A DNA stretch of 64,000 nucleotides from positions 1,402 to 65,401 of the forward strand of contig JAZNJR010000003.1 of assembly GCA_045578165.1 (NCBI GenBank), given 5' to 3'. Shown here in pieces: positions 1 through 64,000 of this stretch. Every line of letters begins with the position of its first letter. Positions within the stretch are counted from its first letter, which is position 1. The notes under the pieces were generated by a model. That model made no database searches. It was not told the origin of the DNA and saw nothing but the letters and a program-made list of their open reading frames with translations. This DNA is from Acutalibacteraceae bacterium. GTDB taxonomy: Bacteria > Bacillota > Clostridia > Oscillospirales > Acutalibacteraceae. The translations under genes and the position numbers were made by a program.

Positions 1-771
1 ATAGTTTGTAACTTCTTTTTCGCCACAGGTTGCACAGGTTTTAGTGAAAGAACCTGCTACTTCACAGGTAGATTCAACTGTTACACCTTCATCCCAAGCG
101 TGACCGGTAGCTTCTAATGCAGTGGTGGTTTCATCGCCGCACAAAGAACATACCTTTGTTTCAGAACCGGCTTCTGTACAAGTAGCAGGAACAGTGTTGG
201 TTACTTGATAGTCATGTTCGCAACCGGAGTCATCAACAGCAATAACAAAAGTAATTGTGTTGAGGTAAAGACGAATGTCACCATTGCTGGGCTTATAGGA
301 TGCAACGTTTAAAGTTTTGGTTGCAGTGGTATCAACTTCAACGTCTGTGTATGTACCGCTGTCTGAAGTGGTACTAATTACTGTAGAAACATCATTAATT
401 TTAATGCCACCGGCTTTAGAATAACGTCCTGCTACTGAAAAGATAACTTTAGTAACGTTTTCAGGAACGGTAAGTGTAAATTTGCCGGCAGCTGCGCTTG
501 AGCCCAACTTTATAATAGCAAATTTGCTTGCATCGAATGATCCGGGATACATTTTGTCTGCACCGGTAAGATTCAAGGTGTATTCTACACCGTCAGAACC
601 GGTTACGGTTTCAGTGTAAGTGGTTTTTGCGGTGGAGTTTTCTTTTGCAGCAGTACCATCAGTACCAAAAGTGAATACTGCGGTTGCTTCAGCAGCAGAC
701 GCGCTGAAAGCCATGGGCACAACTGCAAGCAGTAATGCCACTGTCAAAAGAATTGACAAGATTTTTTTCAT
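1..771 (-). CDS. secreted protein, N-terminal 257 aa (rest of the gene lies beyond the left edge)
   Basis: Missing from the ORF track because it is open at the window edge. The reverse complement of 771-742 reads ATG AAA AAA ATC TTG TCA ATT CTT TTG ACA (MKKILSILLT), followed by VALLLAVVPMAFSASA (signal peptide). I checked all 257 triplets down to position 1 and found no in-frame stop. The visible C-terminal part has two TC(T/E)xAGSxTKxCxxCG motifs separated by ATGH. Confidence 0.7.
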   Translation of the reverse strand, partial: MKKILSILLTVALLLAVVPMAFSASAAEATAVFTFGTDGTAAKENSTAKTTYTETVTGSDGVEYTLNLTGADKMYPGSFDASKFAIIKLGSSAAAGKFTLTVPENVTKVIFSVAGRYSKAGGIKINDVSTVISTTSDSGTYTDVEVDTTATKTLNVASYKPSNGDIRLYLNTITFVIAVDDSGCEHDYQVTNTVPATCTEAGSETKVCSLCGDETTTALEATGHAWDEGVTVESTCEVAGSFTKTCATCGEKEVTNY

Positions 772-835
772 TTTTTGTTTTCCCCTTTTTTATTTTTTTA
801 TAAGTTAGGAAAAAAGCTTTCCCCTTATACAATAC

Positions 836-864
836 ATTATATATATTGCTTGTCCGAAAAGCAA
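836..864 (-). promoter_or_regulatory. candidate sigma-A promoter for the secreted-protein gene
   Basis: On the minus strand: TTGCTT (864-859), 17-nt spacer, TATAAT (841-836), about 65 nt upstream of the ATG at 771. Confidence 0.3.
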
Positions 865-1224
865 GTTTTAAAGAAGCAAAAATGCCCAAAAATTTAAATT
901 TCGGCAAAATTGACAAAAGGTGCTAAAAATTATTGCAAGTTATGTTTAAATTAGCAAAACGAACAAGCATATTTTGTGTTTTGAAAGCACGAAAAATTAT
1001 ATATATTGTGTTTTTTTGTGTTTTAAAGATCAATATGTATGGTGTTAAGTTAAAAAATCGCAAAAAACGGTTATATATAATAGGTGTAGCAAGTTTGAGC
1101 GTGACGATTAAATTGGGGTTTATCGCTGACGCGATTAATTAATAAATAATAAAGAAGAAATAAGATTTTTAAAAAAGGTTGCAAGATTTTAAAATGGTGG
1201 TAAAATGGGTGTGGTGATTTAAAA

Positions 1225-2184
1225 ATGGAATATTTATGGATTCCCGCGCTCGTTTTGGCAGTACTTGTTGCCGCGGTGTTTATAATCGCATACGTTTGTT
1301 TTAGAATGGCCTTTTTTGAACCCGACCGCAAACCAAATGAAGAAACCGCAATAATAATGCCAACGGGCGAAATTTATGAACAATTTCGTGAAAAAATTGA
1401 AAAATGGACCCTTGAAACCCGACAACTTCCTCATGAAGAGGTTTGCATAACCTCTTTTGATGGGCTTAAGCTTTACGGTAAGTTTTACGAGTATGCGCCA
1501 AACGCACCAATGGAAATTATGTTTCACGGTTATCGCGGTTGCGCGGAAAGAGATTTGTCCGGCGGGGTGCAACGTTGCTTTAAGCTTGGCCGCAGTGCGT
1601 TAATTGTTGAACAACGCGCAAGCGGTAAAAGCGAAGGAAACGTTATTTCTTTCGGTGTTAACGAACATAAAGACTGTCTTTCGTGGGTGGATTTTGCAAT
1701 TAAGCATTACGGACGCGACTGCAAAATTATTTTAACAGGCATTTCAATGGGTGCCGCAACCGTTTTAATGGCGGCAGGAAAACCTTTGCCTCAAAACGTA
1801 ATTGGTGTTCTTGCCGACTGCGGTTATACTTCGGCAAAAGATATTATAAAAATTGTTATAAAACAAATGGATTTACCACCCAAGCTTGCCTACCCGTTTG
1901 TAAAATTGGGCGCACGGGTTTACGGTCACTTTAATCTTGAAGAAACACCGCCTGTTGAAGCGGTAAAACGCGCCGCGGTGCCGGTGATTTTCTTTCATGG
2001 CGAAGCTGACGATTTTGTGCCTTGTTATATGAGTCGTCAAAATTTCGAGGCGTGCAATTCACAAAAAATGCTCGTCACGGTGGAAAACGCAGGACACGGG
2101 CTTTCTTACCCTGTTGACCCGCAGAAATACTTTGACGCTTTAAAGGAATTTTTTGGGCAAGAAGCGTCGGCTTTCAAGTGGTAA
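1225..2184 (+). CDS. membrane-anchored alpha/beta hydrolase (serine hydrolase fold)
   Basis: 319 aa. N-terminal TM helix (IPALVLAVLVAAVFIIAYVCF), nucleophile elbow GISMGAAT (GxSxG), and later D and H (FFHGEADDFV, NAGHGLS). GGTGA-type RBS about 8 nt upstream. Confidence 0.8.
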   Translation: MEYLWIPALVLAVLVAAVFIIAYVCFRMAFFEPDRKPNEETAIIMPTGEIYEQFREKIEKWTLETRQLPHEEVCITSFDGLKLYGKFYEYAPNAPMEIMFHGYRGCAERDLSGGVQRCFKLGRSALIVEQRASGKSEGNVISFGVNEHKDCLSWVDFAIKHYGRDCKIILTGISMGAATVLMAAGKPLPQNVIGVLADCGYTSAKDIIKIVIKQMDLPPKLAYPFVKLGARVYGHFNLEETPPVEAVKRAAVPVIFFHGEADDFVPCYMSRQNFEACNSQKMLVTVENAGHGLSYPVDPQKYFDALKEFFGQEASAFKW

Positions 2185-2250
2185 TTTATTAACATTAAAA
2201 TATTTGTGTTACAAATATTTTATATTATAAAGTAATTTGCATAAAAAAAT

Positions 2251-2285
2251 AAAAGCACCGACCTAATTAGTCGGTGCTTCTTTTA
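2251..2285. terminator. bidirectional rho-independent terminator hairpin (left copy of the repeated tRNA-Gln terminator)
   Basis: Stem GCACCGAC (2255-2262) / GTCGGTGC (2270-2277), 7-nt loop, A-run upstream and T-rich tract downstream. Lies about 70 nt after the hydrolase stop and is part of the direct repeat with 13087-13121. Confidence 0.55.
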
Positions 2286-2329
2286 TGGCTGGGGAATAGG
2301 GATTCGAACCCCAACAAACAGAGTCAGAG
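2286..2329 (-). pseudogene. tRNA-Gln 3' fragment (44 nt, anticodon loop to CCA), att-type direct-repeat copy
   Basis: Identical to 13122-13165 of the complete tRNA-Gln. Identity ends exactly at the 5' edge of the anticodon loop, and there is no 5' half. Confidence 0.85.
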
Positions 2330-3035
2330 GTAAGGAATATTATATTTTTTTAGTAAAGTATAAAACGGTAAAAACTCTTGTAAACCCACATAAATAAAGG
2401 GCTTGCAAGAGTTTTTTTACAAAAAATTTAGCTAATGACGGCCGTTGACAACTGTTGAAAGCGATGTTGGGGGGATTTTAGGGGGGAATTATTAAAAAAT
2501 AGTTTTAAAAATCCGTTTGAGAGAAAAAACCTATCCAAAACGCAAAATCCATTGTTCTATCCCCATATTCATGGCCAAAAATCTGCATTTTAGTAGCATG
2601 ATTTAATAATCAGTATGTTACAACCCTAATTTTTTCTATATATTTAACACCAAATAAATCAAGAAATCTATATATTTTATTATTTTAGAAGATACTTTTT
2701 TTAGCTTTGGCAACATATATAATATGCGTGCGTGATTTTCAAATTTCAAAAATTTTTTTCTTTTTGCGAAATGACCTTGTTTGATTTCTATGTAATATAA
2801 TGTATATTCCAAAATGTATATTAGCACTTTATGGAGACCGTTTTCATTAATTTGAAGGTGGTCTTTCTTTTTTTTATGGGTTTATAGCCGCTACCGTGCG
2901 TTTGGGGCTGTATTTCCTTAAGGAAACAGTTGCAGAACGAGTTAACGCTGTTAGGCAATATAAAACCCTTCCTAAGAAAACGGTGTCATTTCTTTTGGGT
3001 TATGGCTTCTTTATTTTTACTTTTTTGATTATATT

Positions 3036-4034
3036 CTAAGCCATTGTTTCAAGCATTTTTATGCTGACTTCGTAATTAGTATGATTACCTTCGGTATAAT
3101 TTTTAAATTCATCATACATATATTCCGACATTCTATACATTTCATTACCGAAACTTCCCGCCACGTGAGGTGTTAAAATACAATTAGGTAACGTGTAAAA
3201 TGGATGTTCAGCTTCGGGTGGCTCGGGTAACGTAACGTCCAAAACGGCGGTAATATCAGGGCGGTTTGTAAGCGCGGTTACCAAATCGTTTTCTACAACC
3301 TGCGCTCCACGACCTGTATTTAAAAACGTAGCATAAGGCAACATTGAATTAAAATGTTCAAATTTTAGCATACCCTTAGTTTCTTTATTGTCGGCAAGAT
3401 GATTTGAAATTACTTGACATTCTTTAAAAATAGTGTCGAGCGATACTTTTTGAACGCCAAGTTCATTAGCTGTTTCATCGGGCAAGAACGGGTCAAAAAC
3501 TAAAACTTGTAAATTATATGCCTTTAGCATATTTATTACTAATTTTCCAATCATTCCTGCACCGATTATGCCAATCTTTACACCATAATTTCCCGGACAG
3601 GCTTTAGAAAATTCACGTGCTCTTTCGTAGTAACCATTTTTAGTAAGCATACTACTTTGATAAAAACCTTTGTTTGCCAAGATTATATTTGCTACGGTAT
3701 ATTCAGCAACGGGAATAGCATTTGCAGCCCAAGCCGAAAAAACCTTTACACCACATTCTAAAAACGGCTTTGCAAATTTTTTCACCGAGCCTGCGGCATA
3801 AAAAACACATTTTAAAGATGGAAAAATCCCCTTAATTTCTTCATTTGTGAAGGTTGGCATATCCCACGTTGAAAAAATATATTCGGTATCTTTAAAAATT
3901 AGCTTATTTTCTAAAACCTCTGCTTTGTTATAGCAAACACCATCAGATCCACTTTCTTCAAGGGTTTTAATAACGTTTTTACTGTAAACACGACTGAAGG
4001 TTTCTTTTTCGGAACAAATAAAAGCAATTTGCAT
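3036..4034 (-). CDS. D-isomer-specific 2-hydroxyacid dehydrogenase family protein (NAD-binding)
   Basis: 332 aa. Rossmann motif GIIGAGMIGKLV, then NTGRGAQVVENDL and ILTPHVAGS, typical of the family. Last gene of the minus-strand operon. Confidence 0.85.
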   Translation of the reverse strand: MQIAFICSEKETFSRVYSKNVIKTLEESGSDGVCYNKAEVLENKLIFKDTEYIFSTWDMPTFTNEEIKGIFPSLKCVFYAAGSVKKFAKPFLECGVKVFSAWAANAIPVAEYTVANIILANKGFYQSSMLTKNGYYERAREFSKACPGNYGVKIGIIGAGMIGKLVINMLKAYNLQVLVFDPFLPDETANELGVQKVSLDTIFKECQVISNHLADNKETKGMLKFEHFNSMLPYATFLNTGRGAQVVENDLVTALTNRPDITAVLDVTLPEPPEAEHPFYTLPNCILTPHVAGSFGNEMYRMSEYMYDEFKNYTEGNHTNYEVSIKMLETMA

Positions 4035-4043
4035 TTTTATCCC

Positions 4044-6344
4044 TCACAAATTATATTTTTTTATTGTAACGATTATTTTTTCATTTTTAATATTTTTGCC
4101 GTAAATCGCTATCTTTTTATATTGAGAATTATCTTTATGCGGTTTGCTTTGAATTTCTTTTCTTAACGGTTCGCAATCCATAATAAGAATTTCGGCATTC
4201 GCGTTTGTTGAAAGTGAAAATATTATGGCTTTGCCGTTTTGCGAAAGTTTAACAGTATTTTTATCAAGGACTGTTATTTGCGCTTTAGTATGGAAGAACG
4301 AATATATTTCAGAATCATCTTCCAGATCAAATTCATCACAAATACAAAATTCGGTACGGTTGTTTAAAAGAGCAAACTTACGTGTAACCTTTTTTGCATT
4401 ATCATAAGCAGTTGTTAAATCAACAACACAAAATGCAGAATCCGCTTTAGAATCAAACTCAATTATATCACAAACTGCGTTGGGGTTTTGGTCGGCAAGG
4501 CAATCACTATTATAGGGGTTAATTACAATAGTGTTATTACCCTCGGCACGTTTGCGGTAGTAGTTCCACCTGCCTGCATTTTTGCCGTATTCCCACATAC
4601 CGGGCATATCGTATTCCTCTATGCCGAGCTCAACAAACCAACGCTCACCCAACGTTTCAAACACAAAGGAGCCAAAATCAAGGTCCATATGACAGCTTTT
4701 AGCACCGCCCTTAAAACCAACGTAAATGCTGTTGCTATCGGTGTTAGAGCCCCTTAAATTACCAAGGTTGCCTAAAAAATAATCGGTTGGCGCTTTTTCT
4801 AAATAATTGTTACTCAGCATATCTTCTTTGAAGAAAATAAGGTCTTGGTAACTGTAAGTTTGCGGTTTGTTTTCTAAATAAAACTGTGCGTAGTCATAGC
4901 GGTTATAAAGCTGTGCCAACCACATAAGCGACGGCGCTACAACGTTTGTATCGGGCTTTGCATCATAATAATTAAAACATTCCCTGGTGTTGCCCGTCAT
5001 AGAAATTATATAATCACCCGTTGTATCAAGCCCTTTGACGTCGCGCATTCCAAAATCGGTGCCAAGCGCTTTTATAAGCGATGCCTCATAAATATAAAAA
5101 TTGCTTTGACCATAATTCCAATAATTAGGGCCTTCGGTATAAACGCCGCGAGGGGAGAGGGTTTTGAGATTAAGAAAAATCGCCTCAATTGTGAGATTAA
5201 TAATTTCGTTTGAAATTCCCTCACAACCTTCTTCATCACCAATTGCAAGTCCCAAAAGTCCCAAACCCGAAGAGGTAACGGTGTTATGGTTTGTGTCGTT
5301 ACACGCAAACTGCTTCTTTTGGCGCAACTGGTTAATCATTGCTTCCATACCATTTTTAAGCATACCGTTTCGCATTATGCGTTTTTCTTCTTCGGTCCAT
5401 TCATCATAAAGCCAGTCGTAAGCAATTGCAACAGGTCGCGCCATATCACCTACGTCAATATCGTGTGTGGGGTTCCAATCGGGGAAACGGCAAACAGATA
5501 AAACCTCTTCCCTTGCTCTATCTTTATATTTTTTGTCACCGCTTATTATATACGCAATAAGTAGATACGGTACGTTAAGTAACGCCTGTCTTGAAAGACG
5601 TCTGCCGTCGGATAATTCGTGGCAAATTACAGGTAAATTTAAAGCATTATCGGCTTTTTTAAGCGCGTCTTTACAAGCTTCATTCATAAAAGGTATGGTT
5701 TTAGTATAATGCTTTATGTTATTAAAATCTTCCCTTGTTGCTATAAGTCTTGGGTGTGCTTTATTTGGAAAACGTTCTTTTAAAAGTGATATTGCATCGT
5801 ATTTTTGCGGTTTAATTCCTTCAACGCGATAATCGGTATTTTCATCCACTTCAATAAATCTTTCTTTCACGTCGGGCAGGGGGTCATTTGTAACCCAAAC
5901 ACTGTCAAGCGCTATTTCGGTTTCCGTTGGGGGAAGGCAATAAAAGGGCTGCAAAAAACCATAACCGGTTATTTTTTCGTAGCCGTTTTTAGGGCTACCG
6001 TTTGTAACAATACCCTTAAAAAGTGGGAAGGTTAAAATCTTATGCCCCGACCACGAAACAGTAAAATGATATGTGTAACAGGTTTTGTTAATATCGGTGT
6101 CTTCGGTAAATGCTTGAAAGCAAATAACTGCGTGGGAGGGATTTTTTGAATATATGGAAAGCTGTAAATAATTATAACCTGTCCAACTATCGTTGGCTTT
6201 TTTTATAAACATTTTATTTTCTTTTATTGAATTATTAGAAAACAAAATGGCATTTTTACCTATAAATTTTTCATCGCTTATAATCGGAAAATTGTATTCA
6301 TCAGATTTAGCATTAGAAAAATCAAGAATGACTTTTTTATCCAT
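4044..6344 (-). CDS. heparinase II/III-like (polysaccharide-lyase fold) protein, no signal peptide, with an N-terminal ~170-aa extra domain
   Basis: 766 aa. NHNTVTSSGLGLLGLA and EGPNYWNYG in the helical toroid part, and CHMDLDFGSFVFE (H-x-D...F) in the C-terminal sheet domain, as in the heparinase II/III / alginate-lyase superfamily. The N-terminus MDKKVILDFSN is not a signal peptide. Confidence 0.7.
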   Translation of the reverse strand: MDKKVILDFSNAKSDEYNFPIISDEKFIGKNAILFSNNSIKENKMFIKKANDSWTGYNYLQLSIYSKNPSHAVICFQAFTEDTDINKTCYTYHFTVSWSGHKILTFPLFKGIVTNGSPKNGYEKITGYGFLQPFYCLPPTETEIALDSVWVTNDPLPDVKERFIEVDENTDYRVEGIKPQKYDAISLLKERFPNKAHPRLIATREDFNNIKHYTKTIPFMNEACKDALKKADNALNLPVICHELSDGRRLSRQALLNVPYLLIAYIISGDKKYKDRAREEVLSVCRFPDWNPTHDIDVGDMARPVAIAYDWLYDEWTEEEKRIMRNGMLKNGMEAMINQLRQKKQFACNDTNHNTVTSSGLGLLGLAIGDEEGCEGISNEIINLTIEAIFLNLKTLSPRGVYTEGPNYWNYGQSNFYIYEASLIKALGTDFGMRDVKGLDTTGDYIISMTGNTRECFNYYDAKPDTNVVAPSLMWLAQLYNRYDYAQFYLENKPQTYSYQDLIFFKEDMLSNNYLEKAPTDYFLGNLGNLRGSNTDSNSIYVGFKGGAKSCHMDLDFGSFVFETLGERWFVELGIEEYDMPGMWEYGKNAGRWNYYRKRAEGNNTIVINPYNSDCLADQNPNAVCDIIEFDSKADSAFCVVDLTTAYDNAKKVTRKFALLNNRTEFCICDEFDLEDDSEIYSFFHTKAQITVLDKNTVKLSQNGKAIIFSLSTNANAEILIMDCEPLRKEIQSKPHKDNSQYKKIAIYGKNIKNEKIIVTIKKYNL

Positions 6345-6359
6345 TTAAAAAACTCCCGT

Positions 6360-7103
6360 CTATTTTGCAATCAATTTTAGTGCATTGCTTTCATTTTTAA
6401 GGGTTTCAATTTTATCGTCGGGCATAAACTCCAAAAGCAATGTTTTATCGCTTTCAAAGCACTGTAAATATTCTTTCCAGCTATCAATATCATCGGCTAA
6501 CGGAAGACGATTATCACCCTTCCAATTAAAAACGTGAATATATTTAACATAGTCGCTTATATTTTTAGCATAGAAAATATTTTCTTCAAAGCTTAACAAC
6601 TGTTGTGGTTGCCAATACATTAAAAACGCCTTACTGTTTACTGCTTCCATAAGTTCTAAAGCCGATTTTTCGGTGTTTGTATAGGTGCCGTTATGGCATT
6701 CCATACAAACCGTAACTGCGTTTTCTTCAGCGATAGCGGCAACGTTTTTACATTCGTTAAAAAGTGCGGTTTTTTCATCCTCGCTATAATCCTGCGAATT
6801 TTTATTTCCACACCAAAGTCTTAAAACGTTAGTCCCTAAAATTTTAGCGGCGTATATATATTCTTGCAATTCTTCCTTAGGGGTTACACCAATTTTGAAA
6901 TACGTTCCGTAAGAACTGCATTTTATATTATATTCCTTTTGAAGATTTGCAAGGTTTTTAAGTTTCTCTATATCTTTCTGCGGTGCGTGAACGTCACTTC
7001 CCCATTCGATATATAAAAGACCTGCATTTTTCATTTCGGTCAATATTTCTTGCGGTGTGTTTTTTCTGAAAGAAATAGAACAAAGTCCCAAATTAAAGCT
7101 CAT
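6360..7103 (-). CDS. sugar phosphate isomerase/epimerase (xylose-isomerase-like TIM barrel) family protein
   Basis: 247 aa. The pattern IEWGSDVH ... LRLWCG ... CMECHNGTYT ... IHVFNW fits the AP-endonuclease-2 / xylose-isomerase-like barrel family. 16 nt upstream of the lyase-like gene. Confidence 0.7.
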   Translation of the reverse strand: MSFNLGLCSISFRKNTPQEILTEMKNAGLLYIEWGSDVHAPQKDIEKLKNLANLQKEYNIKCSSYGTYFKIGVTPKEELQEYIYAAKILGTNVLRLWCGNKNSQDYSEDEKTALFNECKNVAAIAEENAVTVCMECHNGTYTNTEKSALELMEAVNSKAFLMYWQPQQLLSFEENIFYAKNISDYVKYIHVFNWKGDNRLPLADDIDSWKEYLQCFESDKTLLLEFMPDDKIETLKNESNALKLIAK

Positions 7104-7261
7104 TTATATCACCCATTTCAATATGGAGTTTATCGTTGTTGATTTTATGCACACGACCAAGACCGCGCTTTTGCGATATATTCGTGGATTTGCTCAAGAG
7201 TATATGCCGACAGCGATTTTTCCATTATAACAAGATAAATTTTTTATTTTTCTTGTTATCT

Positions 7262-9160
7262 TTAAAAAATATTTTTGTTTTCTCTATACTGTTTCCACAC
7301 GTTTTCAAAAAAATCGACGTTTTGGGGTATTGGTCTTACGTTTCGCCAAGAGGATTCAAAACCGTTTTTACAAAGTACGGTTTCTTGAACTTTATTGCGG
7401 GTATTTCCGTTTTCTTCGTTAAAACGGAACGTTTCTTCAAGCCCGTCACAAAGCTTACCGTTTTTATCAAAATAAAGCGCCGAACCTCTTGTATCACCAA
7501 CGGTTTGGGAATAATTGATCATAGCGTTTAAAACTGCGCTTTGCGTGTAAAGTATATCCTTTAGCTTATAGTATTTATAAACCTCAGAATTATCCTTAAC
7601 ACCCACCTTGTAAAGCTGTGAAATTTCAAGCTTAATTTCTTCCAAAGCTTTGCACATGGCATCAACGTTTCTAATAGCAGCCGCACAATCGCTCATTCTT
7701 CTTTGCGCGTTTTCTATATAACCTTCTACATTGTTGGTATTAGCTATAACGTTAAAAATTTCGGCTTTGGCATTGTTTTTGGCATTAGTATAAATTTTTT
7801 CAAAAATACCGTCATCAATCGCAGTATTAGCATTTTGTGATATATACTGTGCCGCACGAAGACCACCTACTTGACCCGCGTTAAGTGCCGAGCCACCCGG
7901 TCTTGTAATACCGTGCGTGCCCGCACATTCACCCGCACAAAACAAACCCTTAATGTTTGTTTGCCACCACATATTAACCGCAATACCACCGTTGTTATGC
8001 TGAGCGCAAAGTGCAATTTCGAGGTATTCCTTAGTAAGGTCAACACCCTTGCTTTTATATAATTCAATAGCAGGGGTATTCATTTTAAACAGTCTTTCTA
8101 TTGGTGTGCCAAATAAAGCATTCGCGTTATTTAAATATTCAAAAGCTTCCTTAGACAATTTACTATACTCGATATTTATCATATTAAACGGATTTTTCGT
8201 AAAGTCAAGGTAAACCTTGCGTTTTTTTAAAACACACTCGCGATAAACGAGTAAATCGATTATCGACGACCCCGTAAGCACCTTTTTAGAATCAAACGGC
8301 CATTGATAACCTTTTAAAAATACCATTGAAAGCGCTTCGTATTTGTCGCTAAAATAATCGGCTAAAAATTCGTGTTCATTTTTGTTTTCGTCAATAGACA
8401 CAAAGCGGGGGAGCACCTGCATATAAGTGCCCGAAACGTTCCAACGCGGGTTTATAGATGCCAAACCGTACTGCCATTCGGTTAAATTTTGTGCTTTAGC
8501 ACCCGCTAAAAGTGCCAAGCTTGTAGTACCTGTGTGACATTTTGGAAATACACTGTCGGCGTAAATTCCCGCAGGGCCACCCGTACACATTACAATATCC
8601 GCACACTTAAATGCAACAAATTCGCCGCTTTGCTTTTCTAAACATAAAAGCCCGCAAACGCCGTTATCGTGCTTTAGTATTTCAACGGCAAGATATCCGC
8701 TAAAGGTTGGAATATTTAAATTTTCGGCATTCTTTTGCAATGCCTCGGTCATAAATTTAGAGGTTAACGGTCCTGCCGAGGTTGCGCGTGCATAGGGGTC
8801 GTGGTCGGTTTTATAGCCGACGTATTCACCGTATCTATTAACGGGAAAATCAACACCTAATTCGCACAAATTCATAAACGACCTTACCGATAAAGCCGCC
8901 TCGCAAAGCGCGTTATCACCGTCGACACTACCGCCCGCAAAAAGATTTTCAGCCATTTTATAAATACTGTCGGGGCTGTCACCGCCAAGACCCAACTTGT
9001 AGTAGGTTTGCTTGTCACTGCCTGTATTTCGCGAGGTGCCGCAGTTGGTGGCTTCGGTAACGATTGCAACGTTTTTATTAAATTGTTTTAAGCGGCAAGC
9101 GGCATTGTAGCCCGCAGCGCCCGTACCTATTACTATAGTATCAAATTTAAAAAGCTTCAT
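7262..9160 (-). CDS. FAD-binding oxidoreductase of the fumarate reductase / succinate dehydrogenase / L-aspartate oxidase flavoprotein superfamily
   Basis: 632 aa. N-terminal dinucleotide fold DTIVIGTGAAGYNAA, plus GLFCAGECAGTHGITRPGGSALNAGQVGG, which resembles the conserved FAD-domain segment of Frd/Sdh flavoproteins. Its ATG overlaps the SDR stop (TAATG). Confidence 0.75.
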   Translation of the reverse strand: MKLFKFDTIVIGTGAAGYNAACRLKQFNKNVAIVTEATNCGTSRNTGSDKQTYYKLGLGGDSPDSIYKMAENLFAGGSVDGDNALCEAALSVRSFMNLCELGVDFPVNRYGEYVGYKTDHDPYARATSAGPLTSKFMTEALQKNAENLNIPTFSGYLAVEILKHDNGVCGLLCLEKQSGEFVAFKCADIVMCTGGPAGIYADSVFPKCHTGTTSLALLAGAKAQNLTEWQYGLASINPRWNVSGTYMQVLPRFVSIDENKNEHEFLADYFSDKYEALSMVFLKGYQWPFDSKKVLTGSSIIDLLVYRECVLKKRKVYLDFTKNPFNMINIEYSKLSKEAFEYLNNANALFGTPIERLFKMNTPAIELYKSKGVDLTKEYLEIALCAQHNNGGIAVNMWWQTNIKGLFCAGECAGTHGITRPGGSALNAGQVGGLRAAQYISQNANTAIDDGIFEKIYTNAKNNAKAEIFNVIANTNNVEGYIENAQRRMSDCAAAIRNVDAMCKALEEIKLEISQLYKVGVKDNSEVYKYYKLKDILYTQSAVLNAMINYSQTVGDTRGSALYFDKNGKLCDGLEETFRFNEENGNTRNKVQETVLCKNGFESSWRNVRPIPQNVDFFENVWKQYRENKNIF

Positions 9161-9885
9161 TATAATCTCCTAATATGGAAACCGCCGTCAACGTCAATCG
9201 ACTGACCCGTAACGTATGGTAAGCTACCGTTACAAAGTGTCCAAACAGCACTTGCAATATCTTCGGGTTTGCCCCAACGTTTGATTGGAAGTAAACCATC
9301 GTTAATAAGTGCGTCATACTTTTCTTTTACCTTGTCGGTCATACCTGTTGCAATTATGCCGGGGCGTATTTCGTTTACCATAATGCCATATTCGGCAAGG
9401 CGGTCGGCAAAAAGGGTAGTTATCATAGTAACACCCGCTTTACTGATACAATATTCACCTCGACTAACCGAGCTTGTATAACCCGACATTGAAGAAATAT
9501 TTACAATACTACCCGACTTTTCTTTTTTCATAATATTTGCGACAGCTTGAGTTAAAAACAAAGTGCCCTTTGTGTTAATATTCATAACAAAGTCGTATGA
9601 TTCTTCGGTCATTTCAAGAATATCGTTTCTAACCATTGGGGCAACACCTGCAACGTTTACAAGTATATCAATCCTGCCATATTTATCCATTGCGGCTTTA
9701 ATATAGCTTTCGCGTGATTCTTTACTGCTTAAATCACCTTTAAAATATGTAAATTCACCCTCTAAAGCATTAGGCATTTCGGGTAAAACATCCATACCAA
9801 CAACAGCAACGTTGTTTTCAAGTAAAAGCTTTGCAGTAGCAAAGCCAATACCACCCGCTACTCCTGTTACTAACGCTACTTTCAT
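9160..9885 (-). CDS. short-chain dehydrogenase/reductase (SDR)
   Basis: 241 aa. TGVAGGIGFA (TGxxxGxG), NISS, YCISKAG (YxxxK). Its start overlaps the upstream stop (TAATG). Confidence 0.9.
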   Translation of the reverse strand: MKVALVTGVAGGIGFATAKLLLENNVAVVGMDVLPEMPNALEGEFTYFKGDLSSKESRESYIKAAMDKYGRIDILVNVAGVAPMVRNDILEMTEESYDFVMNINTKGTLFLTQAVANIMKKEKSGSIVNISSMSGYTSSVSRGEYCISKAGVTMITTLFADRLAEYGIMVNEIRPGIIATGMTDKVKEKYDALINDGLLPIKRWGKPEDIASAVWTLCNGSLPYVTGQSIDVDGGFHIRRL

Positions 9886-11219
9886 TATTTAAAACCTCCG
9901 CATTGTTTTTCGTAAATGGGCATATATATTTCTTTATCTCTTATAACGCAACCGGGTGTACCGCCTGCACGCATAATTTCTGTACACTTAGAGCAACAAA
10001 GGCAAATTTTATTTTTGTCCATAAAGCCGTTTTTAATAATATCATTTGCAAAATTGGGGTATGCAAAAATTGTTCTGCCAAAGCCCGCAAAATCAAATTT
10101 ATTGTTTTCAATGTATGCCGCTGCAACGTTTGGTGCCGCAACCCCTAAATATGAAATTGCCGAGCATATTATAGCCATTTCGGGGTTTAATTCTTTAAGC
10201 TTTGCGGTGGCATTTAAAATTCGTTCAACCCCTTTGAGCGGATGCTCGGGGGCAGTGTAGCCACCTTTCGCATAAGGACGGTTTACATGCGGATTAAAAT
10301 AAGGGTTACCCATAGTGATATTCAGTAACCTTACACCGTATTTGTAAAGTTCTTTTATTAACCAATCGGGCTCGGTTTCATCAAAATCTATGCTTTCGTC
10401 TTTTTTTACACCAAAGCCGTAGGGGTAGGGAAAACCGTCGTAAATATTTAAACGCGAGGACACAATAAAATCCTTTGAACAGCTTTCAATCGAACCTTTT
10501 ATACTTTCGCGCAAAAGTCTTGTTCGGTTTTCCAAGCTTCCGCCATATTTACCGTCGCGCATAAAGGCAGACAAAAGCTCTGAATTTAAGTATCTATGGC
10601 AGCACTTAATATCTACACCGTCAAATCCTGCTTTTTCGGCAAGTATAGCACCATTAATTAACGAATCGCGAACTCTATCAAGATATTCATCGGTTACTAT
10701 TTTTCTTTTATCTATGGGGTTATCCTTTTCAAAAATTGGATTATTATATGCAATAAGCGGTGCGGGAATGCCGTTCGGCTTTGAATATCTGCCCGAATGT
10801 GTTGCCTGCATAATAACAATTGGCTCGTACCCGTTTTCTTTTAGTGCCTTTTCTTTTATACTCTCAACCTGTTTTTTAAAATCGTCAAGGTTATTATTGT
10901 TAATGTGAAGCTGATGTGGGTTTGCTTTACCTTCCTCCATTACTGCGGTGGCTTCAAACCATATAAGCCCTGCACCACCCGTAGCAAGTCGTTCATAGCG
11001 CCTTTTTGTAAGTGTATCGGGCGAGCCGAATTTAGTACCGTCGCACCCCTCCATAGCTTGACATATGAGGCGGTTGGGCACTTTTTTGTTACCAATAGTT
11101 AGTGGCTTTTTTAAAACATCTATATCATTAATAAATGGTAAAGCTGTGCCTGTTTCTAAATTTTCCTTTAAAAATGCCTCTTTATTAAAATAAACCGAAT
11201 TAGCCATATAACAACCCAT
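9885..11219 (-). CDS. Old-Yellow-Enzyme-like NADH:flavin oxidoreductase with a C-terminal 4Fe-4S motif, lacking the NAD(P)H/FAD C-terminal domain
   Basis: 444 aa. OYE barrel signatures (CQAMEGCDG, ATHSGRYSKP, GFDGVDIKCCHRYL). C-terminal CLCCSKCTEIMRAGGTPGC matches the Cx2Cx2Cx11C cluster of the 2,4-dienoyl-CoA reductase / enoate reductase / BaiH-type family. The start may instead be the ATG at 11207. Confidence 0.75.
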   Translation of the reverse strand: MGCYMANSVYFNKEAFLKENLETGTALPFINDIDVLKKPLTIGNKKVPNRLICQAMEGCDGTKFGSPDTLTKRRYERLATGGAGLIWFEATAVMEEGKANPHQLHINNNNLDDFKKQVESIKEKALKENGYEPIVIMQATHSGRYSKPNGIPAPLIAYNNPIFEKDNPIDKRKIVTDEYLDRVRDSLINGAILAEKAGFDGVDIKCCHRYLNSELLSAFMRDGKYGGSLENRTRLLRESIKGSIESCSKDFIVSSRLNIYDGFPYPYGFGVKKDESIDFDETEPDWLIKELYKYGVRLLNITMGNPYFNPHVNRPYAKGGYTAPEHPLKGVERILNATAKLKELNPEMAIICSAISYLGVAAPNVAAAYIENNKFDFAGFGRTIFAYPNFANDIIKNGFMDKNKICLCCSKCTEIMRAGGTPGCVIRDKEIYMPIYEKQCGGFK

Positions 11220-11274
11220 TTTCTTTATTATTTTACATTTATTGTAAATGAAATTTAAAACAATATATATATCT

Positions 11275-11303
11275 ATCTTGCTGAAAAATATGTAAATCTT
11301 GCT
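11275..11303. promoter_or_regulatory. direct repeat ATCTTGCT x2 with 21-bp period in the divergent promoter region (candidate AraC-type operator)
   Basis: ATCTTGCT at 11275-11282 and 11296-11303, lying between the operon start (11219, minus) and the AraC start (11359, plus). A TATAAT lies at about 11320. Confidence 0.3.
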
Positions 11304-11358
11304 TTTTTGTAAAAATATATTATAATAATTACAGTATTGTTTTAAAGGGGAATTGTTT

Positions 11359-12153
11359 ATGACACCAATTCTTGCGGCAAGGTATTCTGTATCAAATTCT
11401 ATACCGAGAAAATCACCGCATTATCACGATTCGCATCAGTTATTATATATAGCCGAGGGCAGTGCTGAAATTACAATAGATGGTAAGCAGTATCTTGCCG
11501 AAAGCGGTGCGCTTATTGTAATAAGCCGACTTGAAATGCACTCTATAACGGTAAAAAGCAATACTTATAAACGGTATGCGCTTCGTATAAATCCGGAATA
11601 TACCCCTAACCATAATATCGGTTATCTTTATTCGGTGTTTGTAAACCGACCCGCGGGCTTTAGCCACGTTATATATGCGAACGAAAAGCTTGAAAGCATT
11701 ATTTCAAACATTGTGAATGAATATAATAATTGCGAAATGCTGTCAGAAGAAATGCAAAGCTTGCTTTTAGAGGAATTGTTAATTTCTTTGTATCGCAGCA
11801 GTCCAAATTCGTTTGCCGCAAATGACCGTAAAAACGAAATAGTAGACGATATTTGCAAAAAAATAAAAAATAATTTAAATGCAAAAATTTCGTTGGCTAT
11901 GCTTGCGAAAAGCGCGCATTTAAACGAATATTATCTTTCACATATTTTTAAATCGGTTACGGGTTATTCGATTATGGGGTATGTGATGTCATTAAGAATA
12001 GCCACCGCTAAAAGAATGTTAACAAAAACCGAAATGTCGATTAGTGAAATAATTGAATATTGCGGATTTTCAGATGGTAGTAATTTTAGCCGTACTTTTC
12101 GCAAAACAACAGGCGTTTCACCTAGCGAATTCCGAAAAAATTTTAAAAAATAA
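11359..12153 (+). CDS. AraC family transcriptional regulator (cupin sensor + HTH)
   Basis: C-terminal AraC HTH (LAKSAHLNEYYLSHIFKSVTGYS ... IEYCGFSDGSNFSRTFRKTTGVSPSEFR) and an N-terminal cupin-like domain. The start is moved from the track's TTG (11353) to the ATG at 11359, which sits 8 nt after AAAGGGG. Confidence 0.85.
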   Translation: MTPILAARYSVSNSIPRKSPHYHDSHQLLYIAEGSAEITIDGKQYLAESGALIVISRLEMHSITVKSNTYKRYALRINPEYTPNHNIGYLYSVFVNRPAGFSHVIYANEKLESIISNIVNEYNNCEMLSEEMQSLLLEELLISLYRSSPNSFAANDRKNEIVDDICKKIKNNLNAKISLAMLAKSAHLNEYYLSHIFKSVTGYSIMGYVMSLRIATAKRMLTKTEMSISEIIEYCGFSDGSNFSRTFRKTTGVSPSEFRKNFKK

Positions 12154-12470
12154 TTTTAACTTATCTCTAAATATAAGTGATAAACGTTTATCATAAATTT
12201 TAAACCATATAACAACAAAAATTTCAGCGTGCCAATAAAGAAGTTATAACCTTTGAGTTTTGACGATTAAATTATTAAGCAGAGTGGCATGTCACACATA
12301 AAATAGTGTGGCATGCCATTAGTGTAATAGAATTGTAAATATTAATTAATCATATTTTGTAATGAGTAACTGGCATAGGCCCAGTCCTCGTTTTTGTTTT
12401 TCATGATGCCGGAATCATCATAAACAATACTAACAATTTTTTTGATAGTCTTGCTTTCAGTATTAGCAGT

Positions 12471-12797
12471 GACATTAATTACACAGAAAGAAACTGGAAT
12501 ACCACTTTAAGAACTATGGACATATTAAACGGTGCAAAGGTGTACCGCAATAAAGTGGTAGAATCCACAATACCTTATAAGGATAAGTTAACACCTTATA
12601 ATTTGCGTCATACATACTGCACTATGCTGAATGATTGCAACATAAGTGAATACTTCAAGAAGCGTCTTATGGGACATACATTATCCGATTCTATAACGGA
12701 TAGTGTTTACACCCACTCCTCTGAGGGAAAAATAATAAGAGCGGCAAAGCCGTTCTTAACTCACTTTCAAAAACTATTCGCCCAAGCGTTGAAATAA
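12471..12797 (+). pseudogene. tyrosine recombinase (integrase) C-terminal fragment
   Basis: Only about 100 aa. LTPYNLRHTYCTML ... RLMGHTLSDSITDSVYTH carries the conserved R, H and catalytic Y region of the tyrosine recombinase catalytic domain. The N-terminal ~250 aa are absent. The frame is open from 12366 but upstream residues look unrelated. Confidence 0.7.
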
Positions 12798-12905
12798 CAT
12801 AAAACGACCTTGTTATCCTTAATTGGATTTCAAGGTCGCTGTTGTTATAGTTTTAAACTTCAAGGGGGAATCAGGGGGGAAATACTAATTTTCAGGCAAA
12901 AAAAT

Positions 12906-12934
12906 AAACAGCAGGTCTTGAAAACCTACTGTTT
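12906..12934 (-). terminator. hairpin plus T-run following the X-Gln element (minus-strand sense)
   Basis: AAACAGCAGGT / ACCTACTGTTT stem (one mismatch), with an A-run at 12895-12905 on the plus strand, which is a T-run after the hairpin on the minus strand. Confidence 0.4.
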
Positions 12935-12938
12935 ATGC

Positions 12939-13066
12939 TGGCTGGGGAATAGGGATTATTCAGGCGCAACGCGCCTTCCGCCTCGCTTAGCTCGTTGCCC
13001 ACGTCGGCAAAAACAGTTCCCCGAACTGTTTTCTTCCGCTTCGCTCCCTCCTTGTTCGAATCCCTT
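12939..13066 (-). other. X-Gln: ~128-nt structured element ending in a 19-nt copy of the tRNA-Gln 3' end (miniature integrative-element relic or ncRNA)
   Basis: In minus-strand sense it reads AGGGATTCGAAC...two hairpins...AATCCCTATTCCCCAGCCA. 12939-12957 is identical to 13122-13140 of tRNA-Gln. Homologous to 13428-13551. Confidence 0.45.
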
Positions 13067-13086
13067 TTAAGTTTTACATAAAAAAT

Positions 13087-13121
13087 AAAAGCACCGACTT
13101 AATTAGTCAGTGCTTCTTTTA
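13087..13121 (-). terminator. rho-independent terminator of tRNA-Gln
   Basis: In tRNA sense: CCA-TAAAAGAA-GCACTGAC-TAATTAA-GTCGGTGC-TTTTATTTTTT. Confidence 0.7.
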
Positions 13122-13195
13122 TGGCTGGGGAATAGGGATTCGAACCCCAACAAACAGAGTCAGAGTCTGTCGTGCTACCGTTACACAATTCCCCA
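13122..13195 (-). tRNA. tRNA-Gln: tRNA-Gln (anticodon CTG), CCA encoded
   Basis: Hand-folded. Acceptor TGGGGAA/TTCCCCA, D stem GTGT/GCAC, anticodon stem ACAGA/TCTGT with loop CTCTGAC (anticodon CTG), T arm TGGGG-TTCGAAT-CCCTA, discriminator G, CCA. Confidence 0.9.
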
Positions 13196-13213
13196 AAATT
13201 TGATAACAAAGTT

Positions 13214-13241
13214 ATTATAACCGATTTTTTGGCTTTGTCAA
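13214..13241 (-). promoter_or_regulatory. consensus sigma-A promoter for tRNA-Gln
   Basis: On the minus strand: TTGACA (13241-13236), 16-nt spacer, TATAAT (13219-13214). The tRNA 5' end lies about 18 nt downstream of the -10 box. Confidence 0.55.
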
Positions 13242-13261
13242 GCCGATTTTTTAAAATAGTC

Positions 13262-13290
13262 TTGAATTTTTCGGTAATTTATGTTACCAT
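13262..13290 (+). promoter_or_regulatory. candidate promoter for tRNA-Ala
   Basis: TTGAAT (13262-13267), 17-nt spacer, TACCAT (13285-13290). The tRNA starts 13 nt later. Confidence 0.35.
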
Positions 13291-13303
13291 AAACACGTTG
13301 TAC

Positions 13304-13379
13304 GGGGGCGTAGCTCAGCTGGGAGAGCGTTTGACTGGCAGTCAAAAGGTCATGGGTTCGATCCCCACCGTCTCCACCA
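13304..13379 (+). tRNA. tRNA-Ala: tRNA-Ala (anticodon GGC), CCA encoded
   Basis: Hand-folded, 76 nt. Acceptor GGGGGCG/CGTCTCC with the G3:U70 alanine identity pair, D arm GCTC-AGCTGGGA-GAGC, anticodon stem TTTGA/TCAAA with loop CTGGCAG, T arm ATGGG-TTCGATC-CCCAC (A49:C65 mismatch), ACCA. Confidence 0.88.
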
Positions 13380-13380
13380 T

Positions 13381-13423
13381 ACACACAAACTTCACATTTA
13401 AGTGTTGTTTGTGTGTTTTTTTA
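13381..13423 (+). terminator. rho-independent terminator of tRNA-Ala
   Basis: ACACACAAAC (13381-13390) pairs with GTTTGTGTGT (13407-13416), followed by TTTTTTT. Confidence 0.7.
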
Positions 13424-13427
13424 TTTT

Positions 13428-13551
13428 GTGGTGGGGATCGAACAAGCCGTTTAAAACAACAGTCCGGTGGACTGTTGTTTAGGCGCGGCAACGAGCGAAG
13501 TGAGGCGATAGGTGCGGGTAGCACCGAGACAAATCCCCACCGTCTCCACCA
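13428..13551 (+). other. X-Ala: ~124-nt structured element ending in a 19-nt copy of the tRNA-Ala 3' end (homologue of X-Gln)
   Basis: GTGGTGGGGATCGAAC...hairpin 13454-13480...GGCAACGAGCGAAGTGAGGCG (13487-13507)...hairpin 13511-13525...ATCCCCACCGTCTCCACCA. 13533-13551 is identical to 13361-13379. Confidence 0.45.
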
Positions 13552-13556
13552 AAAAA

Positions 13557-13590
13557 GCACCGACTAATTAAGTCGGTGCTTTTTGTTTTT
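13557..13590. terminator. bidirectional terminator (after X-Ala on plus, after the CE4 gene on minus)
   Basis: GCACCGAC-TAATTAA-GTCGGTGC flanked by an A-run (13551-13556) and a T-run (13580-13590). The CE4 stop codon is at 13589-13591. Confidence 0.65.
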
Positions 13591-14446
13591 AAAAAGTAAG
13601 GGTTTCGCCGGGTTTAATTGTGTATAATTTACCGTCTATATCCATCCAAATTTGTTTAAGGGTGGGGTTGTAAATTTTGCTGCTGTCAGCACTGAAAACC
13701 AAAGAATTATATGCGTTTACATATTCGTAAATTTCAATATTTGTTGCATACCAGGTGTCTTCCTTGCCGCTTAATTTTTCACAAATTTCTTCAATGCGTT
13801 CCCAGTTGTTTTTTTCATGGAATTCAAATGAATGCCCCCATAAATAAAAGAGTTTGGGCTCACGGCGGGCGTGATAAGACTGTTCTTTTAAGTCGACAAA
13901 TTTTTCCACAAGCTCTATGGTTTCTTTATCGTCGTGGTGTGCTGTTGGCATCCATTGATACCAGTCTTGCGGTAAACTAAAGCTGTCGTTAATTTCGCCT
14001 AAAGTTCGAGCATAAACAATGTCAAGTTCTTTAAGATAATGTGAAATATTTTCAATATTTGCACCGTTTTGGAACTGACGAATACCTGTGTCGGGGTAGG
14101 CAAGACCGCGAACAATCATATTAAAGTCTTTTTCAAGACCAAGACGACATTTTAAAACGTCCTGAATACCGTCAATTGTCCTTAAATTACCGTTTGCACG
14201 GTGTTGTGCACCGTGTGTGGCAATTTCGTGACCTGCGTCAACAATATTTTTTTGAATTTCTTCTTTTGTTAAATGCCAGTCCTGTTCGTTTTTGCCAAAC
14301 CAATCACTATTAAGGTTAAATGTGCCTTTAAGCCCATATTTATTAAAAATTTCGGCAAGTCGAATGTCCCAGCGGCAACCGTCATCGTAGCTGAAGGTTA
14401 CTGCTTTAAATTTACCTTGCGGGAAACGTAAAAAACGATATCTCAT
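13589..14446 (-). CDS. polysaccharide deacetylase family protein (CE4 / NodB-like), no signal peptide
   Basis: 285 aa. FSYDDG (Asp-Asp motif) and ATHGAQH (His-His motif) of the NodB homology domain. Confidence 0.75.
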   Translation of the reverse strand: MRYRFLRFPQGKFKAVTFSYDDGCRWDIRLAEIFNKYGLKGTFNLNSDWFGKNEQDWHLTKEEIQKNIVDAGHEIATHGAQHRANGNLRTIDGIQDVLKCRLGLEKDFNMIVRGLAYPDTGIRQFQNGANIENISHYLKELDIVYARTLGEINDSFSLPQDWYQWMPTAHHDDKETIELVEKFVDLKEQSYHARREPKLFYLWGHSFEFHEKNNWERIEEICEKLSGKEDTWYATNIEIYEYVNAYNSLVFSADSSKIYNPTLKQIWMDIDGKLYTIKPGETLTF

Positions 14447-14457
14447 AATAACACCTA

Positions 14458-16632
14458 CTATTCTGCTTTCAATTCAAAGGTAAGGGTTTCAAAATCGTGT
14501 AAGGGTAAAATCGGTAAGCCGAAATTCATAAGAGTTCTACCGCTAAGTCGCATAGAAACGGGGCTTACTCTATAAATTTTGTCGGGCAAAAGACCTTGAA
14601 GTTTTACGTAATGACCGCGACTGTTGGCTGTGATTTTTTGCGAAGCAACCATAACAAATGCCGATTTTTTATTTGATGCTATAATTTGCCAACTGCAATA
14701 ATCACTTGTGAAGGGACTTTCAAGACGGAAAAACGTGCCGGAAGCAATCATATCTTCAAGGCGCTTGTGAAGAGCAATTTGTTCTTTAATTTGAATTTTC
14801 TCGCTTCTGCCAAGCTTTGCAATATCAAGCTCGTAACCAAAATTGCACATTTGTGCAACGTCCCCACGGGTTTTGAAATAGGTGGTACGTCCGGTTTGGT
14901 GGTTGGGACAAGCTGAAACGTGCGCCGACATTGCCGACGGGGGATAAACTAAGCTTGTACCGTACTGAATTTTAAGGCGTTCAATAGCATCTGTATCGTC
15001 ACTGGTCCAAATTTGTGGCATATAGTAAAGTACGCCAAAGTCAAATCTACCGCCACCGCCTGCGCAACCCTCAAACAATACCTTGGGGAAGTTATCGGTC
15101 AAGCGGCGCATTAGTTCATAAACGCCTAAAATGTAGCGGTGGAAAAACTCACCTTGTTGTTCGGGAGCAAGGCCTGCAGAACCTGCATCGGTTATGTTGC
15201 GGTTCATGTCCCACTTTACATAAGTAATTTCATATTTTTCAAGAATTGCGGCAATTTGGTTGTAAATGTAATCAACAATTTCGGGACGGGACATATCTAA
15301 TACTAATTGCTGACGACTTTCGGTCATTTCTTTGTTTTTAACGTGGACACACCAGTCGGGATGTGTTTCAAAAAGACGACTCTTGCGGGAAATCATTTCG
15401 GGTTCAATCCAAAGCCCAAACTTCATACCGTTTTCTTTGCAAACCTTGACGACGGGGTCAAATCCGTTGGGGAATTTGTTTTGGTCAATAAACCAGTCGC
15501 CTAATGAGGAATGGTCGTTATCGCGTTTGCCAAACCAACCGTCGTCAAGAACAAAGGTGTCAATACCAAGGTCTTTACAGTTGTTAACGAATTCGGCAAT
15601 AATTTCTTCCGACATATCAAAATACATTGCTTCCCAGCTGTTAATAACAATTGGACGTACCCTTTTGTTACTTGATTTGCCAAGATGATTGCGGCACATA
15701 CTGTGGAAGCTTTGCGACATACCGTTTAAACCGTTTTTACTGAATACGCAAACAGCTTCAGGGGTTGAAAAGCTTTCATTTGGTGCAAGATTATAGCAGA
15801 AATTGTAAGGATTAATACCTGCTTGTAAACGGGTCGAGCCAAATTGGTCGACCTCTGCACAAATTTTAAAGTTGCCGCTGTAAACGAGCGAAAAACCGTA
15901 TGCAATGCCATTGTCTTCGGTGGTGTCGGGAGAAACAAGCGCAGCAAAACAGTTGTGTTGATGTCCTGTTGCACCGCGGCGACTTTCAATTGAGGTTGTG
16001 CCGTTTGCTAAAGCGCGGCGGTTAATGTGTCTTTCACGTGCCCAAGCACCGTCAAGTGTAATAAAATCAAAATTTTGCGCCTGAAAATCTATGGAAAGAC
16101 TTTGTGCCGATAAAAGTTTAAGCGGCTCATTAGATGTGTTATGTATAACGGTGCGACGGGTAATTGCGTCTTCTTTTTCAAAAACCGAATAAATAAGGGT
16201 TACTTCATAATTTGAAACGGTGTCCTTAAGTACAATTTCCAAAGTGTCAACGTTTTCACAATGCTTATCGAAAGAGGGAAGACCCTTAACGGTTTCCTTT
16301 TCCTTGAAAATACGATAGTTTTTAAAAACAAGGTTTGAAGTACGTTGACCGTGTAGGTTTTCGGTTAAAACAGCGGGAATTCTAAAGTCGCCATTGCCGG
16401 AAATCGGACATTCAAAAGGGGCTACATCCTTAGAAACAATCCATTTATCAATAATTTCAGACTGCATATATTCATTTTTGGTGAAAAGGTTAAGCGAATC
16501 GAGGTTATCGTCGCCGATTAATGCCCCGTAATACCAGTGACAGAGCATATCGTCATTTAAAATTTTAATAACATAGCTGGAATTTGCAGTGTTAAGAAAA
16601 AAAGTTTTTGTTTCTTCACGGAAAAAAATCAT
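14458..16632 (-). CDS. alpha-galactosidase, GH36
   Basis: 724 aa. FVLDDGWFGKRDNDHSSLGDW, KWDMNR and CAGGGGRFD are hallmark GH36 (AgaA/RafA-type) segments. Confidence 0.9.
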   Translation of the reverse strand: MIFFREETKTFFLNTANSSYVIKILNDDMLCHWYYGALIGDDNLDSLNLFTKNEYMQSEIIDKWIVSKDVAPFECPISGNGDFRIPAVLTENLHGQRTSNLVFKNYRIFKEKETVKGLPSFDKHCENVDTLEIVLKDTVSNYEVTLIYSVFEKEDAITRRTVIHNTSNEPLKLLSAQSLSIDFQAQNFDFITLDGAWARERHINRRALANGTTSIESRRGATGHQHNCFAALVSPDTTEDNGIAYGFSLVYSGNFKICAEVDQFGSTRLQAGINPYNFCYNLAPNESFSTPEAVCVFSKNGLNGMSQSFHSMCRNHLGKSSNKRVRPIVINSWEAMYFDMSEEIIAEFVNNCKDLGIDTFVLDDGWFGKRDNDHSSLGDWFIDQNKFPNGFDPVVKVCKENGMKFGLWIEPEMISRKSRLFETHPDWCVHVKNKEMTESRQQLVLDMSRPEIVDYIYNQIAAILEKYEITYVKWDMNRNITDAGSAGLAPEQQGEFFHRYILGVYELMRRLTDNFPKVLFEGCAGGGGRFDFGVLYYMPQIWTSDDTDAIERLKIQYGTSLVYPPSAMSAHVSACPNHQTGRTTYFKTRGDVAQMCNFGYELDIAKLGRSEKIQIKEQIALHKRLEDMIASGTFFRLESPFTSDYCSWQIIASNKKSAFVMVASQKITANSRGHYVKLQGLLPDKIYRVSPVSMRLSGRTLMNFGLPILPLHDFETLTFELKAE

Positions 16633-16650
16633 TTAAGACTCCTCATTTCA

Positions 16651-17544
16651 TCAATGTCTTTCAACCGTAAGGTCAAAGGGTAGGTTTTCGGTAGCTTCAA
16701 CTGTAAATTTGTTGTGAATGTTTGCCTGTCGCTGAATGATATTAACATTCATTTTGCGGTATTTTTCAGGAGAAACACCCATAATTTTTTTAAAAGCGTT
16801 CGAAAAATAGGGCTGGTCTGCATAGTTAAGCATATCTGCAATTTCTTTAACCTGCATATTTGAATTTAAAAGCAAATCAGACGCAATTTCAATGCGTTTT
16901 TTCGCAAAATATTGGTAAGGCGTCATATTAAACGTCTTTTTAAAAATACTTATAACCTGTGCTTGTGACATGCAAAGTTCGTTTGCAATGTGTTTAAGTG
17001 AAATGTCCTTTTCATAAAGGTGGCTGTCAAGCATCTTTTTAACAGTGTTTACCTTAATATCAACCAAATCTTTTTGGCGAAAATCATAAAGCTTTTGCAT
17101 TATTGAATGAAATTTTATTGCGCCCATCATCATAATGTCTTTTACCGGCAAAGAACTGTTTGTAAGCTCGTAAAGGTCGTCAAACACCGCTTTATTATTA
17201 AAATGTTTAAAAACAACGGTGTTTTGTAAATCGTAAGAATATAAAAGATTTGAAACCAAGGTGCCGTCTACGTTAAACCAAATTTTGTCCCAAGTATCTG
17301 TGGCGTAATAGCGGTGACAGCTGCCTTTTGGCAGAATATAAGCATCGCCTTTTTCGACTTTGTATTCACGTCCGTCGCAAAAAATGGTGCCTGAACCACC
17401 GTAAATGTACTCTAAAATGTAGCAATAACTCTTTTCGCGATATACTTCGTAACGGTCGTCGCAATTTGTTATGCCGGACATTTCAATATTAAATGGAAAC
17501 TCGGTAGGGTCAAACGGGAAAGTCGTTACGCGTTCATTATTCAC
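16651..17544 (-). CDS. AraC family transcriptional regulator
   Basis: 297 aa. Cupin-like N-terminal domain and a C-terminal double HTH (IANELCMSQAQVISIFKKTFNMTPYQYF ... IADMLNYADQPYFSNAFKKIMGVSPEKYR). Confidence 0.85.
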   Translation of the reverse strand: MNNERVTTFPFDPTEFPFNIEMSGITNCDDRYEVYREKSYCYILEYIYGGSGTIFCDGREYKVEKGDAYILPKGSCHRYYATDTWDKIWFNVDGTLVSNLLYSYDLQNTVVFKHFNNKAVFDDLYELTNSSLPVKDIMMMGAIKFHSIMQKLYDFRQKDLVDIKVNTVKKMLDSHLYEKDISLKHIANELCMSQAQVISIFKKTFNMTPYQYFAKKRIEIASDLLLNSNMQVKEIADMLNYADQPYFSNAFKKIMGVSPEKYRKMNVNIIQRQANIHNKFTVEATENLPFDLTVERH

Positions 17545-17823
17545 AAGTATACCTCCTAATTTATGGTTTTGAAAAATTGAAAGTTACATTTTTTGTATTG
17601 TTTCGTGTGCTTTTTTAATTCAAAAATGTGTTTTTTGTAATGTTCAGTATATCTACATTATACCTAAAAGATTCAGAAAAGCAAGTCAAACTTATGTCGC
17701 TAATAGGGTAATAAGCACAAAAATATGTGGTAAATGTTTAAATATTGCGCCAAAAAATGTGTTCAATTGGTTAATTATGACAAGTTTTTTTAATTTTTCA
17801 CATCTAATAATAAACATTTTACA

Positions 17824-17852
17824 TTGTCTGATATGGCGGTGTGTGATATAAT
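17824..17852 (+). promoter_or_regulatory. candidate sigma-A promoter of the 28-kb glycan locus
   Basis: TTGTCT (17824-17829), 17-nt spacer, TATAAT (17847-17852), 78 nt upstream of the ATG at 17930. ATGGCGGT occurs at 17833-17840 and 17865-17872. Confidence 0.35.
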
Positions 17853-17929
17853 TATGGTGTATAAATGGCGGTAGTTTTTTCAAAAAACAAGAACGCCCCG
17901 AAAATGTAGTGTTTCTAAGGAGGAATACG

Positions 17930-19267
17930 ATGTATCTTAAAAGAAAAATTTCGGCTTTGCTTTTGATTGTGGTTATGCTTTGCTGCGCGGTGGGTTGTGC
18001 AGGCGGCACACGCAACGAATATGAAACCGACCGCGAAATACCCGACGTTGATAAAGCAACTGCAAATCTTAATGAAGATGATAAGCCACCCGTAACCGAA
18101 AAGGTTAAGTGGGACGGTCCTGCAGGTTATACAATTGTTGTGCCTAAGGGTAATGCACAGCTTTTAGAAGTTGCCAACAAATTTAACGACTGGATTAAGA
18201 AACAAACCGGTAAAGGTCTTAAAGTTGTAACCGACGATACTGCCGCAACCGATAAGGAAATTATAATCGGTAAAACCAAACGTTATGATTATTCTGCCAA
18301 AGAGGGCGAATATTTCGCAAAGGTAGACGGTAAGAAGCTTATTTTTGGCGGCGGTCACAACGTTACCATAAAGAAAGCTGTTGAAATCTATACCCGTTTG
18401 AAATATACAAAGGGTAAGGCATATACATATAGCGGTAATTCTGACTTTGTTGCGGAAAAATTCGGCTATACATACGTATGGGGCGATGAATTTGAAGGTA
18501 ACGAGCTTAACGACAAGCTTTGGGACCGCGTTACAAAAATGGCTGCCACCGCTGAAATGAGTTTGGACAACACCGAACTTACAACCAAAACCGAAAACGG
18601 TTATCTTAAAATGCTTGCAATGAGATATTGGGACCCCAAAAAAGGCGGCGTTGAATTTGTTGCTCCTTGGTCTGTTACAACCAGCAGCACCATGAACTAT
18701 AAATACGGTTACGTTGAAATTCGTGCAAAGGTTCCCTTTATTCGTGGCGTATGGCCTTCTTTCTGGACTTCAAGCCCAGGCGAGCTTGCGCCCCCGCGTA
18801 CTGCCAACTACTCTATTGAAGTTGACGTATTTGAGGTTTTCTCAAGTCTTGATACATTGTCGCCTAATATTCACAAATGGTATACCGACGGTCGTCACAC
18901 AATGTGGGCGGTTGATGAAGGCAACAGTAACGAATGGTATAAGTTTGAATCTGACAACCTTATTGAAGAATATCATCTTTACGGCTTTGAATGGACACCT
19001 ACCAAAATGACCATGTATATCGACAATAAGGCATATTACACCTATGACATTACCAAAAACTTTGATAATGGCGAAACAGGTATGGGTGGTTACAATACAA
19101 CCTTGTATCTTATTTTCAACAACCACTTGTTTACACAGTCAAGCAGTTATAAACCTTATGAGGGTTGCGAAGTTCGTGCAACCGACCTTCCCGCAGAATA
19201 TGCAATTGACTGGGTACGTCTTTATCAGAAAAACGATGGCAAGAGCCAACTTTATCTTAAAAAATAA
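17930..19267 (+). CDS. lipoprotein with a C-terminal GH16 beta-glycanase domain
   Basis: The start is moved to the ATG at 17930, after TAAGGAGG. Lipobox LCCAVGC. GH16 catalytic motif SIEVDVFE (ExDxxE). The ~150-aa N-terminal domain is of unknown role. Confidence 0.8.
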   Translation: MYLKRKISALLLIVVMLCCAVGCAGGTRNEYETDREIPDVDKATANLNEDDKPPVTEKVKWDGPAGYTIVVPKGNAQLLEVANKFNDWIKKQTGKGLKVVTDDTAATDKEIIIGKTKRYDYSAKEGEYFAKVDGKKLIFGGGHNVTIKKAVEIYTRLKYTKGKAYTYSGNSDFVAEKFGYTYVWGDEFEGNELNDKLWDRVTKMAATAEMSLDNTELTTKTENGYLKMLAMRYWDPKKGGVEFVAPWSVTTSSTMNYKYGYVEIRAKVPFIRGVWPSFWTSSPGELAPPRTANYSIEVDVFEVFSSLDTLSPNIHKWYTDGRHTMWAVDEGNSNEWYKFESDNLIEEYHLYGFEWTPTKMTMYIDNKAYYTYDITKNFDNGETGMGGYNTTLYLIFNNHLFTQSSSYKPYEGCEVRATDLPAEYAIDWVRLYQKNDGKSQLYLKK

Positions 19268-19367
19268 TTCATAGACGGTAAGAATGAAATTTATCGTTAT
19301 TACATTAGTGGTAAACAAGTAAAATTTTTGAAAGTTTACAAAACCTTAGCAAAGGAGAACTACCATA

Positions 19368-22226
19368 ATGCTTAATAATTACAAACTGCGTATAGCTTCA
19401 ATGGCGTTGTCGGTTTTAATGGTGTGTACTGCATTAGCACCTATGGCAACTGTAGCGGCTGATGAAGTTGTACCTGAAAATGACGCAGTAATTGAAAGTG
19501 TAGACAGTTCTTACAACGATTATGTTTCTGACAAGAAAGGTTTTTCGGCGGCTGAAAGCGATATCGAGCTTGAAGTTCAAAACGCAAAAGCCGATGACGA
19601 TATTGTTGTCAAGGAAGTAAGTGGTAAAAATGCACTTGTTTGGGGTGAAGGTACCGGCAAGGCAGAATGGACCTTTGAAGTAGAAAAAGATGCATATTAC
19701 AACCTTAAACTTATATATTCTTCGGTTGAAACCGGTGTTGATTATACTTTCGGTTTACTTTTAGACGGCGAAGTGCCTTTTGAAGAAGCTTCTGCGCTTA
19801 ACTTCCCGCGTATTTGGGTTAATGCCGAAAAGAAGTTTAAAACTGACAACCTCGGCAATCAGCTTTCGCCCGAACAAAAGGAAATAGAGGGCTATGTTGA
19901 AACCTTTGCAAAAAGTATAACAGGTGTTACGGTTGAACCTTATGCCTTTTATCTTACAGCGGGCACTCACACATTAACACTTGCCACACCTGAACAGGCA
20001 GTAGCGGTAGCGACAGTTGTGTTGGCGGCTCCCGAAAAGGTTTTAAGTTATGAAGACCTTTCTAAAAAATATGATAAGAAAGATACTCTTTCTGCACAAA
20101 CAATTGTAATTGAAGGTGAAAAAGCTTCGGTTAAAACATCTTCAAAGCTCATTCCAAAAGCCGATAATTCCGACGCGGGTATGTCTCCGTTAGATGCAAT
20201 GTATACCAAACTTAACTACATTGGCGGTACGTCTTGGCAAGAAGCGGGACAAATGCTTCAGTGGGATTTTAAGGTTGAAAAATCCGGATATTATTCATTA
20301 GGTTTCCGTTACCGCCAAAGCGACGTTATCAACGCTGAAAGTTGGCGTTGGCTTAAAATTGACGGTAAAACTCCGTTTGAAGAAGCAAAGGGTGTGCGTT
20401 TCCCCTATAGCGCCGCTTGGGACTTTTTTGAATTTGGCAATGGTGAAGACCTTTATTATATTTGGCTTGAAGAAGGCGAACACACGCTTTCTTTAGAAGT
20501 TACAATGGGTGTGATGGCAGATTATTATTATCGCCTTTCCGAAATTGTTGAAATTTTAGGTAACAAGTACATTGAAATTGTTAAAATTACGGGTGCCTCG
20601 CCTGACGTTAACCTTGACTATGAACTTTTTAATCAAATTCCCGATTTGAATGAAAAATTCGAATATTGTTACAAAAAGTTAGACGGTCTTGCAAACGACC
20701 TTAAGAGCTTTACAGGTAAACGAAGCAGTCAGTACATTGCGGCAATGAACAATATGTCACGTGTACTTAAGGTTATGGTTGAAAGTCCTTACCTTGCACA
20801 TCAGTACGTTACCGACTATTACACAAACTATTCTTCACTTAGTTCTTGGCTTAACGATATGAAGAATATGCCCCTTTACATAGATACAATACAGTTTGCA
20901 CCTTATGGTGCCGAATTTGTTAATAGAAACCCCGGCTTCTTTAAGTCGGCTTGGTTTACGGTTAAAAAACTTTTCATTTCCTTTGTTGATGATTATATTA
21001 ACGAAGCAAAATTTGCCGAAAACAATGCACAACCGCTTACCCTTTGGGTAAACTGGGGTCGCGACCAGGCGACCGCGCTGGATACCCTTATTCGTGATTC
21101 GTTTACCGAAGAACATAACATTCCGGTTAACGTTAGAATTACAAACGCTTCACTTATAAACGGTTTGCTTGCGGGTAACTTCCCTGATATGACCTTGCAC
21201 CTTACCCGTACCGAGCCGGTAAACCTTGGTATACGCGGTGCGCTTGTTGACCTTAACCAAATGCCTGACATTGACGAGGTATTAACACGTTTCCAAGAAA
21301 GTGCCGAAACGCCCTATACATATAATGGTAAGCTTTTCGCACTTCCCGATACACAGAACTTCCAGCTTATGTTCTACCGTACCGATATTTTGGAAAATAT
21401 GGGTCTTGAAGTTCCAACCACTTGGGACGAATTCCTTTATACTGCGGCAATTATTCAGCGTAATAATATGAACGTTTACATTCCTTATACGCAAATTACC
21501 GCCGCAACTACCGTAAGCGCAGGTATTGGTGCACTTAACCTTTTCCCAACGCTTATGTCACAAAACGGCTTATCTCTTTACAATAAAAAATTAAACGGTA
21601 CCGCACTCGACAACGTTGAGGCAAATACCGTTTTCGACACCTGGACCGACCTTTATACCGATTACGATTTCCAAAAGGAAGCCGATTTTTATAACCGCTT
21701 CCGTGCAGGTACAATGCCTTTGGGTATCGCACCTTATTCTACATATATAACACTTTACAGCGCCGCACCCGAAATTAAGGGCCGCTGGGCTGTGGCTTGT
21801 GTTCCCGGTACAGAGGGTGGCAACAATTCAGTTGCGGGTGCAGGTACAGGTTGTGCAATTATTAAAAAATCACCCAACCGTGAAAATGCGTGGAAGTTCC
21901 TTAAATGGTGGACTTCTGCCGAAACACAAATTCGCTATTCAAATAATGTTGAATCATTAATTGGTATGCTTGGCCGTCAACAAACCGCAAACGTTGAAGC
22001 GCTTAACGGTCTTGCTTGGGATAAGCAAGATTTGGCGGTAATTAATGAACAATGGTCAAGAGTAAATGAAGTTCCTGAAATTCCCGGCAGTTATTACGTT
22101 GTTCGTGCGTTAGACCAAGCGTTTTGGTCGGTTATTAATGACGGAACAAATGCAAAGGATGCGCTTTCTAAGTGGAGCAAGGTTGCTGACGCGGAAATTG
22201 AGCGCAAAATTAAAGAATACAGTTAA
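19368..22226 (+). CDS. giant extracellular solute-binding protein: two CBM-like modules fused to an ABC (CUT1-type) substrate-binding domain
   Basis: 952 aa with a signal peptide. Two paralogous beta-sandwich-like modules (EWTFEVEKDAYYNLKLIY...DGEVPFEE and LQWDFKVEKSGYYSLGFRY...DGKTPFEE). The C-terminal ~390 aa resemble a sugar-binding protein (LTLWVNWGRDQATALDTL...). Confidence 0.7.
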   Translation: MLNNYKLRIASMALSVLMVCTALAPMATVAADEVVPENDAVIESVDSSYNDYVSDKKGFSAAESDIELEVQNAKADDDIVVKEVSGKNALVWGEGTGKAEWTFEVEKDAYYNLKLIYSSVETGVDYTFGLLLDGEVPFEEASALNFPRIWVNAEKKFKTDNLGNQLSPEQKEIEGYVETFAKSITGVTVEPYAFYLTAGTHTLTLATPEQAVAVATVVLAAPEKVLSYEDLSKKYDKKDTLSAQTIVIEGEKASVKTSSKLIPKADNSDAGMSPLDAMYTKLNYIGGTSWQEAGQMLQWDFKVEKSGYYSLGFRYRQSDVINAESWRWLKIDGKTPFEEAKGVRFPYSAAWDFFEFGNGEDLYYIWLEEGEHTLSLEVTMGVMADYYYRLSEIVEILGNKYIEIVKITGASPDVNLDYELFNQIPDLNEKFEYCYKKLDGLANDLKSFTGKRSSQYIAAMNNMSRVLKVMVESPYLAHQYVTDYYTNYSSLSSWLNDMKNMPLYIDTIQFAPYGAEFVNRNPGFFKSAWFTVKKLFISFVDDYINEAKFAENNAQPLTLWVNWGRDQATALDTLIRDSFTEEHNIPVNVRITNASLINGLLAGNFPDMTLHLTRTEPVNLGIRGALVDLNQMPDIDEVLTRFQESAETPYTYNGKLFALPDTQNFQLMFYRTDILENMGLEVPTTWDEFLYTAAIIQRNNMNVYIPYTQITAATTVSAGIGALNLFPTLMSQNGLSLYNKKLNGTALDNVEANTVFDTWTDLYTDYDFQKEADFYNRFRAGTMPLGIAPYSTYITLYSAAPEIKGRWAVACVPGTEGGNNSVAGAGTGCAIIKKSPNRENAWKFLKWWTSAETQIRYSNNVESLIGMLGRQQTANVEALNGLAWDKQDLAVINEQWSRVNEVPEIPGSYYVVRALDQAFWSVINDGTNAKDALSKWSKVADAEIERKIKEYS

Positions 22227-22240
22227 AGGAGGCAGTATAA

Positions 22241-23155
22241 ATGAATGGTGTTAAAGCACGTAAAATTAAAAAAGACCATGGCTTTAAAGAACAATTTCCA
22301 ATGATGCTTTTGGCAGTACCGTTTTTTGCTTTCTTCTTTATGTTTACGGTAATACCGATACTGTCCTCGATTGTATTTAGTTTTACTTCATTCGATATGA
22401 TTTCTTCGCCGAAATTTATCGGTATCGATAACTATATGCGAATGTTTATTCAAGATGAAGTTTTCGTTATTGTACTTAAAAATACCATTGCATTGGCTGT
22501 TGTTGTTGGTCCTGCGGGATTCTTACTTGCCTTCCTTTTAGCTTGGCTGGTTAACGAATTTTCAACAGGTGTTCGTACAATACTTTCCTTTATGTTCTAC
22601 GCACCTACTCTTGTGGGTAACGCATATTTCATTTGGAAAATTGCTTTCAGCGGCGACAGTTATGGTTATATTAACAGTTTGCTTTTGTCAATTGGTATTA
22701 CGACCGAACCTATTGTATGGCTTAAAAGTCCCGAATACCTTTTCCCAATTGTAATTCTTGTACAGCTTTGGCAAAGTATGGGTGTTTCCTTCCTTTCAAA
22801 TATTTCGGGTTTGCAAAACGTTAACCGCGATTTATATGAAGCAGGTGCAATTGACGGTATTAAAAATCGTTGGCAGGAATTGCGCTATATTACTTTGCCC
22901 TCGATGTCACACATGCTTTTATTTAGTGCGGTAATGCAAATTCAAAGCAGCTTTTCTATCAGTGCGGTTGCGGTTGAGCTTGCGGGCTACCCCAGTGTTC
23001 AGCACACGGTAGATACTATTGTTACTCACATGTCCGATATGGCAACTGTTAGATACGAGCTTGGTTATGCATCGTCAATAGCTGTTGTGCTGTTTTTGAT
23101 GATGGCAACTACCCGTTTCGCTATCGGCAAATTGCTAAGTATCGTTAGTAAATAA
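22241..23155 (+). CDS. carbohydrate ABC transporter permease (set 1, MalF/UgpA-like)
   Basis: 304 aa, 6 predicted TM segments, EAA-type loop YEAGAIDGIKNRWQELRYITLP. Confidence 0.85.
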   Translation: MNGVKARKIKKDHGFKEQFPMMLLAVPFFAFFFMFTVIPILSSIVFSFTSFDMISSPKFIGIDNYMRMFIQDEVFVIVLKNTIALAVVVGPAGFLLAFLLAWLVNEFSTGVRTILSFMFYAPTLVGNAYFIWKIAFSGDSYGYINSLLLSIGITTEPIVWLKSPEYLFPIVILVQLWQSMGVSFLSNISGLQNVNRDLYEAGAIDGIKNRWQELRYITLPSMSHMLLFSAVMQIQSSFSISAVAVELAGYPSVQHTVDTIVTHMSDMATVRYELGYASSIAVVLFLMMATTRFAIGKLLSIVSK

Positions 23156-23168
23156 GGGGGAGGGCAAT

Positions 23169-24071
23169 ATGTTAAAGAAATTATATTACAAATACAGATT
23201 GGCTAACCCCAAAAAAGCCAGCGTTAATAGGTTTACACGTTCAAAGTTTGGTAACTTTGCAATTATGGTTTTAATTGTTGCGGCAGGTCTTTTCAGTATG
23301 TTGCCACTTATTTATGCGGTGGTAACCTCCTTTAAGCCGATAGATGAATTGTTAATCTTCCCGCCAACATTCTTTGTAAGAAGACCCACAACCGTTAACT
23401 ATGTGGCACTTCCTACCTTGCTTTCCAGCTTGTCGGTGCCCCTTTCAAGATATATTTTTAACAGTGGTTTTATAACAATTGTTACCTCTGTTTTTAATAT
23501 TCTTTTCTCGGCAATGGCAGCGTTCTCGCTTTCAAAGGGTAAATATAAGGGCCGCGCAGTGTTTTTTATGCTTGTTCAGTTTGCGCTTATGTTTAACTCA
23601 TACACCTTGGCTGTTCCGCAATATTTCATTTTCTCAAAATTGGGAATGGTTGATACGTATTGGGTATACATTTTACCTCAATTAGCCGGTACATTGGGTG
23701 TATTCCTTATTAAACAGTATATTGAAGGTTACGTGCCAGACGCACTTATGGAAGCCGCTAAAATTGACGGTGCAGGTTATTGGAGAATTTTCTGGACAAT
23801 AATAATTCCCATAATTAAACCGGCTTGGCTTACGGTTGTGTTGTTTGCCTTCCCGACAATTTGGGGTGCAATTCCAAACGGTACAATTTTTAATGAAGAA
23901 CTTAAAACTCTTCCGCAAATTGTTACCCAAATTACCGCAGGCGGTACAGCTCGTGCAGGTAGCGCAATGGCGGTAACCACCATTATGATGATACCCCCTG
24001 TAATCGTTTATTTAATCTCGCAAAGCAACGTTGTTGAAGCAATGAGCAGCGCGGGTATTAAAGATATGTAA
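23169..24071 (+). CDS. carbohydrate ABC transporter permease (set 1, MalG/UgpE-like)
   Basis: 300 aa, EAA loop MEAAKIDGAGYWRIFWTIIIP. Confidence 0.85.
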   Translation: MLKKLYYKYRLANPKKASVNRFTRSKFGNFAIMVLIVAAGLFSMLPLIYAVVTSFKPIDELLIFPPTFFVRRPTTVNYVALPTLLSSLSVPLSRYIFNSGFITIVTSVFNILFSAMAAFSLSKGKYKGRAVFFMLVQFALMFNSYTLAVPQYFIFSKLGMVDTYWVYILPQLAGTLGVFLIKQYIEGYVPDALMEAAKIDGAGYWRIFWTIIIPIIKPAWLTVVLFAFPTIWGAIPNGTIFNEELKTLPQIVTQITAGGTARAGSAMAVTTIMMIPPVIVYLISQSNVVEAMSSAGIKDM

Positions 24072-24084
24072 AGGAGTGAGCACA

Positions 24085-26193
24085 GTGTTAAAGAAAACAG
24101 TTCGTTTTATTGCAGTGTTTTTGATAATCGCTTGTCTTGCTTCGGTTACATTCAGCGCTTCGGCTGCTACACAGGTTCCTTTTGAAAGCTATACTTATTG
24201 GGAAGATATAACCGACAGTCGTAAATCGGTTTACAGTCGTCCAATGTATCAAACCGAAAAGGTTATAGACGCACTTTCTTTGGGAATCGAACCCTTTACC
24301 ACTATTAATGATGTTTATTCAGATGATAAAAACGTTTTCATTCTTGATAATACATCTCGAATTGTGGTGCTTGACGGTGATTATAACTTAATTAAAGAAA
24401 TTGGCGAAGTTGTGGACAAGGATGGTAAAACCTATAACTATTCGGGCGCTATGAGTCTTTACGTTCACACCGACGGTACAATATTTATTTCCGATACCGA
24501 TAATCAACGCGTACTTCGTGTTGATATTGACGGTAACTTGGTTGATTTATATTCCGTTCCAAAATCTTCGCTTATACCGAAAGATTTCGTATATAAGCCC
24601 TTAAAAGCGGTTATGGATTCTCACGGTTATTTATATGTATTAAGCGACGGTTCATATTATGGTGCGCTTTTATACGCCCCCGATAAAAGCTTTACCGGCT
24701 TTTACGGTGCTAACAACGTAACAACGGGTATTGCCTCGGCGCTTCAAGGCATTTTGGAACGTGTTTTCCCAAACAATGCCAAGAAAAGCGCAAGTGCAAG
24801 AAAGCTTCCGTTCTCGTTTGTTGATATTGTAATTGACGGCAGCGACTTTATTTACACCGCAACCGGTAAAACAAGCACATTTGACCGCAAGGGTCAAGTT
24901 AAAAAGCTTAACCCCGGTACAGGTAATAACATTTTCAATTCTGAAGACATAAATTTCGTTGACGATGAATTTAATACAACCTTTAACAACGGTACCCAAA
25001 TTGAACAAGATATCGTTGGTATTGAAGTAACCGATAACGGATTTGTTTTTTGTATTGAATCTCAATTTGGTAGGGTGTTCCTTTACGACCGTTCTTCAAG
25101 AATGCTTACCGCATTTGGTGGCGGTTTGGGTCAAGGCACACAGGACGGTACATTTGTTGCCGCTACCGCAATTGCTTTAAACGGTGAAGACGTAATCGTA
25201 AGCGATAAGCTTAAAAACACCGTTACAATATTTACTCCTACCGATTTTGGTAAAAAGGTAATGGGTCTTATTGATATTACTTTAGAGGGTAAATATCTTG
25301 AAGCACAAGCCGGTTGGAAAGAAGTTATTGCGCTTGACCGCAATTTCCAACCCGCATACAGCGCACTTGCCCGTGCCGAGCTTACAAACGGTAATTACGA
25401 AGCCGCAATGGAGCTTGCAAAAGAGGGTTACGATCGCGAAACCTATGCTTTGGCTTTTGAATTTTATCGCAAAGGTCTTTTGGAAGAATATTTCTGGGTA
25501 ATTTTCTTAACCGTTGTGCTTTTAGCGGCAGCGCTTATTGTGTTCTATTTAACCGTGGTTAAAAAGAACAAACAGGTCATTAAAAACAAGCAAGTAAGGT
25601 TAATGTTTAAAACGCTTGTTCATCCGTTTCTTACTTTTGAAGAAATTAAAGAGAAAAAACAAGGTTCCCTTATAATTTCTGCAGTGCTTATCGGTCTTTT
25701 CTATATAACCGCAGTAATGCAGGTGTTGTGCGGCGGATTTATGTTTACTCAGTACGACCCTGCAAGTTTTAACTCGCTTTGGGTACTTCTCAGAAGCGCA
25801 GGTTTGGTTATTTTGTTCGTAATTAGTAACTGGATGATTTGTACTCTTATGCAGGGTAAAGGTACAATGCGTGAAATTTGCATTGTTACAAGCTACAGCC
25901 TTTTACCAATAATTATTGAACGCTTTATTCGTATTTTACTTACAAACGTTTTGCTTCCAAATGAAGCAATGTTCTTAACCGGTTTTGACGCGGTTGCAAT
26001 TGGTTTTGCTGCATTGTTAATTATAATCGGTCTTTTGAAAATTCACGACTTTGAAATGCCGCGTCTTATCTGGACCAGTATTTTAAGCGTTGCGTGGATG
26101 GCTGTGTTAGTATTCCTTATAATTCTTGTGGGAATGTTAGTTCAGCAGTTAGGCGGTTTCGTTGTAACCGTATTCTTGGAACTTATATCATAG
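24085..26193 (+). CDS. signal peptide + NHL-type beta-propeller + TPR-like segment + C-terminal Yip1-like multi-pass membrane domain
   Basis: The probable start is the GTG at 24085, 8 nt after AAGGAG (the track gives 24076). Repeated blade-like segments (IFISDTDNQRVLRVDIDGNLV, VIVSDKLKNTVTIFTP). About 6 hydrophobic helices lie in the last ~230 aa. Confidence 0.55.
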   Translation: MLKKTVRFIAVFLIIACLASVTFSASAATQVPFESYTYWEDITDSRKSVYSRPMYQTEKVIDALSLGIEPFTTINDVYSDDKNVFILDNTSRIVVLDGDYNLIKEIGEVVDKDGKTYNYSGAMSLYVHTDGTIFISDTDNQRVLRVDIDGNLVDLYSVPKSSLIPKDFVYKPLKAVMDSHGYLYVLSDGSYYGALLYAPDKSFTGFYGANNVTTGIASALQGILERVFPNNAKKSASARKLPFSFVDIVIDGSDFIYTATGKTSTFDRKGQVKKLNPGTGNNIFNSEDINFVDDEFNTTFNNGTQIEQDIVGIEVTDNGFVFCIESQFGRVFLYDRSSRMLTAFGGGLGQGTQDGTFVAATAIALNGEDVIVSDKLKNTVTIFTPTDFGKKVMGLIDITLEGKYLEAQAGWKEVIALDRNFQPAYSALARAELTNGNYEAAMELAKEGYDRETYALAFEFYRKGLLEEYFWVIFLTVVLLAAALIVFYLTVVKKNKQVIKNKQVRLMFKTLVHPFLTFEEIKEKKQGSLIISAVLIGLFYITAVMQVLCGGFMFTQYDPASFNSLWVLLRSAGLVILFVISNWMICTLMQGKGTMREICIVTSYSLLPIIIERFIRILLTNVLLPNEAMFLTGFDAVAIGFAALLIIIGLLKIHDFEMPRLIWTSILSVAWMAVLVFLIILVGMLVQQLGGFVVTVFLELIS

Positions 26194-26209
26194 TAAAGGA
26201 GGAATTGTT

Positions 26210-28462
26210 TTGAAATTGCAAAAAAGCTTGTCCCTCATATGTGCTTTAGCAATAACAGTTGTGTTATTTGCCGGCTGTTCATCAAATAAAAATGAAATTA
26301 AAAAGAATTCCTTCGATAAAGATGCGGTTTCATCAGTTATAGATGATAAATTTATCGCCGAAAACGATAATTTTAAGCTTGAACTTAATGAAGTTACAAT
26401 GGGTGTTGTTCTTACCGACAAGAAAACCGGTAAAACCTATGGCACTAACCCGCTTGAAGAGGGCGGCATTAAGTATGACGAATTAGGTATGCCGATAAAA
26501 CGTCACCCACAGCTTGAATCGGTGCTTTTTATTAAGTATCTTGACGTTAAAACAAACACCACCGCCGATATGATTTCATATACGGGTGCGGTTTCAAACG
26601 GTAGAACCGTTTATGAAAAAATCGAAAATGGAATAAAAATAAAATATTATTTTGACGATGCCGAAATTATGGTGCCGGTTACCTACACCTTAAGAGATAA
26701 GGGTATAGCATTAACCATTAATGCTGATGAAATTCAGGAAAATGAAAATATGCTTCTTACCGCATCCTTGGCACCGATGTTCTGTTCGACAAAAAACACC
26801 GATGACGGTTATTTGCTTTACCCATCGGGTTCGGGTGCACTTGTGTACGCTAAAGAAATTTCCGGTCCTGGTGAAAACTATTCTGCTGAAGTTTACGGTT
26901 TTGACGCTTCTAAAGAAAAGTGGGACCAAACCTCTACCGAAAAAGCTATAAGACTTCCCGTCTTGGGCGCAAAATTTGGCGAACAGGCAGTTTTGGGCAT
27001 TATCGAACAGGGCGCTGAATCTTCACTTATAGATATGAAGGTTGGCGCAACCTCTATTGGTTATTCTTCTGTTTACGTTACATATCAGCTTCGCGGCTAT
27101 ACCGCAAATATTAAGGAGCTTTATAACAACCGTTATTATAAGGGCGACGTTTATGCCGATAACCTTATAAGCGCCCCCCTTACCGTTTGTTATTACCCCT
27201 TGGCACAGGAAGACGCAAATTACAGTGCAATGGCTGAAGTTTACCGCAACTATCTTAACGAAACTGAAGGTAAGTCCGAAAACAGCACAGTATCAACCCT
27301 TGATATCACAATGGTTGGTGGTGCTATGATTCAAAAATCGTTCTTGGGTATACCTTATAAAACGTTATATAAAACCACAACCCTTACCGACGTTGAAAAA
27401 ATTGTTAATAAGCTTGAAAAAGACGGTGTAAAGGTTTCAAACCTTAACCTTACCGGCTTTACACAAAACGGTATTGACAGCAACAAGCTGGGCGGTGGGT
27501 TTAAGTTAGATTCAAAGCTTGGCAAGGCAGAACAGTTGACAAACCTTAATAAAAACTGTACCGACCTTGGCACAAACTTGTATTTTGATTTCAATATTGT
27601 AAGCTTTAACAAAGGCGGTAACGGTTTTAACACTTATTTTGATGCCGCTACCCGTGCCAACAAAAAGATTTCAAAGCTTTACAGTTTTGACATTGCGGTT
27701 TTGGGTCGTAATTCTAACGATGCATATTCAGTTTTGGCGCGTGACCGTTTAGAAGACGCTGCAAACAATGCGTTTGGCGCGGCTTCAAACTGGAAGTTAT
27801 CAGGCGTTGGCCTTTCATCCCTTTCAAACACCGCTTATTCGGACTATACAAATGAAAACAGCACCGAATTTTATGCAAAATCGGGAATGGCAAAGCAGGT
27901 TTCAAAAATTTATGCCACTTCAAAGAAAAATAAGCTTAACGTCCTTTCGAGTGACGCAAATGCTTATGCGGCTGCTGCTTCAAACCTTGTTTTAAACGTT
28001 CCAACCGCTTCAACCGGCGCATATCTTTTTGATGAAGACATTCCTTTCTATGCAATGGTTTTTCGTGGTCGTACTGCTATTTCGGGTGACAGCTTAAACC
28101 TTGCAATTGATAGTAATGAACAGCTTTTACAGTGTGTAGAAAGCGGCGCAGGCATTGCCTACACGCTTACAAATCGTTACGCAACAAAGCTTCTTGACAG
28201 CACCTCGGGCGTTTTTTATAACAGTCTTTACAGTGACTTAAAGAAAGAAATTAAAACAAATTACCAAAAGGTTGCCGCTTTTTATGAAAAAATCGGCAAC
28301 AGCGAAATCGTATCACATACCATTTGTGAAAACGGTCTTCGCGAAACGGTATTTGCAAATGGTGTTAAGGTTTACGTCAATTATCTTAACAGCGATTTAG
28401 AAACTGAAACCGGTATTGTTAAAGCGAAAAGCTTCTTGATAGAGGAGGCGAAGGCACAATGA
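26210..28462 (+). CDS. 750-aa lipoprotein of unknown function (I recall similar proteins annotated DUF5696; unverified)
   Basis: TTG start 7 nt after AAAGGAGG. Lipobox LFAGCSS. No catalytic motif I can name. Its stop overlaps the next start (ATGA). Confidence 0.45.
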   Translation: MKLQKSLSLICALAITVVLFAGCSSNKNEIKKNSFDKDAVSSVIDDKFIAENDNFKLELNEVTMGVVLTDKKTGKTYGTNPLEEGGIKYDELGMPIKRHPQLESVLFIKYLDVKTNTTADMISYTGAVSNGRTVYEKIENGIKIKYYFDDAEIMVPVTYTLRDKGIALTINADEIQENENMLLTASLAPMFCSTKNTDDGYLLYPSGSGALVYAKEISGPGENYSAEVYGFDASKEKWDQTSTEKAIRLPVLGAKFGEQAVLGIIEQGAESSLIDMKVGATSIGYSSVYVTYQLRGYTANIKELYNNRYYKGDVYADNLISAPLTVCYYPLAQEDANYSAMAEVYRNYLNETEGKSENSTVSTLDITMVGGAMIQKSFLGIPYKTLYKTTTLTDVEKIVNKLEKDGVKVSNLNLTGFTQNGIDSNKLGGGFKLDSKLGKAEQLTNLNKNCTDLGTNLYFDFNIVSFNKGGNGFNTYFDAATRANKKISKLYSFDIAVLGRNSNDAYSVLARDRLEDAANNAFGAASNWKLSGVGLSSLSNTAYSDYTNENSTEFYAKSGMAKQVSKIYATSKKNKLNVLSSDANAYAAAASNLVLNVPTASTGAYLFDEDIPFYAMVFRGRTAISGDSLNLAIDSNEQLLQCVESGAGIAYTLTNRYATKLLDSTSGVFYNSLYSDLKKEIKTNYQKVAAFYEKIGNSEIVSHTICENGLRETVFANGVKVYVNYLNSDLETETGIVKAKSFLIEEAKAQ

Positions 28463-29358
28463 AATTAAAAAGAAAAACAGGCGGTATTGAACAAATTAAA
28501 AGTCGTTACGGCTGGTTGTTTATTTCCACATGGCTTATTGGCGTTGTGCTTTTCTTCGCAATTCCGGTAATACAGTCAATAATTTATTCATTCTCGCAAA
28601 TGACTCTTACCGCCGACGGTGTAAAAACCGTATGGGTGGGACTTAAAAATTACAAATACATTATTGGCGAACACACAAGTTATTTAAACTGGCTTGGTAA
28701 ATCGGTTACAAATTTTGTTTATTCGCTTCCTATAATTGTAATTTTAAGCTTAATTTTGGCGATTTTACTTAACCAAAAATTCCGTGGTAGACTCTTCTTC
28801 CGTGCCCTTTACTTTATGCCCGTTATCATTGCAACCGGTGTTGTAATTGACTTGATTTCGGGTATGTCGGGCAGTGATATGACATCTTCTTCGGTTAATG
28901 AATCGGTGTCGGGCGGAATGTTCAGCGTACAAGATATTATCGCAATACTTGATTTGCCCGCCGAAGTCGCCACATTCGTACAAAAAATCATCAGTAACAT
29001 ATTCGACCTTATTTGGAACAGCGGTGTTCAAACCATTTTATTCCTTGCAGGGTTACAGTCAATACCCGCTACACTTTACGAAGCAAGTAAGGTTGAGGGC
29101 GCTACAAAGTGGGAAGAATTTTGGTTTATTACCTTCCCAATGCTTTCAAACGTTACCCTTTTGGTTGTAGTTTACACAATGGTTGAGCTTTTCGTTAGTA
29201 AAAGCAACGCGGTTGTTTCACAGGTTTACAGCTTAATGCGTGCCGCTGTTTACGACGAAACTTCAGCAATGATGTGGTTCTACTTCTTGTGTGTTGGTGC
29301 TGTTATGGGCGTTATTGTATTGCTTTATAAAAAGCTTTTACAAGACAGATGGTCTTAA
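28459..29358 (+). CDS. carbohydrate ABC transporter permease (set 2)
   Basis: 299 aa, EAA loop YEASKVEGATKWEEFWFITFP. Confidence 0.85.
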   Translation: MKLKRKTGGIEQIKSRYGWLFISTWLIGVVLFFAIPVIQSIIYSFSQMTLTADGVKTVWVGLKNYKYIIGEHTSYLNWLGKSVTNFVYSLPIIVILSLILAILLNQKFRGRLFFRALYFMPVIIATGVVIDLISGMSGSDMTSSSVNESVSGGMFSVQDIIAILDLPAEVATFVQKIISNIFDLIWNSGVQTILFLAGLQSIPATLYEASKVEGATKWEEFWFITFPMLSNVTLLVVVYTMVELFVSKSNAVVSQVYSLMRAAVYDETSAMMWFYFLCVGAVMGVIVLLYKKLLQDRWS

Positions 29359-29372
29359 AGGAGGAACTGAAA

Positions 29373-30365
29373 ATGAAAAACACTGAATCAATTTCAAGTT
29401 CTTTCCTTAATAAGAACACTATAAATTCCGCTAAAAAAGCGGCACCCGGCGCAATGATGTTTATTTTTCGTATGGTTTTGCTTGTATCTATCGGCTTTGT
29501 TATTATCTACCCGCTTATTTATATGATAGTAACCTCGCTCGTTAGCAGAAACGGTTTCTTTAACTCTACAAGAGTTTGGATTCCAGAAGCTATAAGCCCG
29601 TTGTTTAACTATAAAACAACCGCCACCCTTATGGATTATTTCAAATCGTTGTGGTCAACCGTAAGGTTCGAAATGGTCAGCGCTTTAATTGAGGTTTGTG
29701 CTTGTTGTGTAACCGCATATGGTTTTGCGCGTTTTAAGTTCAAATTTAAAGGCGTACTTATCGGTGTATTGTTCCTTACAATTTTGGTACCCGATATGAT
29801 GGTGCTTATTCCCCGAATGGCAAACTATTCAAAAATGGATATTTTGGGGATTTTGGGCTTGCTTGACAAATTTACAGGCATTGATTTAAGACCCAACATT
29901 TTAGGCACTGAAGCGGCATTCTATTTACCGTCGCTTTTCTCAATGGGTCTTCGTTCGGGTATTATGATATTCATTTATATGCAGTTCTTTGCAAGCTTCC
30001 CAAAAGAACTTGAAGAAGCTGCTTGGATAGACGGCGCAGGTCCTATTAAAACCTTCCTTAAAATAGCAGTTCCGTCTTCGGGCGTTGCTATTACAACCGT
30101 TTTGGTTTTCTCACTTATTTGGCACTGGAACGATTATTTGCTTTGTTCAATGTATTTGAATAACGAATACCCCTTGGCAATGCAGCTTAATTTATTACCA
30201 ACTAATTTAACAACAATGGGTTATTACCTTAACCCTGAAACCCCTGAAACCTTGGCATTCCAAATGGCAGGTTGTGTACTTTTCGTAACACCAATGCTTA
30301 TTATTTATATGATATTGCAACGTAAATTTATTGAAAGTATCGACCGTGTAGGTATTACGGGTTAA
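29373..30365 (+). CDS. carbohydrate ABC transporter permease (set 2)
   Basis: The start is moved to the ATG at 29373, after AAGGAGG. EAA loop EEAAWIDGAGPIKTFLKIAVP. Confidence 0.85.
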   Translation: MKNTESISSSFLNKNTINSAKKAAPGAMMFIFRMVLLVSIGFVIIYPLIYMIVTSLVSRNGFFNSTRVWIPEAISPLFNYKTTATLMDYFKSLWSTVRFEMVSALIEVCACCVTAYGFARFKFKFKGVLIGVLFLTILVPDMMVLIPRMANYSKMDILGILGLLDKFTGIDLRPNILGTEAAFYLPSLFSMGLRSGIMIFIYMQFFASFPKELEEAAWIDGAGPIKTFLKIAVPSSGVAITTVLVFSLIWHWNDYLLCSMYLNNEYPLAMQLNLLPTNLTTMGYYLNPETPETLAFQMAGCVLFVTPMLIIYMILQRKFIESIDRVGITG

Positions 30366-30416
30366 AAAATATAATTTATCGGTTTTGACCGAAAAATATA
30401 TAAAGGAGAAATTAGT

Positions 30417-31730
30417 ATGTTTAACAAAACAACAAAAACTATTGTACGTGCTTTGTGTTTGGTTCTTGTAATTGTTATGGCTGTTGGCTGTATCGGTTGC
30501 AATTCTGACGACAAGCAAGGTCCTAACAAGGGTGGCAACAGCAACGTAGACGCTGAAAAATATCGCGGTACGACCGTTGTTTACGCAACCTGGAAAAACC
30601 CCCATCAAAACGAAGATGGTAAGGTTGTTGACGAATTCCAGAAAAAGTATGGCATTACGGTTGAAATTGATATTACACCCCAAGAAACCTATGTTCAAGA
30701 AGTTGCAGGTAAAATCGCTTCCGGCGAATCGCCTGACATATTCTTCGACAACTGCTTCTTCCCTGCATCAATTTCTTGCTTACAGCCAATTGACGAAATG
30801 AAATTAGACCTTACCGACGGTATTTGGGACCAAGGTATGCTTGAAATGTCAAAGCTTGGCGGAAAATCATTCCTTGTAAACACAGTTGGTAATATCTGGG
30901 CAGAAGTTGACTGTCTTTTCTACAACAAGAAAATTTTTGCTGACAACAACATTACCACTCCTGAAGAATATGTATCAGCAGGCAAATGGAACTTTGCGGC
31001 TCTTACCAAATGTATGACCGACGTTAAAAACGCAGGTTATATCGGTGGTTACGTTGACGTTCAGTCACTTTTGGCTTCTACCGGTTCGGGCTTCTATAAG
31101 TATGAAAACGGTCGTTTCTCAAACGGTGTAAACGATATGACAACTACAGTTGTTAAGCAAATTTCACAATGGGTAAGTGACGGTCTTATTCGTGACCCCC
31201 GTGAATATAACCTTCTTAATAATTTCATTACCGGTAAAGCAGGTATTGCAATTACCAACGCTTACGGTATGAAAGCAACAGGTTACTTTGGCAAAATGAA
31301 CCCCAATGACGTTGGCTTTACTTACATTCCTCAGTTTGACGACAAAAACAAAGCTTATACCACAGGTCTTTTCCGTGGTTGGGGCCTTGTAAGAGGTGCT
31401 AAGAACCCCGTTGCTGCAGGTATCTTCCTCCGTTATTATCTTGATGCTAATAACTACGATACCGATTCTGCTTTCATCAACCCTGAAGCACAAAACTTCT
31501 TCTTCAAGCTTACTTCCGGTGTTGATACCGATGAAAAGAACCCCTACATGCTTTTGGGTATTACTCAACTTTGCAGTGAAAATGTTGCTGATTATACCGG
31601 TATTTCGGGTATGGCTCCAGGTCAGGTAAGTGCTCAAATTGCAGGCCTTGGCAACAAGATTAACAGCAACTCTAAAAAGCTTAACGAAGAAATCGACAAA
31701 CAGCTCGCTTCTTTAGGCCTTAAGCAGTGA
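30417..31730 (+). CDS. ABC transporter substrate-binding lipoprotein (set 2)
   Basis: 437 aa. Lipobox AVGCIGC. Typical length and periodicity of a sugar-binding protein. Confidence 0.75.
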   Translation: MFNKTTKTIVRALCLVLVIVMAVGCIGCNSDDKQGPNKGGNSNVDAEKYRGTTVVYATWKNPHQNEDGKVVDEFQKKYGITVEIDITPQETYVQEVAGKIASGESPDIFFDNCFFPASISCLQPIDEMKLDLTDGIWDQGMLEMSKLGGKSFLVNTVGNIWAEVDCLFYNKKIFADNNITTPEEYVSAGKWNFAALTKCMTDVKNAGYIGGYVDVQSLLASTGSGFYKYENGRFSNGVNDMTTTVVKQISQWVSDGLIRDPREYNLLNNFITGKAGIAITNAYGMKATGYFGKMNPNDVGFTYIPQFDDKNKAYTTGLFRGWGLVRGAKNPVAAGIFLRYYLDANNYDTDSAFINPEAQNFFFKLTSGVDTDEKNPYMLLGITQLCSENVADYTGISGMAPGQVSAQIAGLGNKINSNSKKLNEEIDKQLASLGLKQ

Positions 31731-31755
31731 TTTGATTTTTAAATTTAATCCGAAC

Positions 31756-31777
31756 GCCTTCTCCTTCGGGAGAAGGC
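31756..31777 (+). promoter_or_regulatory. GC-rich stem-loop without a T-tract (possible mRNA processing/stability element or weak attenuator)
   Basis: GCCTTCTCC-TTCG-GGAGAAGGC, 26 nt after the binding-protein stop. It is followed by AAGCGG rather than a T-run. Confidence 0.35.
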
Positions 31778-31973
31778 AAGCGGATATGAATTTATGGTTA
31801 AAATAAGGTTTATTACTTTAGTTATAAATTTTATTTTAGTTATAAATTTGTACTTTTTAGTGAGACGTTCTTTTAAAATGGGGGCAACCCCAAAATTCAA
31901 AAAGTAAATTACACATTTAATATGTGATAAAATAAACAAAAGAAACCCTTTAATTATGAAAGGAGAAAATTAG

Positions 31974-34900
31974 ATGGTTAATTTTGGTAAAATTTCGAAA
32001 AAAGCTATTGCTTTTTTGGTTGCAATTTCGGTGATTTTATCGTCGGTTGTAGTTAGTTTGGCTGTTGCCACAATTAACACTACTCCTGCATCAACTATAA
32101 ATAGTTGGTCCGGTGAAATTGCTGATAGTTATGCAGGTGGTACAGGTACAGCGACCGACCCCTATTTAATTGCAACACCTGAACAGCTTTCCCGTATGAT
32201 AGGGTATGATGTTCTTACAAATTACACCAGCAATATTCAAAACGGTTCAACAAATAAATATTACAAGCTTACTGCAGATATTTATTTAAATGACGTTTCT
32301 GAAGAAAATTGGTATGAAGGCGACAATCTAAATTATTGGTATTCTTCCGTTACAAGCCGTTTTTGCGGCAACTTTGACGGTGACGGTCATACCATTTACG
32401 GTTTGTGCTTCCAAGACGGTGCAACTCATGCGGGTCTTTTCAGCTTTGTTGACGCATGGGACGATGCCCGCACCATCAAAAACTTAACAATTTCACACTC
32501 TTATATGAAGGGTGGCTATGCCGGCGGTATTATTGCGGTTGGTAAAAGCGGTACTTCTAAAAAGATTACCTTTGAAAATTGTTACGTTACCGATACTGTA
32601 ATTGTTGAGGGTACTACCACCGGTAGCAATAATAACTACCCGTACGAAGCGGGTATTGTTGGTTATTCATATTCGGGCAATACCACACCGTACGTTTTCC
32701 AAAACTGTGCGTCACTTGCTAAACAGCAAGACGGTAGCTTCCTTAAATATGGTTTTATTGGTTTAAATGCTACATGGTATATGGAACTTTATTACACCAT
32801 TTCTAACAGTTTTGCTTATGCTAATTCTTGGCATGGTGTTACCTCTAAGGGAACTTCAACCGACTGCTATTTAATAGATGACCTTTCATTAATTACAGGC
32901 ACCTCTGCAAAAAGTAATATGCCTAATCTTAATTGGGGCATTTGGCAAACAACAACTAAATACCCAACATATAAAAAGGTTACCCCTAACGGAACTAAGG
33001 GCGAAGTTTGGTCGGGTGCCATTGCACAGGAATATGCAGGCGGTACCGGTACCGAGGGCGACCCCTATTTAATTGAAACACCTGAACAATTGGCACGTAT
33101 GGTTGGTCATGATGTGTTAACCAACTACACAGGCAATATTCAAAACGGTTCAGTAAATAAGTATTACAAGTTAACCGCTGATATTTATCTTAACGACGTT
33201 TCAAGTGCAACCTGGTACAATTCAAGCGACGTTAATAAATGGTATTCTTCTGCCGCAAGTCGTTTCTGCGGTAGCTTTGATGGCGACGGTTATACAATTT
33301 ATGGTCTTTACACCAACCCGTCTGCACAGTACTGCGGTCTTTTCCCGGTTGTTGACGCTTGGTCGGCAAACCGCACCTTTAAAGACGTAACTATTTCTAA
33401 ATCATATATTTCTTCAAATCACGCATCGGCTATGGCAGGTGCTATTGCTGGTAGAATTTATTCCGGCAATAACAAAACAGTTTATTTCAACAACTGTTAC
33501 GTAACTGATTCTGTTGTATTTGCCAAGAATTCATCTTCAAATTATTGGGGCGGTATTGTTGGTTACGCACACCCCAACTCTTCATCATTCTTCTCTTATA
33601 CAGCTTGCGCTGTTTTGGCAAGTGTTCCCACAGCAAGCGGCTTTGTTGGTTGCGAACCCGCAAGCGGTACAACCACAATTGCAAACAGCTTTACCGCAAA
33701 CGTAAACTGGTGTCCCGCTAACAGAGCATCTGCTACAGACTCTTACCGCATATCTGACATTAGCAAAATTTACGGTACTGCCGCAAAGACAGCAATGCCC
33801 GCTTTGGCATGGAATTATATTTGGCAAACAACCGAAAACGGTTACCCCACTTATCTTAACCGTGAATATGACGTAAATGGTAACGTTGGCGGTGTTTGGT
33901 CAGGTCTTACCGCACTTGATTACGCAGGTGGTTCGGGTACTGAAGTTGACCCGTATAAAATTGCCACTGCCGAACAGTTCGTAAAAATGCTTAAGGATTC
34001 TTCCAACGCAGGTAAGTATTACGAGCTTATTTCCGACATTAAATTCAACGACACTTCTGTTGCAAATTGGCAGGAAAATGCAAGGTCATGGTCTTGCATA
34101 ACTAACCGTTTTAAAGGTTACTTTAACGGTAAAGGTCATACCGTAAGCGGTTTATATTATAACGGTACTGAAAATAATATCGGTCTTTTCTGCGTTGCAC
34201 AGGACGCTACAATTGAAAATCTCATTTTAGATAACAGCTTTATTAAGTCTTCCGGTTATGCTGTTGGTGGTATAATTGGTCAAGGCGTGGGCTCTATTAA
34301 CGTTAACAAGTGTATTGTTGGCAAAAACGTTGCAATCGAATCCACCTACGAAGGAAACGATGCAGGTGCCGGCGGTATTGTAGGTTACGGTAATGGCGAT
34401 ATTAAAATCAACACTTGTGCAGTTTTAGCTACCGTTAGCGCAACTCGTTTTGCGGGCTCAATGGCAGGTAACTGCTGGACCAAGGTTACTGTTAAAAACA
34501 GTTATTCCAGCGCAAACATTAAATTCTGCAGCAAACGTAATTTGGAAACCGAATCTGACTTTAACTATTCAACCTATGAAGAAGGCGACAGTAGCGTAGT
34601 ATACGTTTCACCGGATGCTATGATAGGCGAAGCCGCTAAAGAAGGTATGGAAGGTCTTAGTTGGGACAGAGCATGGGTAACAACCGATGGTTACCCCATG
34701 TGCAAATTCGATAAGGAGCCCGGCGCTGCCGAAGGTATTTGGTCGGGTAATATTGCGTCTGAATATGCAGGCGGTAGCGGTACCAAGGCAGACCCGTACT
34801 TAATTGAAAACGGCGAACAACTTGCATTAATGGTTACCGACGTTAATTCCGAAGGCAAATATTATAAGCTTACCAAAGACATTAAGCTTAACGATACCTC

Positions 34901-37352
34901 TGCAAACAAATGGACAAATTCGGCAAGACAATGGATTTGGACCAATAATATTTTCAAAGGTAATGTTGATGGCGAAGGTCATCAAATCACAGGTCTTTAT
35001 TACAACGGTACAAAGAGCAAGGTTGGTTTAATTTCTTACGCAGCTAATGCTTATATTACCAGAGTTATTATCAACAATGCTTCATTAACATCAAACGGTT
35101 TTGCGGTTGGTGCAATTGTTGGCGACGCAAACACGGGCAAGGTAACCTTGTCTAGCTGTTACGTAGGTAATAACGTTAAAATTAAATCTACCTATAACAA
35201 GGGTAACGACGCAGGTGCCGGTGGTCTTATCGGTTACGGTGGCGCCGAAATTCTTGTTGAAGGTTGTACCTTCTTGGGTAGTGTATCTGCTCCTAAAAAC
35301 GCAGGCGCTATTTTGGGTAACTGCTGGGGTAAAAACAGCGAAGGCGTTTCCGGTATCGTTGTTAAAAACACCTATTCACCCTCTTCCTTGAAGTTCTGCT
35401 CGAAGCAAGCTTTAGGTGGTACATCGGGCGATAACTATTCAGCAGGTGACAATAAAGAACCTAACGTTTATACGATAAAAGCAAATCAAATGTATGGCAA
35501 AAACGCCAAGAAGAATATGCCGGCACTTAACTGGTTTAGATTCTGGAAAGTAACCGACGGTTACCCAATGGTTGTTGGCGGCACCTATGACGGTGTGAAA
35601 GGCAAGGTTTGGTCAGGTAAGGTTGCGGCCAACTTTGCAGGCGGTAACGGTACTAAGGGAAGTCCTTATTTGATTTCCACAGGTGAACAGCTTGCCTTGT
35701 TGCTCGAAAACGTTAACGACACCAAGGGCAAATACTATAAGATTACTAACGATATTTATCTTAACGACGTTAAAAGTGCCAACTGGTACGAAGGCAATAA
35801 TTTGCGTTCTTGGTATTGGGTTTCAACCGCACGTCACGGTGCATTTAAGGGACACCTTAACGGTAATGCCAAGGTAATTTACGGTTTGTATATGAATCAC
35901 GAACAAATTAATTCGGTTATTTACACCGGTTTGTTCCCAACCATTACCGACGGCGCTTCTGTTACAAAGCTTGGCTTCTCAAATGCAAGAATTACCGTTA
36001 AATCTCAAATCGACCAAGAAGCATACGCGGGTTGTATTGCAGGCGTTGTAATGCTTAATCAGCCCGAAGCACAAACCAAACGCGGCACATTACCCAAGGT
36101 TTCACAGTGCTTTGCTGACAGTAAATCAGTAATTACCTGTAAATTTGCAGGCGGTCTTTTTGGCGGCGGCTCTTACGTTGCTAATATGGACAACTGCTAT
36201 TTCGTAGGTCAAGTTGTGGGCGAACGTGTTGCATCTCTTGTTGGTAACTCTTGGACCACATATAAAGACACCGTTGTTCAGCAGTGCTATTCTGCTACAG
36301 TTGATGAAAACTTGTTGTGCGGCGGTCGTGCAAGTGTAGAAAACTCTTCAACACCTATCGACTACAAAAACAATTATTCAACAGGTAACGGTCTTGCTTC
36401 ATACGTTATGAAGATGGGCTTACTTATGATGCGTGGCGAAAAAGCCAAGAAATATATGACCGAGCTTGACTTCGATAAGATTTGGTACGCATTACCTAAC
36501 GGTACCCCCGTTTTACGTGCTTTTGGTACAACCGATAAGTTTTCTAACACCACCACACCCGATCCGATTGAAGTTTCATTTGTGACAAACGGTGGTTCAA
36601 AGTGTGAAAATGCTTACGGTAACCCCGAAGAACCTATCACACTTCCAACACCTACGCGTGAGGGTTATAAGTTTGCGGGTTGGTATGTATATAAAGAATT
36701 GGATATGCCTTATCCGATTGATACATTCCCATACTTTAACATGATACTTTATGCAAAATGGGAACCCAACGGTATAATTGTTGACTTTGAAAATTACCCC
36801 AACACACCATACGACTATGAGGAAGATTATGAATATTATCGTCCCGGTACAGTTGGTTATGATGCTAAATACGTTAGAAACGGTATGGCGTCCTTCCATC
36901 GCATAGGCGAACAAAGAGGCGATAAGGACTTCCTTCTTAACTATGACGAAATGCTTGAAGTTGGCAAGAAGTATAAGCTTACCTTCTGGGTAACAACCGA
37001 CGCTGACAAAGCTAAAACCACCCTTTCGATCGTACATGAAAAATTCCCTGACGTATTTGACGATACCTTAGGTGTTGAACAAATTGCGGTTGTGAAGAAT
37101 ATTAAAAATGGCGAATGGCAAATGGTTGAAGCAACCTTTGTTGCTAAAACCAAGTGGTTGGCTATCAGAACTTCAGGTAAATCAAGCATTTACTTCGACG
37201 ATCTTATGATGGTTCCCGAAGATGCTAAAAACGCTATGTCGCTTGGAGTACTTGGTGTAGTTATTCCGGTTGCAATTGGCGGTGTTGTGTTAGTAGCTGC
37301 AGGAATTCTTGTCGCAGTTATAATTATTAAAAAGAAGAAAAATAAAGTTTAA
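31974..37352 (+). CDS. 1792-aa surface protein: signal/anchor, five ~290-aa beta-helix-like (GLUG-type) modules, one Listeria-Bacteroides-type repeat, a CBM-like domain, C-terminal TM anchor
   Basis: Each module starts with (V/I)WSGxxAxxYAGGxGTxxDPYLIxTxEQL. VSFVTNGG...GYKFAGWY marks the Listeria-Bacteroides (InlB B-type) repeat. The C-terminal LGVLGVVIPVAIGGVVLVAAGILVAVIII-KKKKNKV is a TM helix with a basic tail. Confidence 0.65.
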   Translation: MVNFGKISKKAIAFLVAISVILSSVVVSLAVATINTTPASTINSWSGEIADSYAGGTGTATDPYLIATPEQLSRMIGYDVLTNYTSNIQNGSTNKYYKLTADIYLNDVSEENWYEGDNLNYWYSSVTSRFCGNFDGDGHTIYGLCFQDGATHAGLFSFVDAWDDARTIKNLTISHSYMKGGYAGGIIAVGKSGTSKKITFENCYVTDTVIVEGTTTGSNNNYPYEAGIVGYSYSGNTTPYVFQNCASLAKQQDGSFLKYGFIGLNATWYMELYYTISNSFAYANSWHGVTSKGTSTDCYLIDDLSLITGTSAKSNMPNLNWGIWQTTTKYPTYKKVTPNGTKGEVWSGAIAQEYAGGTGTEGDPYLIETPEQLARMVGHDVLTNYTGNIQNGSVNKYYKLTADIYLNDVSSATWYNSSDVNKWYSSAASRFCGSFDGDGYTIYGLYTNPSAQYCGLFPVVDAWSANRTFKDVTISKSYISSNHASAMAGAIAGRIYSGNNKTVYFNNCYVTDSVVFAKNSSSNYWGGIVGYAHPNSSSFFSYTACAVLASVPTASGFVGCEPASGTTTIANSFTANVNWCPANRASATDSYRISDISKIYGTAAKTAMPALAWNYIWQTTENGYPTYLNREYDVNGNVGGVWSGLTALDYAGGSGTEVDPYKIATAEQFVKMLKDSSNAGKYYELISDIKFNDTSVANWQENARSWSCITNRFKGYFNGKGHTVSGLYYNGTENNIGLFCVAQDATIENLILDNSFIKSSGYAVGGIIGQGVGSINVNKCIVGKNVAIESTYEGNDAGAGGIVGYGNGDIKINTCAVLATVSATRFAGSMAGNCWTKVTVKNSYSSANIKFCSKRNLETESDFNYSTYEEGDSSVVYVSPDAMIGEAAKEGMEGLSWDRAWVTTDGYPMCKFDKEPGAAEGIWSGNIASEYAGGSGTKADPYLIENGEQLALMVTDVNSEGKYYKLTKDIKLNDTSANKWTNSARQWIWTNNIFKGNVDGEGHQITGLYYNGTKSKVGLISYAANAYITRVIINNASLTSNGFAVGAIVGDANTGKVTLSSCYVGNNVKIKSTYNKGNDAGAGGLIGYGGAEILVEGCTFLGSVSAPKNAGAILGNCWGKNSEGVSGIVVKNTYSPSSLKFCSKQALGGTSGDNYSAGDNKEPNVYTIKANQMYGKNAKKNMPALNWFRFWKVTDGYPMVVGGTYDGVKGKVWSGKVAANFAGGNGTKGSPYLISTGEQLALLLENVNDTKGKYYKITNDIYLNDVKSANWYEGNNLRSWYWVSTARHGAFKGHLNGNAKVIYGLYMNHEQINSVIYTGLFPTITDGASVTKLGFSNARITVKSQIDQEAYAGCIAGVVMLNQPEAQTKRGTLPKVSQCFADSKSVITCKFAGGLFGGGSYVANMDNCYFVGQVVGERVASLVGNSWTTYKDTVVQQCYSATVDENLLCGGRASVENSSTPIDYKNNYSTGNGLASYVMKMGLLMMRGEKAKKYMTELDFDKIWYALPNGTPVLRAFGTTDKFSNTTTPDPIEVSFVTNGGSKCENAYGNPEEPITLPTPTREGYKFAGWYVYKELDMPYPIDTFPYFNMILYAKWEPNGIIVDFENYPNTPYDYEEDYEYYRPGTVGYDAKYVRNGMASFHRIGEQRGDKDFLLNYDEMLEVGKKYKLTFWVTTDADKAKTTLSIVHEKFPDVFDDTLGVEQIAVVKNIKNGEWQMVEATFVAKTKWLAIRTSGKSSIYFDDLMMVPEDAKNAMSLGVLGVVIPVAIGGVVLVAAGILVAVIIIKKKKNKV
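32103..36560 (+). repeat. five tandem in-frame coding modules (starts about 32103, 33006, 33894, 34737, 35607)
   Basis: The WSG...DPYLI module starts recur every 843-903 nt. The first ~250 nt of modules 1 and 2 are closely similar at the DNA level. Confidence 0.8.
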
Positions 37353-37376
37353 TAATTTCTAAAAAATACTAAGGGA

Positions 37377-37406
37377 GGGCAGAGAAGAAAATAATCTTCT
37401 CTGCCC
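37377..37406 (+). terminator. stem-loop after the giant gene (weak T-tract)
   Basis: GGGCAGAGAAG-aaaataat-CTTCTCTGCCC followed by TTATACTT. Confidence 0.45.
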
Positions 37407-37431
37407 TTATACTTACTCCAGGGTGAAGAAA

Positions 37432-38646
37432 ATGGAAATATTGAAACACATTGAAGAAAATTTGCAAAAAACAGTTCGCTTTAATCAAGAAGACCAAGGC
37501 GAACTTATAGGAATGCCTTACCCTTATACTGCACCTTGTGTAGAAGATACGTTTATAAGTATGTATTACTGGGACACCTATTTTACAAACGTTGGACTTA
37601 TTACAAGCGGTAATGCACAACAGGCAAAATACAACGTTGATGATATGCTTTACATGGTAGAAAAGTATGGTTTTATGCTTAACGGTAATATGACAAGATA
37701 TTTAAACCGTTCGCAGCCGCCTTTTTTAAGCTTTATGGTAAAGGATGTGTTTGAATATTTCGGTGATAAGCAGTGGTTAGATACTGCTTATGCAACCTTG
37801 TGTAAGGAATACGACTTTTGGCAAACTAAAAGACGTTGTAAAAACGGTCTTAACTTTTACGGTAATTATGCCGCAATGGATGATGAGCTTCAGCAGGAAT
37901 ATTACAATGCGTTTTCCCAGCGTAGCGGCGGCTATACAACCGATGACACCGAAGAACAAAAACGAATTGGCAATACCTTTATGGCTTTTTGCGAAAGCGG
38001 TTGGGACTGCTGTTCGCGTTTTGAATTTGACGGGCAGTATTATAACCCCGTTTGTCTTAATTCCTTGCTTTACGGTTTTGAAAGAAATATGGCATATTTT
38101 TGCAAGGTTTTAGGCAAAGAAGAGCGTACCGACTGGCTTCGCCGTGCAAGATACAGAAAAAGCAAGATGAAAAAATTGCTTTGGAACAAAGAAGCGGGTT
38201 TATTTTTGGACTGGAACTTTAAGGAAAACCGTCACAGCAGTGTGAAATCTGCGGCATCTCTTTACCCAATGTTTGTTAAACTTGCAAATGAAGTAAATGG
38301 CGAAGAAAAGCTTTTAGAAGACTTAATGCTTGAATACGGTGTGGCTTGTTCCGTACCGGGCGAATACCGTTTCCCGCTTCAATGGGATTACCCTAACGTA
38401 TGGGCACCGCTTCAGTATACTTCATACATAGCTTGTAAAAATTATGGTCTTAAAGATAAAGCACAAGAAATTGCCAAGCGTTACGTTAAATTAATTGAAG
38501 AGGGCTTTGAAAAAACAGGTAATCTTTGGGAAAAGTATAACGGACATACAGGCGAAGTTGCAAATCAAGACTATGACGCGCCAACCATGATGGGTTGGAC
38601 CGCAGGTGTTTACCTTAAATTTAAAAACGATTTGCAAGATAAATAG
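37432..38646 (+). CDS. GH37-like trehalase family protein, no signal peptide
   Basis: YYWDTYF, SQPPFLSFM, ESGWDCCSRF and QWDYPNVWAPL match the conserved trehalase (GH37) blocks. The ATG at 37432 is preferred over the GTG at 37423. Confidence 0.75.
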   Translation: MEILKHIEENLQKTVRFNQEDQGELIGMPYPYTAPCVEDTFISMYYWDTYFTNVGLITSGNAQQAKYNVDDMLYMVEKYGFMLNGNMTRYLNRSQPPFLSFMVKDVFEYFGDKQWLDTAYATLCKEYDFWQTKRRCKNGLNFYGNYAAMDDELQQEYYNAFSQRSGGYTTDDTEEQKRIGNTFMAFCESGWDCCSRFEFDGQYYNPVCLNSLLYGFERNMAYFCKVLGKEERTDWLRRARYRKSKMKKLLWNKEAGLFLDWNFKENRHSSVKSAASLYPMFVKLANEVNGEEKLLEDLMLEYGVACSVPGEYRFPLQWDYPNVWAPLQYTSYIACKNYGLKDKAQEIAKRYVKLIEEGFEKTGNLWEKYNGHTGEVANQDYDAPTMMGWTAGVYLKFKNDLQDK

Positions 38647-38694
38647 GTAATTAAAGTAAATATTGGTTGTCTTTTTAAGAAATGGGTGGTATAA

Positions 38695-39486
38695 ATGGAT
38701 TTAGAAAAACTTTTATATTGTGAAGATGAAAAACCTCTTGACCGTATTGTTTATGACGGCGGTTATGCCCGAATTTTCAGAACTATTGGTTGCATTGGCG
38801 ACAGTCTTTCATCGGGCGAACACGAATCCCGCGATAGCGAGGGTAACTATGGTTATCACGATTTTTATGATTATTCGTGGGGTCAGTATATGGCAAGAAA
38901 TGCCGGCATAAAGGTTTATAATTTCTCTCGTGGGGGAATGTCGGCAAAATGGTTTATGGAAACCTATGCTGACGAATGTGGCGTTTGGACAAGTGAAAAG
39001 CGTTGTCAAGCATATATATTGGCACTTGGCGTTAACGATATGTATACTAAACAGGTTGAGCTTGGCACCGTTTCGGACATTGATTTGGAAAATCCCCAAA
39101 ACAACAAGCCCACCTTTGCGGGTTATTATGCGCAAATTATTCAGCGCCTTAAAACCTTACAACCCGATGCAAAGTTCTTTTTGGTAACCTTGCCTAACGG
39201 AATTAATGATTTAGACGGTGACACCCACGCCGAACTTTTGGAAGAAATGGCGAAAATCTTTAGCAATACTTACGTTATAAATCTTAGAAAATATAGCCCC
39301 GAATATAACGCCGAATTTAAAAAGAAATTTTTTGTTGGCGGTCATATGAATGCAGCGGGTTATATTCTTTCTGCGCAAATGATAACTTCGTATATTGATT
39401 ATATTGTGCGACATAATTTTGAAGATTTTAGTCAGGTTGGTTTTATAGGTACGCCCTATAAATATTTAACAGAGGTTAAAAAATAG
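38695..39486 (+). CDS. SGNH/GDSL hydrolase (probable carbohydrate esterase)
   Basis: 263 aa. Block I GCIGDSLSSGE, block III GVND, no signal peptide. Confidence 0.75.
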   Translation: MDLEKLLYCEDEKPLDRIVYDGGYARIFRTIGCIGDSLSSGEHESRDSEGNYGYHDFYDYSWGQYMARNAGIKVYNFSRGGMSAKWFMETYADECGVWTSEKRCQAYILALGVNDMYTKQVELGTVSDIDLENPQNNKPTFAGYYAQIIQRLKTLQPDAKFFLVTLPNGINDLDGDTHAELLEEMAKIFSNTYVINLRKYSPEYNAEFKKKFFVGGHMNAAGYILSAQMITSYIDYIVRHNFEDFSQVGFIGTPYKYLTEVKK

Positions 39487-39499
39487 GAGAATAAGTAAA

Positions 39500-40711
39500 A
39501 TGGAAAACAGTAAAAAACTTTCATATAGAACGGTCATTGCGCTGGGATTTTTGGTTTATTTTTTCAGTTATGCAATGCGACTTGACTATTCCGCAAGTAT
39601 TGTTGCAATTGTAAGCGACCTTAAAATTACAAACACAATGGCTTCTGCCGCGGTAACGGGCAGTTTTATTACATACGGTGTGGGTCAGGTTATTTGCGGC
39701 TTTATTGGGGACAAAATTTCCCCCACTAAAATGATAAGTGTTGCAATGCTTGGCACGGTTTTAGTAAATACTTTGGTTTCATTTTGTTCAAATATTTGGG
39801 TTATAACTGCTCTTTGGTGTGTAAACGGTATTTGCCAAGCAATGCTTTGGCCGCCGCTTGCGCGTTTTGTTTCCGAACAAATAGGTACTGAAAAATATGC
39901 CGACGCAATTACCATTGTGGGTCTTTCGGCGTCGGTTGGTACAATATTTGTTTATATTTTAGTACCGTTTGTTCTTAAGTTTACAATTTGGCGCAACGTT
40001 TTTAGAATTATGGCACTTTTTGGTGTTGTAATGATGTGTGTTTGGACCTTTGCCACCCGCAATATTAAGCTTGGAAAAGCGCAAGGTGTTAAAAAGGCAA
40101 ACAGCGAAAAAACAATTTCAATTTTTGGGGCTATTGCAATTGCGGGGCTTGTTCCTATTTTCTTTGTAATTGCGCTTCAAGGCATTTTGCGTGACGGTAT
40201 TCAAACTTGGTTGCCGTCGTTGGTTAATGAACAGTTCAATTTAGATGAATCGTCATCAATTTTAAGCACAGCCATTTTGCCGGTATTCAGCATGATAATT
40301 GTTTTGCTTTCAAATGCACTTTATCACAAAATAAAACACGAATTAAAAACTGCTTCTATAATGTTTGGTGTTGCGTTAGTATCAACCTTGCCAATGGCAT
40401 TTGGGGTGGACATTCCGATTTTAACCATAATATTAGCGGCACTTATTTCGGCAAGTATGCATGGTGTTAACCATATGCTTATTTCGCTTATTCCTAAAAA
40501 CTTTGCAAAATATGGTATGGTTTCTACCATTTCGGGTGTTCTAAACGCCTGTACCTATATTGGCGCGTCAATTTCATCCTATGGCTTTGCAAGCATTGCC
40601 GATAATTTTGGTTGGAATATGGTACTTATAATTTGGTGTATTATTGCTTTCTTGGGCACCTTGATTTGTGTATTGAAAATTAAGGGTTGGACCAAATTTG
40701 TTACAAAATAA
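39500..40711 (+). CDS. MFS transporter
   Basis: 403 aa, about 12 hydrophobic helices in two halves separated by a basic loop (KLGKAQGVKKANSEK). Confidence 0.8.
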   Translation: MENSKKLSYRTVIALGFLVYFFSYAMRLDYSASIVAIVSDLKITNTMASAAVTGSFITYGVGQVICGFIGDKISPTKMISVAMLGTVLVNTLVSFCSNIWVITALWCVNGICQAMLWPPLARFVSEQIGTEKYADAITIVGLSASVGTIFVYILVPFVLKFTIWRNVFRIMALFGVVMMCVWTFATRNIKLGKAQGVKKANSEKTISIFGAIAIAGLVPIFFVIALQGILRDGIQTWLPSLVNEQFNLDESSSILSTAILPVFSMIIVLLSNALYHKIKHELKTASIMFGVALVSTLPMAFGVDIPILTIILAALISASMHGVNHMLISLIPKNFAKYGMVSTISGVLNACTYIGASISSYGFASIADNFGWNMVLIIWCIIAFLGTLICVLKIKGWTKFVTK

Positions 40712-40726
40712 CGGAGAAAATTTAAA

Positions 40727-43588
40727 GTGATAGAAATAATCAGAACGTTTGAAAAAATAATTAATGACAACACAACGGTTTACGTTTTTCCAAATAACCG
40801 TAATGTTATTGGTGCAAAAATTACTTTGGCTGAAGAATATTTGCAATTTTCGGGTTTGGAAGTTGAAGTTAAATATGCAATAAACGGTGTTATAACCGAC
40901 CCAATTTCTCTTGGCAAGGCAAAAATCGGTAACGATTTAATGATTGAAATTAATGCTGAAATACCGACTGCTGCTTCGCATATTTACGTTATTGCGCCTA
41001 ATGAAACGGTTAAGTTTTCTGAAGTTGTTATTTTAGAAGAATTAAGCGAAGAGGTGGCAAATTATTACCCCGCTTGCTTTGATACCGATTTGGGCGAAAA
41101 TTATTTTCTTGATACCGTTTCGGTGTTTACTACTAAAGAGGGCTATAGTCATTATTCGGTTTACACCAGCTTAGACGGACGCGATTTTCAGTTTCTTGCA
41201 CAAAAACGTAATGATACCCCTTGCGATATGTTAAAGGGCGACCAATATGCCGCAAACGGTGTAGAAGCCCGTATCATAAGGGTTTACGTTGAATATAACA
41301 CCGCTTCGGTTGAAGCTTTGTTTGAAAAAGTTGAATTTAAGGGTAAAAAATCGGGCAGTACAATTAAGACGCGTCCCGAAATTGATATACCCGAATTTAA
41401 GGATACGGTTTATAATAAAGAAATCACTTTAGATGATACCTATAACGAAGTATACGGTATTATAAAACGCCGTTTGGGTGAAGAATACGTAAACTGGTTT
41501 AATTTGTGCATTTGCGACAGTAAAGCCGGTTATGACTTTTTTGAATTGTCTGATAATGGCGGCAAAATACTTATTAAGGGTAACAATGGTGTATCGTTAG
41601 CGGTGGGTCTTAACCATTATTTAAAATATTACTGCAAGGTTAATATTTGTCAGGTTGGCGACCAAGCAAAAATGCCGCAAAACCTTGTTATGATAAACGA
41701 AAAAGTTTATCGCGAAACCAAGGCGAAGGTAAGGTATTCTTACAATTACTGCACACTTTCTTACTCAATGGCTTTTTGGGGCGAAGAACAGTGGCAGGAA
41801 GAACTTGACTGGTTGGCTTTAAACGGTGTAAACGTTGTGCTTGATGCCACCGCCCAAGAAGAAGTTTGGCGCAGATTTTTGTCAAACCTTGGTTATACTC
41901 ATGAAGAAATTTTAAAATTTATTGCGGGCCCCGCTTATTATGCGTGGGCTTATATGGCAAATTTGTCGGGCTTTGGTGGTCCCGTTCACGACAGCTGGTT
42001 TTATGACAGAACCTGCCTTGCCCGTAAAAATCACCTAAAAATGCGCAAGCTCGGTATGTACCCCGCACTTCAGGGCTATAGCGGTATGGTGCCCAATGAT
42101 ATTGCGCAGCATATTGAAAACGTAGACGTTATTCCGCAGGGAACGTGGTGTTCTTTTGACCGCCCGACAATGCTTCGCACAACATCTCCGATTTTCAAAG
42201 AATTTGCTCAAAAGTTTTATAAAGCGCAAAGCGAAGTTTATGGGGATTACAGCATTTATTTTGCTACCGACCCATTCCACGAAGGCGGCAACACCTCTGA
42301 TATGTCGCCTAAGGAAATTGCGTTTGAAGTATTGTCTTCAATGCTTAAACAAAACAAGGACGCAGTGTGGATTATTCAGTCCTGGCAAACCAACCCCACC
42401 TCTGAACTTTTAAAGGGTATTCAGCAGGTTGAAAATGGCAAAAATCATGCATTAATACTTGATTTATATGCTGAGAAAGACCCCAATTATAAAAAAGGTC
42501 ACAAAGATAACTGCAACCACGGTTACGACGTGGAATTTGACCACACCTCGTGGGTATTTTGTATGCTTAATAACTTTGGCGGTCGTTTAGGTCTTCACGG
42601 GCATCTTGATAATATGCAAAAATGGATTCCCGAAGCGTTTAATAACTGCAGAGCATGTGTAGGTATTGGTATTACACCCGAAGCAAGTTTTAATAATCCC
42701 GTTTTGTACGACTTTTTATTTGAATCGGTTTGGCGCGAAGATGCACATGCCCCAATGACTGAAATAAACTTAAATGACTGGGTTAAAGAATATATTACAC
42801 GTCGGTACGGTGGTTTCAGCAATAACGCACTAAATGCGTGGGAAATCTTTTTAAACACTGTTTATAAGGCAGAGCTTAATAATTTGGGTCAAGGTGCACC
42901 CGAATCGATTGTAAACGCACGTCCTACACTTCAGTCACGTCCCGCATCATCTTGGGGTAACGCGGTTATAAGTTATGATAAGGGCGACCTTGTAAAAGCG
43001 GCAAAGCTTTTGCTTAATGACTATGACACTTTCAAAGAAAGCAAGGGTTATCGTTACGACGTGGTAACCGTTTTACAGCAAATTTTGTCGAATACTGCGC
43101 AGGACGTTCATTTAAAAATGGCGGCGGCATTTGATAACAAAGATGCAACTGCATTTAAAGAACATTCGCAAAGGTTTTTAGAAATTGCCGATTTAATGGA
43201 CGTTGTTACCTCTCAAAGCAAATACTATACCTTGGGTCGTTGGGTTGACGGCGCAATAGAGCTTTCTAAAAATGCCGACGATTTTACCAAAATGCTTTAT
43301 CTTTTAAATGCAAAATCGCTTATTACCACTTGGGGTTCATTCAACCAATGTGAAACGGGCGGTTTACACGATTATTCAAACCGTCAATGGTCGGGTCTTA
43401 TAAGCGATTTTTATAAGGCACGTTGGGTTCGTTGGATCAACAACCGTATTAACGAGCTTGAGGGCAAACCGTTTGAAGAAAAAGTAAATTGGTTTGAATT
43501 TGAATGGTTATGGGCAAGAAGTGATAAAATTTACGGTTTTGAAGATAAAACCGACAACCTTTTAGAAATTAGCAAAAACATTCTTTAA
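40727..43588 (+). CDS. alpha-N-acetylglucosaminidase (GH89, NAGLU-like) with an N-terminal ~200-aa beta-sandwich region, no signal peptide
   Basis: 953 aa, GTG start 9 nt after GGAGA. YSYNYCTLSYSMAFWGEEQWQEELDWLALNGVNVVLD and later NAGLU-type blocks (FHEGGN, WIIQSW). Confidence 0.8.
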   Translation: MIEIIRTFEKIINDNTTVYVFPNNRNVIGAKITLAEEYLQFSGLEVEVKYAINGVITDPISLGKAKIGNDLMIEINAEIPTAASHIYVIAPNETVKFSEVVILEELSEEVANYYPACFDTDLGENYFLDTVSVFTTKEGYSHYSVYTSLDGRDFQFLAQKRNDTPCDMLKGDQYAANGVEARIIRVYVEYNTASVEALFEKVEFKGKKSGSTIKTRPEIDIPEFKDTVYNKEITLDDTYNEVYGIIKRRLGEEYVNWFNLCICDSKAGYDFFELSDNGGKILIKGNNGVSLAVGLNHYLKYYCKVNICQVGDQAKMPQNLVMINEKVYRETKAKVRYSYNYCTLSYSMAFWGEEQWQEELDWLALNGVNVVLDATAQEEVWRRFLSNLGYTHEEILKFIAGPAYYAWAYMANLSGFGGPVHDSWFYDRTCLARKNHLKMRKLGMYPALQGYSGMVPNDIAQHIENVDVIPQGTWCSFDRPTMLRTTSPIFKEFAQKFYKAQSEVYGDYSIYFATDPFHEGGNTSDMSPKEIAFEVLSSMLKQNKDAVWIIQSWQTNPTSELLKGIQQVENGKNHALILDLYAEKDPNYKKGHKDNCNHGYDVEFDHTSWVFCMLNNFGGRLGLHGHLDNMQKWIPEAFNNCRACVGIGITPEASFNNPVLYDFLFESVWREDAHAPMTEINLNDWVKEYITRRYGGFSNNALNAWEIFLNTVYKAELNNLGQGAPESIVNARPTLQSRPASSWGNAVISYDKGDLVKAAKLLLNDYDTFKESKGYRYDVVTVLQQILSNTAQDVHLKMAAAFDNKDATAFKEHSQRFLEIADLMDVVTSQSKYYTLGRWVDGAIELSKNADDFTKMLYLLNAKSLITTWGSFNQCETGGLHDYSNRQWSGLISDFYKARWVRWINNRINELEGKPFEEKVNWFEFEWLWARSDKIYGFEDKTDNLLEISKNIL

Positions 43589-43601
43589 AGAGGGTGCAAA
43601 A

Positions 43602-44969
43602 ATGAAAAAATATCTTACCAAAATTGAAACCTGTCCCAAAGAAAATATATTCTTTAAATCTGAACAGGTTGAATTAAATAACTTCCCCGCAGAAACCGAA
43701 TGGGGAATTGTAAACCTTTTTGACGAGGTTGTTTATCAAGAGGTTTTGGGCTTTGGCGGTGCGTTTACCGAATCGTCGGCTTATCTTTATTCGCTTTTAA
43801 GTGAAGAAGACAAAAAACGCTTTTTGGAACTTTATTTCGACCGTGAAAAAGGTATAGGTTATAACTTTGGCAGAAGTCACATAAATTCCTGCGACTTTTC
43901 ACTTTCGATTTATTCATCGGTTAAGGAGGGCGACAAAACCCTTGAAAGCTTTAACCTTGATCGTGAAAAACAATATATTTTGCCCTTTTTAAAAGACGCT
44001 TTGGCATATGCACAGGAAGAAATTGTGCTTTTTGCTTCTCCTTGGAGTCCACCCGCATATATGAAAGACAATAATGATATGCTTCACGGTGGCAAGCTTT
44101 TGGAAGAATATAAGTCGGTTTGGGCGCATTTTTACGCTAAATACATAAAAGCAATGGCAAAAGAAGGCGTAAAAATCAGCGCAATTTCAATTCAAAACGA
44201 ACCAAAGGCAATTCAAACATGGGAAAGCTGTAACTATTCCCCCGAAGACGAATGTGAATTTATTGATAAGTATTTAATTGACGCTTTGGACGAAGAAGGT
44301 CTTTCGGATATTAAAATTTTGATTTGGGACCACAACAAAGAATGCGTTTATGACCGCGCAAAGAAAATTTTATCTAACGAACGCGTTAACAAACGCGTTT
44401 GGGCGGTTGCACACCACTGGTATTCGGGCGATCATTTTGACGGTTTGCGCCTTGTGCACGAACAGCTTAATAAACCTCTTGTTTGCGGCGAATTTTGCGG
44501 TCCTATAACTGAAGACGTAAACGTTTTGGCAGAAAGCTATGGTATTGAAATTTGCGAAAACTTTAATAATTTTGAAATTGCCCTTTGTGACTGGAACTTG
44601 CTTTTGGACCAAAATGGCGGTCCCTATCACAACCGTACCGCCAAAACCGAGGGCGAGCTTTTTGAAAATAAAGAGGATGGTTGTTATGCCCCTATTCTTT
44701 ACAATACCGAAAAGCAAGAACTTATTGTAACCCCAATTTATTATTATATGGGACATTTTTCAAAATACGTTCAGCGCGGTGCAAAACGTGTTGCAACCAC
44801 AAAGCATAATCGCAATATGTATTCTTGCGGCTTTGTAAATCCGGATGGCAGTCGTGTTGTGGTTGTAATTAACGCAAGTGACAAACCGCAATATGCAACA
44901 CTTCGTTATAACGGTGGTTGCACTGAAAACGTTATGAAACCCCATTCAATAATTACACTTATTATTTAA
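43602..44969 (+). CDS. GH30 family glycosidase (glucosylceramidase-like), no signal peptide
   Basis: 455 aa. GFGGAFTESSAY, ASPWSPPAYMK and ISIQNEP (acid/base Glu) are typical of GH30. Confidence 0.8.
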   Translation: MKKYLTKIETCPKENIFFKSEQVELNNFPAETEWGIVNLFDEVVYQEVLGFGGAFTESSAYLYSLLSEEDKKRFLELYFDREKGIGYNFGRSHINSCDFSLSIYSSVKEGDKTLESFNLDREKQYILPFLKDALAYAQEEIVLFASPWSPPAYMKDNNDMLHGGKLLEEYKSVWAHFYAKYIKAMAKEGVKISAISIQNEPKAIQTWESCNYSPEDECEFIDKYLIDALDEEGLSDIKILIWDHNKECVYDRAKKILSNERVNKRVWAVAHHWYSGDHFDGLRLVHEQLNKPLVCGEFCGPITEDVNVLAESYGIEICENFNNFEIALCDWNLLLDQNGGPYHNRTAKTEGELFENKEDGCYAPILYNTEKQELIVTPIYYYMGHFSKYVQRGAKRVATTKHNRNMYSCGFVNPDGSRVVVVINASDKPQYATLRYNGGCTENVMKPHSIITLII

Positions 44970-44979
44970 GGTGAATATT

Positions 44980-45915
44980 ATGAAAATACAACAGGCGTTT
45001 ATTGATAAAGAAAAGAAGTTTTTAAAGGGTGGTCTGCATTGCCATACTACCCGTTCGGACGGTAAATTAACCCCCGAAGAAGTTATTACATACGCCAAAG
45101 GTCAGGGTTATGACTTTTTTGCCATTACCGACCACCAAATTTACACCTTGCAGCAATATGCCACTGAAACAGGGGTTATTACCATACCCGGCATGGAATA
45201 TGGCAACGACCTTGTTAAAAGCGATTACGGTTTTCGTTGTTATCACACCGTATGTCTTGGCCCCACCAAAGAAGATGGTAACGGTTTTGAACACGACCAA
45301 AAATTTGACTGGGGTTTTGCGCCTAATGCCGAAGCGTATCAACCCTGGCTTGATGAAATTCATAAAAAGAATAACTTAACTATTCTTGCACACCCAATTT
45401 GGAGCCAAACCAGCGCAAAATATTTTGAAACCCAAAAGGGCAATTTTGCAATGGAAATTTGGAACACCGGCGGCGCGCTTAACGGTGGTCGTGACGACGA
45501 CGCTGCTTATTGGGACGAAATTTTGGGTCAGGGCAAGGTTTGGTACGGTGTTGCCACCGACGACGCCCATTCATACGACGATCTTTGTAAAGGTTGGGTA
45601 ATGGTTAAAGCCGATAAAGGCTTAAATTCAATTTTAGCAGCACTTAAAAACGGCGAATTTTATTCTTCTTGCGGTCCCGAAATTTACAATTTCTACGTTG
45701 ATGACGGTAAAGCAGTTATCGAATGTTCGCCATCAAAATTAATTAGTCTTCACAGCGATATGCACCCTACTCGCACTTTAGTGGACGAAGAGGGTAATTT
45801 AACCCGTGCCGAATTTGATATTGAAAACTTCTGGGCAGGAAAATACAAATACGTAAGAATTAGCATTACCGACCAAGACGGCAAAAAGGCATGGACCAAC
45901 CCAATATTTTTATAA
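44980..45915 (+). CDS. PHP-domain metallohydrolase (CehA/McbA-like)
   Basis: GGLHCHTTRSDG near the N-terminus, then FAITDH and ATDDAH. The ATG at 44980, after AAGGTG, is preferred over the GTG at 44971. Confidence 0.65.
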   Translation: MKIQQAFIDKEKKFLKGGLHCHTTRSDGKLTPEEVITYAKGQGYDFFAITDHQIYTLQQYATETGVITIPGMEYGNDLVKSDYGFRCYHTVCLGPTKEDGNGFEHDQKFDWGFAPNAEAYQPWLDEIHKKNNLTILAHPIWSQTSAKYFETQKGNFAMEIWNTGGALNGGRDDDAAYWDEILGQGKVWYGVATDDAHSYDDLCKGWVMVKADKGLNSILAALKNGEFYSSCGPEIYNFYVDDGKAVIECSPSKLISLHSDMHPTRTLVDEEGNLTRAEFDIENFWAGKYKYVRISITDQDGKKAWTNPIFL

Positions 45916-45920
45916 TTTTT

Positions 45921-45950
45921 AAGAGCAGGGTGTTTGCCTTGCTCTTTTTA
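45921..45950 (+). terminator. rho-independent terminator ending the 28-kb locus
   Basis: AAGAGCAGG-gtgtttg-CCTTGCTCTT followed by TTTTA. Confidence 0.6.
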
Positions 45951-45983
45951 AAGTTGGGTGTTATAATTTGATTGGTGATTAAT

Positions 45984-46652
45984 ATGAATGTTAAAAGAAA
46001 TTTAATTATAATTATCACGGCTTTGGCTTGCGGTTTTATGAGTGTCGTGGATGCTGTCATTCAACCCGGGTATTTTATTAAGTCTTTAATTAAAATGGCA
46101 TTGTTTTTGCTTTTGCCGCTTTGCTATTCGCTTTATGATAAAAAATGCGACCTAAAAAAATTGTTTATACCCGATAAAAAGGGTATAATTGCCGCGTTAT
46201 TACTTGGGTTTGGGGTATACGTGGTGGTATTAGGGGCATACTTTGCTTTTTGTGGCATTTTCGATTTTTCCGCCCTTACCAAAAACTTGACTGCCACAAC
46301 CGGAGTTAACAAAAACAATTTTATTTTCGTTGCGGTTTATATTTCTTTTGCAAATTCGTTACTTGAAGAATTTTTCTTTCGCGGGTTTTCGTTTTTAACT
46401 TTAAAAAGTGTTTCAAATCGCACACTGGCTTACCTTGTAAGTGCAACTTTATTTGCGGTTTATCACATTGCAATGATGGTCGGCTGGTTTGCATGGCCTG
46501 TAATTTTGCTTTCTATGATAGGTTTGTTTGCGGGCGGTGTAATTTTTAATTTTATGAATGAAAAATTCAATAACATTTATCTTTCGTGGCTTATACATAT
46601 GTTTGCAAATTTTGCAACAAATACAATTGGGTTTATATTATTTAGTGTATAA
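45984..46652 (+). CDS. CPBP family intramembrane glutamic endopeptidase (CAAX protease-like)
   Basis: Multi-pass membrane protein with EEFFFRG and a later H (AVYHIAM ... LIHMFANF). The start is uncertain (ATG at 45984 or TTG at 45972). Confidence 0.75.
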   Translation: MNVKRNLIIIITALACGFMSVVDAVIQPGYFIKSLIKMALFLLLPLCYSLYDKKCDLKKLFIPDKKGIIAALLLGFGVYVVVLGAYFAFCGIFDFSALTKNLTATTGVNKNNFIFVAVYISFANSLLEEFFFRGFSFLTLKSVSNRTLAYLVSATLFAVYHIAMMVGWFAWPVILLSMIGLFAGGVIFNFMNEKFNNIYLSWLIHMFANFATNTIGFILFSV

Positions 46653-46676
46653 TTTTGGTTTTTGGCTTTTGCTATA

Positions 46677-46705
46677 TTGCTAATTTTAATTTGTTGTGTT
46701 AAAAT
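46677..46705 (+). promoter_or_regulatory. candidate promoter (extended -10) for the HAD / nitrilase-GDPD genes
   Basis: TTGCTA (46677-46682), 17-nt spacer ending in TGT, TAAAAT (46700-46705). Confidence 0.4.
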
Positions 46706-46737
46706 ACACTTGAAAATAACCTTAAAGGAGAATATAT

Positions 46738-47544
46738 ATGCAAGCAATTAAAGAAAAAATTGGTTTTATTTGCGATATGGACGGTGTTATCTATCACGGT
46801 AACCGCATTTTAGATGGTGTGCCCGAATTTATAAATTGGTTGCAAAAAAACAATAAAAAGTTTGTTTTTCTTACCAACAGCTCGGAAAGAACTCCTCACG
46901 AACTTAGTATGAAACTTGAAAGAATGGGGCTTTCGGTTGGGGCTGACCATTTTTATACAAGTGCCATGGCAACCGCGGCGTTTTTGGCAAGTCAAAAGCC
47001 AGATGCCACTGCTTACGTTATTGGCGAAGCGGCTTTAACCAAAGCGCTTTATGATAAAGGCATCTATATGAATGACGTTAACCCCGATTACGTTGTTGTG
47101 GGCGAAACCGGTACCTACAGTTTCGAAAAAATTGAAAAGGCAATAAACCTTGTACTTAGCGGCGCAAAGCTTATCGGCACCAACCCCGACATTACCGGTC
47201 CTACCGAAAAGGGCATAATGCCCGCAACCGGTGCACTTATTGCTCCGATAGAAATTGCCACCGGCAAAAAGGCATATTTTGTTGGCAAACCAAACCCCTT
47301 AATGCTTCGTCACGGCCTTAAAAAACTGGACTGTCACAGTCAAGACATTGCTTTTGTTGGCGATAGAATGGACACCGACATTATCGCAGGCATTGAATCA
47401 AACGTTGATACTGTTTTGGTGCTTTCGGGCGTTACTTCTGTGGAAGATATCAACTTCTATCCTTATCGCCCCAAATATATTTTAAACGGTGTTGGCGATA
47501 TTGTTAAAGATGAACCGGTTAATATTGGAAAATTAAATTGGTAA
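46738..47544 (+). CDS. HAD-IIA family hydrolase (NagD-like sugar/nucleotide phosphatase)
   Basis: 268 aa. Motif I ICDMDGVIY, FLTNSS, and the C-terminal GDRMDTDI. Confidence 0.85.
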   Translation: MQAIKEKIGFICDMDGVIYHGNRILDGVPEFINWLQKNNKKFVFLTNSSERTPHELSMKLERMGLSVGADHFYTSAMATAAFLASQKPDATAYVIGEAALTKALYDKGIYMNDVNPDYVVVGETGTYSFEKIEKAINLVLSGAKLIGTNPDITGPTEKGIMPATGALIAPIEIATGKKAYFVGKPNPLMLRHGLKKLDCHSQDIAFVGDRMDTDIIAGIESNVDTVLVLSGVTSVEDINFYPYRPKYILNGVGDIVKDEPVNIGKLNW

Positions 47545-47561
47545 TTTTGGAAGTGTTTTAA

Positions 47562-49178
47562 ATGAAAGCTTGTGTTATTCAGCCCGCTTATTCAACTTTA
47601 TTTTCTTTAAGCGAAACATATTTTGAAAAGCAACTTGAATTACTTAATAGTTGCGATGAAAGTATGGACGTTATCGTTTTGCCCGAATCGGCAGACACCC
47701 CTTGCCTTGCAAAAAGTGTGCAAGAAAGAAAAATGGCTTTTGAAAAGTTTAATGAAAGAATTTTAACCGCTGCTATAAATACCGCAAAACGTTGCAATGC
47801 AATTGTGTTTGTAAACGTAAAGCGTCCCTTTGGCGAAAAATTTCGCAATACAACGGTTGCAATTAACCGCCGGGGCGAAATTGCGGGGGAATATTATAAG
47901 CAGCATTTAACACCTATGGAAACCGCAGCAGAAGATATTGACAGCGATTATACTTTTAAATATAACGCGCCAACTGTTGTGGAAATTGACGGCCTTCGTT
48001 TTGGCTTTTTAACCTGTTACGATTTTTATTTTTACGAATATTTTTCCACCTTGGCAAAGCTTAATTTGGATTTTATAATCGGTTGTTCGCATCAGCGAAG
48101 TGACAGTCATTCTGCACTTGAAATAATTACAAAATTTTTGGCATATAATACCAACACCTACGTTTTGCGTTCGTCGGTTTCTATGGACGAAAACAGTGAT
48201 ATCGGAGGCGGCTCTATGATAGTTGCCCCTAATGGTGACGTTTTGGTAAATGCCGAAAGTAAAGTTGGTGTTTTTACTGCTACACTTGACCCCAAAAAGA
48301 AATATTATAAACCCGCAGGGTTTGGTAATAATGATGCGGCTCATTGGCAGTATATTGAACAGGGGCGTCGCCCTTGGTTTTACCGTACGGCAGGTGCTGC
48401 AACCATACCTTATGATGCGGTTAAACCCTACCCTCGCGTGTGTGCGCATCGTGGTTTTAATACCGTATCTCCCGAAAACACAATGCCGGCTTACGGTGCG
48501 GCGGTTGCAATGGATGCCGACGAAATTGAATTTGATTTATGGCCCACAAAGGACAAGGAAATTGTTTCCTGCCATGACCCGAATTTAGACCGCGTGTCAG
48601 ACGGTACGGGTAACGTGTTTGATTATACTTATGAAGAACTTTTAAAGTATGATTTTGGTGTTAAATATACTGAACGCTTTGAGGGTCTTCGCATTGTAAA
48701 ATTTGAAGAAATTTTGCAAAAATTCGGTGGTCGCACAATTTTAAACATACATATAAAGCCATTTTTTGACCGCCCCTACCCGCGCGATATTATGGAAAAA
48801 ATCATTGGTCTTATTCGTCAGTACGACTGTGAAAAGTACGTTTATTTAATGATTGAAATTGATGCCGACATTAAGCAATTTAAAGAATATGCACCTGATA
48901 TTGCGGTTTGCATTGGTCATGATTTTAAACGTAACTGGGCAATCGTTGACAGAGCAATTGAACTTGGTGTAGAACGTTTGCAGTTTTATAAACCGTATTA
49001 TAATCAAGAAATGGTGGACAAAGCCCATGCACACGGCATTATTTGCAACGTTTGTTGGTCAAATACCCGCGAAGAAACCGAAGAATTTGTAAAAATGGGT
49101 ATGGACGTAATCCTTACCGACGAATTTAAACGTGTTCAAAATTGGGTGAACGAATTTAAAGATAAAAAGCAGTCTTAA
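47562..49178 (+). CDS. fusion protein: carbon-nitrogen hydrolase (nitrilase superfamily) domain + glycerophosphodiester phosphodiesterase (GDPD) domain
   Basis: N-terminal half has VIVLPES (Glu), YYKQHL (Lys) and FGFLTCYDFYF (Cys), the E-K-C triad context. C-terminal half has CAHRGF...PENTMPAY...EIEFDLW...VSCHD, the GDPD signature. Confidence 0.75.
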   Translation: MKACVIQPAYSTLFSLSETYFEKQLELLNSCDESMDVIVLPESADTPCLAKSVQERKMAFEKFNERILTAAINTAKRCNAIVFVNVKRPFGEKFRNTTVAINRRGEIAGEYYKQHLTPMETAAEDIDSDYTFKYNAPTVVEIDGLRFGFLTCYDFYFYEYFSTLAKLNLDFIIGCSHQRSDSHSALEIITKFLAYNTNTYVLRSSVSMDENSDIGGGSMIVAPNGDVLVNAESKVGVFTATLDPKKKYYKPAGFGNNDAAHWQYIEQGRRPWFYRTAGAATIPYDAVKPYPRVCAHRGFNTVSPENTMPAYGAAVAMDADEIEFDLWPTKDKEIVSCHDPNLDRVSDGTGNVFDYTYEELLKYDFGVKYTERFEGLRIVKFEEILQKFGGRTILNIHIKPFFDRPYPRDIMEKIIGLIRQYDCEKYVYLMIEIDADIKQFKEYAPDIAVCIGHDFKRNWAIVDRAIELGVERLQFYKPYYNQEMVDKAHAHGIICNVCWSNTREETEEFVKMGMDVILTDEFKRVQNWVNEFKDKKQS

Positions 49179-49193
49179 TTGACTGCTTTTTTT
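49165..49193. terminator. bidirectional terminator shared by convergent genes whose stop codons overlap it
   Basis: AAAAGCAGTC-ttaatt-GACTGCTTTT followed by TTT. The plus-gene stop is at 49176-49178 and the minus-gene stop at 49175-49177. Confidence 0.6.
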
Positions 49194-49990
49194 ATTTCTT
49201 CTTTAATTACGTTTGTACAAACGGTAATTTTTATCATCGCGGCGGCGAAATAAATAAAATATGAAAAACCGTCCAGTCGGGAAAACAAATTACCAAAAGT
49301 CACGGTGCTTATGGCACTGGCATAGGGGTAACTTAGTTCGCCCGCAAGGGTTGTTCCGAAAAGTAAAATTGAATTAAATAGTCCGATAAGAAACATTGCG
49401 TTGCCAAGTGATATTCCGGCAAGTGCGGTATGAATTTTAACCTTTTGTTGTTTTGCATAAAGGGTTAACACCGCGCAAGGTAAAGTGACCGACCTGATAT
49501 ATGGCAATGCTTGTAAAAATAAGTTTTTAATATTCGGAAGGGAATAAATATAAATATTTTTTAAATTAAAATCTTTAAAAGTTGCAAAAAAGAAAAACAC
49601 AAGCAAAGCAGAGCAAACTATACCCGCAACAAGCGAAAAGTTTAAAATTTGGTGGTGCTTTCTGGTGCAAAAATATAAAACAGGTAGTATGAAAAGCAGT
49701 AAAATCCAAAAATTTTGCTTATCGTTTAGAAGTGTTTTTGCAATAAATTTTAAAAAGGTTACGGCTGTATCGCTCACAAAAAATACTGCCAAAAACAAAA
49801 TGGGGTATTTTAAAAAATCGAATTTAAAGGTTGCAAAGAACACTAAAATCGACAGTAAAAATGAAATTAGAAAACCCAAAAAAGTAAGACGGTCGGCGTT
49901 TTTTGTGGGTAAATTTATAACTGCGCCGCCTAAAATAAATAGCACCGAAAGCCATAAAAAATGGTGTGAAAAATCTTTAGTATTTGTCAA
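49175..49990 (-). CDS. short GerAB-like germinant-receptor membrane subunit (tentative)
   Basis: 271 aa with about 8 TM helices. Third gene of the operon with the GerAA-type gene, overlapping the upstream gene by 14 nt. Shorter than typical B subunits. Confidence 0.5.
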   Translation of the reverse strand: MTNTKDFSHHFLWLSVLFILGGAVINLPTKNADRLTFLGFLISFLLSILVFFATFKFDFLKYPILFLAVFFVSDTAVTFLKFIAKTLLNDKQNFWILLLFILPVLYFCTRKHHQILNFSLVAGIVCSALLVFFFFATFKDFNLKNIYIYSLPNIKNLFLQALPYIRSVTLPCAVLTLYAKQQKVKIHTALAGISLGNAMFLIGLFNSILLFGTTLAGELSYPYASAISTVTFGNLFSRLDGFSYFIYFAAAMIKITVCTNVIKEEIKKAVN

Positions 49991-50543
49991 AATAATACCC
50001 CTTTTCTGTCGGACTTATTATGGGCAAAATTGGGCTTTCGTTTTCGCAAATCTCAAAAAGTCGGTTTTTGTGTGTCAGTTTTTTATCATTTTTTGCGGTT
50101 TTAATCATTGACATTAAATCGTATCCAACACTTATGGAAGAAAGGGGCTTTACCCCTAAAAGCTTTGCGGCATTTTCGGTTTTTACAAAGAAAACCGAAA
50201 GGGTAATATCGGGATGTTCTTTACAAAACCGCATAACCCCTTTAAGCTTTGTGCGGGTTATACCACTTCCGACTGCAATAATACCGCAATGACTTAAGAT
50301 TATTTTTTGTGTGGTTTGTTTTTCAATTTCGGCTACCGCATCTATCAAGGTACGACCAACACCGCTTACAATTTCGCGTTTTTGCTCATCAATTTCGGTA
50401 TTAATTATTACCGCCTCAAACGATACGGTGTAAAGCCCTTTGTCGTAATCAACTCCAAGTGCCGAAATTAAATATTCTTGCGGTTTTTGACTGCATCCGC
50501 AAAGCAAAACGAAACATAAAAAAGCAATAAATATTTTCTTCAT
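49977..50543 (-). CDS. short GerAC-like germinant-receptor lipoprotein (tentative)
   Basis: 188 aa. Lipobox LLCGCS followed by LISALGVDYD, resembling the N-terminal part of Ger(x)C lipoproteins. The usual C-terminal domain is absent. ATGA overlap with the upstream gene. Confidence 0.5.
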   Translation of the reverse strand: MKKIFIAFLCFVLLCGCSQKPQEYLISALGVDYDKGLYTVSFEAVIINTEIDEQKREIVSGVGRTLIDAVAEIEKQTTQKIILSHCGIIAVGSGITRTKLKGVMRFCKEHPDITLSVFFVKTENAAKLLGVKPLSSISVGYDLMSMIKTAKNDKKLTHKNRLFEICENESPILPIISPTEKGYYFDKY

Positions 50544-52024
50544 TTTTTGCCCTGCCTTGTAATGTTTTTGTTAAAAAACGGACGTGTTTTCATATATTGC
50601 CAAGGCACACGCACAAAGGTGTCTTTTAGCGACTGAAAACTTGCTTTGTTAAGGGACAGGGCATAGCTGTTACCGTATGACGAAAGCGAAACAATATACA
50701 TCAAAAGGGTTAGCAGTCCCGCAAAAAGACCGTAAAGTCCAAAAAACGATGCTAATAAAATAAAACAAAAGCGTAGATAAAAAACCGCCGCTTTAAGACG
50801 GGGAAGCATAAGCCCTGCAATTCCCGAAAGGGCAACAATTATAAGGGTGGGTGCACTTACAATTTTGGCTTCGACTGCGGCTTGTCCAACCACCAAACCG
50901 CCCACAATTGAAAGGGCAGGACCAATATTTTGGGACATTCTAACCCCCGCTTCTTTCAAAATTTCAAAAATTAAAATCATTCCAATGGTTTCGGTAACAA
51001 CCGAAAAAGGTACCGCCGACCGAAGTTTTGTAACCGTTATGACAAAACTTGTTGGCAAAAATTCGGGATGAAGGGTGGTTATTGCCACAAAAAGTGCAGG
51101 TGCAAAAATCGCAATTGCAAAGCAAAAATACCGCATAATTCTGCCCAAAGTGCCCATCCAAAAGGTTTGGTAATAATCTTCGTCTGACTGAAAATTTTCC
51201 GAAAATAAATAGGGGATGGTGGCAACCATCGGTGTACCGTCAACCACAATGGCAATTCGTCCCTCTAAAAGACGGGCGGCAACCACGTCGGGTCTTTCGG
51301 TAAGTCCTGCAGTTTTAAAAAGTGAAAAAGGGTGCGGTGAAATTTCTTCAATAATATAGTTTGTATCTAAAATACCGTCAATGTCGATTTTGTTAAGTTT
51401 TTCTTTTAGAATTTTTATGGTTTTGGGGTTTGCAAGTGTGCCAAGATAACAAATAAAAACCGCAGTATTTGACCGTTTGCCAACACGGGTAATATCAATG
51501 CACAAATCGGGGGTTTGAAGACGTCTTCTAATCATGGCAAGGTTTAATAAGCTTGCTTCGTCAAACCCCTCGCGCGGTCCCTGTAAAATGCGTTCGTTTT
51601 GGGGTTCGCTTATTCCGCGCGTGCGCCAACCCTTTACGTCAAGCATTAAGGCGGTGGGGCTTGAATCTATTAAAAGCAGCGCTTCTCCGTATAAAATCCC
51701 CTCTAAAATTTTTGAAATTTCGTTTTGTGTCTTAACGTCACGCGCAAATAGCATTTGTTTTTCAATATATTCGGCAATGTTTTGGCTGTCGTCTTCAACG
51801 TTCATCATAACAAGGGGTTTTATAATAGCTTCGTTTACTTGGTTTGAGTCGACCATACCGTCTATATACAAAAGCGCCGCATTAAAGGTTACGCTTTTTC
51901 TGGCGCAAATGTGTTTAATGCGAAGTGTTGCATCATTTTTAAAAATGTCATTAAAGGTTTGTATATCGGTCTTTAAATTGCCGCTGATAAAACTGTTTTT
52001 ATAATCAAGAATGTTTCCTGCCAT
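50540..52024 (-). CDS. spore germination protein, GerAA/KA family
   Basis: IVVDGTPMVATIPYLFSENFQSDEDYYQ and a C-terminal multi-TM region typical of GerA-family A subunits. The start is moved to the ATG at 52024 (MAGNIL), 6 nt after GAGGTG. Confidence 0.8.
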   Translation of the reverse strand: MAGNILDYKNSFISGNLKTDIQTFNDIFKNDATLRIKHICARKSVTFNAALLYIDGMVDSNQVNEAIIKPLVMMNVEDDSQNIAEYIEKQMLFARDVKTQNEISKILEGILYGEALLLIDSSPTALMLDVKGWRTRGISEPQNERILQGPREGFDEASLLNLAMIRRRLQTPDLCIDITRVGKRSNTAVFICYLGTLANPKTIKILKEKLNKIDIDGILDTNYIIEEISPHPFSLFKTAGLTERPDVVAARLLEGRIAIVVDGTPMVATIPYLFSENFQSDEDYYQTFWMGTLGRIMRYFCFAIAIFAPALFVAITTLHPEFLPTSFVITVTKLRSAVPFSVVTETIGMILIFEILKEAGVRMSQNIGPALSIVGGLVVGQAAVEAKIVSAPTLIIVALSGIAGLMLPRLKAAVFYLRFCFILLASFFGLYGLFAGLLTLLMYIVSLSSYGNSYALSLNKASFQSLKDTFVRVPWQYMKTRPFFNKNITRQGKK

Positions 52025-52071
52025 AAAATTCACCTCAATGAATTTATTATGGCACGAATTTTCGCATAAAT

Positions 52072-52109
52072 ACAAAATAAAAACTGCGGTAGCCAAGCTA
52101 CCGCAGTTT
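52072..52109 (-). terminator. rho-independent terminator after the VanY-like gene
   Basis: In minus sense: AAACTGCGGTAGC-ttg-GCTACCGCAGTTT followed by TTATTTTG. Confidence 0.65.
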
Positions 52110-52111
52110 AA

Positions 52112-52993
52112 TTAATAAACGTAATTACCAATGCCTTTATATTGGCAATATTCTTCATAACACATACCAAGAGAGTTCATTTCCTTGGCGATATTAATAC
52201 CAACAAAACGCCAATGCCACGGTTCATAAATAATGCCGCCGGTAATGTCCATTTTGTCTTTGGCATAACGCATTATAAAACCATAATCTTCGGCATTTTC
52301 TTTGAGCCACGCAAATGCTTTTGTCCCTTCAAAAGAAGTTTGTGTGGAGTTAAAGTCAACCGCCAAGCCGGTGTGGTGTTCACTCGTGCCGGGCACAGCC
52401 ACACGGGATGACGCTTCTTTTATAGCGTCTGCTTCGGCATAACCTTTATCTTTCCATTTTTTAATTTGGGCATCGTAAAGGGTCTTTTGGGTGCCGTAAT
52501 CACGCCAAGCGGAAATAATACCAATGCTTACGCCGTCAGCACGTGCTGCGTCCATCATGGCTTTAAGATAAGGCCAAATGTCCTTGTCAATTTTGCGGTA
52601 AACTTCAGCTTGTGAATACCACTTATATTCGCTTGGGAAAACCATCATATTTGCTTTATAATCGTGGTTTTGGGGTAACGGATTTTTAATATTAACTAAA
52701 ATGGTTTTGCTGAAATTTGCATCCCCTTCAAAAGTGCCTACCTGTACGGGCTCGGGTGTAGAATTAATCGGCTCTTTTGATTCGGCTTCGCTTGAAGTGT
52801 CATCACTTGAGGTACCTTTTTCGGATTCGTTTTTGTCGGTGGTTGAATTTTGTCCGGCTGGGTCAGTTTTATTAACGCAACCCGAAATACCAAAGCTTAT
52901 ACCCACAATGGCGGCAATAAGAACAATGCTTACGCCACATAAAAACAAATTTCTACGAATTATTGCCTGTTTTCTTTTGCTTTTTCGTGTCAT
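52112..52993 (-). CDS. D-alanyl-D-alanine carboxypeptidase, VanY/M15B family, membrane-anchored
   Basis: 293 aa. N-terminal TM helix, SEHHTGLAVD and EPWHWRFVG zinc-site motifs. Confidence 0.85.
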   Translation of the reverse strand: MTRKSKRKQAIIRRNLFLCGVSIVLIAAIVGISFGISGCVNKTDPAGQNSTTDKNESEKGTSSDDTSSEAESKEPINSTPEPVQVGTFEGDANFSKTILVNIKNPLPQNHDYKANMMVFPSEYKWYSQAEVYRKIDKDIWPYLKAMMDAARADGVSIGIISAWRDYGTQKTLYDAQIKKWKDKGYAEADAIKEASSRVAVPGTSEHHTGLAVDFNSTQTSFEGTKAFAWLKENAEDYGFIMRYAKDKMDITGGIIYEPWHWRFVGINIAKEMNSLGMCYEEYCQYKGIGNYVY

Positions 52994-53001
52994 TTAATCA
53001 C

Positions 53002-54807
53002 CTACTCGTCTAATTTAAGCACAGCCATAAATGCCTCTTGCGGAACTTCAACGTTACCTAAGCGGCGCATACGTTTTTTACCCTCTTTTTGTTTTTCAAG
53101 AAGCTTTTTCTTACGGGTAATGTCGCCGCCGTAACATTTTGCAAGTACGTCTTTACGCATGGCTTTTACTGTTTCACGCGCAATAACCTTGCCCGAAACC
53201 GCAACCTGAACAGGAACCTCGAAAAGCTGACGGGGAATAAATTCCTTTAATTTTTCGGCAATTTTACGTGCGCGGGTATATGCGTTATCACTGTGAACAA
53301 TGAAAGAAAGCGCGTCAACCATATCGCCTGCAAGTAAAACGTCAAGCTTTACAAGCTTAGACTTTTCGTAACCTTTCATTTCATAGTCGTAACTTGCATA
53401 ACCCTTTGTGCGCGATTTAAGTGCGTCAAAAAAGTCATAAACAATTTCGCCCATTGGCATAATATAATGAATATCAACACGGTCGCCCATATATTTCATA
53501 TCGGTATAAACACCGCGACGTTCTTCGCAAAGCTGCATAATTGTGCCAACAAAACTGCTTGGCGAATAAATGTGAACGTCTGCTACGGGTTCAAGCGCGT
53601 CGACAATAATTGCAGGGTCGGGGTAATTGGTGGGGTTATCAACCGTTATGGTTTCGCCCGTTGCAAGTGTAAATTTATATTCAACGCTTGGCGCGGTGGT
53701 TACAAGGTCTAAATTGTATTCGCGTTCAAGTCGTTCTTGAATAATTTCCATGTGTAAAAGCCCCAAAAAGCCGCAGCGGAAGCCAAATCCCAATGCGTTT
53801 GAAGATTCGGGCTCAAACAAAAGGGAGGCGTCGTTAAGTTGAAGCTTGTCTAACGCGTCTCGCAAATCGGGGTATTTTGCACCGTCGGCGGGGTAAATAC
53901 CGCAGAAGACAACGGGGTTTACCTTACGGTAACCCTCAAGCGCTTGGGGTGTTGGGTTGTCTGCCAAGGTAATGGTGTCGCCTACACGCGCTTCGCTTAC
54001 TGTTTTAATAGAAGCCGCCAAATAACCAACCTCTCCCGCTTCTAAAACGTCGCATGGTTCAAGCGAGGTTGCACGTTTTCTGCCAAGCTCAACAATGTCA
54101 AACTGTGCGCCGGTTGCCATCATTTTAATAACGTCACCGCTTTTAATTTTACCGCTTACAACGCGGAAGTAAACAATAACGCCTTTGTACGAATCGTAAT
54201 AAGAATCGAAAATAAGGGCGGAAAGGGGTGCTTCGCGGTCGCCCTTTGGCGCGGGAATTTCGGTAACGATTTTTTCCAGCACTTCTTCAATGTTAATGCC
54301 CGTTTTTGCCGAAATTAAAGGTGCATTGTCGGCAGGAATACCGATAATATCTTCAATTTCGTTCTTAATTCGTTCCGGCTCGGCAGAGGGTAGGTCAATT
54401 TTATTAATTACGGGTAAAATTTCAAGCCCGTGGTCAACCGCCAAGTATGTGTTGGCAAGGGTTTGGGCTTCAATGCCTTGACTTGCGTCAACAATAAGTA
54501 CTGCACCCTCACAAGCGGCAAGGGAACGCGAAACTTCATAGTTAAAGTCAACGTGACCGGGGGTGTCAATTAAATTAAGCTCATAACGCTGACCGTCTTT
54601 GGCATCGTAATAAAGAGTAACCGCGTGCGCTTTAATAGTAATACCGCGTTCACGTTCCAAATCCATACTGTCAAGAATTTGTTCTTCCATATCACGACTT
54701 GCTACCGACTGGGTGTGTTCAAGCAAACGGTCAGCCAAAGTAGACTTGCCATGGTCGATATGTGCTACAATACAAAAATTTCTAATTTTATCTAACGGAA
54801 ATGACAC
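53002..54807 (-). CDS. lepA: translation elongation factor 4
   Basis: 601 aa. [32 protein letters not shown] and a LepA-specific C-terminus. GTG start 8 nt after AAGGAG. Confidence 0.95.
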
Positions 54808-54897
54808 TTACATTTCTCCTTGTAACATAGTTTGTTTTATTGTATCACAAACTTTTGTAATTTACAATTTATTTCTTTTAAACCGAGGGTAATTTTC

Positions 54898-54926
54898 TTG
54901 ACAATATATATATTATATGCTAAAAT
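54898..54926 (+). promoter_or_regulatory. sigma-A promoter of the pyr operon
   Basis: TTGACA (54898-54903), 17-nt spacer, TAAAAT (54921-54926), 51 nt upstream of the pyrC GTG. Confidence 0.5.
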
Positions 54927-54977
54927 ATATTGAAATTTATGGTGGGGCATACCGTTATATTATTGGGAGGGTTGAAA

Positions 54978-56183
54978 GTGACAGTTCAAAACGCAAAGGT
55001 TTATATGAATAAGCAATTCGTTTTGCAGGACATTTCCATTCCTTGTGGTATCGCCATTTCTAAATTTAATAATTTAGTTGTTTTACCGGCTTTTTGTGAT
55101 GTACACGTACATTTACGAGAGCCGGGTTTTTCTTATAAGGAAACAATTTTGACAGGCACTAAAGCGGCGGCTCGCGGCGGTTATTCCGATGTGTGTTCAA
55201 TGCCTAACTTAAATCCCGTACCCGACAGCTTAGAGAATTTACAAAAACAGTTGGCCATAATAAAAAGTGATGCAGTTATAAAAGTTCATCCTTACGCTTC
55301 AATAACGGTTGGGCAAAAAGGGGAAGAATTGGTCGATTTTGATGCGCTTTCAAATGCATTTGCTTTTTCGGACGACGGTAAAGGCGTTCAAAGTGAAGAT
55401 ATGATGCGCCGCGCTATGATTAATGCAAAACGTGTTGGCAAAATTATAGTTGCCCATTGTGAACAAAATTCGCTTTTAAAAGGCGGCTATATTCATGACG
55501 GGAAATATGCTGAAATACACGGTCACAAGGGTATTTGCAGTGAAAGTGAATGGATGCCGATAAAACGAGATTTATTTCTTGCAAAAGAAACGGGATGTAA
55601 ATATCATGTTTGCCATATTTCAACAAAGGAAAGCGTTGATTTAATTCGAAAAGCTAAGGCGGACGGTGTGGACGTTACTTGTGAAACTGCACCACATTAC
55701 CTTGTGTTCAACGATATGGATTTAATTGAGGACGGGCGCTTTAAAATGAACCCGCCGATTAGGTCCGAAAGTGACCGCTTGGCACTTATTGAAGGCATAA
55801 AAGACGGAACAATTGATATGATAGCAACCGACCACGCACCCCATAGCAAAGAGGAAAAATCAAGGGGTCTAAAGGACAGCGCGTTTGGTGTGGTTGGCAT
55901 TGAAACCGCTTTTTCTGTTATGTATACCCACTTTGTTAAAACGGGAATAATAACACTTGAAAAGTTGGTTGAATTAATGGCGGAAAATCCCCGAAAACGT
56001 TTTGGCATAGTCGATAGCGGTTATACCGTGTGGGATTTAGATAAAAAATTTAAAGTTAACCCGAAAGAATTTTTATCGCTTGGCAAAGCTACACCTTTTG
56101 AGGATTGCGAGCTGTACGGTGAATGTTTAATGACGGTTTGTAATAACAAGGTTGTTTACAAAAGCAACAAATTGGGAGAATAA
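54978..56183 (+). CDS. pyrC: dihydroorotase
   Basis: FCDVHVHLREPG (HxH), MPN, a later VAHCE/CHIS, and ATDHAPH. The GTG at 54978, after GGGAGGG, is preferred over the track start at 54930. Confidence 0.9.
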   Translation: MTVQNAKVYMNKQFVLQDISIPCGIAISKFNNLVVLPAFCDVHVHLREPGFSYKETILTGTKAAARGGYSDVCSMPNLNPVPDSLENLQKQLAIIKSDAVIKVHPYASITVGQKGEELVDFDALSNAFAFSDDGKGVQSEDMMRRAMINAKRVGKIIVAHCEQNSLLKGGYIHDGKYAEIHGHKGICSESEWMPIKRDLFLAKETGCKYHVCHISTKESVDLIRKAKADGVDVTCETAPHYLVFNDMDLIEDGRFKMNPPIRSESDRLALIEGIKDGTIDMIATDHAPHSKEEKSRGLKDSAFGVVGIETAFSVMYTHFVKTGIITLEKLVELMAENPRKRFGIVDSGYTVWDLDKKFKVNPKEFLSLGKATPFEDCELYGECLMTVCNNKVVYKSNKLGE

Positions 56184-56185
56184 TT

Positions 56186-59100
56186 ATGGCAAAAAGAAAA
56201 GATTTAAAGAAAATTTTAATTATCGGTTCGGGTCCTATCGTTATTGGTCAGGCGGCTGAATTCGATTATGCGGGCACACAAGCGTGTCTTGCGTTAAAGG
56301 AAGAGGGTTATGAAGTAATTCTTTGCAACTCAAACCCTGCAACCATTATGACCGACACCGCCATTGCCGATAAGGTTTATATGGAACCTTTAACCTTGGA
56401 ATTTGTGGCAAAGGTTATTCGTTATGAACGTCCCGACGCAATCGTGCCCGGTATTGGCGGTCAGACAGGTCTTAACCTTGCAATGCAGCTTGAAGAAAAA
56501 GGCATACTTAAAGAATGCGGTGTTGAACTTTTGGGTACAAGCAGTGAAAGTATTCAGCGTGCTGAAGATCGCGAAATGTTTAAAGCACTTTGCGAATCTA
56601 TAAACGAACCAACCATTCCCTCCAAAATAACCTACAGTCTTGAAGAAGCTAAAGTAGCTGCAGAAGAAATTGGTTACCCGGTTGTTTTGCGCCCTGCATT
56701 TACCTTGGGTGGTACAGGCGGCGGTTTTGCTTATAACGAAAGTGAACTTATTGAAGTTGGTCTTAATGCGTTTAAGTTATCTCCCGTACATCAGGTTTTA
56801 ATTGAAAAAAGCGTTAAGGGTTACAAGGAAATTGAATTTGAAGTTATGCGTGACGGTAACGACAAAGCCATTACCATTTGCGGTATGGAAAATATTGATC
56901 CCGTTGGTGTTCACACCGGCGACTCGATAGTTGTTGCCCCAATTATGACGCTTAGCGACCATGACCTTAAAATGCTTAACGATAGTGCAATTAAAATTAT
57001 TCGCGAGCTTAAAATTGAGGGTGGCTGTAACGTACAGTTTGCCTTAAATCCCGACAGCAGCGAATATTATCTTATTGAGGTTAATCCACGTGTTTCACGT
57101 TCGTCGGCACTTGCGTCAAAAGCCAGTGGTTACCCCATTGCGCGTGTTACTGCAAAAATTGCGGTTGGTATGACCCTTGATGAAATTAAAATTGCAAATA
57201 CAAATGCCGCATTTGAACCAAAGCTTGATTATATAATTACCAAATTGCCGCGTTTTCCGTTTGATAAGTTTACCACTGCATCAAACATTCTTGGCACCCA
57301 AATGAAAGCAACGGGCGAAGTAATGGGAATTGGCTCTACTTTAGAAGAATCTCTTTTAAAGGGCACACGCTCACTTGAAATTGGTATAAATCACCTTTAT
57401 CATCACAAGTTTAATAACATGACTGATGATGAACTTCGCGAATACATCAGTCAGTTTAGAGATGATAACCTTTTTGCCATTGCCGAATTTATTTATCGCG
57501 GCGCAACCGTTGAGGAAATTCACGAAATCACAAAAATTACATCATTCTTCCTTGAAGCAATTAAAAAGATTATCGATATGGAAGAAAACCTAAAGGTTAA
57601 TACCTTTAATCTTGAAGTGCTTACAGCCGCTAAAAAGATGGGCTTTTCCGACAAGTACGTTGCACGTATGTGGAAATGTAGCGAAATTGAGGTTTACAAC
57701 TTCCGTAAAGCGCATAAATTATTGCCCGTTTTCCGCATGGTTGACACCTGCCACACAGGTGCATATATTCCTTATTTTTATTCGTCTTACAATGGTGAAA
57801 ATGCATCTCGTCTTACTGATAAAAAGAAAATTGTCGTTTTGGGTGCAGGTCCTATCAGAATTGGTCAGGGTGTCGAATTTGACTATTCTACCGTACATGC
57901 GGTTACAACTATTAAAAATTCGGGTTATGAAGCAATTATAATTAATAACAACCCCGAAACCGTTTCAACCGATTATACCTGCTCGGACAAGCTTTATTTT
58001 GAACCCTTAACCCCTGAAGACGTTATGAACATTATTGATTTCGAACAGCCCGAGGGTGTTATTGCGTCTTTGGGCGGTCAAACCGCAATTAATTTGGCAG
58101 AACCGTTAATGGCGCGCGGCGTTAAGATTATCGGTACCGACTGTGACGCTATTGAACGCGCCGAAAACCGCGATAGCTTTGAAAAGGTGTTAAAATCACT
58201 TAATATTCCGCAGCCAAAGGGTAAAGCGGTTACAAATATCGAAGCCGGTGTTGAAGCGGCGGCTGAAATCGGCTACCCTGTGCTTGTTCGTCCGTCATTC
58301 GTTTTGGGCGGCCGCGCAATGCAAATCGTTGCCGATGAAAACCAACTTCGTACCTATCTTAAAACCGCGGTTGAAATTGATGAAGACCGTCCCGTTTTGG
58401 TTGATAAATATATTCAGGGTAAAGAGGTTGAAGTTGACGCTATTTGCGATGGTATTGACGTGTTTGTTCCCGGTATTATGGAACTTGTCGAAAGAACGGG
58501 TATTCATTCGGGCGACTCGATAAGTGTTTACCCAACCTTCAGTATTTCTGACAAGGTAAAGGGCATAATTTTACAGTACGCTAAAAAATTGGGTCTTGGC
58601 ATTGGTATTGTCGGTCTTTACAACATTCAGTTTATTGTTGATAAAAACGACGACGTTTATATCATTGAAGTTAACCCGCGTTCTTCTCGTACCGTGCCAT
58701 TCCTTTCAAAAGCAACGGGTTATTCTCTTGCCGATATTGCAACCGAAGTAATCCTTGGCAAATCTCTTAAAGAGCAGGGTATATTTGATATCTACCCCGA
58801 AGAGAAAAAGCGTTATTACGTAAAGGTGCCCGTGTTCTCGTTCAATAAAATTCGTGGTTTGGATGCATATTTGTCTCCCGAAATGAAATCAACCGGCGAA
58901 GCAATCGGTTATGACAACAAGCTTACCCGTGCACTTTATAAAGCGCTTGAAGCCAGTGGTATGAAGCTTCAAAATTATGGTACAATTTTGGCAACCATTG
59001 CCGACTGTGATAAGGAAGAAGCGTTACCGCTTATTCGTCGTTTCTACAACCTTGGCTTTAATATTGAAGCCACTAAGGGTACTGCAGAATTCTTAAAGAA

Positions 59101-59359
59101 AAACGGAATTCGCACTCACGTGCTTAAAAAGCTCGGCGAAGGCAGTGAAGAAATTCCAGAAGCTATTCGTCAGGGTCATATTGCATATATTATAAATACC
59201 CGTGATATTAATTCACATGGTCCTGTGACAGATGGTCACGAAATTCGTCTTTGCGCAACCGAAAACAACGTAACCTTGTTTACTGCGCTTGACACTGTGC
59301 GTGTTCTTTTAGACGTTTTAGAAGAAACCACGCTTACTATTTCTACTATTGATGCTTGA
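56186..59359 (+). CDS. carB: carbamoyl-phosphate synthase large subunit
   Basis: 1057 aa. Two ATP-grasp halves (KILIIGSGPIVIGQAAEFDYAGTQA and KIVVLGAGPIRIGQGVEFDYSTVHA) and an MGS-like C-terminus. Confidence 0.95.
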   Translation: MAKRKDLKKILIIGSGPIVIGQAAEFDYAGTQACLALKEEGYEVILCNSNPATIMTDTAIADKVYMEPLTLEFVAKVIRYERPDAIVPGIGGQTGLNLAMQLEEKGILKECGVELLGTSSESIQRAEDREMFKALCESINEPTIPSKITYSLEEAKVAAEEIGYPVVLRPAFTLGGTGGGFAYNESELIEVGLNAFKLSPVHQVLIEKSVKGYKEIEFEVMRDGNDKAITICGMENIDPVGVHTGDSIVVAPIMTLSDHDLKMLNDSAIKIIRELKIEGGCNVQFALNPDSSEYYLIEVNPRVSRSSALASKASGYPIARVTAKIAVGMTLDEIKIANTNAAFEPKLDYIITKLPRFPFDKFTTASNILGTQMKATGEVMGIGSTLEESLLKGTRSLEIGINHLYHHKFNNMTDDELREYISQFRDDNLFAIAEFIYRGATVEEIHEITKITSFFLEAIKKIIDMEENLKVNTFNLEVLTAAKKMGFSDKYVARMWKCSEIEVYNFRKAHKLLPVFRMVDTCHTGAYIPYFYSSYNGENASRLTDKKKIVVLGAGPIRIGQGVEFDYSTVHAVTTIKNSGYEAIIINNNPETVSTDYTCSDKLYFEPLTPEDVMNIIDFEQPEGVIASLGGQTAINLAEPLMARGVKIIGTDCDAIERAENRDSFEKVLKSLNIPQPKGKAVTNIEAGVEAAAEIGYPVLVRPSFVLGGRAMQIVADENQLRTYLKTAVEIDEDRPVLVDKYIQGKEVEVDAICDGIDVFVPGIMELVERTGIHSGDSISVYPTFSISDKVKGIILQYAKKLGLGIGIVGLYNIQFIVDKNDDVYIIEVNPRSSRTVPFLSKATGYSLADIATEVILGKSLKEQGIFDIYPEEKKRYYVKVPVFSFNKIRGLDAYLSPEMKSTGEAIGYDNKLTRALYKALEASGMKLQNYGTILATIADCDKEEALPLIRRFYNLGFNIEATKGTAEFLKKNGIRTHVLKKLGEGSEEIPEAIRQGHIAYIINTRDINSHGPVTDGHEIRLCATENNVTLFTALDTVRVLLDVLEETTLTISTIDA

Positions 59360-59370
59360 GGTAATTTAAA

Positions 59371-60102
59371 ATGGTAAAGCAAGGAATTTATAAAATTCTT
59401 TATAACTATGCTTTAACGAGTTCGGTTTACAGTATGGTGCTTGAGGGTGACACATCGGCACTTATTGCACCGGGTCAGTTTATAAACATTAAGCTTGAAG
59501 GCAAGTTTTTGCGTCGTCCCATTTCGGTGTGTGATTATACCGATAAAACCATAACCATTATTTACAAGGTTGTGGGTGATGGCACCGAGCAAATGTCAAA
59601 AATGAAAGCGGGCGAAGCCCTTGATATACTCACAGGTCTTGGCAACGGTTTTAACCCCGAAGTGCCCTGTCAAAAGCCGCTTTTAATTGGCGGCGGTGTG
59701 GGTATTCCTCCACTTTTTAACCTTTGTAAAGAACTTTTAAAATTGGGTAAAACCCCAACTGTAATTCTTGGCTTTAACACAAAGGATGAAATTTTTTACG
59801 ATAAAGCGTTTGAAATGCTTGGCGTAAAGGTTATTGTTACCACTGCCGACGGAAGTGCGGGAGTAAAGGGTTTTGTAACCGACGCCATGGGCGACGATTA
59901 CGACTATTTCTTTACCTGCGGTCCGATGCCAATGTTTAAAGCGATTGAAAGCAAGGCCAAAACCAGCGGTCAATTCAGTTTTGAAGAAAGAATGGGTTGT
60001 GGCTTTGGTGCTTGTATGGGCTGCAGTTGTAAAACCAAATACGGTAATAAACGCATTTGTAAAGACGGCCCCGTACTTTACAGGGAGGAGATTATATGGT
60101 AA
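59371..60102 (+). CDS. pyrK: dihydroorotate dehydrogenase electron-transfer subunit
   Basis: 243 aa. FAD/NAD domain plus a C-terminal 2Fe-2S motif CGFGACMGCSC. Confidence 0.9.
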   Translation: MVKQGIYKILYNYALTSSVYSMVLEGDTSALIAPGQFINIKLEGKFLRRPISVCDYTDKTITIIYKVVGDGTEQMSKMKAGEALDILTGLGNGFNPEVPCQKPLLIGGGVGIPPLFNLCKELLKLGKTPTVILGFNTKDEIFYDKAFEMLGVKVIVTTADGSAGVKGFVTDAMGDDYDYFFTCGPMPMFKAIESKAKTSGQFSFEERMGCGFGACMGCSCKTKYGNKRICKDGPVLYREEIIW

Positions 60103-61007
60103 ATACAAAAGTTAATCTTTGCGGTATAGAGCTTTCCAACCCAATAATCCCTGCAAGCGGCACCTTTGGTTTTGGCTATGAATTTGCTGACCTTTACGAT
60201 ATAAACCGTCTTGGTACGTTTTCCTTTAAAGGTACTACTAAAGACGCACGTTTTGGTAATCCCACACCCCGCATTGCCGAGGTGGAAAACGGTATGATAA
60301 ATTCGGTTGGTCTTCAAAACCCCGGCGTTGATGCAGTAATTGAAAATGAACTTCCAAAGCTAAAAGAATGCTTTAACAAAAAGGTTATGGCTAACGTTAG
60401 CGGTTTTTCGGTTGACGATTACGTTTACACCTGCGAAAAATTAAACGCCGAAGACCAAATCGGTTGGCTTGAGGTTAATATTTCTTGCCCTAACGTTCAT
60501 GGCGGCGGTTTGGCTTTTGGCACTAATGCAAAAAACGCCGCCGAGGTTACAAAAGCAGTTAAAAAAGTGACCGACAAGCCCGTCATTATTAAACTTTCGC
60601 CCAACGTTACCGATATTGCTGAAATTGCAAAGGCGTGTGAAGGTGAGGGCGCAGACGGTATTTCGCTTATAAACACCCATTTGGGCATGAAAATTGATTT
60701 AAAAACTAAAAAACCCGTTTTAGCCAATAAAATGGGTGGCTTTTCAGGTCCTGCAATAAAACCCGTTGCAGTTAGAATGGTATACCAGGTTTACGACGCG
60801 GTAAAGATTCCTGTCGTTGGTATGGGTGGTATTACAACTGCCGAAGACGTTATCGAATTTATGCTCGCAGGTGCTACCGCGGTACAGGTGGGGGCAGCCA
60901 ATCTTGTTAACCCCTTTGCTTGTCGCGACATTATAAATATGTTGCCTAAAACAATGGAAAGATATGGAATTAAGGACTTAAATGATATTATAGGGGGAGC
61001 ACATTAA
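60096..61007 (+). CDS. pyrD: dihydroorotate dehydrogenase B catalytic subunit
   Basis: 303 aa. [19 protein letters not shown] and GGITTAEDV. Confidence 0.92.
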
Positions 61008-61705
61008 TGGGTAAGGACGTTATTATTGCTTGCGATTTTGCCAGTAAGGAACAGGTTTTAACTTTTTTGGACAAATTTACAGACAAAAAACCGTTTGTTA
61101 AAATCGGTATGGAGCTTTTTTATGCCGAAGGTCCTGAAATTGTTCGTGAAATTAAAGCGAGAGGACATAAAATTTTTCTTGATTTAAAGCTTCACGATAT
61201 TCCCAACACAGTTAAAAAGTCAATGGCGGTGTTATCACGTTTGGACGTTGATATGACAAACCTTCACGCCGCAGGTACCATTAATATGATGAAAGCCGCA
61301 CTCGAGGGTCTTACCCGTGAAGACGGTAGTCGACCAATGCTTATTGCAGTAACCCAGCTTACTTCTACCGACCAGGAAACAATGGAAAACGACCTTTTAA
61401 TTAAAGAGCCCATTGCCAACGTTGTAATGCACTATGCCGCAAACGCTGAAAAGGCAGGTCTTGATGGTGTGGTTTGTTCTCCGCTTGAAGCAGGTAAAGT
61501 ACACGACCGTTGCGGTAAGAATTTTGTTACCGTTACCCCGGGAGTTCGTTTTGCCGACGGTGATATTGGCGACCAAAAACGTGTTATGACACCTGCCGCC
61601 GCCAAAGAAATCGGCAGTGACTATATCGTTGTAGGCCGTCCCATTACTGCTGCCAGCGACCCCGTTGTTGCGTATGAACGCTGTTGTGAAGAGTTTATTG
61701 GGTAA
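61007..61705 (+). CDS. pyrF: orotidine 5'-phosphate decarboxylase
   Basis: 232 aa. IIACDF...FVKIGMELF...[12 protein letters not shown] (DxKxxD). Confidence 0.92.
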
Positions 61706-61709
61706 TAAA

Positions 61710-62516
61710 ATGAAATATAAAATTGACCACGACTTACACATTCATTCGTATATTTCAGCTTGTTCAAACGACCCCTTGCAAAATAATGACAGCATTTTAC
61801 AATATGCAAAGGATAGCGGCCTTAAAACAATTTGTTTGACTGATCATTTTTGGGACGAGGCAGTCGAGGGGCCAAGTAATTGGTACAGACCTCAAAATTA
61901 TGAATGGATAAAAAGGGCGTTACCTTTGCCCCAAGCAGACGGAATACGCTTTTTATTCGGTTGCGAAACTGAGCTTCGAAAGGATTTTACACTTGGTATC
62001 TCCAAAGAAAGCTTTGATAAGTTTGATTTTGTCATAATTCCCACCACACATTTACATATGATGGGATTTACTCTCAATGAAGAGGACGACAGTATTGAAA
62101 GTCGTGCAAAGCTTTGGGTTGACCGCTTTGAAGCAGTGCTTAATATGGATTTGCCGTTTCATAAGGTAGGTATTGCACATTTAACCTGTAGTCTTGCTAC
62201 ACCTGCAAATAAGGGTTTTACTAAAGAAGATTATCTGCGGTTTTTAAATTTAATACCACAGCGAAAGCTTGATGAGCTTTTTACAAAGGCGGCAAAGCTT
62301 GGTGTAGGCATTGAACTTAATTTGGAAGGAAAAATTTTTGATGCAGATGCAGAGGATTCCATTTTCCGCATTTACAAAACCGCAAAAAATTGTGGTTGCA
62401 AATTTTATCTTGGCTCTGACGCACATAACCCTGGCTATTATAAACAGGCAATGGCTTGTTTTAATAAAGCAATAGCGGTACTTGATCTTACTGAAGATGA
62501 TAAGTTTATTATATAA
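61710..62516 (+). CDS. PHP-domain (polymerase/histidinol-phosphatase-like) metallophosphoesterase of unknown role
   Basis: MKYKIDHDLHIHS (HxH), LTDH, TTHLH and GSDAH. The start is moved to the ATG at 61710, because the track ORF overlaps the pyrF 3' end. Confidence 0.6.
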   Translation: MKYKIDHDLHIHSYISACSNDPLQNNDSILQYAKDSGLKTICLTDHFWDEAVEGPSNWYRPQNYEWIKRALPLPQADGIRFLFGCETELRKDFTLGISKESFDKFDFVIIPTTHLHMMGFTLNEEDDSIESRAKLWVDRFEAVLNMDLPFHKVGIAHLTCSLATPANKGFTKEDYLRFLNLIPQRKLDELFTKAAKLGVGIELNLEGKIFDADAEDSIFRIYKTAKNCGCKFYLGSDAHNPGYYKQAMACFNKAIAVLDLTEDDKFII

Positions 62517-62527
62517 GGAGAAGAAAA

Positions 62528-63181
62528 ATGGAAAGCTATAAAAGAGAGTTTATACAGTTTTTAGAAAACGCAGGTGTTTTAAAGTTTGGCGATTTTACTG
62601 CCAAATCGGGCAGAAAAATTCCTTATTTTATAAATGCGGGCGATATTAAAACAGGCGACCAAATTTCAAAGCTTGGCGAATTTTATGCCAAAGCATATTT
62701 TGAAAAGGTTGGCAACAAAAAAACCGTACTTTACGGTCCCGCGTATAAGGGTATTCCGATAGCGGTATCTGTTGCTTGTGCTTTATCAAAACAGGGCTTA
62801 GACGTTCCGTTTTTCTTTAACAGAAAAGAAGAAAAGGACCACGGTGAAGGCGGTGTATTTGTAGGTTATAAACCTCAAGGCGAAGATATCGTAATTGTTG
62901 AAGACGTTATTACCGCAGGTACCGCAATTCGCGAAAGTATGGAAATTTTGTCATTCCTTAAAGACAGTAAGGTTTGTGCTGTTTTTGTAATGGTTGACCG
63001 TAAAGAAAAGGGCAAGACCGAAAAATCTGCAATGGCTGAAGTTGGCGAAGAATTTAGTTTCCCTGTATATTCGGTTGTTGATGTTTACGATATTATAGAA
63101 TACTTAAGCGAAGACGAAAAGAACGCTGAAAACGTAGAAAGAATTAAAAATTATCTTGCCATAAATGGCGCAAAGGAATAA
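62528..63181 (+). CDS. pyrE: orotate phosphoribosyltransferase
   Basis: 217 aa. PRPP-binding motif VIVEDVITAGTA. Confidence 0.9.
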   Translation: MESYKREFIQFLENAGVLKFGDFTAKSGRKIPYFINAGDIKTGDQISKLGEFYAKAYFEKVGNKKTVLYGPAYKGIPIAVSVACALSKQGLDVPFFFNRKEEKDHGEGGVFVGYKPQGEDIVIVEDVITAGTAIRESMEILSFLKDSKVCAVFVMVDRKEKGKTEKSAMAEVGEEFSFPVYSVVDVYDIIEYLSEDEKNAENVERIKNYLAINGAKE

Positions 63182-63184
63182 AAA

Positions 63185-64000
63185 ATGAGAAGTTTAATTG
63201 ATATTGCTGAGTTATCTCTTAATGAAATTGACGCGCTTTTAAACACCGCAAACGATATTATTGAAAATCCTGCAAAATACAGTGAAAAATGCAAGGGCAA
63301 AAAACTTGCCACCTTGTTTTTCGAGCCCTCTACCCGTACACGTTTGAGTTTTGAAGCGGCTATGTACGAGCTGGGCGGCAACGTCATTGGTTTTTCCGAA
63401 GCGCAAAGCTCTTCCGCTGCTAAAGGCGAAAGTGTTGCCGATACCGCAAAGACCATTTCTTGCTATGCTGATATTATTGCAATGCGCCACCCCAAAGAAG
63501 GCGCACCGCTTGTGGCTTCAATGAATGCGTCGGTACCGGTTATTAATGCGGGCGACGGTGGTCACAACCACCCCACCCAAACCTTAGCCGATTTACTTAC
63601 AATTAAACGTGAAAAAGGCGGTTTTGATAATTTAACGGTTGGTTTTTGCGGCGACCTTAAATTTGGCAGAACGGTACATTCTCTTATAACTGCGCTTCGC
63701 AGATATAAAAACGTTAAGTTTATTTTCATTTCGCCTAATGAACTTAAGGTACCCGAATACATTAAAGAATCGTTAAAAAATGAAAATTTTGAAATTGTTG
63801 AAACGACCGATTTAGAAGCAGTAATCGCTCAGCTTGACGTTTTGTATATGACCCGTGTTCAGCGTGAACGCTTCTTCAATGAAGAAGAATATTTGCGCCT
63901 TAAGGACAGCTATATTCTTACGCCCGAAAAACTTACAGATGCAAAACAAAATCTTTCAATAATGCATCCGCTACCCCGCGTAAACGAAATAAGCGTTGCA
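63185..64000 (+). CDS. pyrB: aspartate carbamoyltransferase catalytic subunit (C-terminus beyond the right edge)
   Basis: Not in the ORF track because it is open at the edge. My translation gives [11 protein letters not shown]...[13 protein letters not shown]...HPTQ...MHPLPRV, with 272 in-frame codons to position 64000. Confidence 0.9.

Follow-up and report, generated by a model that had tools for sequence, protein, structure and literature searches.

The closest described systems are the tRNA-gene islands of class 'A', whose attP is centred on the anticodon, as far as the class is set out in Islander (PMC4383910) and in Williams 2002 (PMC100330), which is cited there. Of the attP classes in Islander, this one is the commonest, with 2083 of 3919 islands (PMC4383910). 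The locus described here is like these islands in that a regenerated tRNA gene and a displaced 3' tRNA fragment lie in direct orientation at its ends, that the identity block begins in the anticodon loop and extends to the CCA end, that the tyrosine integrase gene is found at the tRNA-proximal end, and that the cargo varies between members. It is unlike them in that the integrase is cut to its last 124 residues and that a 182-nt cassette lies between the island and the tRNA gene. A further comparison is offered by PYG1 from Pyrococcus yayanosii, a 21.4-kb island flanked by a partial tRNA-Gln(TTG) on one side and a complete one on the other, with direct repeats of 44 bp (PMC9897764). The tRNA-Gln target and the 44-bp repeat, i.e. 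anticodon loop to 3' end, are shared, but PYG1 is archaeal and has a different isoacceptor and a different cargo, and the likeness is an analogy only. Decayed, fixed or cis-mobilizable islands that keep their att sites without recombination genes reportedly fall under the CIME concept of Pavlovic, Bellanger and colleagues. As in a CIME, both att repeats are kept and a functional integrase and excisionase are lost; unlike in a CIME, this genome contains, as far as tblastn shows, no intact relative able to act in trans. The small cassette, and only this part of the locus, recalls the tRNA-linked repeats of E. coli, which lie behind tRNA genes and whose units each finish with the final 18-19 nt of the tRNA that precedes them. 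Here, too, each unit ends in the last 19 nt of the tRNA and units can be stacked in tandem, but in this comparison, made by description only, the cassette differs by its conserved hairpin-rich core and its inverted T-arm copy.

The window, i.e. the whole stretch of 64,000 nucleotides that was analysed, very probably contains at positions 2330-12939 (10,610 bp) a decayed island of a family with a phage-type tyrosine integrase of about 401 aa, inserted in the anticodon loop of tRNA-Gln(CTG). Comparisons with related genomes show the family, the target, both junctions, the truncation and the presence/absence pattern, and the element is an ordinary anticodon-loop tRNA-gene island, decayed and probably fixed. 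A reading made earlier from the letters alone, referred to here as the sequence-only reading, had already recognised a decayed integrative island in tRNA-Gln, which holds, but its size of about 10.9 kb has to be corrected to about 10.6 kb.

The locus has an 86-nt direct repeat (2244-2329 and 13080-13165) with 84 of 86 identical positions (98%) and mismatches at 2263/13099 and 2273/13109. Beyond these limits, a weaker similarity with a 1-nt indel in an A-run extends to about 2231/13067, and the repeat reported earlier for 2231-2329 and 13067-13165, with two mismatches and this indel, is real. According to the terminator scan, the 86 nt consist of a 42-nt intrinsic terminator and the 3' 44 nt of tRNA-Gln(CTG). 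The identity reaches as far as the first base of the anticodon loop (7 nt, CTCTGAC), the canonical 31|32 limit, and the identity block from canonical position 32 to the 3' end is that of the anticodon-centred class A. Both the composition of the repeat, namely the tRNA-Gln terminator and the 3' 44 nt of the tRNA, and the stop of identity between tRNA positions 31 and 32 had been read correctly before. The intact tRNA-Gln(CTG) was located by ARAGORN and Rfam at 13122-13195 on the minus strand, with positions 32-76 (13122-13165) inside the repeat, followed by a tRNA-Ala(GGC) at 13304-13379 on the plus strand. A sigma-70-type consensus promoter of tRNA-Gln, TTGACA-16-TATAAT, lies at 13241-13214 (minus strand) with 12/12 hexamer matches, which bears out the earlier description of an intact tRNA with a consensus promoter at the right copy. 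Within the right repeat copy, the inner half is termB, the terminator of the functional tRNA-Gln (13080-13121, minus strand), which is kept at 90% in L023. At the left end, the displaced 3' tRNA-Gln fragment with positions 32-76 (2286-2329, minus strand) represents the distal att core of the island and occurs identically in G162 and G185. Behind it, as the outer half of the repeat, the terminator scan found termB' (2244-2285, minus strand), which is 95% identical to termB. The intact tRNA-Gln (13122-13195) and the fragment (2286-2329) share the minus-strand orientation and correspond to the Islander definition of a tRNA island. A third, partial copy of the tRNA-Gln end (19 nt, positions 58-76) is found at 12940-12958; it plays no part in the sequence-only reading.

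There are three local copies of the terminator sequence (2251-2282, 13087-13118 and 13553-13584), which, together with the rearranged locus of G184, could speak for a segmental duplication or local rearrangement without site-specific integration. Such an origin is next to impossible, since four independent islands have their boundary precisely at the anticodon loop, and since the integrase remnant is accompanied by family-typical arms with arm repeats that are unique in the genome; a segmental duplication unrelated to the tRNA, named in the sequence-only reading as a finding that would speak against it, is contradicted by the comparative data.

The left host flank is an alpha/beta hydrolase gene (1225-2184, plus strand, Pfam), the orthologues of which adjoin the tRNA-Gln locus in L023/G189, G024 and G184. 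In the close relatives L023/G189 and G024, the island is absent and the order is hydrolase ... tRNA-Gln - tRNA-Ala; G184 is also island-free, with a rearranged locus. The comparison with relatives that had been proposed together with the sequence-only reading thus reveals presence and absence between species only, with empty loci in L023/G189, G024 and G184 and related islands elsewhere; no conspecific contigs were obtained by exact-protein look-ups with the hydrolase, a deacetylase and the cargo dehydrogenase. An empty site of hydrolase, terminator and tRNA-Gln had been predicted, and this island-free order exists, but the relatives have an additional gene for a 100-aa membrane protein adjoining the hydrolase, as well as a 261-aa gene in L023. 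From the genome of the window, this host-side 100-aa gene has been lost. The assembly comprises 66 contigs and is 97% complete by marker genes, with 3.8% contamination. With such contig numbers and contamination, and with repeats of 44-86 nt that can mislead short-read assemblers, a chimeric contig joined through repeated tRNA/terminator sequence, in which the island would not truly adjoin the hydrolase, has to be considered. It is, however, extremely unlikely, as two differences between the terminator copies show that these were not collapsed, the fragment/left-arm and right-arm/tRNA-tail junctions recur in independent assemblies, and the flanks are ordered as in L023 and G024.

Intact 401-aa integrases of the same family, of the kind that the sequence-only reading had suggested looking for with the recombinase fragment, always adjoin tRNA-Gln(CTG). 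Their layout, found in six loci as well as in G162 and G078, is integrase stop, hairpin, double G-tract, terminator hairpin (termA) and tRNA-Gln(CTG). The right arm of the island (12799-12939) contains an integrase terminator hairpin (12805-12838), a double G-tract (12864-12884) and the termA hairpin (12904-12936), and this order and spacing are matched in seven relatives with intact integrases. The distance from the integrase stop to the tRNA end is 140-150 nt in the relatives, and 143 nt separate the stop from 12940 in the window. In the relatives the whole tRNA follows the arm, whereas in the window the sequence departs from the tRNA after position 58. Because the integrase-side arm of seven intact relatives abuts the tRNA, which in the window corresponds to the 19-nt tail, the right junction of the island is placed at 12939/12940, where only tRNA positions 58-76 remain (12940-12958, minus strand); this copy is both the proximal island junction and the distal end of the small cassette.

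The att repeat of the related islands in G162, G185 and G073 is 44 nt long, so that the terminator half of the 86 nt has no part in att. The 86-nt repeat is thus composite, with an island att repeat of 44 nt and a terminator part that goes with the cassette, the crossover position being derived from the boundaries of the identity blocks. The sequence-only reading had instead taken the whole repeat as att and placed the right boundary at 13066/13067 rather than at 12939/12940. An island of 2330-13066, with the whole 86-99-nt block of terminator and tRNA 3' half as the att repeat, would fit the 98% identity over 86 nt and the intact tRNA in the right copy. Yet it is highly unlikely and already contradicted: the island arm ends at the tRNA CCA end in seven relatives, which is 12940 in the window; G162 and G185 have a repeat of 44 nt, with host-side terminators that bear no relation to the tRNA-side ones, and the terminator behind the G162 displaced fragment is unrelated to termB'; and 12959-13079 belongs to a repeat family with members behind six other tRNA/tmRNA genes of the genome and behind tRNA-Gln in island-free relatives. 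A long staggered cut with target duplication was likewise considered as the source of the 86-nt repeat and is unlikely, because the island-side termA differs from termB. For annotation, the corrected right boundary of the preferred 2330-12939 island has a methodological consequence, as a small tRNA-tail cassette at the same gene causes fragment-based mapping to call the island about 180 bp too long and a composite repeat to be taken for a long att site.

Within these boundaries, the tyrosine-integrase remnant (12372-12797, plus strand) was identified by tblastn and BLASTP against the 401-aa integrase of G162, of which it aligns only to residues 276-399 with 63% identity, i.e. the C-terminal 124 residues. 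It retains the HxxR, H and Y motifs and matches PF00589 with an E-value of 2e-4 and 21 bits, below the cut-off of 27.1 bits. Its stop lies 325 nt from the 3' end of tRNA-Gln, in accordance with the recombinase fragment of catalytic C-terminus about 325 bp away that had been noticed before. An integrase gene was clearly once present in the island but is now nonfunctional. In the relatives, the module upstream of the integrase encodes a protein resembling a replication initiator, one of 161 aa and one of 81 aa that overlaps the integrase start; in the neighbourhoods examined, it contained only replication-initiator-like and small proteins. An N-terminal integrase remnant was not found in window positions 1-16600, nor did a tblastn search with the proteins of this module (81, 161 and 243 aa) detect a remnant. 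Inspection of the small ORFs of 2330-3035 gave no plausible excisionase candidate, and xis-like, replication, conjugation and phage remnants were not found. Pfam found no relaxase, coupling protein or type IV secretion genes in the window, and the ORFs of 2330-12939 include no phage structural, packaging or lysis genes, which sets the island apart from integrative conjugative or mobilizable elements and from prophages and agrees with the absence of xis, conjugation and phage genes claimed earlier. As a tblastn search of the assembled genome revealed no further integrase of this family, the island would be immobile and fixed, and lost only via homologous deletion between the repeats; the earlier view of a fixed element is supported by the truncated integrase, by the lack of excision and transfer genes and by this genome-wide search.

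The cargo is a six-gene operon (3036-11219, minus strand; ORFs and Pfam) encoding a 2-hydroxyacid dehydrogenase, a heparinase II/III-like protein, a xylose-isomerase-like TIM barrel, an FAD-binding oxidoreductase, a short-chain dehydrogenase and an OYE-like flavin oxidoreductase. The larger ORFs between the repeats all encode metabolic enzymes, as had been stated, or an AraC-family regulator of the cargo (11353-12153, plus strand; Pfam HTH_18, AraC_binding). Homologues of the cargo cluster with 65-77% identity exist elsewhere in the genus genomes G014, G011, G019 and G020. The redox/lyase operon of this genome would be a horizontally acquired and now fixed trait. The compositional check proposed earlier gave a mild deviation of the island, with a GC content of 36.6% against 38.6 +/- 1.5% (7th percentile) and a tetranucleotide distance at the 96th percentile.

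The non-coding left arm (2330-2547) contains a hairpin (2371-2415) and a double G-tract (2469-2491). In the 1.72-Mb genome there are just two occurrences of the G-tract motif, one in each island arm. Sister islands with other cargo were found in G162 and in metagenome contigs. The island of G162 has the same 44-nt displaced fragment, the same inner boundary and an unrelated cargo; its arms are 92% (left) and 86% (right) identical to those of the window, compared with about 76% for one host gene between the two genomes. G185 and G073 represent two further island types with the same fragment boundary, the 44-nt fragment of G185 being identical and the boundary of G073 lying within 4 nt of that in the window (one mismatch). 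The exact displaced fragment is present in 3 of 212 genus genomes. In G073, the integrase is only 44% identical and a different double repeat (GTGGGAAAAGTGTGGGAAATTT) is found on both arms. Since the double repeat thus differs on both arms beside a diverged integrase, the arm repeats co-vary with the integrase and the double G-tracts are candidate arm-type sites. Taken together, the island defines an uncharacterised integrase family of gut or rumen Clostridia targeting tRNA-Gln(CTG) and provides its att core, candidate arm sites and variable cargo, the value of which lies mainly in annotation.

The 182 nt between the island end and the real tRNA-Gln (12940-13121) comprise the 19-nt tail, the small non-coding cassette (12959-13079, minus strand) and termB. 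The cassette itself is divided into a core (12959-13053), an inverted T-loop/T-stem copy (13054-13065) and a spacer (13066-13079). Rfam gave no family above threshold for the island arms or the cassette, only the two tRNAs passing. Members of the cassette family are found at seven tRNA/tmRNA loci of the same genome, where the tRNA copy always begins at position 58, and they build tandem units, each with its own terminator. Orthologous elements lie behind tRNA-Gln in G024, G019, G003, G008 and L023.

From this arrangement, the following order of events is proposed. In the ancestral circular form, attP would have consisted of the copy of tRNA positions 32-76 and the termA hairpin, with double G-tract arm repeats on both arms. 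Integration would have shifted the host 3' part (positions 32-76 and termB') to the far end, now 2244-2329, and rebuilt tRNA-Gln with the island's own copy. During decay, the first 275 integrase codons and the upstream module would have been lost, the host-side 100-aa gene by the hydrolase would have gone, and the redox/lyase operon with its AraC regulator would have remained. Later, a tRNA-tail cassette of positions 58-76, termB, spacer, inverted T-arm copy and core may have entered the T-loop of the rebuilt tRNA between positions 57 and 58 and moved the island 182 nt away from the tRNA gene, as a result of which the visible repeat would be 86 nt rather than 44.

This order, island first and cassette second, is regarded as probable. 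According to the opposite order, the cassette was already behind tRNA-Gln and the island entered its 19-nt pseudo-tRNA tail with a crossover inside positions 58-76. The presence of Gln cassettes in all five of the genomes listed above could mean that the cassette came first, and in G184 core, 19-nt tail and termB are contiguous, which would fit an insertion of the island into this tail. A single step from a canonical cassette locus would then give the observed order, and the Gly, Arg and Ser cassette loci of the same genome are flanked by 60-90-nt repeats of positions 58-76 plus terminator, i.e. they have distal repeats like the far-left copy at 2244-2304. We nevertheless consider a cassette-first order unlikely. 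All family members and the two further island types share a block from position 32, which would be needless with a crossover at position 58 or beyond, and the tail is without the anticodon stem-loop, to which an integrase of the anticodon class would bind. Moreover, the G162 island occupies the genuine tRNA gene, and a diverged cassette-like unit has been displaced to a place behind the fragment, which is the outcome to expect of an integrase that targets the genuine gene whether or not a cassette is there. Finally, the cassette core of the window is of the G003/G008 type, whereas L023, the nearest relative, has a core of the G024 type there, which favours cassette turnover.

With the island-first order as a basis, the cassette may tentatively be seen as a self-contained mobile unit of about 180 nt with a non-local terminator (termB as opposed to termA), which would have entered the T-loop (57|58) of the island-rebuilt tRNA, preferring the functional gene over the displaced fragment, behind which G162 has retained a diverged cassette-like unit. 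If this is true, the cassettes would be true mobile elements moved by a T-loop-specific recombination activity rather than island scars, and the locus would record a dated cassette event; island and cassette side by side provide a natural test of cassette movement. A cassette-free tRNA-Arg orthologue that could have served as a test of local duplication was not available in usable form in the genus, in which synteny is too poorly kept. At tRNA-Arg, an inverted T-arm copy after the second terminator was also considered as a pre-existing target, but in G024 and G184 it is seen to begin a second, truncated cassette in a tandem array.

The locus is a real and ordinary island at tRNA-Gln, now decayed, and belongs to a definable family; as an element it is of a known kind. 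The sequence-only reading had recognised the island, its decay and its tRNA-Gln target, all of which hold, while its right boundary and att length have to be revised as described below. A repeat search recovered the direct repeat it had reported as 2244-2329 versus 13080-13165 (86 nt, 98% identity), with the same two mismatches; beyond these limits weak similarity extends to about 2231/13067, with a one-base indel in an A run. The repeat comprises a 42-nt intrinsic terminator and the 3'-terminal 44 nt of tRNA-Gln(CTG) (13122-13195, minus strand), which was called by ARAGORN and Rfam, as was tRNA-Ala(GGC) (13304-13379, plus strand). In the tRNA sense its first bases are CTCTGAC, the 7-base anticodon loop, so that identity stops between canonical positions 31 and 32. 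The consensus promoter described for tRNA-Gln matches at 12 of 12 bases.

When 200 genus genomes were searched in six frames with the integrase remnant of the island, an intact 401-aa relative was found in genome G162 and a 353-aa relative with 44% identity, which adjoins tRNA-Gln, in genome G073. With the G162 integrase as query, a protein search returned about 45 relatives. Six loci belonging to three of these relatives were fetched, and the layout is uniform in all six: integrase, stop, hairpin, GGGGGGATTT(T)AGGGGGGAAAT, terminator hairpin AAAACAGCGGGT...ACCCACTGTTT and, on the opposite strand, an intact tRNA-Gln(CTG), with 140-150 nt between stop and tRNA. The right arm in the window follows this order, with the stop of the integrase remnant at 12797, a hairpin at 12805-12838, the G-tract at 12864-12884, the terminator hairpin (termA) at 12904-12936 and the tRNA-tail sequence TGGCTGGGGAATAGGGATT at 12940-12958. 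After TGGCTGGGGAATAGGGATT, the rest of the tRNA follows in 7/7 relatives and unrelated sequence in the window (alignment A1). Since the relatives continue into the tRNA where the window departs from it, the proximal island junction is 12939/12940, and the right boundary, formerly set at 13066, was corrected accordingly by alignment with the seven relatives. In the sister island of G162 (L034/L044, G162:C36:20993-44654), the integrase lies 22 kb away from the tRNA, and about 22 kb of other genes separate its terminator hairpin from the G-tract/termA end, so that this island is composite or carries an insertion.

The distal junction was compared with the same G162 contig, C36, on which the intact tRNA-Gln gene lies at 44654 and a fragment of it at 10955-10998. 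The 44 nt of this fragment are those of the window, and the non-coding arm that follows shares 92% identity with window 2330-2547, while the host-side terminator is unrelated to that of the window (alignment A2). The right arms share 86% identity, and the cargo between the arms is wholly different. As a host gene shared by both genomes shows only about 76% identity, the arms moved later than the species split. In genome G185 the same 44-nt fragment adjoins an unrelated island end, and in the G073 fragment identity reaches four bases further, with one mismatch. The anticodon-loop boundary is thus common to four islands of three kinds, and it matches the anticodon-centred attP class of Islander, which holds 2083 of 3919 islands (PMC4383910); for PYG1, too, a similar repeat of 44 bp has been described at a tRNA-Gln (PMC9897764). 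The exact fragment occurs in only 3 of 212 genus genomes, which, with one genome per species and many incomplete, are a sample and no census. The att repeat of the family measures 44 nt, and the additional 42 nt of the repeat in the window are termB, the terminator of the functional tRNA-Gln. One termB copy stands behind the functional tRNA, on the side of the cassette, a small tRNA-tail unit, and the second behind the displaced fragment, so that the 86-nt repeat represents two overlapping duplications with separate causes.

The motif GGGGG-N4-7-GGGGGGAA occurs on the same strand at 2469-2488 and 12864-12881, and these two copies are the only ones in the whole genome, where none is expected by chance. 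In a circular form they would lie on either side of the 44-nt core, about 55 and 140 nt away. G073 has a different double repeat, GTGGGAAAA(A)GTGTGGGAAATTT, in the corresponding places of both arms, and we read both pairs as putative arm-type integrase sites.

The integrase remnant (frame 12372-12794) aligns with residues 276-399 of the intact 401-aa integrase at 63% identity and retains the LRHT, MGH and VYTH motifs. No other pieces were found in 1-16600 by tblastn, in agreement with the description of a fragment that keeps only the catalytic C-terminus. Ahead of the integrase, intact relatives carry a gene for 81 aa that overlaps it, one for 161 aa and one for a 243-aa protein with replication-initiator/DnaD-like matches, and none of the three left a trace in the window. 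The stop of the 81-aa gene (L050 5458-5703, L053 9759-10004) overlaps the start of the integrase; the 81-aa product, for which neither Pfam nor PHROG gave a match, is a candidate for an excisionase or a directionality factor. The ORFs between the island arms encode six metabolic enzymes and an AraC regulator, and no further integrase of this family or the G073 family was found in the assembled 1.72-Mb genome. Barring deletion by homologous recombination between the repeats, the island is fixed, as had been proposed. The compositional deviation suggested as a check is present in mild form, with a GC content of 36.6% versus 38.6 +/- 1.5% in same-size genome windows (7th percentile) and a tetranucleotide distance at the 96th percentile, which fits a cargo whose nearest homologues lie within the genus (65-77% identity).

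On the minus strand, the Gln cassette region (12940-13079) begins with a spacer, followed by AGGGATTCGAAC (tRNA positions 53-64 in reverse complement) and a core of 95 nt that is rich in hairpins, and closes with positions 58-76, copied exactly. Such cassettes are non-coding and roughly 110-190 nt in size. One lies behind tRNA-Ala in the window (13429-13553), and others lie elsewhere in the genome behind tRNA-Gly, tRNA-Arg, tRNA-Ser, tRNA-Leu and what, judged by its sequence, looks like a tmRNA 3' end, at which ARAGORN called no tRNA (C16:33084-33194; C41:15982-16088; C48:22782-22907; C11 ~35090-35230; C7:26839-26949). All copies open with the inverted T-loop/T-stem of the preceding gene, and the six tRNA-linked ones end with the last 18-19 nt of their own tRNA, from position 58, while the tail behind the putative tmRNA measures only about 10 nt. 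Across different tRNAs of this genome the cores are 82-91% alike. At the Gly, Arg and Ser loci, positions 58-76 plus terminator are duplicated, one copy on each side of the core, and the tRNA-Arg units of G024 and G184 stand in tandem, each with its own terminator. These arrays downstream of tRNA-Arg(TCT) (L062, G024:C7; L061, G184:C15) contain two core types, arranged in one order in G024 and in another in G184; G184 and the window's genome each have one truncated unit. The Gln-linked unit also occurs in G024, G019, G003 and G008 and, truncated, in L023, the locus of the closest relative found; the window has the G003/G008 core type and L023 that of G024. The Ala-linked cassette of L023 (6040-6300) lies between 61-nt direct repeats with one mismatch, which comprise the 3' part of tRNA-Ala, starting at the T-loop, together with the terminator and another 15 bases.

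Standard integration into a cassette-bearing tRNA should place the cassette behind the displaced fragment. The sequence behind the G162 fragment (terminator, spacer, degenerate inverted T-arm, diverged core) appears to fit this, whereas in the window the cassette lies on the tRNA side. We consider it probable that the island arrived first and that the cassette reached the T-loop of the rebuilt tRNA later, by entry or by relocation, because the 32-76 identity block, together with G162, indicates a crossover at the anticodon loop of the real gene, the tRNA copy of every cassette starts at position 58, and core types differ among close relatives. That a cassette was already resident and the island went into its 19-nt tail is a possible but less probable order, for which speak the canonical look of the far-left copy and the contiguous core, tail and termB in G184. 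Assembly chimerism is unlikely, as the terminator copies are not identical and each of the two kinds of junction is seen again in genomes assembled independently. The crossover site at the anticodon loop, integrase binding to the arm sites and the mobility of the cassette are what we infer from the arrangement of these sequences.

The source genome comprises 1.72 Mb in 66 contigs (window, C3:1402-65401), and homologues of the flanking hydrolase carry names of uncultured Oscillospiraceae/Clostridia. In L023 (GCA_045580625.1; apparently also G189), with a flank identity of 78-90%, the order is hydrolase, a 100-aa membrane-protein gene, a 261-aa gene, a small-element remnant, terminator, tRNA-Gln and tRNA-Ala; in G024 it is hydrolase, 100-aa gene, about 300 nt, small element, terminator, tRNA-Gln and tRNA-Ala. 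A counterpart of 2330-12939 is absent at both loci, as predicted for an empty site, but the 100-aa gene, and in L023 also the 261-aa gene, stands between hydrolase and tRNA-Gln, where none had been expected. As neither gene has a homologue in the window's genome, some host DNA adjoining the island was also lost. In G184 (L080, G184:C4:6000-12500, 3080-4420) tRNA-Gln and tRNA-Ala together have the opposite orientation with respect to the hydrolase and 100-aa genes, and tRNA-Gln is set apart from its cassette by a two-gene insert (118 aa, 140 aa). An inversion of this type could be mediated by the almost identical inverted terminators that surround the tRNA pair (window 13079-13124 versus 13546-13591). 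In L017 (G024:C14, 730-800, minus strand) a truncated pseudo-tRNA-Ala (GGGGGCGTAGCTCAGCTGGGAGCGCGAAGCACTCAAAGTTGAACCCCACCAC) separates tRNA-Gln from the intact tRNA-Ala. Upstream of the hydrolase gene, a 57-nt sequence (1109-1165) is a further short dispersed repeat family, with 95% identical copies on contigs C30 and C16 of the same genome and copies of about 89% identity at many places in G184.

Follow-up and report, generated by a model that had tools for sequence, protein, structure and literature searches.

A gut Clostridia genome has a small mobile island joining an intact cytoplasmic sugar-acid lyase to a five-gene redox/isomerase set

Breakdown of unsaturated uronates follows a canonical route in which a PL enzyme is succeeded by GH88/GH105, KduI or DhuI, KduD or DhuD, KdgK and finally Eda (PMC12838403). 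For the lyase family PL35, the catalytic role of Asn187, Tyr241 and His397 of GAGase VII has been proven by mutagenesis (PMC12088678). There is also a known precedent for an OYE-like domain that feeds a FAD_binding_2 enoate-reducing domain (bioRxiv 10.1101/2022.01.20.477176), and the proven 3-keto-glycoside 1,2-lyases include a Gram-positive glucuronide-cleaving cluster (bioRxiv 10.1101/2024.03.25.586180). The locus presented here, within a window of 64,000 nucleotides from an Acutalibacteraceae bacterium, combines elements reminiscent of all of these, and our literature search found no paper describing the module. We know of no pathway from unsaturated uronate to 2-keto-3-deoxygluconate (KDG) that needs a flavoenzyme, a point against the reading preferred below.

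Domains of the seven ORFs were assigned by Pfam and NCBIfam profile searches. The first-pass annotation had placed six minus-strand genes and a divergent AraC regulator between 3036 and 12153, and all seven ORFs were confirmed in that order and at those coordinates. The operon begins with a short-form OYE-family FMN protein carrying a 4Fe-4S motif (OYE-FeS, 444 aa, 9885-11219; Pfam Oxidored_FMN), an SDR (241 aa, 9160-9885; adh_short_C2, 177 bits) and a Sdh/Frd/NadB-like FAD flavoprotein (Frd-like, 632 aa, 7262-9160; FAD_binding_2, 85 bits); the OYE/SDR and SDR/Frd junctions are both TAATG, with one-base overlaps, and thus the SDR is translationally coupled on either side. Beyond a spacer of 158 nt (7104-7261, minus strand) lie a xylose-isomerase-like TIM-barrel protein (TIM, 247 aa, 6360-7103; AP_endonuc_2, 59.5 bits), the lyase (766 aa, 4044-6344; Hepar_II_III_C and DUF4962) and, as last gene, a D-isomer-specific 2-hydroxyacid dehydrogenase (2HADH, 332 aa, 3036-4034; 2-Hacid_dh_C, 144.9 bits), the lyase gene being held by tight junctions of 9 and 15 nt. 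The gap announced earlier between the Frd-like and TIM genes is thus present; it holds an AT-rich hairpin immediately 3' of the Frd-like stop codon, and neither a terminator-like nor a promoter-like site was seen on its minus strand. The AraC-family regulator, which has a cupin ligand domain (11353-12153, plus strand; HTH_18, HTH_AraC, AraC_binding), is indeed divergent from the operon, and the control region between them (11220-11352) contains a predicted minus-strand promoter, TTTAAA-16-TATAAT (11346-11319), which is a consensus match only. As also claimed before, there is no transporter or glycoside hydrolase among the operon's genes.

Within lyase family PL35, the 766-aa protein groups with a cytoplasmic clade. 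It matches 8KHW, 9O3Q and 8KHV in phmmer with E about 1e-55, and its predicted model (pLDDT 87.8) was aligned by Foldseek to the PL35 structures GAGase II and GAGase VII with a TM of 0.87. It is built of an N-terminal beta-sandwich (about 1-155), an (alpha/alpha) toroid and a C-terminal beta-sandwich, and its N-terminus has no hydrophobic stretch and no signal peptide, as had been predicted. The catalytic residues N352, Y408 and H552, which align to the Asn187, Tyr241 and His397 of GAGase VII, are intact and the triad is invariant in 30 sequences; a loss of the Tyr/His/Asn constellation, by which the first-pass annotation would have seen its idea refuted, is thus not observed. An alignment spanning approximately the whole lyase (776-806 columns) is seen, among the Foldseek matches listed, only with the exo-lyases PL15 Atu3025 and exoHep, the entries of PL17, PL33 and PL21 aligning over about 650-690 columns. 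Judged from architecture alone, the lyase probably acts in exo mode; with rmsd of 13.5-14.9 and TM of about 0.55-0.59, the exo-lyase match is weak evidence for this.

The OYE-FeS protein displays the 4Fe-4S motif C406-x2-C409-x2-C412-x11-C424, and no C-terminal FAD/NAD(P)H domain was detected in it by Pfam, NCBIfam or reading of the sequence; its short form thus does not correspond to a full-length BaiH- or enoate-reductase-type enzyme, the assignment proposed earlier. Its residues K205, H208 and Y210 occupy the YqjM-type His/His/Tyr positions, and a site made of K205, H208, R209 and Y210 would suit an anionic ene substrate. The Frd-like protein scored below all NCBIfam cut-offs, and far below every one for Frd/Sdh/NadB. 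In the alignment, SdhA His45 is replaced by Asn and FrdA His232 by Gly, while Arg390 is kept as R420, a pattern that points to a non-covalent FAD type with a divergent substrate site; the loss of the His232 equivalent and a capping domain that fails to align count against a route linking lyase and redox enzymes. In favor of the two flavoproteins forming a pair are the TAATG coupling and, on the OYE protein, the 4Fe-4S motif together with the lack of a reductase domain.

Regarding the remaining enzymes, the SDR scored 276.7 bits with NCBIfam PRK12745, above its cut-off, and 150-156 bits with the KduD models, below theirs. The 2HADH was below every NCBIfam equivalog cut-off, its nearest PDB relatives being McyI and PGDH. 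For the TIM protein the only PDB sequence match was AsbF, a 3-dehydroshikimate dehydratase (E 6.6e-8).

Several observations support the earlier proposal that this region is the cargo of an island, here a decayed integrative one of ~10.8 kb at tRNA-Gln. An 86-nt direct repeat was found by repeat search (2244-2329 and 13080-13165, 98% identical); the right copy overlaps the 3' half of the intact tRNA-Gln (13122-13195, minus strand), and the left one, comprising a terminator hairpin and the 3' half of tRNA-Gln, resembles an att border. Furthermore, a 93-aa C-terminal remnant of a tyrosine integrase is encoded at 12516-12797 (plus strand), matching positions 124-170 of the 172 of Pfam Phage_integrase with E 2.3e-4, which is below the cut-off.

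Sequence comparison also shows the six-gene operon to be a mosaic, its two modules differing in history. The first, composed of the AraC, OYE-FeS, SDR and Frd-like genes, occurs widely among Clostridia of the gut and rumen, and 52 of the 401 genomes of the order contain it. The second is the TIM-lyase-2HADH cassette, in which the PL35-clade lyase gene is inserted between the normally adjacent TIM and 2HADH genes. This cassette is 97.5% identical in L007, a lineage that carries it with OYE but has neither SDR nor Frd, whereas identity on the other side of the mosaic is 86.8%; blastn placed the breakpoints at window positions 7124 and 9913, and the spacer is common to both only in the 21 nt that directly precede the TIM gene. 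The operon claimed by the first-pass annotation stands as to its genes and their places, but its exact order is a recent mosaic, and the lyase route may not need SDR and Frd, at least in cis.

The recurrence of the gene set was examined on gene-order maps of 45 related loci, as the earlier annotation had suggested. The five non-lyase genes and AraC co-occur widely, against the earlier annotation's refuting case of genes never seen together elsewhere: of the 41 loci that have the Frd-like gene, 37 also have OYE, and SDR, AraC, 2HADH and TIM were counted at 30, 28, 25 and 20 loci, respectively, AraC being divergent at its 28. A lyase-fold gene lies within the operon at 13 of the 45 loci, where it is of the PL35 clade or of one of two families, c6 and c7. 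Family c7 matched PL35 in hhalign with a probability of 99.8% (E 2e-28) and keeps the triad, and the predicted model of a c6 relative (39% identical) has PL35, PL15 and PL12 as its best PDB matches. The operon thus contains or adjoins lyase-fold genes of four lineages: the PL35 clade, a heparinase-like family that is divergent, an orphan lyase-fold family and PL8, the last adjoining it in L096. In addition, KdgK and KDPG aldolase are inside or beside it in four loci (L070, L084, L081 and L093), and a TRAP carboxylate transporter adjoins it in two (L075 and L079). These recurrences support a functional link between lyase and redox enzymes, and make mere hitch-hiking less likely than the even odds given to it before. 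Counting against the link, 32 of the 45 redox loci have no recognised lyase-fold gene, and the OYE-SDR-Frd trio is also seen in the company of Gfo/Idh/MocA, GH4 and 3-keto-disaccharide-hydrolase genes.

In the source genome, a 66-contig, 97%-complete MAG, we found no GH88/GH105, UxaC or UxuA, no genuine KduI and no DhuI-DhuD cluster; its only KduI-family match sits in an iol-type cluster and its one RpiB gene has no adjoining SDR. KdgK and Eda are both there. Redox enzymes in the place of GH88, KduI and KduD, as had been suggested, thus hold for this locus, but not for close homologues of the lyase elsewhere, which adjoin GH88, KduI, KduD and ABC transporters.

Our preferred reading, tentative and with a probability of about 0.42, is that the genes form one AraC-controlled catabolic unit, which would take uronate oligosaccharide to KDG by a route that is self-contained and non-canonical. 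The cytoplasmic lyase would cut an imported uronate-containing oligosaccharide by beta-elimination, giving a 4,5-unsaturated uronate, and the five redox and TIM enzymes would convert this, or its 4-deoxy-5-keto form, to KDG, from which the genome's KdgK and Eda would complete the route. The conversion to KDG is proposed because of the gene context and because GH88, KduI/KduD, DhuI/DhuD, UxaC and UxuA were not found. The TIM protein and one NAD(P) dehydrogenase may stand in for KduI/KduD, while OYE-FeS and the Frd-like protein could be coupled by electron transfer (FMN to 4Fe-4S to FAD) and, in what is the least secure step, might reduce an activated C=C of an enoate or enone type in the product of elimination, a reduction in place of hydration having been suggested by the first-pass annotation.

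We consider it unlikely that the lyase is a passenger, its cassette metabolically unconnected to redox and TIM genes that break down a directly imported monomeric sugar acid or carboxylate. The unequal identities across the mosaic, the lineage without SDR and Frd, the majority of loci without a lyase-fold gene, the use of GH88, KduI and KduD by other lyase homologues and operon variants with TRAP, SBP and EamA-like transporters would all agree with it; however, the lyase-fold lineages that recur there are four and unrelated or very distant, no other route for the lyase product was found in this 97%-complete genome, and the gene sits, with tight junctions, between TIM and 2HADH genes that are elsewhere adjacent or, in L076, even fused in one protein. 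The chance that the protein is no lyase at all, being instead a uronate C5-epimerase or a non-catalytic binding protein, seems extremely small: human dermatan sulfate epimerase 1 has a like fold (Foldseek rank 11), DUF4962 is now named 'DSE-like_N' in Pfam and two of the four PL35 metal ligands, both His, have given way to Asp and Asn, but the triad is intact, by far the nearest relatives are proven lyases, and clade members adjoin GH88, which requires a lyase product.

Other readings concern the chemistry. Unsaturated uronate might be removed without GH88 if a dehydrogenase oxidised the C3-OH of the 4,5-unsaturated uronyl glycoside and the AsbF-like TIM protein took H2 and eliminated the C1-O aglycone, the resulting pyranone-type doubly unsaturated keto-acid then being reduced back towards a KDG-type acid by both flavoenzymes and the remaining dehydrogenase. 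This would account for there being two each of C=C reductases and dehydrogenases, and agrees with GH88/GH105 not having been found here nor, above cut-off, in 37 of the 52 Frd-positive genomes; moreover, AsbF is a 3-keto-dependent beta-eliminating dehydratase, 'sugar phosphate isomerase' TIM proteins have been proven to be 3-keto-glycoside 1,2-lyases (bioRxiv 10.1101/2024.03.25.586180; PMC10628242), and the trio is found elsewhere with Gfo/Idh/MocA, GH4 and the 3-keto-disaccharide-hydrolase domain. We nevertheless regard it as quite unlikely: it is drawn purely from chemical analogy, known 3-keto pathways oxidise via Gfo/Idh/MocA and not SDR or 2HADH, and hydrate instead of reducing, and an exo-lyase on polyuronate would require no GH88. 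Very unlikely, in our view, is that OYE-FeS and the Frd-like protein form a fermentative electron sink, reducing an external enoate (fumarate, acrylate or cinnamate-type) as a soluble NADH:2-enoate reductase and merely co-regulated with sugar-acid genes. NADH:fumarate and NADH:acrylate reductases are built as OYE-like plus FAD_binding_2 and the FrdA Arg390 equivalent is kept, but Pfam detected no FMN_bind domain, Gly replaces FrdA His232, scores are far below every Frd/Sdh/NadB cut-off, and the operons around the pair are always sugar-related, having lyases, KdgK/Eda or AraC regulators.

Compared with known systems, the lyase shares with the PL35 GAG lyases (GAGase II 8KHV, GAGase VII 8KHW and B. 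caccae chondroitinase 9O3Q) the two-domain catalytic fold (TM 0.87), the Asn/Tyr/His triad and clear sequence homology (E about 1e-55). Nevertheless it is only about 24-26% identical to them, has ~190 additional N-terminal residues including a beta-sandwich, lacks a signal peptide, reads NHNTV where they have NWNQV, has Asp, Asp, Glu and Asn in place of the metal ligands His, Asp, Asp and His, and falls into a separate clade for which only six close relatives were found. OYE-FeS has in common with FadH, enoate reductase and BaiCD-BaiH an OYE TIM barrel with the CxxCxxCx11C 4Fe-4S motif, but not the C-terminal FAD/NAD(P)H domains, and scored 72-73 bits with Fe-S flavoenzyme family models whose cut-offs are 425-825. 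Short-form bilirubin reductase BilR likewise has no reductase domain of its own, although the partner of OYE-FeS is a Frd-like FAD protein and not a flavodoxin-like one. The OYE-like plus FAD_binding_2 enoate reductases, whose FAD_binding_2 part is known to reduce 2-enoates, also unite both flavin modules in one system; here, however, these are on separate polypeptides with the SDR gene between them, a 4Fe-4S cluster takes the place of the relay FMN_bind domain, and the fumarate-site His is not kept. With the 3-keto-glycoside 1,2-lyase pathways (AL/BT clusters, P2B11 glucuronide cluster, OGE/CGE) and AsbF, the locus shares a protein of the xylose-isomerase-like TIM-barrel superfamily adjoining dehydrogenases, but the operon has no Gfo/Idh/MocA oxidoreductase and its TIM protein is shorter (247 aa).

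The five redox/isomerase-type genes are widely shared and unstudied, and may represent an undescribed way of bringing lyase products to central metabolites. As in the canonical unsaturated-uronate pathway, a beta-eliminating lyase would take the first step; the search here found no GH88/GH105, no genuine KduI and no DhuI-DhuD cluster, and in their place stand a TIM protein, a pair of unrelated NAD(P) dehydrogenases and two flavoproteins, the flavoproteins having no role in the canonical pathway. Since KdgK/Eda adjoin relatives of the operon and are present in the genome, the route probably ends, like the canonical one, at KDG.

Re-inspection of the window returned all seven ORFs of the locus exactly where the first-pass annotation had put them, and Pfam and NCBIfam searches of the seven bore out the protein families it had named. 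On the minus strand these are a 2-hydroxyacid dehydrogenase (2HADH; 2-Hacid_dh_C, 3036-4034), the 766-aa lyase-fold protein P0001 (Hepar_II_III_C and DUF4962, 4044-6344), a TIM-barrel protein (AP_endonuc_2, 6360-7103), an Frd-like flavoprotein (FAD_binding_2, 7262-9160), an SDR (9160-9885) and an OYE protein (Oxidored_FMN, 9885-11219), with a cupin-AraC regulator encoded divergently (11353-12153, plus strand). The OYE/SDR and SDR/Frd junctions are one-base overlaps (TAATG), and TIM and lyase genes are 15 nt apart and lyase and 2HADH genes 9 nt; the 158-nt gap reported between the Frd-like and TIM genes is real and is the sole larger space in the operon. A consensus scan of the minus strand detected neither a terminator nor a promoter in this spacer; it did pick out a promoter-like site ahead of the OYE gene. 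Directly after the Frd-like stop codon, at the junction of the two modules (7222-7261, minus strand), lies an AT-rich hairpin lacking a T-run (ATAACAAGA, a 13-nt loop, TCTTGTTAT); recombination may have left it behind as a scar, or it may serve in RNA processing.

P0001 is homologous to PL35 lyases (phmmer E 9.6e-56 to 8KHW), its residues 191-716 matching three solved members of the family at E about 1e-55. Its AlphaFold model (pLDDT 87.8, pTM 0.85) displays the (alpha/alpha) toroid and antiparallel beta-sandwich of the PL35 fold; its superposition onto GAGase II and VII gives a TM of 0.87 (Foldseek E 2.5e-36 to 8KHV). In PL35 enzymes an Asn serves as neutraliser, while Tyr and His act as acid/base. 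The corresponding N352, Y408 and H552 of P0001 are invariant in an alignment of 30 homologues and align with Asn187, Tyr241 and His397 of GAGase VII, proven to be catalytic by mutagenesis (PMC12088678); thus the loss of the Tyr/His/Asn set that would have spoken against a lyase was not found in the structural check, and the earlier lyase-fold reading stands. The Mn2+ site is altered, GAGase II His403, Asp405, Asp421 and His457 corresponding to D554, D556, E572 and N603, a change common to most of the cytoplasmic clade, in which position 572 is Glu or Asp. We also considered, and dropped, the idea that P0001 shares the His-Asn motif known from the alginate-active GAGase III, as Thr precedes N352.

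Together with six close relatives (39-97% identity) P0001 forms a distinct clade, characterized by an extra N-terminal region of ~190 aa (residues 1-155 fold as a beta-sandwich), by the motif NHNTV where PL35 has NWNQV, and by the lack of a signal peptide, a feature previously claimed for P0001 that holds across the clade. Among the structural matches listed, only the PL15 exo-lyases Atu3025 and exoHep align over nearly the full length (776-806 columns, in a loose fit with rmsd 13.5-14.9 and TM about 0.55-0.59), PL17, PL33 and PL21 entries covering about 650-690 columns; for this reason we infer that P0001 may act in exo mode on imported oligosaccharides. Elsewhere, clade members are accompanied by an ABC importer and GH88, others by AraC and GH88-like genes, and further ones by SLH surface proteins, a glycyl-radical enzyme, GH88, KduI and KduD, which, judging from gene content, is the context expected of a genuine uronate lyase. 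On two other contigs (L001:12397-18424 and L006:12354-15380) lyase homologues of 39-50% identity have genes for a glycyl-radical enzyme and the corresponding activase downstream, and beyond these either an ADP-ribosylglycohydrolase-like gene plus an SDR or GH88, KduI and KduD; three very large SLH-domain surface proteins are encoded upstream.

In the case of the OYE protein, a 4Fe-4S motif (C406xxC409xxC412x11C424) sits on the OYE barrel, and the chain ends at residue 444, with no Pyr_redox_2 match; hundreds of homologues share this short form (435-449 aa). Of its initial assignment as an enoate reductase/BaiH-type enzyme, the barrel and the 4Fe-4S motif are confirmed, and the FAD/NAD(P)H-binding C-terminal half is absent. 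FadH, BaiCD/BaiH and clostridial enoate reductases, in contrast, are about 640-670 aa long and carry C-terminal FAD and NAD(P)H domains. The closest enzymes are of the YqjM/GkOYE type, with K205, H208 and Y210 at the His164, His167 and Tyr169 positions and R209 in between; the site keeps the proton-donor Tyr and is cationic. Of the carboxylate-binding Arg and His residues known from enoate sites, the Frd-like protein keeps the equivalent of FrdA Arg390 (R420), whereas His355 is one residue off (Q387/H388) and Gly replaces His232. Its capping domain could not be aligned, and the covalent-FAD position (SdhA His45) aligns to Asn. Its score reaches no Sdh, Frd or NadB cut-off, the best NCBIfam value being 123.7 bits for TfrA versus 718 required; by sequence it is only a distant relative of those proteins. 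The NCBIfam names BilR, BaiCD, NamA, TfrA, NadB, KduD, PGDH and psicose epimerase all fell far below their cut-offs for the operon proteins and none was adopted. No operon protein matches FMN_bind (PF04205), sought as a possible relay domain.

Homologues of each flavoprotein number in the thousands (70-83% identity) among Clostridia and Oscillospiraceae-type MAGs, and the two are often encoded on one contig. The Frd-like gene was present in 52 of 401 sampled genomes of the order, representing 34 of 177 genera; within the genus it occurs in 4 of 24 genomes and is missing from the other 20, and no P0001-type lyase was detected in any of the 24. Gene-order maps of 45 loci gave a canonical order of divergent AraC, OYE, SDR, Frd-like, a variable gene of about 560-600 aa, TIM and 2HADH, with which annotated metagenome contigs agree. 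OYE accompanies the Frd-like gene at 37 of 41 Frd-bearing loci, and over the 45 loci SDR is found at 30, AraC at 28, 2HADH at 25 and TIM at 20. The redox, TIM and 2HADH genes thus recur together widely, and the finding that would have spoken against the first-pass annotation, namely that the genes never co-occur elsewhere, is contradicted. Three loci with Frd-like homologues of 44-46% identity (L085, L090 and L091) have unrelated contexts without OYE and were uninformative on the trio. One genus mate (G014) contains three Frd-like copies (72-81% identity) at separate loci, C25:10128-12020, C33:132-2027 and C21:4384-5943; one of these loci also holds Gfo/Idh/MocA, GH63-like and SBP genes and a gene with amylase and 3-keto-disaccharide-hydrolase domains.

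Other lyase-fold proteins accompany the same redox genes, mostly in the variable position of the canonical order. Family c7, from four loci, comprises divergent proteins of heparinase II/III-like type (Pfam 25.3 bits) that align to PL35 with a probability of 99.8% (hhalign, E 1.9e-28); neither the Asn/Tyr/His triad nor any of the four metal ligands is lost in them. Family c6 (538-578 aa) occurs at eight loci (L056:4588-6306, L059, L062, L064, L067, L068, L072 and L093), lying between Frd-like and TIM in seven of them and after 2HADH in L068, and gave no match in Pfam, NCBIfam, PDB sequence or profile searches. A relative with 39% identity, when modelled (pLDDT 81.5), shows an alpha-toroid plus beta-sandwich, a lyase-type fold, whose best PDB matches are PL35, PL15, PL12 and PL8 lyases (E 2e-10, with a modest TM of about 0.55); an H-N-W motif resembling that of PL35 is also found, and c6 may be an undescribed lyase family. 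A further operon (L096) is flanked by a PL8 lyase, a CE4-dockerin protein, GH38 and mannose-6-phosphate isomerase. Four lyase-fold lineages (the PL35 clade, c7, c6 and PL8) are therefore found with one redox backbone, an association that would be hard to explain by chance hitch-hiking; because these associations recur independently, the functional link between lyase and redox set proposed at the outset is supported.

The operon is not a unit of single history: the six-gene order described before is confirmed, and the DNA is mosaic. On one metagenomic contig (L007), a lyase 97% identical to P0001 belongs to an operon that runs AraC, OYE, TIM, lyase, 2HADH and has neither SDR nor Frd-like gene. 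Between this contig and the window the TIM-lyase-2HADH segment is 97.5% identical and AraC-OYE only 86.8%, with breakpoints at window positions 9913 and 7124. These unequal identities and breakpoints indicate that the TIM-lyase-2HADH cassette was recently joined to two different versions of the redox backbone; the retention of OYE without Frd in L007 speaks for an additional, independent function of OYE.

The locus had been described as island cargo, and this is supported by an 86-nt direct repeat (98% identical; 2244-2329 and 13080-13165, 10,836 bp apart) that takes in the 3' half of tRNA-Gln together with the terminator of this tRNA gene, and by an integrase remnant. In one genus mate (G024:C14) about 0.9 kb separates the left-flank hydrolase gene from tRNA-Gln/tRNA-Ala and no island is present there, but the right flank is on another contig. 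In a search for empty sites among 60 genus mates, DNA divergence was about 70% and synteny was lost, G024 alone being informative. Only a 93-aa C-terminal integrase fragment (12516-12797), below the Pfam cut-off, is present; the integrative element is decayed. A GC-rich terminator hairpin occurs in three copies (84-94% identity), each beside a tRNA-type 3' end (2251-2282, 13087-13118 and 13553-13584), and the neighbouring glycan locus opens with a 452-aa ORF (17909-19267) having a GH16 domain at residues 255-383.

As for the fate of a lyase product, KDG kinase (KdgK, PfkB) and KDPG aldolase (Eda) genes are inside or next to the operon at four loci, and at two loci the OYE-SDR-Frd trio has a TRAP carboxylate transporter as its neighbour. 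The window's own 97%-complete genome encodes KdgK and Eda (C11, about 50.8-52.4 kb), the former 79% identical to an operon-linked KdgK (locus L070) and the latter scoring 210.9 bits. In the same genome we found no GH88/GH105 (PF07470) match, no UxaC or UxuA, and no KduI/DhuI clustered with KduD/DhuD; the operon SDR reaches 150-156 bits versus NCBIfam KduD cut-offs of 339-369, and the single RpiB-family gene has no neighbouring SDR. Its sole PF04962 ("KduI") match was rejected as KduI, because this KduI/IolB-family isomerase gene belongs to an iol-like cluster at C3:73943-77698, about 8.5-12 kb past the window's right end, whose other genes encode a PfkB kinase, a class II aldolase and an FGGY kinase. 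Because no canonical enzymes for this step are recognisable in the genome, the island operon appears as the only visible link between the lyase product and KDG. On gene content we rate the locus as putative lyase-initiated uronate utilisation with a non-canonical downstream module. GH88 was present in 15 of 52 Frd-positive and 47 of 349 other genomes, the 401 being phylogenetically non-independent.

How such a module might work is suggested by its TIM protein, whose only sequence relative among solved structures is AsbF, a 3-dehydroshikimate dehydratase (E 6.6e-8). The AsbF reaction is a beta-elimination dependent on a 3-keto group. TIM proteins named "sugar phosphate isomerase" have been proven to be 3-keto-glycoside 1,2-lyases, for example in a Gram-positive glucuronide-cleaving cluster (bioRxiv 10.1101/2024.03.25.586180; PMC10628242). 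Taken together, these relationships raise the idea that the short OYE-FeS/SDR/Frd-like/AsbF-like TIM/2HADH module is a redox-driven, previously unknown route for alpha,beta-unsaturated sugars released by polysaccharide lyases, etherases or 3-keto-glycoside lyases, which would replace GH88 and KduI/KduD in many gut Clostridia; we put its probability at roughly 0.15. An unsaturated uronyl glycoside would be oxidised at C3, its aglycone would be stripped off by 1,2-elimination, and the resulting doubly unsaturated keto-acid would be reduced by a split FMN, 4Fe-4S and FAD ene-reductase. Adjoining the OYE-SDR-Frd trio, two related loci encode TIM-barrel fusions, one with a 2-hydroxyacid dehydrogenase (L076:13148-14890, 580 aa) and the other with an AMP-binding, acyl-CoA-ligase-type domain (L073:2007-4472, 821 aa).

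Our literature search retrieved no paper describing the module, nor any on a pathway that brings OYE and Frd-like enzymes together with lyases, or ene-reductases together with KDG, and the xanthan-locus paper does not mention its genes. Gut Clostridia of this order are major fermenters of fibre and host glycans. Most module-bearing ones lack the textbook GH88/GH105 for lyase products, a gap in metabolic reconstructions that would be filled if the module turns unsaturated uronates into KDG; if true, this would also establish a new, split architecture for Fe-S/flavin ene-reductases and assign a role to the cytoplasmic PL35 clade and to no fewer than two lyase-fold families so far unannotated (c6 and c7). 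The case also shows a catabolic cassette shuffled between operon backbones and carried on a tRNA-targeting island.

Compared with the canonical unsaturated-uronate pathway, GH88/GH105 and KduI/DhuI with KduD/DhuD were not found here, whereas its KdgK and Eda are present. In Klebsiella FRD and Vibrio ARD, an OYE-like NADH-oxidising domain passes electrons through a relay flavin to an enoate-reducing FAD_binding_2 domain (bioRxiv 10.1101/2022.01.20.477176). By analogy, electrons in the operon described here might flow from OYE-FeS to the FAD of the Frd-like protein; the relay of those enzymes is a covalent-FMN FMN_bind domain, whereas here the 4Fe-4S cluster is the candidate for this role.

Follow-up and report, generated by a model that had tools for sequence, protein, structure and literature searches.

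The two hairpin-rich units found downstream of tRNA-Gln and tRNA-Ala in the window (the whole stretch of 64 kb analysed in this study) are members of a large and apparently undescribed family in gut Clostridia. We refer to this unit as X. A search with the 21-nt box shared by the two units gave at least 118 loci, nearly all in gut genomes of Acutalibacteraceae/Oscillospirales, and 24 further loci were found with the box in metagenomes. We tentatively believe, with slightly less than even confidence, that X represents a very small, gene-less and non-autonomous integrative element, which targets the T-loop of stand-alone tRNA genes and depends on an enzyme encoded at an unlinked place.

The two units of the window and the neighbouring island

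ARAGORN and Rfam called tRNA-Gln(CTG) at 13122-13195 on the minus strand and tRNA-Ala(GGC) at 13304-13379 on the plus strand, with promoter-like sites at 13241-13214(-) and 13229-13257(+), respectively. X-Gln (12939-13070, minus strand) belongs to subtype A1, and X-Ala (13427-13551, plus strand) belongs to subtype A2, in which the GGAGGGAGC...GCGGAAG segment is missing. The last 19 nt of each tRNA, positions 58-76, are repeated exactly in its unit. The Gln copies are at 12939-12957 and 13122-13140 with a spacing of 183, and the Ala copies are at 13361-13379 and 13533-13551 with a spacing of 172 (0 copies expected from dinucleotide shuffles). The break between G57 and A58 and the two periods were exactly those described in the earlier note.

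The closing stem had the claimed length, namely 7 bp in X-Gln (AGGGATT paired with AATCCCT) and 9 bp in X-Ala (GGTGGGGAT paired with ATCCCCACC), and the 5' arm of X-Ala is a perfect inverted 14-nt copy of tRNA positions 53-66. X-Gln consists of the 5' arm (13059-13065), the invariant CGAAC (13054-13058), hairpin P3 (13010-13032), box P4 (12979-12999), hairpin P5 (12962-12976) and the 19-nt copy, and the same parts of X-Ala are at 13430-13438, 13439-13443, 13454-13480, 13487-13507, 13511-13525 and 13533-13551. Both internal hairpins were found in both units. The box occurs only twice in the 64 kb, on the minus strand in X-Gln and on the plus strand in X-Ala (expected 0.01). A covariance model built from 88 relatives recovered X-Gln with 128.6 bits and X-Ala with 112.2 bits, compared with 13.7 bits for the next match in the window.

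The terminator scan detected terminator-like hairpins 3' of tRNA-Gln (T1, 13087-13117, minus strand, between tRNA-Gln and X-Gln), X-Gln (T2, 12904-12936, minus strand) and X-Ala (T4, 13552-13584, plus strand, 84-87% identity to T1). Each unit is followed by a terminator hairpin of its own, as had been proposed. T1 lies inside the repeat unit in the close relative L063. Between tRNA-Ala and X-Ala, a hairpin with a T-run (T3, 13381-13416, plus strand) was seen in the sequence and is too G+C-poor for the terminator scan.

A third copy of the 3' part of tRNA-Gln, which the earlier note had missed, is present at 2286-2329. Together with a terminator, T1', this displaced copy of positions 32-76 occupies 2240-2329 on the minus strand. 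It is repeated directly, over about 90 nt, at 13079-13168 and marks the far border of a 10.8-kb island beside X-Gln. The order at this border is tRNA 3' half, T1' and host DNA, and it represents an internal site without X. The C-terminal remnant of a tyrosine recombinase (93 aa, 12516-12797, plus strand, convergent with X-Gln) is part of the island and is not demonstrably linked to X. For both the island and the element at L039, the site is in the anticodon loop (44-45-nt repeats) and not at 57|58. The circovirus-type Rep element at L039 was considered as the autonomous partner of X and rejected, because the repeat at its borders (about 45 nt) begins in the anticodon loop and the element does not include X.

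Linkage to tRNA genes and fold of the core

The earlier note asked whether copies always follow a tRNA gene and always carry its positions 58-76. Nearly every copy does follow a tRNA, and an upstream tRNA on the same strand was present in the fetched DNA for 98 of the 118 full-length copies. In 80 of these 98 copies (82%), the exact match to the tRNA 3' end extends over 19 nt, and in none is it longer. The tRNA types clearly involved are nine, namely three Arg, two Ser, Gln, Ala, Val and Gly. The gap between tRNA and X has a median of 54 nt (interquartile range 51-57). The 5' arm of X corresponds to tRNA positions 53-67 in reverse complement, the 5' side of the junction is always TTCG (positions 54-57), and the ends of X are [N5]GGGATTCGAAC and ACAAAATCCC[N5]. 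The exact match, its fixed limit of 19 nt and the tight gap count for an integrative element. At L045, the tRNA gene has no encoded CCA and its X copy likewise has none, so the 19-mer was probably copied from the gene and not from the mature tRNA, which also counts for an integrative element. A retro-type origin is therefore unlikely, and no reverse transcriptase was seen. The distal 19-mer shows 1 difference from the tRNA in 285 nt, whereas the adjoining duplicated terminators differ by 14.4%, which could mean host-level selection for function and not recent integration.

The core of about 100 nt is conserved in more than 100 species-level genomes, whereas the flanking spacers and terminators are not. 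Interiors are 77% identical at tRNAs of one type and 73.5% identical between types, and subtypes A1 and A2 are each found at most tRNA types. Other core types (B, C and D) follow this design as well, and their break is likewise inside the T-loop. The occurrence of the same core at different tRNAs and the T-loop break of types B, C and D also count for an integrative element. The earlier note had argued that two independent decays down to the same core were unlikely; this was right in spirit and has been superseded, because the core is that of a conserved family.

With the families of Rfam 15, among them tRNA, tmRNA, Y-RNA-like RNAs and ribozymes, only the two tRNAs of the window reached the gathering threshold, nothing besides terminator-driven noise was found over X at E values up to 10, and relatives of types A-D gave no matches. 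ARAGORN called no tRNA or tmRNA in X. No description of the X family was found in the literature, including a search with the box sequence as a text string; the earlier note had not recognised the units as a described RNA or element family either. The Gut-1 RNA motif (RF01706) physically adjoins X at the same tRNA loci. It is an orphan structured motif of gut Clostridia with unknown function (PMC2864571). X is also an orphan structured motif of gut Clostridia, but Gut-1 has another sequence and another structure, with arrays of short hairpins between repeated words, and has no tRNA-derived part.

In the interior of X, 97.1% of cells were paired compared with 86.8% in shuffles, and 260 double-change cells were observed compared with 57; these values were reached by none of the 500 shuffles. 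The differences between the hairpin stems of the two units, which had been noticed to differ and stay paired, are compensatory and strongly non-random. G-U pairs exceeded A-C at about 57:17, so the tRNA-sense strand is the folding strand. In 36 of the 88 copies, 4 or more tRNA-specific bases are paired in stem P1 in addition to the 6 universal ones, and at L032 18 of 19 arm bases are paired, some of them not tRNA-derived. GNNA and GAA loops and conserved junctions are present in X, and hairpin tips are expanded at L058 and L022. A small ORF or Shine-Dalgarno-led peptide was rejected because the short and the long forms do not share it, and a kink-turn in the box did not fit on inspection.

The single-strand fold counts for an integrative element. 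However, the fold, the G-U bias, the GNNA/GAA loops and the tip expansions are equally typical of a functional RNA and to this extent count against it. As the main rival, we consider it possible, though rather unlikely, that X is a structured non-coding RNA, a companion of the tRNA, produced by terminator read-through or from an unrecognised promoter. The alternative raised in the earlier note, a structured RNA or a DNA site that bears a tRNA 3' end, may also apply to X. In the companion RNA, the 5' arm would be antisense to the T-arm of the tRNA, and the 3' end would mimic tRNA positions 58-76; the targets might be the cognate tRNA, tRNA fragments, enzymes or toxins that bind tRNA ends, or the tRNA gene, and the arrays and paralogues would result from ordinary duplication and gene conversion. 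This explanation agrees with the strong strand-specific covariation, the conserved junctions, the GNNA/GAA loops, the variable hairpin tips, the pairing of P1 that follows the tRNA, the far better conservation of the 19-mer than of neighbouring duplicated sequence, and the tight spacing (54 +/- 4 nt). In addition, the folding strand is the transcribed sense strand, and every unit closes with a terminator. On the other hand, no promoter was found ahead of X by promoter scan, strong intrinsic terminators lie directly upstream, and no Rfam family matches. The lack of a promoter before X and the strong terminators upstream count for an integrative element.

Arrays, turnover and the search for a partner enzyme

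Units of 172-210 bp contain no ORF. In tandem arrays (L038, L110, L123 and L069), the terminator after the tRNA is the same as that after the internal copies, and the last one differs. This is the pattern predicted for a unit beginning at position 58. An RNA gene that carries a terminator of its own and was inserted 3' of the tRNA terminator was rejected on the basis of this pattern, which also weighs against X being a non-coding RNA. Many arrays finish in a truncated 5' part of X and not at a clean host junction.

The divergent Gln/Ala locus has orthologues in other genomes. X is present at both tRNAs in the window; in L063, tRNA-Gln has two X and tRNA-Ala has none, L047 carries a single X, at Ala, and L044 has a different core type at Gln. 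This turnover counts for an integrative element, and the presence or absence of units and the swap of core type at one orthologous locus count against the RNA explanation. A size series with a common distal end runs from empty units of 0.18 kb to units of 0.6-1.2 kb (L080, L037, L011 and L108) and 3.8 kb (L076), with small cargo genes inside. The cargo genes sit between the tRNA and X at some loci, and their proteins are small and have no recombinase-family match (a few were checked against Pfam). The size series with cargo counts for an integrative element; the position of the cargo and the frequent truncated and chimeric copies of X speak against the RNA explanation.

In about 136 loci and in the 64-kb window, X was not linked to any gene for a recombinase, transposase or reverse transcriptase. 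Tyrosine-recombinase remnants near X or its tRNA were seen only in the window, L057 and L052 among these loci, and an ORF with a recombinase regex match at L013:2695-3871 was a spurious reverse-frame ORF. In none of the approximately 136 loci did we see an intact element in which an integrase gene separates the tRNA from the X core and X would be the ordinary attP arm, as the earlier note had considered. At L014 (contig JAGAKF010000057.1), which may be one large element, the analysis covered the end with X. All three conditions under which the earlier note would have been refuted came out in its favour: further copies are numerous, the hairpin differences are compensatory and no such intact element was seen. 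A blastn search in distant mode with X-Ala plus flanks gave no match in phage and plasmid collections. Six box matches in IMG/VR, on GC-rich contigs without tRNAs, are unrelated to X because the covariance model fits only a 19-nt box, and the single match in another viral scan, made with the 5' junction word, was a chance one inside a coding region.

The earlier note proposed to look for strains that lack the unit. L063 and L047 lack X at one of the two tRNAs; no excised circle was found, nor a clean empty site in a near-identical strain. No sister strains were on record by exact-protein look-up of the flanking genes, and a metagenome scan with the Gln/Ala intergenic word matched no near-identical strain. 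The lack of a linked recombinase, an excised circle and a clean empty site counts against an integrative element, as do the arrays that often end in truncated X and the type A core, which has no second duplex arm across the unpaired patch.

Proposed mechanism and comparison with known systems

If X is an integrative element, its unit of about 175-210 bp would start with a tRNA 58-76 copy and an intrinsic terminator, followed by a short spacer, then the arm that complements positions 53-67 and finally the core of about 100 nt. Joining would take place at G57|A58 of the T-loop, so that the 19-mer and terminator of the element complete the tRNA gene, and the original 3' end would be displaced and stay fused to the core; this fusion would be the unit described in the earlier note. 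Repeated events at the same 19-mer would give tandem arrays and trap DNA between copies. We suppose that X integrates and excises through a single-stranded DNA intermediate, in which the core, as a folded tRNA-sense strand, would serve as the recombination module. The closing stem P1 would rebuild the duplex of tRNA positions 58-67 beside the unpaired patch 54-57, which recalls the attC sites of integrons and the folded attP of the CTX phage. The recombining enzyme would be encoded elsewhere and act in trans. The earlier suggestion that the units are miniature integrative elements moved in trans is supported in part. It fits the 57|58 boundary, the arrays, the presence or absence at orthologous loci and the cargo-enclosing copies, but neither an excised form, a clean empty site nor a recombinase was found to support it.

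A more speculative extension, to which we give low confidence, is that the X core is the specificity module of a new recombination system. It could be an integron-like cassette platform of Firmicutes, with the tRNA T-loop as entry site and the folded single strand as cassette site, or a nucleic-acid-guided recombinase, in which the paired 5' arm and 3' 19-mer would re-program the guide for each tRNA. In both versions, a host- or element-encoded enzyme would recognise the folded 100-nt core and join DNA precisely at G57|A58. We know of no precedent for folded-DNA recombination at a tRNA gene and of no reports of integrons from Firmicutes; both points count against X as an integrative element.

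Like X, integron attC sites are structured, are about 60-140 nt long and fold as one strand; they occur in tandem, sometimes with small promoterless genes between them, and CALIN arrays have no integrase. X likewise has a one-strand fold with compensatory change, tandem copies, small promoterless genes between some copies and no adjacent recombinase. The structured single-stranded DNA of attC has been discussed (PMC5737381). Unlike attC, X has no R''/R' consensus (RYYYAAC / GTTRRRY) in an R''-L''...L'-R' arrangement, and its sequence is highly conserved, not its structure alone. The counterpart of attI would be the tRNA T-loop, the units carry a tRNA 3' end and terminator, and the hosts are Firmicutes; no intI-like gene adjoins the arrays, which are headed by a tRNA gene instead of intI/attI. 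CTX-phage-type elements (IMEX) integrate as folded single-stranded DNA via the host XerCD. They resemble X in that the folded strand, unpaired in a central patch, recreates the target duplex and the element has no integrase gene, but the target of X is the tRNA T-loop and not dif, the T-arm is unlike dif, and X encodes nothing. Both attC and CTX sites have the second duplex arm that type A lacks.

CIMEs, to which the earlier note compared the units, are decayed ICEs or IMEs that keep attL and attR and have no integration or transfer genes (PMC5704250). X shares with them the direct repeats of the target gene 3' end as borders (80 of 98 copies and both window units), the absence of integration and transfer genes inside, the tandem accretions at tRNA genes and an enzyme presumably supplied in trans. 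However, X units are 10-100 times smaller, and they have a single-strand-folding core and a segment that is antisense to the T-arm. In about 136 loci, we found no ICE or IME that has the X core and the same att arms and could be the parent, so an origin of X by decay is not supported.

In tRNA-linked islands and tycheposon arrays, older elements are pushed outward as new ones integrate at the same tRNA, the units are separated by partial tRNA copies and degenerate remnants are common, as with X; those elements differ in that they are kilobases long, carry tyrosine recombinases and have partial tRNAs without a conserved structured core (10.1101/2020.12.28.424599). MITEs and IS200/IS605-derived palindrome elements are, like X, small, gene-less, hairpin-rich and multi-copy, with the enzyme in trans. 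The terminal inverted repeats of MITEs are constant and lie between short direct target-site duplications. The terminal inverted parts of X vary with the target instead, and its 19-nt direct repeat does not flank the inverted arms like a target-site duplication but consists of one arm and the acceptor strand. Strand specificity is typical of IS200/IS605 elements, whose insertion takes place 3' of a fixed tetranucleotide; here this would be TTCG (positions 54-57). Their non-autonomous forms have subterminal hairpins that are similar at the two ends, and neither inverted nor direct repeats. X has the TTCG junction and a one-strand fold, but its left-end hairpins (terminators) are not conserved and are unrelated to P5, and it has the 19-nt repeat.

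It is very unlikely, in our opinion, that X gives rise to a guide-type RNA used by an RNA-directed recombinase or transposase whose gene lies elsewhere, comparable to the bridge RNAs of IS110/IS1111 or to a scaffold-plus-3'-guide omega RNA. The 5' arm and the 3' 19-mer would be its programmable segments and could pair with both strands of the tRNA gene at positions 53-76. The conserved scaffold of about 100 nt, the 3' 19 nt identical to the target with a complementary 5' segment, the re-equipment of one scaffold for at least 9 tRNA types and the fixed position relative to the target count for such a guide. However, no IS110, TnpB, IscB or Cas gene adjoins any copy or lies in the 64-kb window, and the promoter is absent. 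The arms of X are mutually complementary and cover the same target segment, which bridge-RNA guides do not, and a guide of positions 58-76 would match the filled site too and target itself.

Least probable of all is that X units are passive, functionless scars, the leftover att arms of decayed integrase-bearing islands or prophages: tRNA 3' ends are classic integration sites, an island with an integrase remnant adjoins X-Gln, similar remnants occur at L057 and L052, and tRNA-linked islands are known to contain many partial tRNA copies (10.1101/2020.12.28.424599), but the core outlasts its flanks in more than 100 species-level genomes, its hairpins are maintained by compensatory changes, which would be unnecessary for double-stranded arm sites, 82% of the 19-mers have remained exact, integrase traces are limited to about 3 of 136 loci, and neither the window island nor the L039 element uses 57|58.

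X is an unannotated repeat and will confuse predictions of tRNA islands, att sites and ncRNAs in rumen and human-gut MAGs. The covarying 100-nt core must have a recogniser, which would be a recombinase that works on folded DNA or else a partner that binds RNA. The identity of this partner could reveal a new recombination chemistry with programmable, tRNA-matched specificity, or alternatively point to a new class of tRNA-end-mimicking RNA. If X is mobile, it would be among the smallest site-specific integrative elements known, and gene-less cassettes could cap one tRNA gene repeatedly, each restoring the 3' end and terminator. This would be a cheap route to hypervariable regions beside tRNA genes in abundant gut Clostridia.

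Two X units at the divergent tRNA pair and the extent of the family

In the window, tRNA-Gln(CTG) (13122-13195, minus strand) and tRNA-Ala(GGC) (13304-13379, plus strand) are divergent, and each has a promoter-like site rated good. Downstream of each come a hairpin with a T-run and, beyond it, a second unit, X (X-Gln, 12939-13070, minus strand; X-Ala, 13427-13551, plus strand), of about 125 nt, whose 3' end is a 19-mer copying tRNA positions 58-76 and whose start, the 5' arm, is an inverted T-arm. The features that the earlier note had read from this region were all recovered. The exact 19-nt repeats were spaced by 183 (Gln) and 172 bp (Ala), with zero expected by chance, and the 21-nt box occurred only twice in 64 kb. 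The closing stems of X-Gln and X-Ala were 7 and 9 bp, respectively, and the Ala 5' arm was an inverted copy of tRNA positions 53-66, perfect over 14 nt; both internal hairpins were present in both units, and a terminator followed each. A covariance model built from 88 copies scored these two units at 128.6 and 112.2 bits and found no others in the window, where the next best score was 13.7. No promoter for X was found there; a strong terminator lies upstream instead. The terminators at 13087-13118 (after tRNA-Gln) and 13553-13584 (after X-Ala) are palindromes that are 84-87% identical, with another at 2243-2285, and the palindromes AAAAGCACCGAC..GTCGGTGCTTTT form an inverted repeat around the tRNA pair.

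Copies beyond the window, for which the earlier note proposed a search, proved to be many. At least 118 stretches matched the box in a scan of one genome per species, and a profile search gave at least 118 full-length copies; when the box was lengthened slightly to make it more specific, it matched a further 24 loci in a metagenome collection, in samples from humans, camels and the rumen. All the box matches listed, except six chance ones, were from gut or rumen Clostridia labelled Acutalibacteraceae, Oscillospiraceae, Ruminococcaceae or 'Eubacterium'. The consensus starts with five nucleotides and GGGATT-CGAAC, followed by AAGGAGGGAGC, an optional hairpin P2, GCGGAAG and hairpin P3; continues with GCCGACGTG, the box P4 (GGCAACGAGCGAAGCGAGGCG), ATAG and hairpin P5; and ends with GGGACAAA, AATCCC, five nucleotides, the acceptor 3' strand, NCCA and a terminator. 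X-Gln belongs to the common subtype A1, and X-Ala to subtype A2, without the segment around P2. No family in Rfam 15 matched X, even at permissive thresholds; nothing similar was found in phage and plasmid collections; X was absent from IMG/VR, where matches were due to chance or the box alone; and no description of the family was found in the literature. The X family is real, widespread and apparently undescribed. The 21-nt box GGCAACGAGCRAAGCGAGGCG, in most cases with GCAG after it, turns up again in non-coding, GC-rich parts of viral IMG/VR contigs (L001-L006) as the sole part matching the X model, and TGTGGATAA repeats (DnaA-box-like) lie near it in L001 and L005.

RNAalifold on 88 sequences gave the closing stem P1 (5' arm plus 19-mer), P3 with an extension, an invariant mini-hairpin in the box and P5, with compensatory changes in 18 of 30 pairs. 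The hairpin covariation, which the earlier note had wanted examined statistically, is non-random. Paired cells on this structure, double-change cells and the covariation score were 97.1%, 260 and 0.322, respectively, against 86.8%, 57 and 0.129 after shuffling, and none of 500 shuffles attained any of the observed values. When the partners were slid by 1-3 columns, pairing fell to 38-48%. The ratio of G-U pairs to A-C mismatches was about 57:17 (29 G-U in two P3 helix columns, 48:83 and 53:79), which indicates that the tRNA-sense strand is the folding strand. Hairpin tips accept insertions of about 60-100 nt (loci L022 and L058), and loops are mainly GAA or GNNA. The covariation shows a single-stranded fold that would be compatible with RNA or DNA alike, an ambiguity also raised by Weinberg and colleagues for attC-like motifs (PMC5737381).

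Link to the tRNA gene and turnover of the units

A same-strand tRNA was present upstream in the fetched DNA for 98 of the 118 copies listed; the rest were mostly at a locus edge or after a partial tRNA missed by ARAGORN. The gap between the tRNA end and the X start (median 54 nt, interquartile range 51-57) contains one terminator hairpin and a short AT-rich spacer. Because the longest exact match between the 3' ends of X and tRNA was 19 nt in 80 of the 98 copies listed, and never longer, the break always falls at G57|A58. Full copies occur at nine tRNA types (Arg-ACG, Arg-CCG, Arg-TCT, Ser-GGA, Ser-CGA, Gln-CTG, Ala-GGC, Val-GAC and Gly-TCC), and one end-truncated copy lies 3' of tRNA-Met. At locus L045, both the tRNA gene and its X copy are without CCA, which indicates that the source of the copy was the gene and not the mature tRNA. 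The 5' arm comprises the invariant CGAAC, complementary to positions 53-57, and a stretch of 7-12 nt that is complementary to position 58 onward and varies with the tRNA. At least four tRNA-specific bases are paired beyond the universal six in 36 of 88 copies, and at locus L032 18 of 19 arm bases are paired, some of them not tRNA-derived.

Tandem arrays of two or three units are common, with a period of 175-210 bp. In the arrays L038, L110, L123 and L069, the terminator after the tRNA is that found after the internal copy, and the last one is different, so the repeating unit starts at position 58 and runs through 19-mer, terminator, spacer, arm and core. The window, L063, L044 and L047 contain orthologous copies of the divergent Gln/Ala locus that vary in X content. 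The window has one A1 unit at tRNA-Gln and one A2 unit at tRNA-Ala; L063 has two units and a truncated third at tRNA-Gln and none at tRNA-Ala; L047 has none at tRNA-Gln and one A1 unit at tRNA-Ala; and L044 has a different core (type B) at tRNA-Gln and one A1 unit at tRNA-Ala. L016, covering the Ala side only, has an A2 unit and then a type B unit. The interior tracks tRNA type weakly: identity was 77% within and 73.5% between types, 38 of 85 nearest neighbours shared the tRNA (20% by chance), and A1 and A2 were both found at most tRNA types. This indicates that cores moved or were swapped between tRNA loci, with ends that fit the local tRNA. In some units, cargo of 0.6-1.2 kb (L080, L037, L011, L108) or 3.8 kb (L076) lies between tRNA and core and consists of small genes, one encoding a 23S_rRNA_IVP four-helix-bundle protein.

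Copies are often truncated, internally deleted or chimeric. In L107 (1369-1496 and upstream), tRNA-Ser(GGA) runs into the X core at a TTCGA common to both, a fusion that destroys the tRNA; the X at L138:6972-7100 is an orphan, having a Ser-type arm, an Arg-TCT-type 19-mer and no tRNA within 7 kb upstream; and in L087, X downstream of tRNA-Ser is without its middle.

Neighbouring islands, other cores and hairpin arrays

The 3' part of tRNA-Gln occurs a third time at 2286-2329, as 44 nt that extend from position 32, in the anticodon loop, to CCA. Together with a copy (T1', 2240-2285) of T1, the terminator between tRNA-Gln and X-Gln, it makes up a direct repeat of about 90 nt (2240-2329) with 13079-13168. 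The 10.8-kb stretch between the repeats (2330-13078) is an island of ordinary type, inserted into the tRNA-Gln anticodon loop. It carries sugar metabolism, AraC regulator, heparinase II/III-like, 2-hydroxyacid dehydrogenase, TIM-barrel, FAD-oxidoreductase, SDR and old-yellow-enzyme-like genes and a truncated tyrosine integrase (12516-12797). The same arrangement is seen in an Oscillospiraceae MAG, where a 2.6-kb element in the anticodon loop of tRNA-Arg(ACG) (L039:204-2880) has genes for an S24 (LexA/cI-like) repressor and for a circovirus-type Rep (PF02407) with an SF3 helicase, and none for an integrase; beyond the displaced tRNA 3' half come a terminator and then an X unit. Since the crossover site of these two elements differs from that of X, the integrase remnant next to X-Gln is best interpreted as a neighbour of the unit rather than its partner. 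The left repeat copy serves as an internal site without X, with the tRNA 3' half, T1' and then host sequence, and its homology to the X-bearing side stops a few bases past the T-run. In the simplest history that we infer, the island came first, with T2, the terminator after X-Gln, as its own terminator, and a T1-bearing Gln-specific unit (cf. L063) later entered the rebuilt tRNA-Gln.

At least three further core types (B, C and D) share the design of type A: they begin with an inverted T-arm, close with 15-23 nt copied from the tRNA 3' end and break inside the T-loop. Different types can occur in one array. Downstream of tRNA-Ser(GCT), L038, L074 and L117 have units that end in the tRNA 3' end without a type-A core, which suggests more core families than these four.

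Short-hairpin arrays with repeated words (GTATATCATCA / TGATGATATAC and ACTTCATT / AATGAAGT, for example) were seen directly after the tRNA or X terminator, as at L108:124-193 (minus strand) and similarly in L011, L014, L022, L023, L037, L056, L069, L095, L116, L118, L047, L076 and L084. The L108 array scores above the threshold of Rfam Gut-1 (RF01706). Promoter-like sequences and small genes lie downstream of these arrays, so Gut-1 may act as a leader or a DNA-level element of the tRNA-linked cassettes. The conserved word TTGTTGCYATTTTRAGCTGTAAACAC, an A-run and a terminator end each small gene cassette adjoining these tRNAs (L011, L014, L019, L022, L037, L056, L069, L108); the cassettes can be directly consecutive (L014, L022, L056) or terminated by an X unit.

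Readings of X

We favour the reading that X is a non-autonomous integrative mini-element that targets the T-loop and has a core acting as a folded single strand. This explains why the boundary is fixed at 57|58, why the copy derives from the gene, why each unit contains a terminator and why X has no promoter, as well as the array pattern, the series of cargo sizes and the turnover seen at orthologous loci. In the folded strand, P1 would rebuild the duplex of positions 58-67; the next four bases are unlike, ACAA on the 3' side and CGAA (complement of positions 57-54) on the 5' side, and this mismatch would leave an unpaired patch exactly at the crossover. The attC and CTX attP sites are folded sites, which such a fold would resemble. 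This reading has serious weaknesses. No recombinase was linked to X: a profile started from the single clear XerC/D-like protein among the loci gave fragments only, near L057 and L052; the recombinase content of the window is a 93-aa remnant; neither a recombination intermediate nor a strain-level empty site was found; and type A is without a second duplex arm.

The main rival is that X is a structured RNA that arises by read-through and matches its tRNA, and one result points in this direction. At 15 loci, the terminators after the tRNA and after X are homologous and 14.4% different, and the adjoining 19-mers differ at 1 of 285 positions (Fisher p ~1e-14). Either the distal copy is under purifying selection, or the units integrated recently and brought with them an orthologous terminator from a related species. 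We place the RNA reading second because the array terminator pattern, the cargo between tRNA and core and the missing promoter argue against it. That X is a guide RNA or a passive scar is much less likely.

In behaviour, X units are most alike to CIMEs (PMC5704250) and to tRNA-linked island accretion arrays (10.1101/2020.12.28.424599); in form, they are most alike to attC sites. Unlike CIMEs, X has no parental ICE or IME that could be found; unlike attC sites and integrons, it has neither the attC consensus nor intI; and it is without constant terminal repeats and flanking duplication. We see a small but genuine probability that the underlying recombination system of X is of a new kind. Since X departs from each known system in its defining features, we classed it as a variant of the att-only integrative element.
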